Shown piece after piece: positions 1 through 48,950 of a stretch of DNA of 48,950 nt. The stretch is from Candidatus Omnitrophota bacterium (GTDB taxonomy: Bacteria; Omnitrophota; Gorgyraeia; JAFGHF01): the NCBI GenBank assembly GCA_020341815.1, contig CP070837.1:387196-436145 (forward strand). The letters run 5' to 3'. The notes beneath the pieces are model-generated. The model did not search any database and had not been told where the DNA came from. It saw nothing but the letters and a program-made list of their open reading frames with translations. The position numbers were made by a program, and so were the translations under genes. Every line of letters starts with the position of its first letter. Positions within the stretch are counted from its first letter, which is position 1.

Positions 1-12
1 CGTTGGCCCGAT

Positions 13-34
13 GGGGCGGCCAGCCGGCCGCCCC
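13..34 (+). other. GC-rich perfect hairpin GGGGCGGCC-agcc-GGCCGCCCC, possibly the 3' end structure of the off-window upstream gene
   Basis: A 9-bp perfect inverted repeat with a 4-nt loop, read directly. No T-tract follows, so it is not a canonical intrinsic terminator. Confidence 0.3.
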
Positions 35-58
35 TACAGACATTTGCAATAAAATAAA

Positions 59-901
59 ATGAAAATATACGGGTTAATAGGATTTCCGGTTAAACATAGC
101 TATTCGGCAATAATGCATAATGCCGCATTCGGCGCCTTAGGTATAGATGCCCGTTATGAGTTATTCGAAATAAAACCCCAAGACTTAGAAGAAGAGTTTA
201 AGAAAAAGGTCTCCGATGGTGTTAGCGGATTCAATGTAACTATCCCTTATAAGGAAAAGATTATCAAATTTTTAGACAAATTAGACCCTGAGGCCGAGCT
301 TATCGGCGCGGTAAATACAATAAAGGTGAATGAGGATAAGACTACAGAAGGCTTTAATACCGATGGCTCAGGGTTTATTGCCCATCTTAAAGAGGTGGTG
401 GGCGTTAGTCCTGAAGGCGCAAAAGTATCTATCTTAGGCGCAGGAGGAGCCGCCCGCGCCGTCTCTGTTCAACTGGCTAAAAATAATGCCGTAAGCATTT
501 CTTTATTTGATATTGATAGTTCTCGGGCAGAGGCATTAGCCGCCAAGCTGAAGGCGCATTTTCCTAATTGTAATATAGAATTGGCTTATGACGCCGATGG
601 CCTCTTGGAAAAGAAGCCCGACCTATTAATTAACGCTACGCCTTTAGGGATGCGCAAGGAAGATAAATTGGTCTTTAACCCCGAACTCTTTCATTCCAAA
701 TTGATTGTTTACGACCTGATTTACAATCCGGCCCAGACCCTTCTTTTAAGAGAGGCCAAAGCAAAGGGGTGTCGGGCGGCATTTAACGGATTAGGCATGC
801 TTCTTTATCAGGGGGCGCTGGCTTTTAAAATCTGGCTTGATGTAGAGGCGCCGATTGAGGTAATGGAAGAGGCATTGAGAAAGGTCTTAACCAAGGTATG
901 A
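59..901 (+). CDS. aroE: Shikimate 5-dehydrogenase
   Basis: 280-aa ORF. N-terminus YGLIGFPVKHSYSAIMHNAAF and GAGGAARAV dinucleotide-binding motif are typical of AroE. ATGA overlap with the next gene. Confidence 0.9.
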   Translation: MKIYGLIGFPVKHSYSAIMHNAAFGALGIDARYELFEIKPQDLEEEFKKKVSDGVSGFNVTIPYKEKIIKFLDKLDPEAELIGAVNTIKVNEDKTTEGFNTDGSGFIAHLKEVVGVSPEGAKVSILGAGGAARAVSVQLAKNNAVSISLFDIDSSRAEALAAKLKAHFPNCNIELAYDADGLLEKKPDLLINATPLGMRKEDKLVFNPELFHSKLIVYDLIYNPAQTLLLREAKAKGCRAAFNGLGMLLYQGALAFKIWLDVEAPIEVMEEALRKVLTKV

Positions 902-1767
902 TTATGGATCCGATTATTGCGATTTTTCTGTTTTGTTTGGGAGCGGCGATAGGGAGTTTCCTGAATGTATGTATTTATCGCATGCCGCGCAAAGAGTCGG
1001 TTGTGCGTCCTCCTTCGCATTGTCCTCATTGCCAGCATAAGATTGCCTGGTACGATAATATTCCTTTTTTAAGTTATATTTTACTTAAAGGCAGATGCCG
1101 CCATTGTCAAAAGGGTATTTCTTTTCGTTATTTTGTGGTGGAATTAATTACGGCTGCGCTTTTCGTTGTATTGTTTAATCGTTTTGGATTAACGCTTGAT
1201 TATGTTATGTTTACGTTATTTTCTTGTGGGTTAATCGTGGCCTCTTTTATTGATTTGGATTACCGGATTATTCCCGATGAGGTTTCGATCGGGCTTTTGC
1301 TTTTCGCCCTGGTAATAAATCTCTTGAGGAGTTTTGCTCAATTTTACAGATTTCCTGAAGTGCCCATAATTGATTCTTTATTTGGAGCTATCTTCGGCAG
1401 CGGCTTAACCTATGTAGTGGCAGCCATCTTTAACTTTTTCTTATTCGTAGTCATCGGCAGGATTTATCAGTTATTCGGAAAAGAGTTTTACCTGACTAAA
1501 GAATTCAAAGATGAAGAAGAGCTGACTTGTATGGGCGGCGGAGACGTGAGTTTAATGGCGATGATTGGCGCCTTTTTGGGCTGGCGCCTGGCGCTGGTTA
1601 CTTTTTTCGTTGCTCCTTTTTTTGGCGCAGTCGTAGGTTTATATATTTTACTTAAGAAAAGAAGCCACCTTATTCCTTATGGCCCGTTTTTATCTCTGGC
1701 GGCTTTAGTGGCCCTTTTATGGGGAGAAGATATTATTCGCTGGACAATCATTTTGGTTGCCGGCTAA
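898..1767 (+). CDS. pilD: Prepilin (type IV leader) peptidase, A24 family
   Basis: N-terminal CPHC...CRHC zinc-knuckle domain, multiple TM segments and GGGDVSLMAMIGAFLGW aspartyl-peptidase motif. Confidence 0.8.
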   Translation: MIMDPIIAIFLFCLGAAIGSFLNVCIYRMPRKESVVRPPSHCPHCQHKIAWYDNIPFLSYILLKGRCRHCQKGISFRYFVVELITAALFVVLFNRFGLTLDYVMFTLFSCGLIVASFIDLDYRIIPDEVSIGLLLFALVINLLRSFAQFYRFPEVPIIDSLFGAIFGSGLTYVVAAIFNFFLFVVIGRIYQLFGKEFYLTKEFKDEEELTCMGGGDVSLMAMIGAFLGWRLALVTFFVAPFFGAVVGLYILLKKRSHLIPYGPFLSLAALVALLWGEDIIRWTIILVAG

Positions 1768-1784
1768 GGTCTTAGGAGGGGAAG

Positions 1785-2909
1785 ATGTTAAGATACTTAA
1801 GCGCAGGTGAGTCACACGGCAGATGCCTCGTTGGTATCCTCGAAGGCGTGCCTGCCGGCCTGAAGATAGATAAAAAGCAAATCGACAGAGAGCTCACCGA
1901 GCGCCAGAAAGGATACGGCCGGGGCGCAAGAATGAAGATAGAGAAGGATAGACTCAAGATTCTCTCCGGCTTAAGGAAAGACAGGACTATCGGTGCGCCT
2001 TTGGCTCTTTTGATTAAAAATAAGGATTTCAAGATAGATACATTGCCGTCGGTCACTTGCCCCCGCCCGGGACACGCGGATTTGGCCGGTGCCTTAAAAT
2101 ACGATACCAAAGATATAAGGGATGTCTTGGAAAGAGCCAGCGCCCGCAGTACGGCAATGCGCGTAGCTATTGGGGCAATATGCAGGACTTTTTTGGAGGG
2201 ATTCGGGGTTAAAATTATCAGTCATGTCAGCGCAATCGGCAAGGTTCGCGCCCAGACTGAAAGTTTTTCATTTGATCAGGTTCGCCATAATGCGGCTAAA
2301 TCACGCCTTAAGTGCGCGGATAAGATTGCCGAGAAATTAATGATTTCCGAGATTAATAATGCAAAGGAAGCAGGGGATTCATTAGGAGGCACTTTTGAGA
2401 TAATTGCTGCGGGTGTGCCTGCGGGCTTAGGAAGTCCTTTTCATTGGGACAGGCGTTTGGATGGAGCACTTTCGGCTGCGGTTATGTCTATTCCTGCGGT
2501 TAAGGCGGTAGAGATAGGAGCGGGTTTTCTTAATGCGGCATCGAGGGGTTCGGAGGTTCACGATGCCATATTTTATTCATCCGCCAAAGGATTCTTTAGA
2601 AAGACCAACCGCGCCGGGGGCTTAGAGGGCGGCATGACTAACGGCGAGCCTTTGGTTTTGCATTGCGCAATGAAGCCCATTGCCACTTTGAAGAAGCCCT
2701 TGGCCAGCGTAAATATCAGGACTAAACACGAGACTCATGCCGCAGTAGAGAGGGCCGACGTCTGTGCGGTGCCGGCATGCAGTGTTGTGGGTGAGGCCGC
2801 GGTAGCTTTCTGCTTAGCTAAGGCATATCTTGATAAGTTCGCAGGAGACACTATTGGCGAGACAAAGAGAAATTACGAGGGATACCTAAAACAACTGAAG
2901 GATTTCTGA
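1785..2909 (+). CDS. aroC: Chorismate synthase
   Basis: 374 aa. N-terminal LSAGESHGRCLVGILEG motif and full-length resemblance to AroC. Confidence 0.95.
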   Translation: MLRYLSAGESHGRCLVGILEGVPAGLKIDKKQIDRELTERQKGYGRGARMKIEKDRLKILSGLRKDRTIGAPLALLIKNKDFKIDTLPSVTCPRPGHADLAGALKYDTKDIRDVLERASARSTAMRVAIGAICRTFLEGFGVKIISHVSAIGKVRAQTESFSFDQVRHNAAKSRLKCADKIAEKLMISEINNAKEAGDSLGGTFEIIAAGVPAGLGSPFHWDRRLDGALSAAVMSIPAVKAVEIGAGFLNAASRGSEVHDAIFYSSAKGFFRKTNRAGGLEGGMTNGEPLVLHCAMKPIATLKKPLASVNIRTKHETHAAVERADVCAVPACSVVGEAAVAFCLAKAYLDKFAGDTIGETKRNYEGYLKQLKDF

Positions 2910-3427
2910 TGAATATCGTATTAGTGGGATTTATGGGTACGGGCAAGACCGCCATAGGTAAACTCCTGGCAAAAAAATTAGAAATGAAATATATTTCTAC
3001 GGATGAGCTTATCGAACATAAAGAGCGCCGCTCGATAAATGACATCTTTAAAAAAAGCGGTGAGCCGTATTTTCGGCGTGTGGAGAAAGAGGTGGTTAAA
3101 AAGGTGGCCGAGCTGGATAAGTTTATAATCGATGCCGGAGGAGGCGTGGTTTTGGATAAAGAAAACATCCAAAACCTAAAGAGAAACGGAAAAATTATTT
3201 GTCTGGCGGCAACTAGTGACGTAATCCTTGAGAGAACAAAAAGGTATTACCACAGGCCTTTATTAAATACGAAAAACCCAAAAGAGAAAATCGAAGAGTT
3301 ATTAAAGAATAGAGCGCCTTTTTATGCCCAGGCGGATGTAACTATCGATACGACGAATATGACGCCTGAAGAGGTCGTGCAGGAGATAGAAAACAGATTA
3401 GAGAATGAGATTTCCAAGCAGCAATAA
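2909..3427 (+). CDS. aroK: Shikimate kinase
   Basis: 172 aa with Walker A GFMGTGKTAIGKLLA at the N-terminus. Its start overlaps the aroC stop. Confidence 0.9.
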   Translation: MNIVLVGFMGTGKTAIGKLLAKKLEMKYISTDELIEHKERRSINDIFKKSGEPYFRRVEKEVVKKVAELDKFIIDAGGGVVLDKENIQNLKRNGKIICLAATSDVILERTKRYYHRPLLNTKNPKEKIEELLKNRAPFYAQADVTIDTTNMTPEEVVQEIENRLENEISKQQ

Positions 3428-4136
3428 AATTAAGACTTTATCTCTGAATGATAAGGAATATCCTGCAAATTTAAGATATATCTATTCGCCGCCTCTTGCG
3501 CTTTATGTCAAGGGAAATATCCTTGCCGAAGACAGTATTGCCCTAGCCATTGTCGGTTCGCGGAAGGCTAGTTATTACGGCCTTAAGAATGCCGAGAGCT
3601 TAGGTTTCAAGCTGGCCTCACAAGGCATTACTATAATCAGCGGTTTGGCCCGGGGCATTGATACCGCAGCGCATCGCGGGGCTTTGGCCGCAGGCGGGCG
3701 CACGATTGCTGTTTTAGGCAGCGGCTTAAATATAATTTATCCCCGCCAAAATAAAGGATTAGCGGAAGAAATCTCAAAAAACGGCGCGGTTATTTCGGAG
3801 TATGCGCAAGATACTCCGCCACTTCGCCAAAACTTCCCCCGCAGAAATCGCATAATCAGCGGTTTATCTTTAGGGGTAGTGGTGGTGGAGGCGGCCAAAA
3901 GAAGCGGGGCATTAATTACTGCCGACTTTGCCCTCGAGCAGGGAAGAGAGGTATTTGCCCTTCCCGGGAAGATTGATTCCTTTACTTCCGCGGGGACGCA
4001 TGAGTTAATTAAAGACGGGGCAAAGCTTGTAGAGTCAACGGAAGACATAATTGAAGAGCTGGAGGCGCTTAAACATTCCAGTTTAAATTTAGATAATAAG
4101 CAGAAAATTACAAAAAAGAATAATGGAAAAGAATAG
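3405..4136 (+). CDS. dprA: DNA processing protein DprA/Smf, minimal Rossmann-core form
   Basis: GLARGIDTAAHRGAL, FPRRNRIISGLS and VVVVEAAKRSGALITA motifs. At 243 aa it appears to lack the N-terminal SAM-like and C-terminal winged-helix extensions. Confidence 0.85.
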   Translation: MRFPSSNKIKTLSLNDKEYPANLRYIYSPPLALYVKGNILAEDSIALAIVGSRKASYYGLKNAESLGFKLASQGITIISGLARGIDTAAHRGALAAGGRTIAVLGSGLNIIYPRQNKGLAEEISKNGAVISEYAQDTPPLRQNFPRRNRIISGLSLGVVVVEAAKRSGALITADFALEQGREVFALPGKIDSFTSAGTHELIKDGAKLVESTEDIIEELEALKHSSLNLDNKQKITKKNNGKE

Positions 4137-4509
4137 ATTGGTTGGAACGATATTATTAGCGATTTTCGATTTAGTATGCAGTTTAATATTATTCTTTTTT
4201 GCTATAATGCTTCAAGGCTGTTCCTGGTATCTTTTATTAGCATTGTTATATTTTATTTCCGGCATTCTAATTTTAATGCAGAATATAACGATTTTTAAAA
4301 TATTATTATACGGGATTATGCCTTTAAATGTTTTAATAAGCACTTTAGCGATATTTGAAATTATAAGTTTGATGGGCGGAAGTCCTGAAGATCCATATTA
4401 TACACCAATTAAAGTAGGATTAATAATTATAGGACTTACTATTTTGTTTCCTTTCTTCTGTAATATTTATTACTTCACTCGCCCCAAGATAAAGGAACAA
4501 TTTAGATAA
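4123..4509 (+). CDS. Hypothetical small integral membrane protein (about 4 TM)
   Basis: 128-aa ORF that overlaps the dprA end by 14 nt. Strongly hydrophobic segments, with no recognisable family motif. Confidence 0.5.
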   Translation: MEKNRLVGTILLAIFDLVCSLILFFFAIMLQGCSWYLLLALLYFISGILILMQNITIFKILLYGIMPLNVLISTLAIFEIISLMGGSPEDPYYTPIKVGLIIIGLTILFPFFCNIYYFTRPKIKEQFR

Positions 4510-4513
4510 TGTT

Positions 4514-4547
4514 GAATAAGCTTTAATATTAGAAAGGCGGAAGATGG
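4514..4547. repeat. Direct repeat copy A (34 bp), identical to 5297-5330. Its 3' 21 bp TATTAGAAAGGCGGAAGATGG is also the topA RBS plus start context (7151-7171).
   Basis: Read directly: GAATAAGCTTTAATATTAGAAAGGCGGAAGATGG occurs at both sites. Here it supplies the RBS and ATG of ORF 4544..5116. Confidence 0.9.
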
Positions 4548-5116
4548 GAAAAATGGCCTTGTTTCTAATAATTATTGCTCTTGTAAGCTGTCCATTGGCT
4601 CCAGGAGTTTTTGGTCGGCAAGAGGATATTGATGCCGAAAGTCAGGCAATAGATTTAAATGAGGCTCAAAAAATTGCCGAAGAATATCTCGATTTGTTGA
4701 AGCAAAATAAGTTTGAGCAGGCATTTGATATGATACATATGCCTAATTATAACCCAGAAAATAGGGATATAGATCTTGAAGCTGCGAAATTATTAAATGA
4801 AGGATTTGGAAATATAATCGGCTATAAATTTAAGGATTCCGAATGGCACAAACCTTTGTTTCATTACCATTGGGACCCCGATGAAATACCTTTAAAAGAT
4901 GAACCGGTAAAGATAAAAGAGCCCCCATATCTTTCGTTAATTTATGAAATTGAATATAGAACTGCCACGGGAGAAAAAGAGATTCAGGTGGTTAGTGACA
5001 AAGGTATCTTGAAGATTCAAAAAGCAGTAGATACATTTACTTCTCCCGGAGCAATATTGAAGATGATGAATTTAATGAAGAAACTGCCTAAGAAAGCTAA
5101 AGATGTTGAGCGATAA
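4544..5116 (+). CDS. Hypothetical exported protein (signal peptide, possibly a lipoprotein)
   Basis: 190-aa ORF with hydrophobic N-terminus MALFLIIIALVSC. No recognisable catalytic motif. Its translation start lies in a copy of the topA initiation region. Confidence 0.5.
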   Translation: MGKMALFLIIIALVSCPLAPGVFGRQEDIDAESQAIDLNEAQKIAEEYLDLLKQNKFEQAFDMIHMPNYNPENRDIDLEAAKLLNEGFGNIIGYKFKDSEWHKPLFHYHWDPDEIPLKDEPVKIKEPPYLSLIYEIEYRTATGEKEIQVVSDKGILKIQKAVDTFTSPGAILKMMNLMKKLPKKAKDVER

Positions 5117-5309
5117 AGAAAAGAGAGAAATATTTGAAGATGCCGCAAGCGCAAAGAGGAAGGCGAATTTCCGTTTTGCAAAAAGGAAAGTTGTGCATAG
5201 GGTTAGTTCTCTTGATGAATACATTTTATTTTTGAATAGCATTCAGAAAATCTTTACAGCATTTAAGATTTCAAGGCAACCGGTTTCTACAAACAGGAAT
5301 AAGCTTTAA
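5103..5309 (+). CDS. Hypothetical small basic protein
   Basis: 68-aa ORF overlapping the previous ORF by 14 nt. The last codons (NKL-stop) lie inside repeat copy B. No family recognised. Confidence 0.3.
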   Translation: MLSDKEKREIFEDAASAKRKANFRFAKRKVVHRVSSLDEYILFLNSIQKIFTAFKISRQPVSTNRNKL

Positions 5310-5388
5310 TATTAGAAAGGCGGAAGATGGCAAAGGCTTTAGTGATAGTGGAGTCGCCGGCGAAAGCCAAGACAATAAATAAATTTCT
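5297..5388. repeat. Direct repeat copy B: 5297-5330 equals copy A (34/34) and 5310-5388 equals copy C at 7151-7229 (78/79)
   Basis: Read directly. The single mismatch is G/A at 5343/7184. Copy B joins the left flank of A to the topA 5' coding sequence of C. Confidence 0.9.
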
Positions 5389-5506
5389 TGGCCCGGTAGA
5401 AATAAGCAGGGGAATAGCTTGCTTCGGAGCTTCAACTTTAAGATACATCAAGGGAATTTTAAGCCAAGCAGGGCTTGACAAATGTTTAACCTTCTGTAAT
5501 CTTTAA
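5327..5506 (+). pseudogene. Duplicated 5' fragment of topA (RBS plus the first ~21 codons, MAKALVIVESPAKAKTINKFL), running into unrelated sequence as a 59-codon ORF
   Basis: Nucleotides 5327-5388 match topA 7168-7229 with one mismatch. Similarity ends at codon 22. The ORF falls just below the 60-aa track cut-off. Confidence 0.7.
5475..5502 (+). promoter_or_regulatory. Candidate sigma70-type promoter for ORF 5541..6650
   Basis: TTGACA (5475-5480), 16-nt spacer, TAATCT (5497-5502). The AGGGCTTGACAAA block is repeated at 7091-7103. Confidence 0.45.
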
Positions 5507-5540
5507 CCCTTAAAACGAGGCGGAGAAAGAGAGCCTTGCA

Positions 5541-6650
5541 ATGAGATTACTTATTATTATGCTTTTGGTCATATTCAATACCAAAGAAGCCTATGCCTTT
5601 GATTGTAATTATCGTAAGAATGGTCCAACTTCAACAAGTGGTTTTGGTGGTACCGCTTACGGATTTGCGGTTCGAGAAGCAAGAAAGTCCGTTAATCTGT
5701 TTGAAACACTAGATAATAATTGGAATAACTTTAAGCAGGCAAACCCCCAGGCGGAGAAAAACAACTATTTAGGGAAAGTCTTTAAGCACCAGAATACTTT
5801 TATCTATGGAGATTATAAACCCGGCGGTATTAAATACGATCCGGCCTTCGATGTCAATAATGCTTGTTTTAATCCCCAGCCTGAAATAAGCGTATTTCTT
5901 GAGGAAAAACAATATCTCACTTCACCAAAGAGTTTTGGCGGACATATTGGAATAAGAATTGATAATACGCTTTACGAGATAAAGCCCATAAGCAAGGGAA
6001 ATGCTACTTGGGAAGCGAGACCTTATAACGATATGCTTAATTCCCCAAGATCGGAGAGAGAAGTCCCTGTCAATTTTTTATCTTTCGAGCAGTCAATACA
6101 GCTTCAGCAGAACATCATAAATAGCGTAGGGAATAAGACCATTTATGAGTGGACTAACAATAACTGCGTTAATGCCCTTAAAGACCATTTCGGAAAGGTA
6201 GGAGCAATCTTTCCAAACGATCCTATTGACACGCCTGTAAATATGCTTAATCAGACAAAGATAATGAACCAAACATATACTACCCCGTATAATTGGCAGG
6301 AGATAGGCCGGAGCTTTAATACCTCTTCTTATGATATGCCGGTAAATAGGATAAATACTTTTTCGAATATAGAGACTGGAATTACTAAGGGAGTGGGGGC
6401 AGTAGTAGCTCCTCAATTACTGCCATATATCAAGACCCCAGTAACTTCGCCGAGCAGATTTCAGCCGACCTTTCCCTCTATGCCCCCGAACAGATATAAT
6501 ACTTTTCAGCAGGTAAATAAAGATTATGGTCAATTCAGGAAGATATACCCAAACCCGGTAATTCAGCCGATAATACCGCCTAAAGTTACACCACCACAAA
6601 CAATAAACCCTTTTAAGTTTAATTCTTCCATGAGGGAGATAACACGATGA
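5541..6650 (+). CDS. Hypothetical secreted protein with a Pro-rich C-terminal tail and a possible permuted papain-fold (PPPDE/LRAT-like) His...Cys motif pair
   Basis: Signal peptide MRLLIIMLLVIFNTKEAYA. GGHIGIRIDNTLYEI resembles H-x-G-I-x-V...Y-x-F of PPPDE domains. YEWTNNNCVNALKDHFGKVGAIFP resembles the Y-x-L...NCNHF...L-x-G..IP block. The C-terminus is rich in P/N/T. The domain call is motif-level only. Confidence 0.55.
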   Translation: MRLLIIMLLVIFNTKEAYAFDCNYRKNGPTSTSGFGGTAYGFAVREARKSVNLFETLDNNWNNFKQANPQAEKNNYLGKVFKHQNTFIYGDYKPGGIKYDPAFDVNNACFNPQPEISVFLEEKQYLTSPKSFGGHIGIRIDNTLYEIKPISKGNATWEARPYNDMLNSPRSEREVPVNFLSFEQSIQLQQNIINSVGNKTIYEWTNNNCVNALKDHFGKVGAIFPNDPIDTPVNMLNQTKIMNQTYTTPYNWQEIGRSFNTSSYDMPVNRINTFSNIETGITKGVGAVVAPQLLPYIKTPVTSPSRFQPTFPSMPPNRYNTFQQVNKDYGQFRKIYPNPVIQPIIPPKVTPPQTINPFKFNSSMREITR

Positions 6651-7099
6651 AAAAGCTATCGACGGCTTTAATGATTTTAGGGATTTTATTTTTCTTCTTT
6701 GGCATATCGGTAGCAATGGGAACTTTAGCGGTTGTCTTTGCCTTATTCTTTCTCTTTGCACACTTAAGAGATCCTATCCGGCGGAAGTGGGTTATTGCCG
6801 GAATAATTGTTGGAAGTATTGCCCCTGTTTTTTGGTGGATAGGCGGTTGGGCCTTAGACAAGATCTTAAGTTTATTGGGAGTCAGCGAGTGGGGGATAAT
6901 TTCTATTCGTTATTGGGTAGGAGTAGCGCTATTCCCCTTCGGGTTTATTTTAGGCTGTGCCACAAGCGATATGCCTTTCTTTTGGATATATTATATCGGC
7001 CTTGCCATTATAAACATAGGCTTTTATGCAGGGGTGTTTAACCTTATAGGATACATAGTAGAAAAGATTAGGTTTTTCTTCAGGGGGAATAGGGCTTGA
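6647..7099 (+). CDS. Hypothetical integral membrane protein (4-5 TM)
   Basis: 150-aa ORF with an ATGA overlap to the previous ORF, which suggests translational coupling. Its stop TGA lies inside the TTGACA box at 7096-7101. Confidence 0.55.
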   Translation: MKKLSTALMILGILFFFFGISVAMGTLAVVFALFFLFAHLRDPIRRKWVIAGIIVGSIAPVFWWIGGWALDKILSLLGVSEWGIISIRYWVGVALFPFGFILGCATSDMPFFWIYYIGLAIINIGFYAGVFNLIGYIVEKIRFFFRGNRA

Positions 7100-7133
7100 C
7101 AAACGACTTAACTTGCGGCGATATTGATATAAT
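7096..7133 (+). promoter_or_regulatory. Candidate topA promoter
   Basis: TTGACA (7096-7101) with GATATT 18 nt downstream. An extended -10 TGaTATAAT also lies at 7125-7133. Which element is used cannot be decided from sequence. Confidence 0.45.
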
Positions 7134-7150
7134 AAATATTCCATAGGAGT

Positions 7151-7229
7151 TATTAGAAAGGCGGAAGATGGCAAAGGCTTTAGTAATAGTGGAGTCGCCG
7201 GCGAAAGCCAAGACAATAAATAAATTTCT
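7151..7229. repeat. Direct repeat copy C: the genuine topA RBS and first 62 coding nt
   Basis: 78/79 identity to 5310-5388, read directly. Confidence 0.9.
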
Positions 7230-9138
7230 GGGTAATGATTTTATGGTGGAGGCCTCAGGCGGCCATATAATGGATTTGCCCAGGAGAAAAATGGGCGTGG
7301 ATGTGGAGGGAGATTTCCAACCGCAATATGTAGTTATTCCTGCGCGTAAAAAAACAGTCAGCCAGATTAAGAAAGACGCCAAGGATAAGGAAAGCGTCTA
7401 TCTTGCCACCGACCCCGATAGAGAAGGCGAGGCCATTTGCTGGCACCTTAAGCAGTGCTTAAATACCGATGCCCATATCTACAGGGTGAGCTTTCGTGAG
7501 ATAACCGAAGGCGCGGTGAAAGAGGCTTTCGCTCATCCCGGCTCTATCGATATGCATAAGGTCCAGGCCCAGCAGGCCCGCAGGGTTTTGGATAGGCTGG
7601 TGGGATATAACTTAAGTCCCTTGCTCTGGAAAAAAATAAGCCGGGGGCTTTCTGCGGGCAGGGTGCAGTCAGTGGCGCTTAAGCTTATTGTGGAAAGAGA
7701 GCGGGAGATAGAGCGATTTAAGCCTGAAGAATACTGGGAAGTGGATGCAGAGCTTAAATCAAAAGGAGTGAAAAAAAGCTTTATTGCCAAGCTGGATAAA
7801 ATCGGGGAAGCCAAACCCGAGATAAAAAATAAAGAAGAGAGCGATAAGGTATTAGAGCGGCTGGGTAAGGAAAAATTCATAGTTAAGGATATCGAACAAA
7901 AGGAGAAAAAAAGAAATCCCCAAGCTCCCTATACAACCAGTAAGCTTCAGCAGGAAGCCTTCAATCGATTAAATTTTTCCGCAAACAGGACTATGCGCAT
8001 TGCCCAGCAGCTTTATGAAGGCCTGGATATAGGAGATGAAGGGAGCGTGGGTTTGATTACATATATGCGTACGGATTCGGTAACGATTTCTGAGGCTGCT
8101 CTGGCGGCCTGCCGGGATTATCTTGAGCGTAACTTCGGAGCGAAATACTTACCCCCAAAGCCGCTTAGATATAAGTCCCGTAAGAGCGCACAAGGCGCGC
8201 ACGAGGCCATCCGCCCGGCCTTACCCTTAAGAGAGCCGGATAAGATTAAACAATACTTAAGCACCGACCAATATAAGTTATATACCCTGATCTGGAATAA
8301 GTTTCTGTCCTCTCAAATGCGTCCGGCAGTTTATGCGGTGACTTCGGTATCTATAAGCGCAGGAGGCGAGTTTTTATTTAAAGCGGTGGGTTCAAGTGTA
8401 AAGTTTGCCGGATTTATGAAAGTTTTCGGGCCAATATCGGAGGAAAAGAAGCAAATCTTGCCTCCCCTGAAGAAAGGCGAGGAACTGACTTTGGTGAAGT
8501 TGGATACGCATCAGCATTTTACCCAAGCGCCCCCGAGATTTTCCGATGCCTCATTGGTAAAGACATTGGAAGAAAACGGCATTGGCCGGCCTTCAACGTA
8601 CGCCCCGATTATCCATACTATAATTTTACGGGATTATGTGCGTAGAAAGAAAAATTACTTTTTTCCCAGTGAACTGGGCTTTGTTGTCAGCGATATGCTC
8701 AGTGAACATTTTCCCCGGATTATGGATGTAGAGTTTACCGCTACTCTTGAAGAAGAGCTGGATGAAATCGAGGAGGGAAAACTCGACTGGGTTAAGGTGG
8801 TAAAATTATTTTATGAGCCTTTTACGCAAGAGCTTACTAGCGCCCAGCAGAAGATTAAAAAAGAGGTTATCTCGACCGATGAGGTTTGCGAGGTCTGCTC
8901 CCGTCCAATGGTAATGAAATGGGGAAGGCATGGACGTTTCTTAAGTTGCTCAGGGTTCCCCGAATGCAAGAATGCCCGCAGTATAACCACTAATATCAAG
9001 TGCCCCCAGGAGGGCTGCACAGGAATGCTCGTTGAACGGCATACAAGAAGAGGCAGAGACTTTTACGGCTGCTCGAATTATCCTAATTGTAAATACACAA
9101 CCAATAAGCTTCCCGAAAACACAGAAAATAATGGATAG
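7168..9138 (+). CDS. topA: DNA topoisomerase I
   Basis: 656 aa with Toprim N-terminus ALVIVESPAKAKTINKFLG and a type IA core. C-terminal zinc ribbons CEVC...CSGFPEC and CPQEGC...CSNYPNC. Confidence 0.95.
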   Translation: MAKALVIVESPAKAKTINKFLGNDFMVEASGGHIMDLPRRKMGVDVEGDFQPQYVVIPARKKTVSQIKKDAKDKESVYLATDPDREGEAICWHLKQCLNTDAHIYRVSFREITEGAVKEAFAHPGSIDMHKVQAQQARRVLDRLVGYNLSPLLWKKISRGLSAGRVQSVALKLIVEREREIERFKPEEYWEVDAELKSKGVKKSFIAKLDKIGEAKPEIKNKEESDKVLERLGKEKFIVKDIEQKEKKRNPQAPYTTSKLQQEAFNRLNFSANRTMRIAQQLYEGLDIGDEGSVGLITYMRTDSVTISEAALAACRDYLERNFGAKYLPPKPLRYKSRKSAQGAHEAIRPALPLREPDKIKQYLSTDQYKLYTLIWNKFLSSQMRPAVYAVTSVSISAGGEFLFKAVGSSVKFAGFMKVFGPISEEKKQILPPLKKGEELTLVKLDTHQHFTQAPPRFSDASLVKTLEENGIGRPSTYAPIIHTIILRDYVRRKKNYFFPSELGFVVSDMLSEHFPRIMDVEFTATLEEELDEIEEGKLDWVKVVKLFYEPFTQELTSAQQKIKKEVISTDEVCEVCSRPMVMKWGRHGRFLSCSGFPECKNARSITTNIKCPQEGCTGMLVERHTRRGRDFYGCSNYPNCKYTTNKLPENTENNG

Positions 9139-10000
9139 GCACATCAGGAAGTTCTTAACCTATCTGGAGATAGAAAGGAACGCCTCGCCCCATACGTTAC
9201 TTAATTATCATATAGACCTGAAGCAGATGCGCCAGTTTTTATCAGGGAAAGACCCGCAGGAGATAGATCGCTTAGATATCCGCAGATATCTGGCTTTCCT
9301 CAAAAGTAAAAACTTAAAAAAGCGCACTTTATCCAGGAAATTATCTACTTTTCGCTCTTTTTTCAGATTTTTAACCCGCGAGGGATACGCAAAGACAAGC
9401 CCTGTTTCGGCAATAGCTTCACCTAAGCTGGAAAAAACACTGCCTATATTTTTGGATGTGAATAAAGTTGCCAGACTCCTTGAGGCGCCAGAGGAGAAGC
9501 AGCTTCTGGGATTGCGTGACCGGGCAATACTGGAGACCTTATACAGCACAGGCATGCGCGCAAGTGAATTAATCGGCTTGAATATCGGCCGCGTTGATTT
9601 TATCGCAGGTATGGTTAAGGTTTACGGAAAAGGCAGGAAAGAACGCCTCGTTCCCATAGGGGACAAGGCCTTAAGGGCAATAAGGGAGTATCTCGAGAAA
9701 GACACTTTCCACAAGAAAGACACGCGAAGTTTATTTTTGAGTAAAAATAACCGCAGATTGACTGCGGCTGGTGTGCGAAAGATAATTAATAAATATATAC
9801 AGAGGACTTCCTTGAAAGAGAAAATTTCTACCCATACCCTTCGCCATTCCTTTGCCACGCATTTATTAGATAAAGGCGCAGATTTAAGAAGCGTTCAGGA
9901 ATTATTAGGCCATGCGAGTCTTTCTACTACGCAGATTTATACCCATATAACTACGGAACGGCTGAAAACCGTTTACAATAAGGCACATCCGCGCGCTTAA
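9131..10000 (+). CDS. xerC: Tyrosine site-specific recombinase, XerC/XerD family
   Basis: HTLRHSFATHLL and LGHASLSTTQIYTH catalytic motifs. Start set at ATG 9131 (MDRHIRKF), overlapping the topA stop by 8 nt. The 9032 extension lies inside topA. XerC versus XerD cannot be distinguished by eye. Confidence 0.85.
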   Translation: MDRHIRKFLTYLEIERNASPHTLLNYHIDLKQMRQFLSGKDPQEIDRLDIRRYLAFLKSKNLKKRTLSRKLSTFRSFFRFLTREGYAKTSPVSAIASPKLEKTLPIFLDVNKVARLLEAPEEKQLLGLRDRAILETLYSTGMRASELIGLNIGRVDFIAGMVKVYGKGRKERLVPIGDKALRAIREYLEKDTFHKKDTRSLFLSKNNRRLTAAGVRKIINKYIQRTSLKEKISTHTLRHSFATHLLDKGADLRSVQELLGHASLSTTQIYTHITTERLKTVYNKAHPRA

Positions 10001-10005
10001 AGAAT

Positions 10006-11283
10006 ATGCTAATCCTTTACGATATACTCTATATCTTTTTTGCCATATGTTATTTTCCGGTTTTTCTGATCAGGAGAAAATATCATCGTGGCTTTCTAAT
10101 GCGTCTGGGCATTTTTCCGCAGGGCATAATTGATAAGCTCAAAAGTAAAAAAATTATCTGGCTGCATGCAGTAAGCGTAGGAGAGGCTCAGGCCTCAGGC
10201 ACCCTGATAAAAAGTTTAAAAGAGATTTATCCGGATTGCTTTCTGGTTGTTTCCACCGTAACCAAGACCGGTAACAAGATTGCGCGCAATCTAACCGATA
10301 AGCAGGATTTAGTTATTTATTCTCCGCTGGACATAGGTTTTGTGACCAGGCGGGTAGTTAATTTGATAAGCCCCAAGATCTTTATTATTGCCGAGACCGA
10401 AATCTGGCCCAATCTCATAATCAGTCTGGCAGAAAAAGACGTGCCTCCGATTTTGGTGAACGGAAGAATTTCTTCCGCTTCTTTCCGAGGTTATAAAATT
10501 ATCCGTTCGTTCTTGAGAAAGGTTTTGGAGAGTTTTAGCCTTTTTTGCATGCAGACAGAAAAGGACGCGCGAAGAATTATTGCTCTCGGAGCCGATGAAA
10601 ATAAGGTAAAGGTCACAGGCAATATGAAATTTGATATTCTAAATGCGCAGAACCTAAATCATAACTTAGATTTAAGCTTATGTGAAAATGAGCAGCTCTT
10701 TATTGCCGGGAGCACTCATCGCGGCGAAGAAGAGATTATCCTGGAGGTATATAAAGAATTGAATAAGGATTATGCGGGTTTGAGATTACTAATTGCGCCC
10801 CGGCATATCGAGAGAACCCAGGAAATAGAAAGACTGATTGAAAAGTTTGGTTTTGAATCTCAAAAAGTATCACGGCTTACTTTCAATAGAGAAACTTCCG
10901 GGCGCAGGCAAGTATTAATTCTTGATACCATCGGCCAGCTAAAAGGATTATACGCCCTTGCGGAGCTTGTTTTTATCGGCGGAAGCCTCATACCTCATGG
11001 CGGACAGAATCCTATCGAGGCAGCCGTTTTTTACAAACCTATAATTTTTGGACCTTATATGTTTAATTTTTCCGCCGTTACCGAAACTCTGCTTAAGGCC
11101 CAAGCCGCGATAATGGTAAAAGATTCACGAGAATTAAAAGATGAATGCACCCGGATTTTAAATGATTCTGCACTCAGGAAAGAGTTAGGCCGAAGAGCCA
11201 AAGAGGCCGCCCAAGAAAACACAGGCGCAACCGCAAAAAATACAAATTTAATTAAAGAATTAATAAAAATGGGGGTGAATTAA
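10006..11283 (+). CDS. waaA: 3-deoxy-D-manno-octulosonic acid (Kdo) transferase
   Basis: 425 aa with an N-terminal TM segment, IWLHAVSVGEAQA motif and GT30-like C-terminal half. Confidence 0.9.
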   Translation: MLILYDILYIFFAICYFPVFLIRRKYHRGFLMRLGIFPQGIIDKLKSKKIIWLHAVSVGEAQASGTLIKSLKEIYPDCFLVVSTVTKTGNKIARNLTDKQDLVIYSPLDIGFVTRRVVNLISPKIFIIAETEIWPNLIISLAEKDVPPILVNGRISSASFRGYKIIRSFLRKVLESFSLFCMQTEKDARRIIALGADENKVKVTGNMKFDILNAQNLNHNLDLSLCENEQLFIAGSTHRGEEEIILEVYKELNKDYAGLRLLIAPRHIERTQEIERLIEKFGFESQKVSRLTFNRETSGRRQVLILDTIGQLKGLYALAELVFIGGSLIPHGGQNPIEAAVFYKPIIFGPYMFNFSAVTETLLKAQAAIMVKDSRELKDECTRILNDSALRKELGRRAKEAAQENTGATAKNTNLIKELIKMGVN

Positions 11284-11762
11284 TGAAGGTTAGAGATTGT
11301 ATGACCAAGGAAGTAATTACGGTAAAACGGTCAACTACCTTAAGCCAATTAATCGAAGCTTTTCAAGAATATAATTTCCATACCCTTCCGGTCATTGAGG
11401 CCGATAAACGCTTAGTAGGAATTGTTAATTTTGAAGATATCCTGAAAGTCTTTCAGCCTTACAGCACGGAGTTATCTACCATGCTGGAGACCGTGCCTTT
11501 TCTGGAGATGGAGGGCAAGGAAGAAGATTTTCAGGATGCCGATATCTCCGAAGAAATGGGAATCCTGGTGGTTGTGGACGATATAATGGATACCCATTTT
11601 GCAACACTTGATCCCGAAATAGATATCAACAAGGCCCGCAGTCAGATGAAGTTACATAATGCCGCGCGTCTTCCGGTTGTTGAAGGGGGAAAATTAGTGG
11701 GAGTGATTAGTCTGTTTGATATTATTTTGACAGTCTTTCGAGAAAGAGGAGTTATTAAATGA
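11283..11762 (+). CDS. CBS-domain pair protein
   Basis: 159 aa with two CBS-like repeats (VITV...LPV..., ARLPVVEGGKLVGVIS). Confidence 0.7.
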   Translation: MKVRDCMTKEVITVKRSTTLSQLIEAFQEYNFHTLPVIEADKRLVGIVNFEDILKVFQPYSTELSTMLETVPFLEMEGKEEDFQDADISEEMGILVVVDDIMDTHFATLDPEIDINKARSQMKLHNAARLPVVEGGKLVGVISLFDIILTVFRERGVIK

Positions 11763-12925
11763 CTATTTTGAGTTTAGGCTTTATTCTTTTAGCCGGCCTT
11801 TTAGCGGGCAAGCTTATCCGTCAGCTTAAGATACCTGTAGTTACCGCTTATCTTCTCTTAGGCGTTATCATTGGCCCCTCGGCCTTAAATCTGGTCAGTA
11901 CAGGCCTTTTATCTTCCTCCGGTCTTATTTCAAATATAGTTTTAGGGCTGATTGCCTTTAGTATCGGACAGAATTTTGCCTTGGAAAGATTTAGTAAAAT
12001 CGGCAAGCCTGTTTTATGGATTTCTTCTCTTGAGGCGACGAGTGCCTGGTTATTAGTTACCCTGACTTTCTGGCTCCTGTTAAAACAGCCGTTTTATATT
12101 GCTTTACTTTTTGGAGCTATGTCTTCGGCTACGGCCCCGGCAGCCACAATGATGGTAATCAGAGAATATAAAGCCAAAGGTTCTTTTACCGATACCCTCT
12201 TGGGGGTAGTGGCAATTGACGATGCCTGGTGTTTAATTATTTTTGCCTTTTCTTTTGCTATTGCTAAAGCTATGTCCATACATATGACCTCTAATGCCTT
12301 TGTCTTTAAGGCAATGCTTAATTCTGCATTAGAGATTGGAGGGGCTTTTATCCTGGGAGGGGTCTTAGCTCTTATTTTATCTTATTTATCACGCTTTATA
12401 ACCACACCTTCGGATTTACTTATCTATACCTTAGGATTTATTTTTCTTAACACGGGACTTGCGCTTTATTTTAATTTTTCTGTATTGTTAGCCAATATGT
12501 TTATGGCCGCAATTTTAGTTAATGTACACAAGGTAAGCTTTAAATTCTTTGAATCCTTAAGAAGCATAGATTCACCTCTTTATCTTTTGTTTTTTGTACT
12601 GGCGGGGGCAAATCTGGAAATAGGCCTGCTTAAGGGCTTGGGTTTACTGGGAGTAGCATATGTTGTCTTCCGTTCTATGGGAAAGATAGGCGGGGCATAT
12701 TTGGGTGGTACGATTGCCCAGGTCCCTCTAAGGATAAGGAAATATCTGGGCTGGGCGTTGTTGCCGCAGGCAGGTGTGGCCTTAGGCGTAGCCTTAGTTG
12801 CCAAGGCAAAATTTCCCCAGATAGGCGGCATGATTTTTACTACCATAGTTACTACCACGGTAATCTATGAGATTATCGGACCGTTGGTTACTAAAATCAC
12901 CTTGAGAAACGCTGGAGAAATATAA
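11759..12925 (+). CDS. Cation:proton antiporter (Na+/H+ exchanger, CPA family)
   Basis: 388 aa with about 11-12 TM segments. N-terminus LAGKLIRQLKIPVVTAYLLLGVIIGP is typical of CPA2-type exchangers. 4-nt overlap with the CBS gene. Confidence 0.75.
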   Translation: MTILSLGFILLAGLLAGKLIRQLKIPVVTAYLLLGVIIGPSALNLVSTGLLSSSGLISNIVLGLIAFSIGQNFALERFSKIGKPVLWISSLEATSAWLLVTLTFWLLLKQPFYIALLFGAMSSATAPAATMMVIREYKAKGSFTDTLLGVVAIDDAWCLIIFAFSFAIAKAMSIHMTSNAFVFKAMLNSALEIGGAFILGGVLALILSYLSRFITTPSDLLIYTLGFIFLNTGLALYFNFSVLLANMFMAAILVNVHKVSFKFFESLRSIDSPLYLLFFVLAGANLEIGLLKGLGLLGVAYVVFRSMGKIGGAYLGGTIAQVPLRIRKYLGWALLPQAGVALGVALVAKAKFPQIGGMIFTTIVTTTVIYEIIGPLVTKITLRNAGEI

Positions 12926-12926
12926 C

Positions 12927-15062
12927 TTGTTAAAGAGCCTTAAAAAGTATTATATAGATTTGGCAAAGGGCAGGAGGAAAGGCGTACTTTTTGTGCCCTT
13001 TGAGCCTTTGCTGATTCTCCCTTCCTTTATATATGGGCTTGTTGTAAGGCTGATATTGCTCTGCTATGAAATAGGCCTGTTTAAATCTTATAAAGCTGAT
13101 TGCAGGGTTATCAGTGTAGGCAACATTACCTGGGGCGGCACAGGCAAGACGCCCCTGGTAGAGGCGCTGGCGAGATTCCTTAAAAAGGAAGGAAAGTCCC
13201 CGGCGGTTCTAATCCGGGGATACGGCCGGGATGAGGCCTATATGCTTAGAGATAAACTCAAAGGTATTCCTGTTTTGGCCGGAAGAGACAGAATAAAAAG
13301 TGCGCGGGAAGCCTGCATGGGCTATGGGGCGGATATACTGATTTTAGATGACGGCTTTCAACATTGGCGCTTAAGGAGAAATCTGGATATTGTCTTGGTT
13401 GACGCGAGCTCTCCTTTTGGTAACGGAGGCCTTATTCCCCGCGGCATCTTGAGAGAATCGCTTTCTTCTTTGGCGCGGGCGGATGTATTTGTTCTGAGCA
13501 GGGCAGATGCAAATCCTCAAAAAATAGAGGCAATTAAAAAAGAATTGCGCAGATATAACCCCCGGGCGCCGATTTATCAGGCAGTTTATACACCGAGCTT
13601 TTTGCGTCGCCTAAATCCTGCTACAGAGCGTTATGGGCTTTCTAAAATAAAAAATGAGAAAGTTGCCCTTGTCTCAGGTATCGCCGACCCCCAATACTTT
13701 TCCAGGATTGTGGATTCATTAGGCGCTGAGATTGCTTTAGAGTTTTGCTTTCCCGATCATTATCAATATAATATCAAGGACTTGCAGAATATCCAGAGAC
13801 AATGCCTGGAAAAAAGTATTAAATATATCATTACCACAGAAAAGGATGCTGCGCGCATGAGGGGGTTATTGAATAGAGAAAAGCTGAATGTGGAGCTCCT
13901 GGCGCTTTGCATTGAGATTAAGATAATCGATAACGAGGAAGGATTTCTTGATTTTATAAGAACCGGCAAAGATGGTAAAGTGCCTTACTCTATTTTAGTC
14001 TTAAGCGATGGCAAGGCCGGACACTTAAATCAATCAAAGGCCCTGGTGCGGATAATCCAGAAAATAAAAAAAGATGCAGGCGTAACTAACGGACATCTCA
14101 GCAGCAGAATAGTAGAGGTTAAATTTAGGAACGGGCTCTGGCGTATCCTGCTTGGGCTCGGCTCTATTTTTCCCAGCGGCATATGCCTTTGGTTATTGCG
14201 CTTTTGTTTGAAGAAGGATTCGTTCTGTGAATTGATGCAGTCGCCGGCTGATATAATTATTTCTGCCGGTTCATCTTTATCTTCGGTCAATCTCCCGCTT
14301 ACTTATAAGAATAAGGCCCGAAATATTGTATTGATGAAGCCTGCGCTTGCGAACTTGGACAGGTTTGACCTTGCAGTTATCCCTGAGCATGACCACATAA
14401 GGCCGAGAAATAATGTTTTATTAACCAGAATAGCGCCTAATTTGATTGACCAGGAATATTTGGAGAAACAGGCGAATACTTTAGATGCGAAATGCGCAAT
14501 ACGAAATGCAGAATGTGAAAATAAAGCTCCGAGGATAGGCCTGCTCATTGGGGGGGATACTTCAAAATACAGAATAGGCGCTAAGCTCATAAATAAGATT
14601 ATTGAGCAACTTAAAAGCTTAAGCCATAATTTTAGTTGCCAGATTTTAGCAACTACTTCCCGGCGCACGCCTAAAATAGCAGAAGAATTATTAAAAAATA
14701 AACTTGCAGGTTTTCCGGGATGTAAATTGCTGATTATTGCCAATGAAAAGAATATCCCTGAGGCTGTGGGAGGGATATTGGCATTAAGCGATATTGTTAT
14801 TGTTTCCGGAGAAAGCATCTCTATGGTCTCAGAGGCGGTGAGCGCCCAGAAGTATGTGCTGGTATTTGAGATGGAAAAGAAGGTCCGAACTTCCACCCGA
14901 CAGGAAAGATTTCTAAAAGCCTTAGAGCAGGAAGGGGTATTAAAGGTAATTGCCGCAGATAATCTGGCTGTAGAGATAGAGCGCTTATGGAATGAGAAGC
15001 CTCACAGGAGAAAGATAAAAGATAATGAACGGATTTATCAGGCCTTAGGTGAATTAATATGA
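12927..15062 (+). CDS. lpxK: Fusion: tetraacyldisaccharide 4'-kinase (LpxK, aa 1-~345) plus ELM1/DUF1022-like putative GT-B domain (aa ~350-711)
   Basis: TTG start. P-loop GNITWGGTGKTP and DDGFQH are typical of LpxK. The C-terminal half begins ILVLSDGKAGHLNQSKAL, resembling the SDGKAG..NQ signature of the ELM1 (mitochondrial fission) family. It is one uninterrupted 711-codon frame. Confidence 0.85.
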   Translation: MLKSLKKYYIDLAKGRRKGVLFVPFEPLLILPSFIYGLVVRLILLCYEIGLFKSYKADCRVISVGNITWGGTGKTPLVEALARFLKKEGKSPAVLIRGYGRDEAYMLRDKLKGIPVLAGRDRIKSAREACMGYGADILILDDGFQHWRLRRNLDIVLVDASSPFGNGGLIPRGILRESLSSLARADVFVLSRADANPQKIEAIKKELRRYNPRAPIYQAVYTPSFLRRLNPATERYGLSKIKNEKVALVSGIADPQYFSRIVDSLGAEIALEFCFPDHYQYNIKDLQNIQRQCLEKSIKYIITTEKDAARMRGLLNREKLNVELLALCIEIKIIDNEEGFLDFIRTGKDGKVPYSILVLSDGKAGHLNQSKALVRIIQKIKKDAGVTNGHLSSRIVEVKFRNGLWRILLGLGSIFPSGICLWLLRFCLKKDSFCELMQSPADIIISAGSSLSSVNLPLTYKNKARNIVLMKPALANLDRFDLAVIPEHDHIRPRNNVLLTRIAPNLIDQEYLEKQANTLDAKCAIRNAECENKAPRIGLLIGGDTSKYRIGAKLINKIIEQLKSLSHNFSCQILATTSRRTPKIAEELLKNKLAGFPGCKLLIIANEKNIPEAVGGILALSDIVIVSGESISMVSEAVSAQKYVLVFEMEKKVRTSTRQERFLKALEQEGVLKVIAADNLAVEIERLWNEKPHRRKIKDNERIYQALGELI

Positions 15063-17203
15063 AGGTTCTGCAGATTTTACCTGAATTAAATATGGGTGGC
15101 GTAGAGCGCGGATGCATAGATTTGGCCCGCGAGCTCATTAAGCGCAATCACCAGGCCCTTGTTGTCTCTGGCGGCGGGCGTCTTCTGGAGGCTCTTGAGG
15201 CTACGGGTGCCCGGCATATAAAGCTTGCGGTACATAAAAAATCCCCATTCTCTATTTTAGCCAGTATCCCCAGGCTAATAAAAATTCTCCGCGAAGAAAG
15301 GGTTGATATAGTGCATGCCCGCTCAAGAGTGCCGGCTATAATAGCCTTTTTTGCCTGCCGATGCGTATCCACGGCTACTTTTGTAACCACCTGCCACGGC
15401 CATTATAATAAGGGTCTTGCCAGCCGCGTTATGGGCTGGGGGAAGGTTGTCATAGCCCCCAGCAGTGCAATTGCTCATCATATGATTGAATCCTTTGGCG
15501 TGCCCCCTGAACGCATCAAATTGATACCCCGCGGAGTGGATTTAAAAGAGTTTAGGTTTCTTAGGAGAAAATCCGCCCCGCCGATAGGCAAACATAAGCC
15601 GGAAACTTTTACCATAGGAGTTATAGGAAGACTTACACCCATCAAAGGACATAAATATTTTTTACAGGCCCTGGCTAAGGTTATTCGCCTGATGCCTGAA
15701 GCACGGGCAATGATAGTGGGGGAGGCTTCCTCCGGCAAGGAAAGATATATAGAAGAACTTAAAATGCTTACAAGAAGACTGAGCCTGGATAGATATGTTG
15801 AGTTTGCCGCAGCTAAGAATGTTTCAGATATTTTATCTCGCCTCGATATTCTGGTTTTGCCTACGATAACGCAGGAGGCATTCGGCCGCGTGCTTATCGA
15901 GGCTGGGGCCAGCGGCGTTGCGGTGATAGCAACGAGAGTCGGCGGGGTGGTAGATATAATCGAAGACGGGAAAAATGGAATCTTGGTTGAACCCCGGGAT
16001 GCCAATGGTTTGGCCTTAAGCATTATTAGGTTGCTTAAGGATAGCCAGTTACGCCATAGCTTTGAGACTGCGGCCAGAAAAAATGTGGAAGATAACTTTT
16101 CGCTTGAGCAGATGGCGGAGAAGACAATTCGCGTATATGAAGAGCTTCAGAAAACTTTAAAGATTCTGGTAATAAAATTAAGCGCACTGGGGGACATAGT
16201 TTTATCTATTCCTGCTTTTGCGGCCCTGCGAAAGGATTTTCCTCAGGCGCATATAACGGCTTTGGTGGCCACTCCTTTTAAGCCAATTTTGCAAAATTGC
16301 CCTTATATTAATGAAATTATCGAATTTCCTTTAGAAAATAAAAGCTATAAAAAAATTTGGAAGTTCTCCCGTCTATTGAGAAAATTGAATTTCGATGTAG
16401 TTATAGATTTACAGAACAATCGCAAAAGCCATATCCTGGCATATTTGAGCGCTTGCAACAGAAGATATGGCTATGATAACGGCAAGCTCGGCTTCCTCTT
16501 AAATAAAAAAATAAAGGAGATAGACATGCCCCTGTCTCCGATAAAACATCAGGCACGCACCCTCCATTTACTGGGGGTAGAAACTGTAAAAGAACAGTTA
16601 GAGTTGTGGCCGGAAGAAGCGGATGAGACCTGGGCTGAGGAATTTCTTAAACAACATAGAAAAAACAGCTCTCTTCCTTTAATCGGCATAAATATAGGCG
16701 CCTCCGTCAATTGGGCTTCCAAGCGATGGGGTATTGATAAGCTAAAGCTCCTTTTAGATAAATTATCAGAAGAGGGGATAGAGGTGTTGGTTACAGGCCA
16801 GGGGCAGGATAAGGGGTTCTCAAGGCATTTAAGAGATCTTTGCAAGAATGATTTTATTGATGCAGTAGGTGAGACTTCGATTATGCAATTGGCCTGTTTA
16901 ATCAAGCGCTGTAATGTTTATATTACCAGTGATAGCGCTCCCTTGCATATAGCCTATGCCGCCGGCACCCCTGTGATTGCTTTATTCGGGCCTACCGAGC
17001 CCAGGCGTCACGCCCTTCTTGGGCCCAGACAGGTAATTATTAAGAAAAAAATAGATTGCGCCCCCTGTTATAAGAGAAACTGCCGCAAGCATAATTGTAT
17101 GGAAGAAATCAGGACAGAAGAGGTACTCTCAGCGGTTAAGCGTCTCCTGGGGGTGAATGAAGGCAAACCCTATGAAGATACTGTTACTGACAACGCATCT
17201 TAA
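15059..17203 (+). CDS. Fusion: GT4 glycosyltransferase (aa 1-~365) plus GT9 heptosyltransferase-like domain (aa ~366-714)
   Basis: The N-terminal half resembles GT4 (LPTITQEAFGRVLIEAGASGVAVIAT) and is paralogous to the next gene. The C-terminal half starts LKILVIKLSALGDIVLSIPA and ends with the SDSAPLHIA...FGPT...C-x2-C motifs shared with the three GT9 genes downstream. Confidence 0.8.
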   Translation: MKVLQILPELNMGGVERGCIDLARELIKRNHQALVVSGGGRLLEALEATGARHIKLAVHKKSPFSILASIPRLIKILREERVDIVHARSRVPAIIAFFACRCVSTATFVTTCHGHYNKGLASRVMGWGKVVIAPSSAIAHHMIESFGVPPERIKLIPRGVDLKEFRFLRRKSAPPIGKHKPETFTIGVIGRLTPIKGHKYFLQALAKVIRLMPEARAMIVGEASSGKERYIEELKMLTRRLSLDRYVEFAAAKNVSDILSRLDILVLPTITQEAFGRVLIEAGASGVAVIATRVGGVVDIIEDGKNGILVEPRDANGLALSIIRLLKDSQLRHSFETAARKNVEDNFSLEQMAEKTIRVYEELQKTLKILVIKLSALGDIVLSIPAFAALRKDFPQAHITALVATPFKPILQNCPYINEIIEFPLENKSYKKIWKFSRLLRKLNFDVVIDLQNNRKSHILAYLSACNRRYGYDNGKLGFLLNKKIKEIDMPLSPIKHQARTLHLLGVETVKEQLELWPEEADETWAEEFLKQHRKNSSLPLIGINIGASVNWASKRWGIDKLKLLLDKLSEEGIEVLVTGQGQDKGFSRHLRDLCKNDFIDAVGETSIMQLACLIKRCNVYITSDSAPLHIAYAAGTPVIALFGPTEPRRHALLGPRQVIIKKKIDCAPCYKRNCRKHNCMEEIRTEEVLSAVKRLLGVNEGKPYEDTVTDNAS

Positions 17204-18278
17204 TCTCGGCGGTATAGGGATTTATGTGCTTTCGCAAGCCAAGGGTCTTGTCCAGAGGAACCACGAGGTTTTCGTGGCTTCTTCAGGTGGAGATTTGGTT
17301 GCTCTGCTTGAGTCTTTCGGGGTAGAGCACCTGCTTATCAATATAAAGACCAAATCGGCAGTAAGCCCGAAGATATTATTAACTCAGAGAAAAATAGCGC
17401 GAATAATTAAAGAAAAAAACATAGAAATAATTCATGCCCATACCCGTGTAACTCAGGTTTTGGCGCATCTGCTTTCTAAAAAAACGGGTGCGCCTTATGT
17501 AACTACCTGCCACGGTTTCTTCCGGCCGCATAGATTTAGGAAGATTTTGCCCTGCTGGGGAAAGCGCTCTATAGCCATAAGCGAGGCGGTAAGAGAGCAT
17601 CTGGTCAATGATTTGGGGGTAAAGAAGGAAGTGGTTACGGTTGTGCATAATGGTGTGGAGATAGAGAAGTTTTCTCCCGATAAGTTCAATCGGGCCCAAA
17701 AAGAGGAGTTCAGAAAAAATTATGGGCTGAAGGACACCGGGCCCGTAATCGGCACGGTTGCCAGATTTTCTTCTGTTAAAGGACAGCGTTATCTTATCCC
17801 GGCAATGAAAAGAATATTAGAGACTCATCCTGCGGCGCAGCTTTTATTAGTCGGTGAAGGTCCGGAGAAAAAAAGATTGCTTGATGAGGCCGAGGAATTA
17901 GAAATAGAAGATAAGGTCTTTTTCGGGCCTCCTGCCTTGGATACCTCTGTGCCTTTATCTATTATGGATGTGTTTGTTTTGCCTTCTCTTTTGGAGGGAT
18001 TAGGCCTGGCTATTATTGAGGCCCAGGCCATGGGCCTGCCCTGTGTTGCAACCGATGTGGGAGGCATCTATACCCTGGTTAAGGATGGAGTTAATGGTTT
18101 CCTGGTACATCCTAGGGAGCCGACTGCCTTGGCAGAGGCGATTCTAAAATTGCTGATAGATAAAGAACTGGCTCAAAAGTTCGGGCGAGAGGCAAGAATA
18201 CAGGCAACTGCAAGCTTTAACTTAAAACAGATGATCGATGGGATTGAAGAGGTTTACAAGGAAGTCTTAAAAAAATGA
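17172..18278 (+). CDS. GT4 family glycosyltransferase
   Basis: MKILLLTTHLNLGGIG start and LPSLLEGLGLAIIEAQAMGLPCVATDVGG (E-x7-E region). Start chosen at the second ATG; 17157 is also possible. Confidence 0.8.
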   Translation: MKILLLTTHLNLGGIGIYVLSQAKGLVQRNHEVFVASSGGDLVALLESFGVEHLLINIKTKSAVSPKILLTQRKIARIIKEKNIEIIHAHTRVTQVLAHLLSKKTGAPYVTTCHGFFRPHRFRKILPCWGKRSIAISEAVREHLVNDLGVKKEVVTVVHNGVEIEKFSPDKFNRAQKEEFRKNYGLKDTGPVIGTVARFSSVKGQRYLIPAMKRILETHPAAQLLLVGEGPEKKRLLDEAEELEIEDKVFFGPPALDTSVPLSIMDVFVLPSLLEGLGLAIIEAQAMGLPCVATDVGGIYTLVKDGVNGFLVHPREPTALAEAILKLLIDKELAQKFGREARIQATASFNLKQMIDGIEEVYKEVLKK

Positions 18279-19060
18279 AATTAAAAAAGGCGCTTTTAGG
18301 CGCGGGTTTAATAATACTTGTAAGCTTTGTTGCTTTCTATCTTTATCTCAAGCCTAAATATGTTGTGCCTATTTTGATGTATCATCATATCGATGGGAGG
18401 AGTAAAACTTCTTTAGTCAGTGTTTCTCCCCAAAACTTTCGCCGGCAGATGCGTTTTTTGTCCGAGCGTAATTATAATGTAATTTCTTTGGACAAATTCG
18501 TTCAAGACAAGCTTAATGGACAAGAATTTCCGCGAAATACGGTCGTGATAACCTTTGATGACGGCTATGGAGACAATTTTACCTTCGCCTACCCCGTTTT
18601 AAAGGAATATAATTTGCCGGCGACTATTTTTGTAATAACTGATTTTATTGACAAGGAAGGATATCTCACCTCCCGGCAAATCAAAGAGATGCTTTCTTCC
18701 GGCCCGATTACGATCGGTAGCCACACCTTATCCGAGGCTTTTTTGCCGGCAAAAAATACAGAAGAGCTTGAGCGGGAGATAGGCCTCTCTAAAAAATTGC
18801 TGGAGTCAAAGACTGGCGGAAGAGTGGATTTTCTTTGTTATCCTTTCGGTCATTTTACTCCCCAGGCCCAGGAAATTGTAAAAAGATATAATTATTTGGC
18901 CGCTTGCACGACAAATCGGGGGAAAGAGAATACCTACTTGAATGACGACCTCTTTGCCTTGAAGCGAATTAAGATTAAAGATAGCGCTAATCCGATTGTC
19001 CTATACGTAAAGCTTTCGGGATATTACAATTCTTTTAGAAGGGTAAGGAAGCCTTATTGA
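18275..19060 (+). CDS. Polysaccharide deacetylase (CE4/NodB homology domain), membrane-anchored
   Basis: N-terminal TM segment, then VVITFDDGYGDNF and the LPATIFV motif typical of NodB-type deacetylases. Confidence 0.8.
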   Translation: MKLKKALLGAGLIILVSFVAFYLYLKPKYVVPILMYHHIDGRSKTSLVSVSPQNFRRQMRFLSERNYNVISLDKFVQDKLNGQEFPRNTVVITFDDGYGDNFTFAYPVLKEYNLPATIFVITDFIDKEGYLTSRQIKEMLSSGPITIGSHTLSEAFLPAKNTEELEREIGLSKKLLESKTGGRVDFLCYPFGHFTPQAQEIVKRYNYLAACTTNRGKENTYLNDDLFALKRIKIKDSANPIVLYVKLSGYYNSFRRVRKPY

Positions 19061-20079
19061 AGATGGAAAGGATATTGATAGTAAACTTAAATTGGCGGGG
19101 GGATGTTTTATTTTCCACGCCTTTTATCCGGGCGCTTAGAGAAGCTTACCCTGAGAGCTTTCTTGCCACGCTATTGGTGAGACGTTGTGCGCCAATTGTT
19201 GAGAATAGTCCTCATCTGGATGAAGTTATCATATTCGATGAAGATAAAAACCATAAAGGCCTGATGGGTAAATTGAGATTAATCAGGCTGTTGCGCGCTA
19301 AGCATTTTGATACCGTCTTTCTTTTGCACCGTTCTTTTACGCGCACCTTGATTTGTTGGCTTTCCGGTATCCCTGAGCGGATAGGCTACTATACAAAAAA
19401 GAGGGCAAGACTGCTTACTAAGAGTATTATGCCTTCGAAGGATGAACCTCACAGGATAGAATATTTTTTAGATATTGCCAGATCCTGCGGGATAAAAGCG
19501 GAAAATAGCGGTTATGACTTTTTCGTGTCCAGAGAAGACAAAGATTATATCAAGGAACTTTTACACGAGGAAAAACTTCTTAAGGAAAGCGACTTTTTAG
19601 TGGTGATTAATCCGGGGGGCAACTGGGATCTTAAGCGCTGGCCAAAAGAAAACTTTTCTCAACTCGCCGATAGATTAATTAAGGAGTGCGATGCGAAAGT
19701 TATTATTACGGGTGCGCAAGATGACCTAAAGTTAGCACAGGATATAAAAGCCGGCATGAAAAATTCTCCCCTAATTTTATGCGGCAGGACAAGTCTGGGG
19801 CAGCTGGCGGCTTTAATGGCCAGGGTAAATCTGGTTATCTCCAATGATTCAGGGCCGATGCATATTGCCCTTAGCCAGAAGGCAAATGTAGTTTGTCTTT
19901 TTGGGCCTACCTCCAGTAAAATTACCGGTCCCTGCGGCAATGGAAATTATACGGTGCTTCAGAAAGATATAGGTTGCCAAGTTCCCTGCTATGAGCTTAA
20001 TTGTCCTGATAACCGCTGCATGAAGGCAATAGGGGTGGATGAAGTATTTCAGGCGGTCGAGAAAATCAAAAATGGATAA
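19057..20079 (+). CDS. GT9 family glycosyltransferase (heptosyltransferase-like)
   Basis: ILIVNLNWRGDVLFSTP, NDSGPMHIA and FGPTS motifs. TTG 19057 or ATG 19063 could be the start. Confidence 0.8.
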   Translation: MKMERILIVNLNWRGDVLFSTPFIRALREAYPESFLATLLVRRCAPIVENSPHLDEVIIFDEDKNHKGLMGKLRLIRLLRAKHFDTVFLLHRSFTRTLICWLSGIPERIGYYTKKRARLLTKSIMPSKDEPHRIEYFLDIARSCGIKAENSGYDFFVSREDKDYIKELLHEEKLLKESDFLVVINPGGNWDLKRWPKENFSQLADRLIKECDAKVIITGAQDDLKLAQDIKAGMKNSPLILCGRTSLGQLAALMARVNLVISNDSGPMHIALSQKANVVCLFGPTSSKITGPCGNGNYTVLQKDIGCQVPCYELNCPDNRCMKAIGVDEVFQAVEKIKNG

Positions 20080-21058
20080 AACAAAAGTTAAAAAAATTCT
20101 GGTGATTGGCTTAAGTAATATCGGAGATGCAATTTTGACTACTCCGGTTATAGAGGTGTTACGGGAAAACTTCCCTCAGGCGCAATTGGATCTATTAAGC
20201 AGCCAGCGGGCATCCGTTGTATTTAAAAGCGATATCCGTATCGATAAAAAGATCATTTATGATAAAAGTATCAGCTGGATAGAAAAACTGAAATTGATAA
20301 ATAGATTGAAACAAGACAGATATGATTTAGCGGTTGACCTGCGCCAGACGGCATTTAACATCTTTTTAGGGGCAAGATATCACACTTCAATTTTTGCCAG
20401 GGCACCAAAATCTTTAATGCATATGAAAGACAGGCATCTGTGGAAATTGAAATCTCTCGGCCTGGATATAAGCAATGTTATGAGTCCTTCCGTTATGTTT
20501 GGTAAGGATGAGCGCAATTATATTAACAATTTGTTCAATAGCTGGCAGATAAAAGAAGAAGATATTGTAATTGCCTTAAGCCCCGGTGCGCGCAATATGA
20601 CCAAGCGCTGGGAAAAAGAGGGGTACAGGCAGTTGGTTGAGCAGTTGATTAAAAACTATAACACTAAGATTATTATGTTGGGCGATGATGAGGATAGGGT
20701 TTTGGCACAGGAGATAGCTCGTCCTTTCAAGACCCTTGGGGTGTTTCAGGCCGCAGGCGTAACCACTATTTCGCAGCTGGCTCATCTTTTGACCAGGTGC
20801 AGATTACTTGTTTCAAATGATTCGGCTGTAATGCATCTGGGTTGGGCGGTGAACACTCCGGTAGTTGCTATATTCGGGCCGACAAGCCACGAGAAATACG
20901 CTCCCCAGGGAGCGCATGACATAGTGGTGCGTAAGGAGTTGGATTGTTCTCCCTGTGAGGAGTCTCTTTGTCCTGAGGGGCAGCGTCAGTGTATGAAGTC
21001 TATCAGCGCAGAAGAGGTGTTTTTAGCCTGCAGAAAGATATTAAATGGAAAGCGTTAA
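20072..21058 (+). CDS. GT9 family glycosyltransferase (heptosyltransferase-like)
   Basis: KILVIGLSNIGDAILTTP, NDSAVMHLG and FGPTS motifs. Start set at ATG 20072, an 8-nt overlap with the previous gene. Confidence 0.8.
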   Translation: MDKTKVKKILVIGLSNIGDAILTTPVIEVLRENFPQAQLDLLSSQRASVVFKSDIRIDKKIIYDKSISWIEKLKLINRLKQDRYDLAVDLRQTAFNIFLGARYHTSIFARAPKSLMHMKDRHLWKLKSLGLDISNVMSPSVMFGKDERNYINNLFNSWQIKEEDIVIALSPGARNMTKRWEKEGYRQLVEQLIKNYNTKIIMLGDDEDRVLAQEIARPFKTLGVFQAAGVTTISQLAHLLTRCRLLVSNDSAVMHLGWAVNTPVVAIFGPTSHEKYAPQGAHDIVVRKELDCSPCEESLCPEGQRQCMKSISAEEVFLACRKILNGKR

Positions 21059-22097
21059 GAGAATATTGATTACCCGCACCGACCGCATTGGAGACGTGCT
21101 TCTTTCTACGCCTGCGATTAAGGCATTGAGAAAAGCCTTTCCGCAAAGCCATATCGCCGTAATGGTAAGGCCTTATGCCCGGGATATAGTTTTAGGTAAC
21201 CCCTATTTAGATGAAGTAATTATTTATGATAAATATGGGGCGCAACGCTCATTTTGGAAGACTATAAAGTTTGCCCGGGATTTAAGAGCCAGGAGATTTG
21301 ACTTGGCGCTTGTGCTTCATCCTACCCGCCGTCAGCACCTGATAACCTTTTTAGCGGGAATAAAAAAGAGAGTCGGCTTTAACCTGAAATTGGGTTTTTT
21401 GCTTACGGATAAGCTTGAGCACAAAAAACAAGAAGGCAAGAGGCATGAGCTGGAATACACCCTGGATATAGTTCGCTCACTCGGCATTAAGGCGCAGGAT
21501 AAAGATTTATTTATGCCGATACGAAAAGACAGCGAGATGCATATAGAGAGGCTTCTGCAGGCAGAGAATATCAATAAAATGGTTGCCCTTCATCCGGGAG
21601 CAAGCTGTGCTTCCAAGCTCTGGCCGCTGGAGAGATTTGCCCGGGTAGCCGATGCGCTTATTGAAAGGTTTAATGTAAAAATAGTGGTTTTATCTTCCAA
21701 GGATGATATAGCCAGAGGAAAGAGGCTCTTAAGCCTTATACATCATGCTTGTATCGATGCCTGCGGCATGACTACGGTCAGTGAGCTGGCCAGTCTTTTA
21801 AGAAAGTGCTCTCTTTTAATCTGCAATGATTCAGGCCCTATGCACATTGCCGCAGCTCTCAAGATGCCGGTAATTGCTATCTTTGGCCGGGCCCAGGCCG
21901 GCTTAAGTCCCCGCCGCTGGGGTCCCCGCGGCAAGGATAATGTAGTTTTACATAAGGATGTGGGATGCTCTGAGTGCCTGGCCCATAATTGTCAAAAAGG
22001 TTTTGCCTGTCTTAGTGCCGTTTCCGTGCAGGAAGTAGTGGAAGCGGCAGTAAGGGCGTATAGCAATACACCTTTATATATTCAATTGACAGCCTAA
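21045..22097 (+). CDS. GT9 family glycosyltransferase (heptosyltransferase-like)
   Basis: ILITRTDRIGDVLLSTP, NDSGPMHIAAA and the IFG motif. Confidence 0.8.
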   Translation: MESVKRILITRTDRIGDVLLSTPAIKALRKAFPQSHIAVMVRPYARDIVLGNPYLDEVIIYDKYGAQRSFWKTIKFARDLRARRFDLALVLHPTRRQHLITFLAGIKKRVGFNLKLGFLLTDKLEHKKQEGKRHELEYTLDIVRSLGIKAQDKDLFMPIRKDSEMHIERLLQAENINKMVALHPGASCASKLWPLERFARVADALIERFNVKIVVLSSKDDIARGKRLLSLIHHACIDACGMTTVSELASLLRKCSLLICNDSGPMHIAAALKMPVIAIFGRAQAGLSPRRWGPRGKDNVVLHKDVGCSECLAHNCQKGFACLSAVSVQEVVEAAVRAYSNTPLYIQLTA

Positions 22098-22137
22098 TAG
22101 GTCACGTGTTAAAATAATGGTTCTGTGAGGTTACGAG

Positions 22138-23124
22138 ATGATGAATTGGAATAAAGCAGGACTAAAAAGGGTTGTTGCCGGTTTTAAGCGGGCAAAGATA
22201 CTGGTTATCGGGGACTTAATCTTGGATGAGTTTATCTGGGGTAAAGTCTCCCGCATCTCTCCGGAGGCCCCGGTTCCGGTAGTCTGGGTAAACTCCGAAT
22301 CCTTTATGCCGGGAGGGGCGGCAAATGCAGCCAATAATATTCATGCCTTAGGTGCTCAGGCCTATATCTGCGGGGTTATAGGGGGCGATGAGCGGGGCAG
22401 AGTTCTTACCGATGAATTACGCCGCAAGAATATCGATGTAGAAGGTATAGTTATTGATAATGAACGGCCCACCACCTTGAAGACCCGTGTAATCGCCCAT
22501 CATCAGCAAGTGGTGCGTATTGACCGGGAAAAAGTGGAGGAGATCGATGATAATATCATCAATCAGATGCTTACCTTTGCAAAAGAGAAAATCAACGAAG
22601 TCGACGCCGTACTTATTGAAGATTATGGCAAAGGAGCGGTAGTCTCTAGGCTCCTTCAGGAAGTTATTGCTCTGGCGCAAAAACATAAAAAAATTATCAC
22701 GGTTGACCCCAAAGAAAACCATTTTTCTTTTTACGAGAATGTTTCTTTGATTACCCCCAATCATTACGAGGCCGCCCGGGCAGTAGGCCGGGAAATAAAA
22801 AGCCAGGCGGATTTGGAGGAAATCGGCCGCAGCTTGCTTGCCAAACAGAAATGCCGTGCTGTATTGATTACTCTGGGAGAAGAAGGGATGTGCCTTTTTG
22901 AGGATAAGCGCCAGTCGGTGCATATTCCTACCGTAGCCCAGGAGGTATTTGATGTCTCAGGGGCCGGAGACACAGTAATCAGCGCAGCCTCCGTGGCTTT
23001 AGCCAGCGGCGCCTCGATGCTGGAGAGCGCATATATTTCCAATTATGCCGCCGGGATTGTAGTAGGGAAGGTAGGCGTAACAGTGGCCACGCAGGAAGAA
23101 TTATTGGAGGAATTGAGCAAATGA
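22138..23124 (+). CDS. hldA: D-glycero-beta-D-manno-heptose-7-phosphate kinase (RfaE domain I only, PfkB family)
   Basis: 328 aa with ILVIGDLILDEFIWG and DVSGAGDTV ribokinase-family motifs. No adenylyltransferase domain is fused. Confidence 0.8.
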   Translation: MMNWNKAGLKRVVAGFKRAKILVIGDLILDEFIWGKVSRISPEAPVPVVWVNSESFMPGGAANAANNIHALGAQAYICGVIGGDERGRVLTDELRRKNIDVEGIVIDNERPTTLKTRVIAHHQQVVRIDREKVEEIDDNIINQMLTFAKEKINEVDAVLIEDYGKGAVVSRLLQEVIALAQKHKKIITVDPKENHFSFYENVSLITPNHYEAARAVGREIKSQADLEEIGRSLLAKQKCRAVLITLGEEGMCLFEDKRQSVHIPTVAQEVFDVSGAGDTVISAASVALASGASMLESAYISNYAAGIVVGKVGVTVATQEELLEELSK

Positions 23125-23255
23125 ACCCCGCCCTTCCTAAACACTCCCATTGATAAGTCAAGGGCGAGGGTCAGGATGTTTAATCATATGGTTGATAGTT
23201 TAGCAAAAGTAAAGTCTAACCTTGGCATTGCGAAGAAAGGAAGGGCGGGGTGAAA
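23122..23255 (+). promoter_or_regulatory. Intercistronic stop-to-start RNA element, copy 1 (C-rich arm at the hldA stop, G-rich arm covering the kdsB SD and GTG)
   Basis: ACCCCGCCCTTCCT (23125-23138) is the exact reverse complement of AGGAAGGGCGGGGT (23238-23251). The end sequences are shared with 39492-39607. Confidence 0.5.
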
Positions 23256-24005
23256 GCTATAGGCGTAATTCCGGCAAGGTTTGCATCAACTCGTTTTCCG
23301 GGGAAGGTTCTGGCTGAGCTCAATGGGCGCCCTTTAATTCAGCATGTTTATGAAGAGGCCCTTAAGGCCAGCAGCCTGCAGGATCTTCTGGTTGCTACCG
23401 ATGAGGAAAAGGTGGTAAAGGCAGTGGAAGACTTTGGGGGCCAGGCTGTGCTTACGGCCAAGGAACACAGGTCCGGCACAGACCGCTTAAGAGAGGTAGT
23501 TAACTCAATTGATGCCAAGATAGTAGTGAATATCCAGGCGGATGAGCCCATGATTCATTTCTCGATGATCGATAGGCTGGTGAATTGCCTCTCGGAAGAT
23601 CCGCATGTTCCTATGGCTACGCTGATTCATAGAATTGAAGATGTACATGAGCTGGATAATCCCAATGTGGTGAAAGTAGTCAAAGACAAAAGCAATTTCG
23701 CTCTTTATTTTTCACGTTCTCTGATTCCGCATTCACACTTGCCTGTTTTTATCTCGCGCTCTTTATTTTTATATAAACACCTGGGGATTTATGCCTACAC
23801 CAAAGATTTCTTATTTACTTTTACTAATCTGCCGGTGAGGGAATTGGAGCGGGCGGAACAGCTGGAGCAATTGCGTGCCTTAGAGAACGGCTATAAAATA
23901 AAAGTTATCGAGACAGATATTAATACCATCGGAGTAGATACGCCCGAGGACTTGGAGAGGGTCAGGCAGAGGATGCAGCAAGATGAGGCAAACGCGAGAA
24001 GTTAA
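23250..24005 (+). CDS. kdsB: 3-deoxy-manno-octulosonate cytidylyltransferase (CMP-Kdo synthetase)
   Basis: GTG start. VIPARFASTRFPGK N-terminus and NIQADEP motif. Confidence 0.9.
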   Translation: MKAIGVIPARFASTRFPGKVLAELNGRPLIQHVYEEALKASSLQDLLVATDEEKVVKAVEDFGGQAVLTAKEHRSGTDRLREVVNSIDAKIVVNIQADEPMIHFSMIDRLVNCLSEDPHVPMATLIHRIEDVHELDNPNVVKVVKDKSNFALYFSRSLIPHSHLPVFISRSLFLYKHLGIYAYTKDFLFTFTNLPVRELERAEQLEQLRALENGYKIKVIETDINTIGVDTPEDLERVRQRMQQDEANARS

Positions 24006-24819
24006 AATAGGCAGGATAAAATTAAGCAATAAAGCGCCCTTGGCTCTCATTGCCGGACCGTGCGTGATTGAGGGTGAGAAGTTTTGCCTTGATTGCGCGC
24101 GCCAGTTAAAGAAGATTTCGCTTAAAATGGATGTGCCTTTTATATTCAAGGCCAGCTATGATAAAGCCAATCGCACATCCTTAAAATCTTTTCGCGGCCC
24201 GGGAATAAAAAGAGGCCTCGAGATTTTAAAGAAGATTAAGCAGGATTTGTCTTTACATGTGCTTAGCGATGTTCACTGCCGTACAGAGATGGATAAGGCC
24301 GCTTCTATTTTAGATGTAATTCAAATCCCGGCGTTCTTATCCCGTCAAACAGACCTGCTTTTGGCCGCAGCCAGAACAAAGCTGCCCTTAAACATAAAAA
24401 AGGCCCAGTTTTTAGCCCCGTGGGACGTAAAAAATGTTCTTGAGAAGGTTACCTCTGCCGGCAATAAAAATATAATCGTTACCGAGAGAGGAAGTCTGCT
24501 TGGTTACAACAATTTGGTCAGCGATATGCGCGCTCTTAAGATTTTAGGCGGGTATGGTTACCCGGTATTCTTTGATGCTACGCATAGCGTGCAACTGCCT
24601 GGCGGGGCGGGTGTCTCTTCCGGAGGACAGAGAGAGTTTGTTCCTGCTCTGGCTTGCGCCGCAGTTGCAGTTGGCTGCGCCGGACTTTTCCTGGAAGTTC
24701 ACCCTCATCCCGATAAGGCGCTTTCGGACGGGCCGAATATGATTACTTTTAGTGAATTGGAAAAACTATTGAAGCGTCTTAAACAGATTGATAAAATCAT
24801 AAAAAGTTCTAACTCATAG
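23983..24819 (+). CDS. kdsA: 2-dehydro-3-deoxyphosphooctonate aldolase (Kdo-8-P synthase)
   Basis: 278 aa. LIAGPCVIE, FKASYDKANR, IQIPAFLSRQTDLL and FDATHSVQ motifs. Confidence 0.95.
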   Translation: MRQTREVKIGRIKLSNKAPLALIAGPCVIEGEKFCLDCARQLKKISLKMDVPFIFKASYDKANRTSLKSFRGPGIKRGLEILKKIKQDLSLHVLSDVHCRTEMDKAASILDVIQIPAFLSRQTDLLLAAARTKLPLNIKKAQFLAPWDVKNVLEKVTSAGNKNIIVTERGSLLGYNNLVSDMRALKILGGYGYPVFFDATHSVQLPGGAGVSSGGQREFVPALACAAVAVGCAGLFLEVHPHPDKALSDGPNMITFSELEKLLKRLKQIDKIIKSSNS

Positions 24820-24828
24820 GTTAAGAAG

Positions 24829-25788
24829 ATGTCGATCGAACGGGCAAAAGAAGTTTTGAGAATTGAATCCGAAGCAATATCCAGTCTGACAAAACGGCTG
24901 GATCATAATTTCCAAAAAGCCGTGGATATGCTTTGCTCCTGTCGCGGGAGGATAGTGGTTACCGGTATGGGTAAAGGCGGGATAATTGGCCGAAAGATTT
25001 CGGCTACCCTTTCTTCTATCGGCAGCCCCAGTCTCTGGCTTCATCCGGCTGAGGCTATTCACGGCGATTTAGGGCGGGTAATAAGTGAAGATGTAGTTTT
25101 AGTCATTTCTAACAGCGGAGAAACAGAAGAAATCGTAAAACTCCTTCCAACTATTAAAAATATTGGGGCCAGCCTCATAGCTTTAACAGGAAATCTGAAA
25201 TCCGTCCTGGCCAAAAACAGCGATATTGTCCTGGACATAAGTGTAGAGGAAGAGGCTTGTCCCCTGGGCCTTGTTCCCACTGCCAGCACCACCGCAATGC
25301 TGGCTATGGGAGATGCCCTGGCAATTGCGGTGCTGGAGAAAAAGGGCCTTAAAAAAGAGGAGTTTGCCTTTTATCATCCCGGCGGGAATTTAGGAAGAAG
25401 GCTCCTGCTTAAGGTAAAAGATATAATGCGCAAAGATGAGGCTAGTCCCGTGGTCAAAGAGGATGTTTTGGTTAAGGATGCGCTCTTAGCCATTACCTCT
25501 GCGCGGGCCGGCAGCGTAAGCGTGATTAATAAAAAAGGCATTTTAACAGGCATTTTTACCGATGGAGACCTCAGGCGCCATCTGGAAAACGACCCCAATT
25601 TATCTATGCGCAAGATAGAAAAGGTAATGACTAAAAATCCTGCCGTAATTGAGGCTGAGAAATTGGCTGCTGAGGCCTTGACGATATTGCAAAGCAAAAA
25701 GATAGATGAGATTCCTGTTGTGGATGATGAAGGTCGGCCCGTAGGGCTTTTGGATGTACAGGACTTATTGAAGGCGGGCTTGGTATGA
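24829..25788 (+). CDS. kdsD: Arabinose-5-phosphate isomerase (SIS domain plus CBS pair)
   Basis: VVTGMGKGGIIGRKISATLSSIG SIS motif and a C-terminal tandem CBS pair. Confidence 0.9.
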   Translation: MSIERAKEVLRIESEAISSLTKRLDHNFQKAVDMLCSCRGRIVVTGMGKGGIIGRKISATLSSIGSPSLWLHPAEAIHGDLGRVISEDVVLVISNSGETEEIVKLLPTIKNIGASLIALTGNLKSVLAKNSDIVLDISVEEEACPLGLVPTASTTAMLAMGDALAIAVLEKKGLKKEEFAFYHPGGNLGRRLLLKVKDIMRKDEASPVVKEDVLVKDALLAITSARAGSVSVINKKGILTGIFTDGDLRRHLENDPNLSMRKIEKVMTKNPAVIEAEKLAAEALTILQSKKIDEIPVVDDEGRPVGLLDVQDLLKAGLV

Positions 25789-26300
25789 AAGAACGTGCTA
25801 AAAAAGTTAAGATGCTTATCCTGGACATCGATGGGGTGATGACCGACGGCCGGATTATCTATGACAGTCACGGCAACGAGCTGAAATGTTTTAATGTCTT
25901 AGACGGCATGGGCCTGGCACTTTTGGGTTATAGCAAAATAAAGGTTGCTCTGATTACCGCCAAGGCATCAAGAGCCGTCTTGAGACGAGCCCGGGATATC
26001 GGGGCAGTGGAAATTAAGCAGAATTCAATTGATAAGCTTACCGCATTTCGGCAGATTCTTAAGAAACATAAATTAAAACCCAAAGAGGTTTGTTTTATGG
26101 GTGATGACTTATTGGATTTGCCGGTACTCAGGCGCGCAGGCCTTGGCGTTACTGTGCCCGGCGCCTGCAGTGAGGTAAAAAGAGCGGCCCGTTATATAAC
26201 AAAGAGAGAAGGCGGCAAAGGTGCGGTCAGAGAAGTGATTGAGATTATTTTGCGCGCACAGGGGAAATGGCGCAAGCTCATTAGCGGATACTTAAAATAA
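25785..26300 (+). CDS. kdsC: Kdo-8-phosphate phosphatase (HAD superfamily)
   Basis: LILDIDGVMTDGRIIY motif I and FMGDDLLDLP motif. 171 aa. Confidence 0.9.
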   Translation: MKERAKKVKMLILDIDGVMTDGRIIYDSHGNELKCFNVLDGMGLALLGYSKIKVALITAKASRAVLRRARDIGAVEIKQNSIDKLTAFRQILKKHKLKPKEVCFMGDDLLDLPVLRRAGLGVTVPGACSEVKRAARYITKREGGKGAVREVIEIILRAQGKWRKLISGYLK

Positions 26301-27182
26301 ATGAAAGAAAATATTTCATCGGGCAGGATTTTAATTTTTGTATGCATAGTTTCTTTGCTGGTCTCCGGTTGCGCTCGGGAAGATAAGGTTGAGGTAAAAA
26401 GAGAGCTGGAAGAGGCGCCGGATGAGATGCTGTCGGTCTTTTCTTTAAGTGGTTATACTAAGGGCGGAAAAAAAGAATGGGATTTGGAGGGCAAAAGCGC
26501 TGATATAAGCCTTGAAGAGATTAAACTGAAGGATGTAACCGCCAAGCTTTACGGCAAGGATACCAATATGACCATTGTGGCAGATAAAGGCAGCCTCAAT
26601 CGGCTGAATAACAGCGTGCATTTGGAGAAGGATGTTGTAGTTACCTCTGACGATGGCGCTACTTTGACTACGGATTATCTGGACTGGGATGCCGAGGCGC
26701 AGAGGCTTGCCAGCGAGGCCCCGGTTTGGATAAAAAGAGGGATGATGGAGGCCGCCGGCATAGGCATTACGGCTCAACCGGTATTAAACCAGGTAGAATT
26801 AAAAAAGGATGTGACGGTAAAGATGTCTTTGGGAACTACCATTACCTGTAAAGGCGTTTTGGCGGTCGATTATCAAAAAAATCTGGCTATTTTTCAAGAT
26901 AACGTAAAAGTAAAGGATAAGCGGGGTGAGATTTTCGCCGATAAAATGGATATCTGTTTTGCCACCCAGAATGAAGAGGAAAAACAGTTAGAGGGCATGG
27001 AAGGCATGGGTATAGAAAAAGTTACGGCTGTCGGCTCGGTCCAGATACATCGCGCCGACAACATTACTTATAGCGAGCGAGCCGTCTATGATACAAATGA
27101 AGGCAGGCTTACTTTAACGGGACAGCCGAAACTTGTTATTTATTCTACAAAAGACTTCAGTCAGCTTATGGCAGGTGAATAA
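26301..27182 (+). CDS. LptC-like plus LptA/OstA-like two-domain LPS transport protein with a lipoprotein-type signal peptide
   Basis: Lipobox LLVSGC. aa ~40-165 show the LptC-like pattern (KLKDVTAKLYG...VHLEKDVVVTSDDGATLTTDYLDWD). aa ~170-285 show an OstA-like pattern (AIFQDNVKVKDKRGEIFADKM...AVGSVQIHRADNITYSERAVYD...LTLTGQPKL). Lies in the conserved position between kdsC and lptB. Confidence 0.6.
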   Translation: MKENISSGRILIFVCIVSLLVSGCAREDKVEVKRELEEAPDEMLSVFSLSGYTKGGKKEWDLEGKSADISLEEIKLKDVTAKLYGKDTNMTIVADKGSLNRLNNSVHLEKDVVVTSDDGATLTTDYLDWDAEAQRLASEAPVWIKRGMMEAAGIGITAQPVLNQVELKKDVTVKMSLGTTITCKGVLAVDYQKNLAIFQDNVKVKDKRGEIFADKMDICFATQNEEEKQLEGMEGMGIEKVTAVGSVQIHRADNITYSERAVYDTNEGRLTLTGQPKLVIYSTKDFSQLMAGE

Positions 27183-27183
27183 A

Positions 27184-27906
27184 ATGCATTTACTTAAGAC
27201 AGAAAATTTAATTAAATCTTATAACGGCCGGCGGGTAGTAAATCGGGTAAATATTACCGTGCAAAAGGCAGAAGTAGTCGGGCTCTTGGGCCCGAACGGG
27301 GCAGGAAAGACCACTACTTTTTATATGATTGTGGGAGTGGTTGCGCCGGAGAAGGGTAAAATCCTTTTTAACGATAAGAATATTACCCAGCTGGCTATGT
27401 ATCAACGCGCTCGCCGGGGAATTGGATATCTTGCCCAGGATACCTCTGTATTCCGTAAGCTCACGGTGGAAGAAAATATCATGGCGGTTCTGGAGACGCT
27501 GGATATTACCCGCAAGGAGCGTACGCGGCGCCTAAAAAGGCTCCTGGCAGAATTGAATATTTCGTACCTGGCTAAAAATAAGGCTTATACGCTTTCCGGA
27601 GGCGAAAGAAGAAGACTGGAGATAACCAGGGCCTTAGCTACCAATCCCAGTTTTATTCTATTGGATGAGCCCTTTAGCGGAATCGATCCTATTGCCGTAT
27701 TTGAGACCCAGGAGATTATAACCACTCTTAAGCAAAAAGGCCTGGGTGTTTTGCTCACAGACCATAGCGTGCGCGAGACCCTGGCTATAACCGACCGCGC
27801 CTATATTATGGCGGAGGGCAGAATCCTTATTTCAGGCACGGCGCAGGAATTGATTACAGACCCTAAGGCCAGAGAGATTTATCTTGGTGAAAAGTTCAGG
27901 ATGTAA
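27184..27906 (+). CDS. lptB: LPS export ABC transporter ATP-binding protein
   Basis: Walker A GPNGAGKTT and signature LSGGERRRLEI. Start at ATG 27184, just after the upstream stop. Confidence 0.9.
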   Translation: MHLLKTENLIKSYNGRRVVNRVNITVQKAEVVGLLGPNGAGKTTTFYMIVGVVAPEKGKILFNDKNITQLAMYQRARRGIGYLAQDTSVFRKLTVEENIMAVLETLDITRKERTRRLKRLLAELNISYLAKNKAYTLSGGERRRLEITRALATNPSFILLDEPFSGIDPIAVFETQEIITTLKQKGLGVLLTDHSVRETLAITDRAYIMAEGRILISGTAQELITDPKAREIYLGEKFRM

Positions 27907-27911
27907 ATTAA

Positions 27912-28892
27912 ATGAAGAGTAAAATTGAAAATAAAACCGGATGCCGAAGGACACTCAGCATCGAGGTATCCAATGATGACCTCAAGCAAGAGTTTGACCG
28001 CGTCTATGCGGAGATCGGAAACACCGCCCGTATTCCGGGTTTTCGTCCGGGTAAGGCTCCCCGGGATTTATTGGAGGCGAATTTTGGTCAAAAAGCCAAA
28101 GAAGAAGTAGTTAAACGGGCCATCCCCGCATATTACCTAAAAGCCGTCAAGGAAGAAAACCTGGTTCCCGTTGCGCCTCCCGAGATAAATAATGTGCAGT
28201 TTAAAAATGAGACACTTTTTTTCAATGCAACGGTTGATGTCGAACCTCAGGTAAAAATAAAATCATATAAGGACTTGAAAGTAATAAAGAAAAAGGTTAA
28301 AGTAGAGCAGGCTCAGGTAGATATGCTCCTGGATAGGTTGCAGAAGGCAAAACATGCCTCGGCCAAAGATGATGCCTTTGCCAAAAGCTTAGGTTTTCAA
28401 ACATTTCAGGAATTGGAGCAATCTGCCCGCAAAGATTTAGAGGCAAATGCCGAAAAAGAGATAAAGATGGATATGGAGCGGCAGATTTTAGATCAACTCT
28501 TAAAAAGGGCTACTATGGATGTGCCTGAATCGCTGGTGCATAGCCAGGGAAAAGAGTTGTTAAATCAAATAAAATTAAACCGGGTTTTACAAGGCACAAA
28601 AAAGGAAGAGGTTGAGTCTAAGGAAAAAGAGCTGGAGCTTCAGGCAAAAAATGAGGCTATCTATAGAATAAAGGTATTCTTTATTCTGGAGAAGATTGCC
28701 GAGATGGAAAATATCCAGCTCAGCGAAGAAGATCTCCATGAAAGAATAGCCGGTATTTCGCACAGCTCAGGCAAGAGCGAAAAGGAAGTGATGGAATATC
28801 TGGAAAAACAGAATCTCCTGGCGAGTCTTAAGGCAGAAACAAGAAGCAGAAAGATTATGAAGTTTTTGTTGGCAAATGTTAAAATAGAATGA
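27912..28892 (+). CDS. tig: Trigger factor lacking the FKBP-type PPIase domain
   Basis: Ribosome-binding motif GFRPGKAP in the N-domain and a C-terminal arm domain. At 326 aa, the sequence passes from the linker (VDMLLDRLQKAKH) straight into the C-domain. Confidence 0.8.
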   Translation: MKSKIENKTGCRRTLSIEVSNDDLKQEFDRVYAEIGNTARIPGFRPGKAPRDLLEANFGQKAKEEVVKRAIPAYYLKAVKEENLVPVAPPEINNVQFKNETLFFNATVDVEPQVKIKSYKDLKVIKKKVKVEQAQVDMLLDRLQKAKHASAKDDAFAKSLGFQTFQELEQSARKDLEANAEKEIKMDMERQILDQLLKRATMDVPESLVHSQGKELLNQIKLNRVLQGTKKEEVESKEKELELQAKNEAIYRIKVFFILEKIAEMENIQLSEEDLHERIAGISHSSGKSEKEVMEYLEKQNLLASLKAETRSRKIMKFLLANVKIE

Positions 28893-28978
28893 CACTGAAA
28901 GCACTGAGTAAATAATACTGAGGACACTGAAGTAAAATCTTCAGTGGTTTCAGTGTAATAATTTCAGTGACCTCAGTG
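28893..28978 (+). repeat. Palindromic array of CACTGAR units (4 forward, 4 inverted) starting directly at the tig stop codon
   Basis: Forward units CACTGAA at 28893, CACTGAG at 28902, ACTGAG at 28917 and CACTGAAG at 28925. Loop TAAAAT. Inverted units CTTCAGTG at 28939, TTTCAGTG at 28948, TTTCAGTG at 28962 and CTCAGTG at 28972. Confidence 0.85.
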
Positions 28979-28993
28979 AGAAAAGGAGGAAAA

Positions 28994-29608
28994 ATGACAA
29001 ACTACGCTCAGGGCCTTGTGCCCATAGTAGTCGAACAGACGCCCAAGGGAGAAAGGGCATATGACATTTACTCCCGCCTGCTTAAAGACCGGATTATTTT
29101 TATCGGCAGTATCGTTAATGATATCATAGCCAATATAGTTATAGCACAGATGCTTTTCTTGCAGATGGATGACCCCGACAGAGAAATCAATGTCTATATC
29201 AATTCTCCCGGGGGAATAGTTACCTCAGGTCTGGCTATCTATGACACCATGCAGTTTGTCAAGCCCGATGTTTGCACTTATTGTGTGGGCCAGGCTACCA
29301 GTATGGGCGCCGTACTTCTGGCCGCCGGCGCAAAAGGAAAAAGATATGCCCTTCCTCATTCCCGGGTGATGATTCATCAGCCTTGGGGTGGCGTGCAGGG
29401 AGCAGCTGCGGATATCAGTATTCAGGCAAAAGAAATCTTGACCCTTCGCGATAGGCTTTACGATATTTTGGTCAGACACACAGGACAGTCTATGGATAAG
29501 ATTAAGAAGGACTGTGATAGAGATTTCTTTATGTCTGCTGATGAAGCCGAGAATTACGGCCTTGTGGATGAGGTAATTACAGGCGGAAAGGCTAAGAAAA
29601 GAAGATAA
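28994..29608 (+). CDS. clpP: ATP-dependent Clp protease proteolytic subunit
   Basis: [14 protein letters not shown] (catalytic Ser) and MIHQP (His) motifs. ATG 28994 is preceded by AAGGAGG. Confidence 0.95.
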
Positions 29609-29621
29609 GCGAGGTTCGCCA

Positions 29622-30773
29622 ATGAAGAAATACCTGCTTACTCCCGGACCGACGCCCCTTCCGGATGAGGTGCGCAAGGCTTTAGCTCTGCCGATTATTC
29701 ATCACCGCACGCCCGAGTTCCAAAAGATATTTATTCGGGTTAATGAGGGGCTGAAGTATCTCTTTCAGACCCAGAATGATATATTTACTTTTGCCGGTTC
29801 CGGAACAGCGGCAATGGAGGCGGCGGTAGTTAATCTACTTTCTGCGAATGATACGGCAATAGCGGTTTGCGGGGGTAAGTTTGGCGAGCGTTGGCGTGAA
29901 ATCTGCCAGGCTTATAATGTGAAGGTTATATCTATCGATGTAGAGTGGGGAAAGGCAGTCGAACCTGCTGAAATTAAACGGCTGCTCGCAGAACATAAAG
30001 AGACCAAAGCCGTATTTACCACTTTGTGTGAGACCTCTACGGGCGTAACCAACGATATTAAAACTATCGCCGAAATAGTGAAGGCATCACCCGCAGCATT
30101 GGTCGTGGATGCCGTCAGCGGCCTGGGCGCAGAGGAATTGCAAACCGATAAATGGGGTGTGGACTGTGTCGTGGCCGGCTCGCAAAAGGCAATGATGCTT
30201 CCGCCGGGTTTGAGTTTCTGCAGCATAAGTCCCAAGGCGCGTAAAGCGATTGAAAGCTCAAAGCTGCCCAAATATTATTTTGATTTGCGAAAGGCAAAGA
30301 AGGCGCTGGATAAATCGGATACGACTTTTACGCCCCCGGTCTCCCTGATTGTTGCTTTGGCCGAGGCCCTAGATTTAATCAAAAAAGAAGGCCTGGAGAA
30401 TGTTTTCAAAAGACACAAAATAATGGCCGAGAGCGCCCGAGGCGCCCTTTTGGCTTTGGGCTTTAAGCTTTTTTCGGAAACTTTTTGCAATGTAGTAACG
30501 GCAGCTTATACTCCGGAAGGAATTGACAGCACGCAACTGGTAAAATTGCTGCGTGATAAATACGGAGTGAGCATTGCCAACGGACAGGAGCAATTTAAAG
30601 GCAAACTCATCCGCCTTGCCCATCTGGGATATATTCAACCTTCCGATATAATAACGGGAATTTCTGCAATAGAAAAAGCCTTATCTGAATTAGGGTATAA
30701 GGTAGAATCAAAAAAAAGCGTTCACGCCGCAGAGCGGATATTCGATAATTATTTTAAAGGAGCGAAAAAATGA
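29622..30773 (+). CDS. Class-V pyridoxal-phosphate aminotransferase (serine-pyruvate / phosphoserine aminotransferase type)
   Basis: 383 aa with GSGTAAMEAAVVNLL and SQKAMMLPPGLSF (PLP-Lys region). Overlaps serA by 4 nt, consistent with a role in serine synthesis. Confidence 0.8.
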   Translation: MKKYLLTPGPTPLPDEVRKALALPIIHHRTPEFQKIFIRVNEGLKYLFQTQNDIFTFAGSGTAAMEAAVVNLLSANDTAIAVCGGKFGERWREICQAYNVKVISIDVEWGKAVEPAEIKRLLAEHKETKAVFTTLCETSTGVTNDIKTIAEIVKASPAALVVDAVSGLGAEELQTDKWGVDCVVAGSQKAMMLPPGLSFCSISPKARKAIESSKLPKYYFDLRKAKKALDKSDTTFTPPVSLIVALAEALDLIKKEGLENVFKRHKIMAESARGALLALGFKLFSETFCNVVTAAYTPEGIDSTQLVKLLRDKYGVSIANGQEQFKGKLIRLAHLGYIQPSDIITGISAIEKALSELGYKVESKKSVHAAERIFDNYFKGAKK

Positions 30774-32350
30774 AGGTTCTGGTAAGTGATAAGCTTGCCC
30801 CCGAGGGTCTGGCAGTCTTTAAAAAGGAAAAAGGTATTCAGGTGGATGTAAAGACGGGCCTTTCTCATGATGAATTGAAGAAGATTATCCGCGATTATGA
30901 CGGCCTGATTGTGCGCAGTTCCACCAAAGTGACCAAAGATATAATCGCAGCGGGAAAAAAATTGAAGATTATCGGCCGCGCCGGAGTAGGCCTGGATAAC
31001 ATTGATGTAGAGGCGGCCTCAAGAGGCGGAATTGTGGTGATGAATGCACCCGGTGGAAATACTATTTCTACTGCAGAGCACACGCTGAGCATGATTTTAG
31101 CACTTTCGCGCAATATTCCCTTGGCATGCCTTTCCTTAAGAGAAGGCCGCTGGGACAGGAAAAAATTTATGGGCGTAGAGTTATACGGTAAAATCTTGGG
31201 GGTTATCGGCCTGGGCAGAATTGGTATTGAGGTGGCCAGGCGGGCAATGAGCTTCGGAATGAAGGTCTTGGCGTTTGATCCCTATCTTTCCTTAGATAAA
31301 GTAAAAACCCTCAATGTCGAAGCGGTTGATTTGAAAAAACTTCTTAAACAATCCGACTATATTAGTATCCACACACCCTTGACAGATGAGACCAAACACC
31401 TGATTTCCGATAAAGAAATGTCTTTAATGAAAAAAGGTGTGCGGCTTGTCAATTGCGCCCGGGGCGGCATCATTGATGAGGAGGCTCTCTTTAAAAATCT
31501 AAAATCCGGCAGGATTGCCGGTTGCGCTTTAGACGTCTATGAAAAAGAACCTCCTTTACATAGCCCTCTTTTGAAATTGGATAATGTAGTTGCTACACCT
31601 CACCTGGGGGCCTCTACAGAAGAGGCACAGGTGCATGTAGCTATTGATATGGCAAAACAAATCTCCGATGGCCTGATGGGCCGGGGGATGTGCAATGCGG
31701 TTAACGCTCCCTGTCTGAGGCCTGAAGTTGCAGAACTGCTTAAGCCATATGTTGCTTTAGCCGAGAGGCTCGGCTCTCTGCAAAGTCAGCTTGTTAGCGG
31801 ACAAATTAGCCGGGTAAAGATTGAATACAGAGGAGATATAGGAGGGTATGAGACCGCCCCCATAACGGTTGCCTGTATTAAAGGATTGCTTACGCCTTTT
31901 ATGGGTGATACGGTCAATTATGTTAACGCCTGTGTCCTGGCTAAGGATAGAGGTATAGCCGTAGAGGAAACCAAGACAGAGAGAATAGAAAACTTTGCCA
32001 ATCTGATTGCTGTCAAGGTCGCGACCTCAAAAGAGGAATTGGATGTCTGGGGCACGATTTTTGCCAGGGAAGATGCGCGCATAGTAAAGATTGATAAATA
32101 TTATGTGGAGGCGCATCCGAAAGGATATATGCTGATAATCAGAAATCGCGACCTGCCCGGTATAGTAGGGCATATCGGCACTCTCTTAGGCCAGAATAGA
32201 ATTAATATTGCCGAGATGACCTTTGGGCGGGAGAAGCCCGGGGGAGCGGCAATTACGGTATTAAATGTGGACAGTTCCGTGCCTGCCGGAGTTTTAGAAA
32301 AAATAAAGAAGGCCAAAAATATATTTGATGCAAAATTAATTAAATTATAA
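30770..32350 (+). CDS. serA: D-3-phosphoglycerate dehydrogenase (long form with ASB and ACT domains)
   Basis: 526 aa. GVIGLGRIGIEVA NAD motif and a C-terminal ACT-like domain (LIIRNRDLPGIVGHIGTLLG). Confidence 0.9.
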   Translation: MKVLVSDKLAPEGLAVFKKEKGIQVDVKTGLSHDELKKIIRDYDGLIVRSSTKVTKDIIAAGKKLKIIGRAGVGLDNIDVEAASRGGIVVMNAPGGNTISTAEHTLSMILALSRNIPLACLSLREGRWDRKKFMGVELYGKILGVIGLGRIGIEVARRAMSFGMKVLAFDPYLSLDKVKTLNVEAVDLKKLLKQSDYISIHTPLTDETKHLISDKEMSLMKKGVRLVNCARGGIIDEEALFKNLKSGRIAGCALDVYEKEPPLHSPLLKLDNVVATPHLGASTEEAQVHVAIDMAKQISDGLMGRGMCNAVNAPCLRPEVAELLKPYVALAERLGSLQSQLVSGQISRVKIEYRGDIGGYETAPITVACIKGLLTPFMGDTVNYVNACVLAKDRGIAVEETKTERIENFANLIAVKVATSKEELDVWGTIFAREDARIVKIDKYYVEAHPKGYMLIIRNRDLPGIVGHIGTLLGQNRINIAEMTFGREKPGGAAITVLNVDSSVPAGVLEKIKKAKNIFDAKLIKL

Positions 32351-32442
32351 TAGTTCGTAGTTCATAGTTCGTGGTTCATAGATTTTTATCTTTTGTCTAT
32401 GAACTATGAACTCATAACTATGAACCATTTTGATTTATTTTT
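32351..32442 (+). terminator. Long hairpin built from TAGTTCR heptamer arrays (4 forward, 4 inverted) plus a T-rich tail; probable serA terminator
   Basis: TAGTTCG TAGTTCA TAGTTCG TGGTTCA TAGA, then a 13-nt loop, then TCTA TGAACTA TGAACTC ATAACTA TGAACCA, then TTTTGATTTATTTTT. It starts at the first base after the TAA stop. Confidence 0.55.
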
Positions 32443-32460
32443 AAAGAAAGGCAAAATAAG

Positions 32461-34991
<2,531 letters not shown>

Positions 34992-35012
34992 AAAAATGAC
35001 GAGGTTATCGAC

Positions 35013-37100
35013 ATGATTTTACTTGCTCCCATAGGTTCGGTATTAGCACTTTTGTTCGCCGCATATTTAATTTCGACTATTCTTAAGCAGGATGAAGGAA
35101 CAGAGAAGATGAAAAAGATTGCCTCCTGGGTAAGGGAGGGATCTTTGGCTTACATCAAGAGACAGTATAGCACCGTGGGATTTTTCTTTTTAGTAGTTTT
35201 TCTGCTTTTATTTTTACTTGTGCGCAAAGGGTATCTGACGATGTTTGTGCCTTTTGCCTTTTTAAGCGGCGGATTTTTCTCCGCTTTTTCCGGTTTTCTG
35301 GGGATGTGGATTGCCACCCGGGCCTCATCGCGTACAACTTCGGCGGCACGACATAGTCTAAATGGGGCGCTGCGTATTGCTTTTTCCAGCGGCACGGTAA
35401 TGGGGCTTGTGGTTGTAGGCCTGGGGCTTCTGGATTTAAGCGCCTGGTATTTTATTTTAAACTGGTATTATTCGACCCATGCCCTGCCCCTGCATATGAC
35501 CAAGATCGCCGCTATTACCTCCACCATGCTTACCTTTGAAATGGGTGCAAGTCTCTATGCCCTTTTTGCCAGAGTAGGCGGAGGGATATTTACCAAGGCG
35601 GCCGATGTGGGCGCGGATTTGGTAGGCAAGGTGGAGGCGGGTATTCCGGAGGATGACCCGCGCAACCCCGCAGTAATTGCCGATAATGTTGGTGATAATG
35701 TCGGCGATATCGCCGGTATGGGTGCCGACCTTTATGAGTCCTATGTCGGCTCGATAGTAGCGACTATGGCCTTGGCGGCGGTGGCGGGATTAGGGTTGGC
35801 TGGCGTAACCGTGCCTTTGATTCTGGCTTGCATTGGTGTTATCTCTTCTATTATCGGAACCTTTTTTGTGCGCTCGAAAGGCGAGCCTTCGCAGGAGGTT
35901 TTGCTTAAGGCTTTGAGACGGGGAGTATTTATCAGCGCAGCAGCGATTGCGGTGTTTTCTTTTCCGGTCATAAAATATACTTTGGGTATGGAGCACATCG
36001 GTGTCTATGGTGCAGTGATTACAGGCCTGGTTTGCGGAATACTCATTGGTTTATCTACGGAGTTTTTTACCTCTTATAAATATGGTCCTACCCGGGGCGT
36101 GGCTTCCGAGGCACTCACCGGCCCGGCAACTGTAATCATTGCGGGCCTATCTTGCGGTATGGGCTCTACGGCTATCCCTATTTTAGTAGTTGGTGCGGCC
36201 ATCTTCGGCAGTTATTATCTTGCCGGAGGGGCAGCCAGTTTTGACAGCGGTGTTTACGGCGTGGGAATTGCGGCGGTAGGTATGCTTTCTACATTGGGGA
36301 TAACTTTGGCTTCCGATGCCTACGGTCCGGTTGCCGATAATGCCGGCGGCAATGCCCAGATGGCGGGTGAGCCCGAATATGTCAGAGAGCGCACCGATGC
36401 TTTGGACTCTTTGGGTAACACTACCGCTGCTACAGGTAAAGGATTCGCTATCGGCTCAGCGGCCTTGACGGCCTTGGCCTTGATTGCCGCTTATCGCGAT
36501 GAAATACTGCTTTTGGGCAAGAAAATAGACCTGTCACTCTTGAACCCGCATGTGCTTGTAGGCCTTTTTATAGGCGGTATGCTTCCTTTTGCATTTTCTT
36601 CCTTAACTATGCGTGCGGTGGGTCGGGCGGCAGGTAAGATAGTGGTAGAGGTGCGCCGTCAGTTTAAAGAGATTGTCGGGCTGATGGAAGGCAAAGCCGA
36701 GGCCGATTATGCCAGATGCGTAGATATCGCTACTGTTACCGCCCAAAAAGAGATGATTTTACCTTCCCTTTTGGCTATACTTACTCCTTTACTTGTAGGT
36801 CTCCTCGGGGGAGTTGCCTCGGCGGTAGGACTTTTGACCGGAGCGCTAGTTTGCGGGTTTGTTCTGGCGGTAATGATGGCCAATTCCGGAGGGGCCTGGG
36901 ACAACGCTAAGAAGTATATTGAAAGCGGAAAACACGGAGGCAAAGGCTCATTAGCCCATAAGGCCAGTGTTGTGGGTGATACCGTGGGCGATCCTTTTAA
37001 AGATACGGCCGGTCCTTCTTTGAATATTTTAATTAAGCTTATGTCCATGGTCTCGGTAGTATTTGCTTCTTTTGTAGTCGCCAATACATTGATTAAGTAA
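35013..37100 (+). CDS. hppA: Membrane-bound ion-translocating pyrophosphatase
   Basis: 695 aa with about 16 TM segments. DNVGDNVGD and [18 protein letters not shown] motifs. Ala in GNTTAA suggests the K+-dependent subfamily (from memory of published determinants). Confidence 0.95.
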
Positions 37101-37112
37101 GCGCAATTTTTC

Positions 37113-37141
37113 TTGACTTTGTATTGTCGGGGTGTTATAGT
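37113..37141 (+). promoter_or_regulatory. Candidate sigma70-type promoter for the OmpA-like gene
   Basis: TTGACT (37113-37118), 17-nt spacer, TATAGT (37136-37141). Confidence 0.55.
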
Positions 37142-37201
37142 TAAAAATTATAGATAGACAAAAATATAAGTTATGGACATCGAACTAAACGGAGGTGAGA
37201 G

Positions 37202-37867
37202 ATGAAATATTTTTTAAAGACGTCCGTTAAGGTTTTATTTATATTCTGCTTGGTTATCAGTTTAGGCGGTTGCACGGTAGTCCTGCAAAAAAGGCACACC
37301 AGCGACGTAGAAAGAATCGAGTCTTTAAGCGATCAGGTAAAAAGACTCAAGATGACGGAAGAGGAGCTGCTTAAGCTTAGAGAGGCCTATAATGCTTTAG
37401 AGAAGAGCCTGAAGAGAGAAATCGAAGATAAGAAGGTGAGTTTAGGCATAGAGGAAAGAGGCCTGGTAATTACTTTTGTAGATAGCGTGCTTTTTAATTC
37501 CGGGAAGGCCGAGCTCCGAGCCGAGGCCAACAGAACCCTGGATAAAGTTGCTAATGTCTGCCGCAGAGTAGTAGCGAATAGAGAAATAGGCATAGAGGGT
37601 CACACCGATAATCAGCCGATTAGATATTCGGGATGGGAGTCCAATTGGGAGCTTTCCACTGCCCGGGCCACCAGCGTGTTGCATTATCTGGTAAAGAAAG
37701 GCATTTCTCCCGAGCGCATCTCAGCCACAGGTTTTGGTAAATATCGTCCCGTGGCCACAAATGAAACCGTTGAGGGGCGTCAGAAAAACAGAAGAGTAGA
37801 AATTGTAATTTTGCCCAAGAGGATAAGCCGAATGCGGCAGGGGGCTCAGGGCAGATATAAAAAGTAA
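37202..37867 (+). CDS. OmpA/MotB-domain lipoprotein (peptidoglycan-associated)
   Basis: Lipobox ISLGGC and a coiled-coil-like linker. C-terminal GHTDNQPI...NWELSTARATSVLHYL...NRRVEIVI OmpA-like domain. Confidence 0.75.
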   Translation: MKYFLKTSVKVLFIFCLVISLGGCTVVLQKRHTSDVERIESLSDQVKRLKMTEEELLKLREAYNALEKSLKREIEDKKVSLGIEERGLVITFVDSVLFNSGKAELRAEANRTLDKVANVCRRVVANREIGIEGHTDNQPIRYSGWESNWELSTARATSVLHYLVKKGISPERISATGFGKYRPVATNETVEGRQKNRRVEIVILPKRISRMRQGAQGRYKK

Positions 37868-37906
37868 TATACCATATATCACATAATGTTTAGATCTTAG
37901 AGTCTT

Positions 37907-37941
37907 ATGGGGGATAGGGTAAGGACATCCCCCATATTTTT
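37907..37941 (+). terminator. Rho-independent terminator
   Basis: ATGGGGGAT (37907-37915), 11-nt loop, ATCCCCCAT (37927-37935), followed by ATTTTT. Confidence 0.8.
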
Positions 37942-37953
37942 AACTTATAAATT

Positions 37954-45973: not shown

Positions 45974-47973
45974 GCATAAGGGTGCATGCCCTGGCCAAGA
46001 ATCTTGGGCTTTCCAGCAAGGACCTTCTGGCTAAACTTAAAAAACTTAATGTCAAAGTCAAAGGGCATATGAGTTCTTTGGACGATGAGACTGCGCAGAT
46101 AATACGGGAAGAGCTAAAATCAAAACCCAAGTCCAAGCCTAAGGCTAAACCTAAGCCTAAAGTAGACAAGCCCGCTTCCGTCAAAAAACCGGATGAGAAA
46201 AAGCCGGATGAGAAAGAGCTAAAAGAGCTGCAGATAAAGATACCTCTTACAGTGAAAGAATTGGCCGTTAAGATGTCTCTTAAACCTACCGACCTTATAA
46301 AGACACTGATGAAGATGAAGATAATGGCTACTATTAATCAGTCACTTGATGAGGAGACCGTTAAGAAGGTAGGTGAAGAGTTTGGCTTTAACCTGGGACG
46401 GCTTCCTACGCTTGAGGAGGAGTTTTTAGAGCGCCATAAAGAAAAAGATACTTCGGGTAAATTAGTTGCCCGGGCGCCGGTGGTGACCTTTATGGGTCAC
46501 GTAGATCACGGCAAGACCTCGCTTCTGGATTTAATTAGAAAGACAAAAGTGGCCGCCCGTGAGGCCGGCGGGATTACCCAGCACATCGGGGCCTCCGAAG
46601 TTGAAGTGGACGGAAAAAGGATTACTTTTTTAGACACCCCGGGCCATGAGGCCTTTACTGCCATGCGTGCCCGCGGCGCTAATGCTACGGATATCGTAGT
46701 ATTGGTTGTTGCTGCCAATGACGGAGTGATGCCCCAGACTATAGAGGCCATTGACCATGCCCGGGCCGCAGATGTGCCCATTGTTGTGGCGATTAACAAG
46801 TGTGATTTGCCCAATATTAATATTGCCCGGGTTAAGGCACAGCTTAGCCAGCATGATTTAGTCGCTGAGGATATGGGCGGGAAAACTATTACCGTTAATG
46901 TTTCTGCCAAGACCGGCCAGGGTATCGATGATTTGCTGGAGATGATTCTTTTGGAAGGGGAAATGCTGGAATTAAAGGCCAATCCTAATCGCCCCGCTCG
47001 TGGGATAGTCGTTGAAAGTAAACTTTCCCGCGGTATGGGTCCTACTGCTACTATTTTGATTCAAAACGGCAGTCTTAAAGTGGGGGACGTTTTGATTTGC
47101 GGCGATTATTATGCCCGGGTCAAATCGATGCTTAATGACCATAGAGAGCAGATTAAGGAAGCGCATCCCTCTAACGCCTTGGAAATTTCAGGACTAACGG
47201 GTGTGCCTGAGGCCGGCGATGCATTTTATGTGGTAGAAGATGAAAAAAAGGCCCGTGAATTTTCCCTTCAGCGTTTGGAAGAAAAGAGATTGAAGGGGGC
47301 AGTTGCAATAACGCATATTTCTCTTGAGGATTTGTATAGCCAGGTTAAGGAAGGCAAGATTAAAGAGCTAAATATTATTGTAAAGGCCGATGTTCAGGGC
47401 TCACTTCAGGCACTTATAGAATCATTGCAAAAACTAAGCTCCAAAGAGATAGCTATCAAGGTAATTCATAGCGGCGTGGGCAATGTCAATGTCTCTGATA
47501 TAGTCCTGGCCGCAGCTTCCAATGCTGTTGTGATTGGGTTCCATGTGGGCACGGAATCGCGCGCTCAAGCCGCGGCAGAAAAAGAAAAGGTGGATATCCG
47601 CCTTTATAATATCATATACGAGGTTACCGCAGATATCAAAAGCGCACTGGAAGGAATGCTTGAGCCCCATATTAAAGAAGTCTTCTTGGGCCGCGCCCAG
47701 GTTCGCCAGATATTTAAGGTTTCCAAGATAGGCAATGTGGCCGGTTGCATGGTCTTAGCCGGCAAAATGGTTCTGCATGCGCCGTGTCGCGTGGTTCGCA
47801 GTAATGAAGAGATATTCCGCGGCAAGATAAGCTCCTTGAAGAAATTCAAAGAAAATGTCAAGGAGATGAATGCGGGCAGTGAATGCGGTATCGCTGTTGC
47901 CAATTTTAAAACTATCCGTGTGGCCGATATTATCGAATGTTTTGAAATAGAGAAGGTAGCCAGGAGATTATGA
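45970..47973 (+). CDS. infB: Translation initiation factor IF-2
   Basis: GHVDHGKTSLLD, DTPGHEAF and NKCD GTPase motifs, with a Lys/Pro-rich N-terminal linker. ATGA overlaps at both ends. Confidence 0.95.
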   Translation: MSIRVHALAKNLGLSSKDLLAKLKKLNVKVKGHMSSLDDETAQIIREELKSKPKSKPKAKPKPKVDKPASVKKPDEKKPDEKELKELQIKIPLTVKELAVKMSLKPTDLIKTLMKMKIMATINQSLDEETVKKVGEEFGFNLGRLPTLEEEFLERHKEKDTSGKLVARAPVVTFMGHVDHGKTSLLDLIRKTKVAAREAGGITQHIGASEVEVDGKRITFLDTPGHEAFTAMRARGANATDIVVLVVAANDGVMPQTIEAIDHARAADVPIVVAINKCDLPNINIARVKAQLSQHDLVAEDMGGKTITVNVSAKTGQGIDDLLEMILLEGEMLELKANPNRPARGIVVESKLSRGMGPTATILIQNGSLKVGDVLICGDYYARVKSMLNDHREQIKEAHPSNALEISGLTGVPEAGDAFYVVEDEKKAREFSLQRLEEKRLKGAVAITHISLEDLYSQVKEGKIKELNIIVKADVQGSLQALIESLQKLSSKEIAIKVIHSGVGNVNVSDIVLAAASNAVVIGFHVGTESRAQAAAEKEKVDIRLYNIIYEVTADIKSALEGMLEPHIKEVFLGRAQVRQIFKVSKIGNVAGCMVLAGKMVLHAPCRVVRSNEEIFRGKISSLKKFKENVKEMNAGSECGIAVANFKTIRVADIIECFEIEKVARRL

Positions 47974-48950
47974 GAAAGCGCTTGTTGAGCGGAATGCGTC
48001 CTACAGGCCCTCTGCACCTGGGACATCTGGTGGGGGCCCTGAAAAATTGGGTTTTGCTTCAGGATGAATATGACTGCTTTTTTATGATTGCCGACTGGCA
48101 TGCGCATATGAGCGAATATGAGCGGCCCGCAGATATAAGAAAATATACCCTGGATAATGCCATTGACTGGTTAAGCTGCGGAATAGATGCGCGAAAAAGC
48201 ACCATTTTTGCGCAGTCTCAGGTAGAAGAGCATGCCCAGCTCCATATTATTCTTTCTAACATTACGCCCTTGGGCTGGCTTGAGCGTTGCCCTACTTACA
48301 AGGAGCAGTTAAGGGAAATAAAAACACGCGATTTGCACACCTATGGATTTTTGGGTTATCCTGTACTACAGGCTGCGGATATCCTTATTTATAAAGCCTC
48401 TGCCGTTCCCGTAGGGCAGGATCAGTTGGCGCATCTGGAATTGACGCGGGAGATTGTCCGGCGCTTTCAGCATATTTATAAAAAGAAGGTGTTCCCCGAG
48501 CCCCGGTCTATTCTAACGCAGACGCCCAAGCTTTTAGGTATCGATAACCGGAAGATGAGCAAGAGTTACAATAACTTTATCGCTCTTTCCGATTCGCAAG
48601 TCGAGGTGCGCAGGAAATGCGCGCAGATGTTTACCGACCCGAAGAGAATTAAAAAGAGCGACGCAGGGCACCCGAAGACGTGCAATATTTATGCATATTT
48701 TAAGACATTTAGACCTGAGATAGCGGAAGAAGTGCGTCAAAGTTGTGCCAAAGCCGAAATTGGATGCACGGAATGCAAGAAGAGACTGGCGGAGGTACTA
48801 AATGAAGTATTGGAGCCAATTCGCCAGAGAAGAGAGGAATTCGTTAAAGAAAAATCCAGAATAGAAGACATCCTAACGGAGGGTAGAAAAAAAGCAAAGA
48901 AAGTTACTCTTGAGACCTTGGCTGAAGTAAAAAAGCTGGTGGGATTGTAT
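47970..48950 (+). CDS. trpS: Tryptophanyl-tRNA synthetase (3' end beyond the window)
   Basis: The frame stays open from ATG 47970 to the window edge, so it is not in the ORF track. GMRPTGPLHLGHLVGAL (HIGH-type) and in-frame KMSKS near 48552. Confidence 0.9.
   Translation, partial: MRKRLLSGMRPTGPLHLGHLVGALKNWVLLQDEYDCFFMIADWHAHMSEYERPADIRKYTLDNAIDWLSCGIDARKSTIFAQSQVEEHAQLHIILSNITPLGWLERCPTYKEQLREIKTRDLHTYGFLGYPVLQAADILIYKASAVPVGQDQLAHLELTREIVRRFQHIYKKKVFPEPRSILTQTPKLLGIDNRKMSKSYNNFIALSDSQVEVRRKCAQMFTDPKRIKKSDAGHPKTCNIYAYFKTFRPEIAEEVRQSCAKAEIGCTECKKRLAEVLNEVLEPIRQRREEFVKEKSRIEDILTEGRKKAKKVTLETLAEVKKLVGLY

Follow-up and report, generated by a model that had tools for sequence, protein, structure and literature searches.

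Closure of a downstream ribosome-binding site by upstream pairing, which a translating ribosome then melts, is known from the MS2 coat-replicase arrangement and from ermC-type leader-peptide attenuation. Both are fixed arrangements that evolved at single loci, whereas the family described here delivers such an arrangement ready-made on a transposable element. Among mobile sequences, the Correia elements of Neisseria (CREE/NEMIS) resemble this family in being small and non-coding, in having terminal inverted repeats and a target-site duplication, which in their case is TA, and in occurring as dispersed copies. The terminal repeats of Correia elements are 26 bp long (PMC3049150). They are reported to be co-transcribed with their neighbours, to form a long hairpin in the mRNA and to affect the expression of adjacent genes (PMC3049150; PMC2649163), and one of these studies attributes their action to promoters, IHF sites and RNase III (PMC2649163). 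The present family differs in its 13-bp repeats of unrelated sequence, in its TGAA or TGAG duplication and in the absence of a promoter-like signal. Unlike Correia elements, it sits on start codons in one orientation, rebuilds a Shine-Dalgarno (SD) sequence together with a start codon, and often carries a bridging open reading frame (ORF). For the REP2 repeats of Neisseria, the accessible part of the source states that terminal inverted repeats are absent; REP2 and the Borrelia IR sequences carry a promoter, and the accessible text on them mentions neither target duplication nor insertion polymorphism, whereas transposition of the present family is demonstrated by its empty sites, and scans revealed nothing promoter-like in it.

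The closest functional analogue is found in integrons, where ORF-11, ORF-17 and ORF-18 of attI1 and the short ORFs of attC sites provide a short ORF of unconstrained sequence with its own ribosome-binding site, whose translation crosses a recombination or hairpin region, and the downstream gene is translated through translational coupling or termination-reinitiation (PMC8876359). Integrons, however, rely on site-specific recombination of cassettes and have no sequence or structural homology with this family, in which, unlike in integrons, it is the struck gene's own displaced start codon that opens the short ORF. Rickettsia palindromic elements (RPEs), like this family, are mobile palindromic repeats tolerated where they affect coding regions because frame or expression is preserved (PMC10969869); they interrupt ORFs and become a translated segment of the host protein, whereas the present family does not alter that protein and replaces only the translation-initiation region. 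No description of this start-codon element system was found in the literature. Here we report a previously undescribed family of small mobile elements in which a start codon, with its own ribosome-binding site, is rebuilt at the landing site.

Results

We analysed a 48,950-nt stretch of the Candidatus Omnitrophota contig CP070837.1 (hereafter the window), in which the junctions hldA|kdsB (copy 1) and cdsA|dxr (copy 2) each carry a pair of inverted arms reaching the GTG start of the downstream gene. NCBIfam models identified the gene upstream of copy 1 as TIGR02198 (rfaE_dom_I) and the downstream gene as kdsB, whose ORF (23250-24005) aligns to KdsB profiles from residue 1, while copy 2 is flanked by genes for a phosphatidate cytidylyltransferase (cdsA) and Dxr. 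At each junction the arms belong to a MITE-like, non-autonomous transposable element that was inserted recently (Table 1). The corresponding junctions are empty in L157 (kdsB, GAGCAAATGAAAGCTATAGG) and L161 (dxr, TTTATGCAATGAAGACCGTTGCC), two loci from one sample (SRR24270831) with 90-95% DNA identity to the window (about 92%) over about 33 kb. Each empty junction is exactly the window sequence minus the element and minus one TGAA, with TGAA standing once at each empty site and twice at each window junction, and removal of the element restores an ATGA overlap of stop and start at both window junctions. Relatives with 77% identity have both junctions empty too. In the closer relative, kdsB and dxr begin with ATG at the codons equivalent to GTG 23250 and GTG 39602 of the window. 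A mobile insertion that supplied the SD and the GTG is, in our judgement, highly probable.

A preliminary description of this DNA, which located the arms, the stop, the GTG and an internal segment correctly, had counted on conservation of the arms in relatives with the same gene order. This expectation failed, as both copies are absent from the ~92%-identical relative, where the genes meet in simple ATGA overlaps. The duplicated TGAA and the restored ATGA overlap did not figure in that description. It had also portrayed the two copies as alike at their ends and different inside; the likeness of the ends held, and it reaches past the arms, covering about 25 nt on the 5' side and about 34 nt on the 3' side. 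An nhmmer profile search of the window returned no copies, degenerate or other, beyond these two, and the weak arm-like matches at 26915-26927 and 41821-41833 were rejected as copies.

Table 1 Features of the two insertions and their junctions, in window coordinates
Feature	Position	Strand	Evidence or remark
hldA-type kinase ORF	22138-23124	+	stop TGA 23122-23124
ATGA, overlap before insertion: old kdsB ATG 23121-23123, hldA stop TGA 23122-23124	23121-23124	+	empty site L157
Left target-site duplication TGAA, copy 1	23122-23125	+	L157 bases 10002-10005 align here and at 23251-23254
Right target-site duplication TGAA, copy 1	23251-23254	+	alignment to L157
MITE-like element copy 1, 125 bp	23126-23250	+	missing in L157; nhmmer family profile E = 4e-21
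5' terminal inverted repeat CCCCGCCCTTCCT, copy 1	23126-23138	+	
ORF-a copy 1, from old ATG over the 5' repeat	23121-23153	+	MNPALPKHSH; stop TGA 23151-23153
Internal G-rich relic AAGGGCGAGGGT, 3'-arm-like, possible SD of ORF-b	23160-23171	+	subfamily alignment
ORF-b copy 1, 25 aa, MFNHMVDSLAKVKSNLGIAKKGRAG	23176-23253	+	stop TGA 23251-23253 overlaps new GTG
3' terminal inverted repeat AGGAAGGGCGGGG, copy 1: new Shine-Dalgarno and G of GTG	23238-23250	+	
New kdsB GTG: final element base plus TG of duplicated target	23250-23252	+	
cdsA stop TGA	39492-39494	+	
ATGA: old dxr ATG overlapping cdsA stop	39491-39494	+	empty site L161
Left target-site duplication TGAA, copy 2	39492-39495	+	L161 bases 10002-10005 align here and at 39603-39606
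Right target-site duplication TGAA, copy 2	39603-39606	+	alignment to L161
Copy 2 of the MITE-like element, 107 bp, shorter than copy 1 by an internal deletion	39496-39602	+	missing in L161; nhmmer E = 4e-15
5' terminal inverted repeat CCCCGCTCTTCC, copy 2	39496-39507	+	
ORF-a copy 2, from old ATG, MNPALPKHHALHNIYGRR	39491-39547	+	stop TAA 39545-39547
ORF-b copy 2, 23 aa, overlaps end of ORF-a	39534-39605	+	stop TGA 39603-39605 overlaps new GTG
Relic internal 3'-arm-like segment GGAAGGATGGGG, copy 2	39553-39564	+	
3' terminal inverted repeat GGAAGGGTGGGG, copy 2: new SD and G of GTG	39591-39602	+	
New dxr start GTG	39602-39604	+	ORF 39602-40741 matches TIGR00243 from residue 1

More than 130 copies with the same architecture were found in independent assemblies, so the architecture is not due to chance, and the idea that further copies exist proved right. 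Members of the family are 100-127 bp long, carry a 13-bp inverted repeat at either terminus (CCCCGCCCTTCCT / AGGAAGGGCGGGG; copy 1 has a perfect pair) and are flanked by a 4-bp target duplication of TGAA or TGAG. Their interior sequence is not conserved across the family and has no capacity to code for a transposase, the longest internal ORFs being about 25-44 codons. Dozens of copies occur in the Omnitrophota MAGs JAUWBJ01 and JAZDHS01 and 1-4 in about 16 further MAGs; scattered copies are present in about 18 MAGs and many metagenome contigs. Some MAGs in the analysis are labelled 'Clostridia' or 'Elusimicrobia'. Genome-specific subfamilies, mini forms and head-to-tail tandems with one common TGAA were seen, and the kdsB start was struck independently in MAG JAUWBJ. 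The flanks of 77 copies from species-representative genomes were TGAA/TGAA in 68, TGAG/TGAG in 4, CTGA/CTGA in 1 and TTGA/TTGA in 1; those of 59 metagenome copies matched in 54, 7 of them as TGAG/TGAG. Overall, 128 of 136 copies have matched flanks, and variant flanks agree with each other. Small size, terminal inverted repeats, a target-site duplication with empty sites and many dispersed copies are thus all found, as in a MITE. In loci totalling ~1.5 Mb, searches for solo arms (<=2 mismatches) or for arm pairs 0.3-4 kb apart revealed no autonomous partner, there were no multi-copy ORFs across loci or within MAGs, from which multi-copy IS are often missing, and no transposase was identified in the sampled loci.

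About 89% of the copies lie exactly on a gene start codon, and a long ORF runs from the GTG in 121/136. GTG stands at the right junction in 130 of the 136 copies, the base preceding TGA is A or G in 129/132, and the left flank shows an SD-like peak centred 8-11 nt upstream of the old start, found in 54% of copies versus 12% at control positions. The element precedes many unrelated genes, and at most sites no upstream gene ends at the left TGA; the start codon, rather than the stop-to-start junction, is the common denominator of the sites. A null model that combines a TGAR preference with the loss of gene-disrupting insertions expected 64% of copies at starts, against 86-89% observed, and intergenic DNA makes up 2.2% of the loci examined. 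TGAR preference and purging therefore largely predict the placement, and a specific 'targeting' of starts is not demonstrated. Orientation is fixed (136 copies versus at most 1), although the target is non-palindromic, and such behaviour is unusual among classical DDE transposons. This one-way orientation at a 4-bp target may reflect an unusual, asymmetric target recognition by a putative transposase.

The arms of copy 1, ACCCCGCCCTTCCT (23125-23138) and AGGAAGGGCGGGGT (23238-23251), are reverse complements without a mismatch and lie 99 nt apart; in copy 2, pairing of 39495-39507 with 39591-39603 includes two G-U pairs. The minimum-free-energy fold of copy 1 contains the long-range helix (z = -4.35), which, as the preliminary description had proposed, is predicted to bury the SD and the GTG, at an opening cost for the ribosome-binding site of 19.0 kcal/mol that falls to 8.2 once a ribosome footprint covers the upstream stop. 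The second instance of this architecture at cdsA|dxr was equally borne out, its arms pairing in a fold with the same long-range helix (z = -2.54) and predicted costs of 11.9 and, with the footprint, 4.3 kcal/mol. Across the family, folding prediction gave a median cost of 18.9 kcal/mol for opening the new ribosome-binding site, whereas 59 ordinary starts had a median of 6.4 (p = 3e-19); placing a ribosome footprint over the old site brought the cost down to 6.5, and the old ribosome-binding site costs 6.3. We infer from these folds that the helix forms in vivo.

Neither a contingency table nor RNAalifold on 36 non-redundant copies detected compensatory covariation in the arms. The RNAalifold covariation term was -0.05 kcal/mol, and the sole variable pair was broken in 7/36 sequences, often as a C.A mismatch. 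One diverged copy (L016) has matched changes in both arms; co-evolution of repeat and transposase predicts these equally well, and transposase binding explains the conservation of the arms equally well. The internal G-rich segment AAGGGCGAGGGT, once put forward as a decoy partner for the 5' arm, turned out to be a decaying relic of an internal 3' arm, which within the subfamily is intact in one copy (L130), survives in part in several others and is missing from most copies, including the commonest variant. When copy 2 is folded in a longer context, the minimum-free-energy structure joins GGAAGGATGGGG (39553-39564) to the 5' arm. Neither copy yielded a sigma-70-like promoter or an intrinsic terminator when scanned, which ruled out an attenuator/terminator or an outward promoter. 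Rfam 15 gave no match for the whole window at gathering thresholds or for 23050-23330 at E <= 1, in line with the initial impression that the structure belongs to no named RNA family.

In every copy an ORF that crosses the 5' arm starts at the old ATG, with its native SD, which upstream of kdsB is a GGAGG, and this ORF begins with MNPALP in nearly all. Length class 1 (66/122 copies) comprises the copies whose old-ATG frame runs to a TGA that overlaps the new GTG, and in this class the bridging ORF is conserved. It is fully open in 35/66 versus 4.3 expected from shuffled interiors, with 0.70 internal stops in the bridging frame where the two alternative frames have 3.1 and 2.5 (p = 7e-9), and the signal persisted after clustering at 80% identity (18/33 clusters versus 6/41, p = 4e-4). 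Length classes other than class 1 showed no stop bias. Bridges and two-ORF relays together account for 88/122 copies versus about 24 expected, at a frequency independent of an upstream gene ending at the left TGA. Both window copies belong to length class 2, have the single bridge closed and show the two-ORF layout (ORF-a plus ORF-b); in copy 1, a TAA (23138-23140) follows the 5' repeat in the third frame. The excess of two-ORF relays in class 2 is borderline, with 10 observed versus 3.7 expected and a shuffle maximum of 10. The family thus has the layout of a coupling class, in which an upstream ORF with its own ribosome-binding site runs across the sequestering arm and/or ends at the downstream start.

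Discussion

The element entered a TGAA spanning the ATGA overlap, at hldA|kdsB as at cdsA|dxr. The left TGAA duplicate preserves the upstream stop and the old ATG, while the 3' repeat brings a Shine-Dalgarno sequence and its last G combines with the TG of the right duplicate into a GTG at the original first codon. Since the GTG stands at exactly that codon, the protein is unchanged, and since the element carries its own ribosome-binding site and start codon, the essential gene downstream is still translatable. In the mRNA, the repeats would pair and close the new ribosome-binding site, and the site would be opened by ribosomes that terminate at the upstream stop or that translate the short ORF from the old ATG across the 5' repeat. 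Downstream expression would in this way stay coupled to the original translation signals, which we call a 'translational relay'.

We give this account as a whole, comprising mobile insertion, rebuilt start and relay coupling, a probability of about 0.75. The relay taken by itself is mildly favoured by the predicted folds and the ORF layouts, and from the same evidence coupling would be the mode by which kdsB and dxr are translated. The preliminary description had viewed the structure as a device for coupling or as an SD-sequestering switch between the two genes. The coupling part agrees with the lower cost when a ribosome sits on the stop and with the ORF statistics, but empty relatives and target duplications speak against a conserved intercistronic RNA; coupling is retained here as something that the insertion would bring about. 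Going further, we tentatively suggest that the element may be a portable translation-initiation cassette for ultra-compact genomes, which would settle on start codons and exchange the SD and start for its own, and in which the repeats and a selected MNPALP...KGRAG ORF would relay ribosomes from the displaced start to the new one and render the insertion nearly silent, leaving the gene under its former translational control.

The element could instead be a MITE that is selfish and nothing more, with no role in expression for its RNA structure or its short ORFs and with an SD and GTG that initiate independently. The helix would then be tolerated or melted by transcription-translation traffic, and the placement would reflect TGAR preference plus purifying selection. 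Such an element would fit a null model that already puts 64% of tolerated TGAR sites at start codons, arms without covariation, a decaying internal arm, window copies without a single bridging ORF, and bridges or relays that are independent of the upstream gene. The stop depletion in class 1 (p = 7e-9) and the excess of that class (66/122), however, are hard to obtain without selection for translation, and an opening cost of ~19 kcal/mol before essential genes requires some opening mechanism. On this balance we consider a purely selfish MITE unlikely.

A REP/REPIN-type palindrome moved by a RAYT (IS200/IS605-like Y1), with the right TGAA forming part of the element, would share the GC-rich inverted arms and the strict orientation beside a fixed tetranucleotide that is typical of single-strand Y1 transposition. 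Nevertheless, the flanks vary together (TGAG/TGAG in 11 copies, CTGA/CTGA, TTGA/TTGA), and covarying flanks mean a true target duplication. The arms are terminal and 75-105 nt apart rather than subterminal hairpins, a GTAG-type head is absent, and no RAYT gene occurs in the sampled loci, a partial sample; we regard this origin as very improbable.

Still less credible is a dedicated, vertically inherited cis-regulatory RNA of these operon junctions, acting as an SD-sequestering switch or an obligatory coupling device. A stable long-range helix over the SD and start codon, and identical ends at two junctions of one genome, are what such an RNA would show, but the reading is already contradicted by both junctions being empty in the ~92%- and 77%-identical relatives. 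Target-site duplications and tandem copies are foreign to it, the downstream genes are unrelated and mostly lack an upstream gene ending at the left TGA, and the interiors are unconserved, with a covariation term of -0.05 and no Rfam match. The compensatory changes and the occupied orthologous junctions that generally mark a structured cis-regulatory RNA are both absent. Integron attC-like recombination sites between gene cassettes have practically no chance of accounting for the elements: although attC sites, too, are intergenic imperfect palindromes (about 60-140 nt), whose short ORFs relieve hairpin barriers to translation (PMC8876359), the housekeeping neighbours in conserved synteny already contradict this reading, the ends are CCCCGCC.../...GGCGGGG and not RYYYAAC/GTTRRRY, and 4 bp of target are duplicated on insertion.

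If mobile insertion with a rebuilt start and relay coupling is the true account, the element persists in genomes with almost no intergenic DNA by rebuilding the start codons that it strikes, which would revise what counts as a 'safe site' for insertion. The essential genes kdsB and dxr now rely here on ribosome-binding sites supplied by a transposon. For annotation, the family accounts for 'spacers' of 100-130 nt with GTG starts in Omnitrophota operons, and caution is advisable with the short MNPALP... ORFs and apparent regulatory hairpins found there, which derive from a mobile element. More than 130 natural variants of a long-range SD-sequestering helix, with or without a bridging ORF, make coupling over ~100 nt testable, and the one-way orientation at the non-palindromic TGAA suggests a transposase that is as yet uncharacterised. 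If it is indeed a portable initiation cassette, the family would be a translation-level counterpart to elements that neutralise their own insertion by RNA splicing, the IStrons, or by protein splicing, the inteins.

Insertion of a MITE-like element at the hldA/kdsB and cdsA/dxr junctions

The objects at the hldA/kdsB and cdsA/dxr junctions are copies of a new MITE-like family of Candidatus Omnitrophota (100-127 bp, 13-bp terminal inverted repeats, TGAA or TGAG duplication), and both copies in the window (copy 1, 23126-23250; copy 2, 39496-39602) are recent insertions. All features listed in the preliminary description were found at their coordinates. The hldA-type kinase ORF (22138-23124, TIGR02198 match; stop TGA 23122-23124) is followed by ACCCCGCCCTTCCT (23125-23138), the exact reverse complement of AGGAAGGGCGGGGT (23238-23251) at a spacing of 99 nt, and kdsB starts with GTG at 23250. 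The second copy claimed at cdsA/dxr was also recovered between the cdsA stop (39492-39494) and the dxr start (GTG 39602), its arms pairing with two G-U pairs. The two copies are alike over their first ~25 nt and last ~34 nt (5' to 3') and have different interiors, and a profile search detected exactly these two in the window. The proposed long-range helix was present in the minimum-free-energy folds (z = -4.35 for copy 1, -2.54 for copy 2), and the view that this is not a named RNA family held, with no Rfam match at gathering thresholds or at E <= 1. Sequence scans revealed no promoter-like or terminator-like signals inside either copy. A direct TGAA repeat, overlooked previously, flanks each copy (aTGAA-CCCCGC...GGGG-TGAA). 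In-silico removal of the element together with one TGAA yielded ...GCAAATGAAAGCT... and ...TGCAATGAAGACC..., both ATGA stop/start overlaps in which the ATG of kdsB or dxr occupies the exact codon that is now GTG.

This predicted empty site was compared with a close relative represented by contigs L157 and L161, both from sample SRR24270831, whose KdsB and Dxr homologues are 96% and 92% identical to those of the window and whose DNA is 90-95% identical to window 13155-24807 and 29409-42658. At both junctions the alignments gave exactly the predicted site, a 4-nt gene overlap with one TGAA, and BLAST aligned this single TGAA with both window TGAA copies. The insertions of 125+4 bp and 107+4 bp therefore post-date the split from this relative, which has ~92% DNA identity to the window. 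Both junctions are empty too in relatives with 77% protein identity, and a profile search of the relatives' syntenic loci found no element copies. In MAG JAUWBJ another subfamily has inserted at the kdsB start as well, and the empty site in the window's close relative shows that the two events at this position were independent.

A second indel difference from the close relative was observed at 32351-32458, where ~108 nt between the stop of a serA-like gene and the start of the next gene are absent from L161. Within this insert, which is unrelated to the MITE, GTTCATA-like units make up an imperfect inverted repeat of 34 nt; a T-rich tract and an SD belonging to the insert come after it. No further copy of the insert was found in any fetched locus.

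A dispersed family with target-site duplication

A search with the two arms as query, flanks left unspecified, covered a single genome of each species and gave 76 loci, with dozens of copies in the Omnitrophota MAGs JAUWBJ01 and JAZDHS01 and 1-4 copies each in ~16 further MAGs. About 11 matches were unrelated high-GC palindromes and were rejected. Likewise, identical 12-nt arms in high-GC soil bacteria (Pyrinomonadaceae, Terriglobia and others) were excluded as REP-like palindromes, as their flanks (L120, L124, L132, L144, L128, L187, L201, L218, L221 and others) lengthen the palindrome (e.g. TTGC/GCAA, ATGC/GCAT) and show no duplication.

Copies were oriented by internal asymmetry, independently of the flanks. 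Among 77 family copies the flanks were TGAA/TGAA in 68, TGAG/TGAG in 4, CTGA/CTGA and TTGA/TTGA in one each and mismatched in 3; left and right thus vary together, as in a true target-site duplication. Orientation relative to the target was identical in 77/77. Immediately 5' of TGA stood A (62 copies), G (12) or C (1), and the right junction was G|TG in 73/77. The new GTG was followed by at least 60 open codons in 66/77; in 2 others the locus edge cut the count short. The pattern was replicated by 59 copies from metagenomes, which were scanned independently: flanks matched in 54/59 (7 of these TGAG/TGAG), GTG stood at the right junction in 57/59, the downstream ORF in 53/59 had no stop within 60 codons or before the contig edge, and at most 1/59 had a reverse-type flank.

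Head-to-tail tandems with one common TGAA occur in the family. Mini forms of 35-50 nt (arm, 15-26-nt loop, arm) were seen at L093 690-739, L084 3349-3397, L141 476-~510 and L122 3101-~3147, joined head-to-tail to a standard copy via TGAA or TGAG, and probably account for the relic G-arm inside standard copies. The CTGA/CTGA and TTGA/TTGA duplications belong to one JAUWBJ01 subfamily (3' end AAAAAATAGGAAGGGCGGGG; L089 6697-6805, L139 3024-3132), and their one-base shift relative to TGA hints that the cut position is subfamily-dependent. In another Omnitrophota MAG, a 46-nt hairpin occurs twice, 578 nt apart (L014 952-997 and 1530-1575), and its arms ACCCCGCCCTTTC...GAAAGGGCGGGGT resemble the MITE arms. 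Family copies in MAGs labelled Elusimicrobia (JACRDM01, L082) and Clostridia (CAZFDO01, L095, L101, L123, L146) may reflect mislabelling or cross-phylum spread.

The start codon as insertion site

A stop-to-start junction, the setting originally described, is not the common one: a long upstream ORF ends at the left TGA in only 27-29/77 copies and 20/59 metagenome copies. It is the start codon, rather than the stop codon, that serves as target. A purine-rich peak lies 8-11 nt 5' of the left RTG, and an SD-like 4-mer is found in the left flank of 54% of copies versus 12% of randomly chosen control positions. The left RTG is therefore the native start, displaced by the insertion (old start). On the right, the 3' repeat AGGAAGGGCGGGG carries an AAGGA/GGAAGG Shine-Dalgarno ~8 nt upstream of the new GTG, itself formed by the last G of the repeat and TG of the duplicated target. 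Profile alignments of KdsB and Dxr begin at residue 1, and the relatives' genes open with the corresponding codon; hence both proteins are unchanged.

We built a null model for this placement on 66.7 kb of element-free relatives (L157, L158, L161, L162), of which 2.2% is intergenic. Gene junctions there are 4-nt overlaps in 13/59 cases and NTGAR stands at the start of 30/59 genes, which makes roughly every second start codon a potential safe target. Preference for TGAR plus loss of gene-disrupting insertions predicts ~64% of survivors at start codons versus 86-89% observed (p = 2e-5, for non-independent copies). This excess, though real, is modest, and we therefore make no claim that start sites are specifically recognised. 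The fixed orientation is not accounted for by selection, since the repeats are identical and a reversed copy would give the same SD and GTG.

RNA folding and short ORFs across the element

Conservation of the fold does not support an RNA switch: RNAalifold of 36 non-redundant copies returned the 13-bp terminal helix only, covariation contributed -0.05 kcal/mol, and the sole variable arm pair was C.A in 7/36 sequences. A diverged copy (L016) has matched changes in both arms, a pattern that transposase-binding repeats predict as well. The G-rich segment 23160-23171, suggested as a decoy partner for the 5' arm, is a relic internal 3' arm and is not kept across the subfamily: it survives whole in L130 and in part in several copies, and is absent from the commonest variant. 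In a longer context, the computed fold of copy 2 favours pairing of the 5' arm with the internal decayed G-arm.

The predicted cost of opening the new RBS (-16..+4) was 19.0 kcal/mol for copy 1 and 11.9 for copy 2, falling to 8.2 and 4.3 kcal/mol with a 28-nt ribosome footprint over the old stop/start; the native RBS of the empty alleles would cost 7.3 (hldA/kdsB) and 11.9 kcal/mol (cdsA/dxr). Across 73 copies the median was 18.9 kcal/mol versus 6.4 for 59 ordinary starts (p = 3e-19), and the computed footprint lowered it to 6.5, with the old RBS remaining open at 6.3.

The ORF from the old start always opens MNPALP because the 5' repeat encodes these codons, and the interior of the peptide shows no conservation from one subfamily to another. 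For element lengths of 1 mod 3, the old-ATG frame ends at the right-hand TGA overlapping the new GTG (GTGA). This class is over-represented among 122 distinct copies (66 versus 28 and 28) and is open end to end in 35/66 versus 4.3 expected from shuffled interiors (maximum 10 in 300 shuffles), compared with 7/56 versus 4.8 in the remaining classes. Its interiors contain 0.70 stops in the old-ATG frame versus 3.11 and 2.45 in the others, with zero stops in 55% versus 3% and 12% (Wilcoxon p = 7e-9); other length classes showed no frame bias in stops. After clustering at 80% identity, the frame was open in 18/33 clusters of the 1 mod 3 class versus 6/41 (p = 4e-4). The constraint acts on the open frame, not on the protein, and it argues for translation across the element.

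A bridging ORF or a two-ORF relay would give translational continuity from old to new start in 88/122 copies versus ~24 expected. Copies 1 and 2 are both 2 mod 3, with the old ATG in frame with the new GTG and an early stop between. The relay excess in this class is borderline (10 versus 3.7 expected, shuffle maximum 10), and the relay is equally frequent, not rarer, where the upstream gene ends at the left TGA. In an oriented 101-nt copy (L146 6477-6586), no stop separates the in-frame old ATG and new GTG, and the gene could be made with an element-encoded 35-residue N-terminal extension.

Short ORFs across the two window copies
Feature	Position	Strand	Remark
ORF-a, copy 1	23121-23153	+	from old ATG
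ORF-a, copy 2	39491-39547	+	from old ATG
ORF-b, copy 1	23176-23253	+	25 aa; terminal TGA overlaps new GTG
ORF-b, copy 2	39534-39605	+	23 aa; terminal TGA overlaps new GTG

Comparison with known systems

MITEs are defined structurally as small, non-coding, multi-copy sequences with terminal inverted repeats and a target duplication (PMC3049150). The element fits this definition, except that no autonomous partner was found among solo arms and multi-copy ORFs in the fetched loci. Identity with a Correia element, REP/REPIN or attC site was rejected in each case on membership criteria. According to PMC3184786, Neisseria REP2 and Borrelia IR repeats bring an RBS and ATG directly upstream of genes; unlike the Omnitrophota element, REP2 is stated there to be without terminal repeats, and a target duplication is mentioned for neither. 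Rebuilding of start codons by a MITE is not described in the literature searched or in the MITE reviews PMC10969869 and PMC3184786.

Functionally, the closest experimentally supported analogue is integron attI1 ORF-11/17/18 together with the attC short ORFs, where a hairpin barrier is overcome by ribosomes translating a short ORF of unconstrained sequence, to which translation of the next gene is coupled (PMC8876359). The coupling device first envisaged between hldA and kdsB is not why the sequence exists; coupling is instead a plausible outcome of the insertion, with family-wide statistical support.
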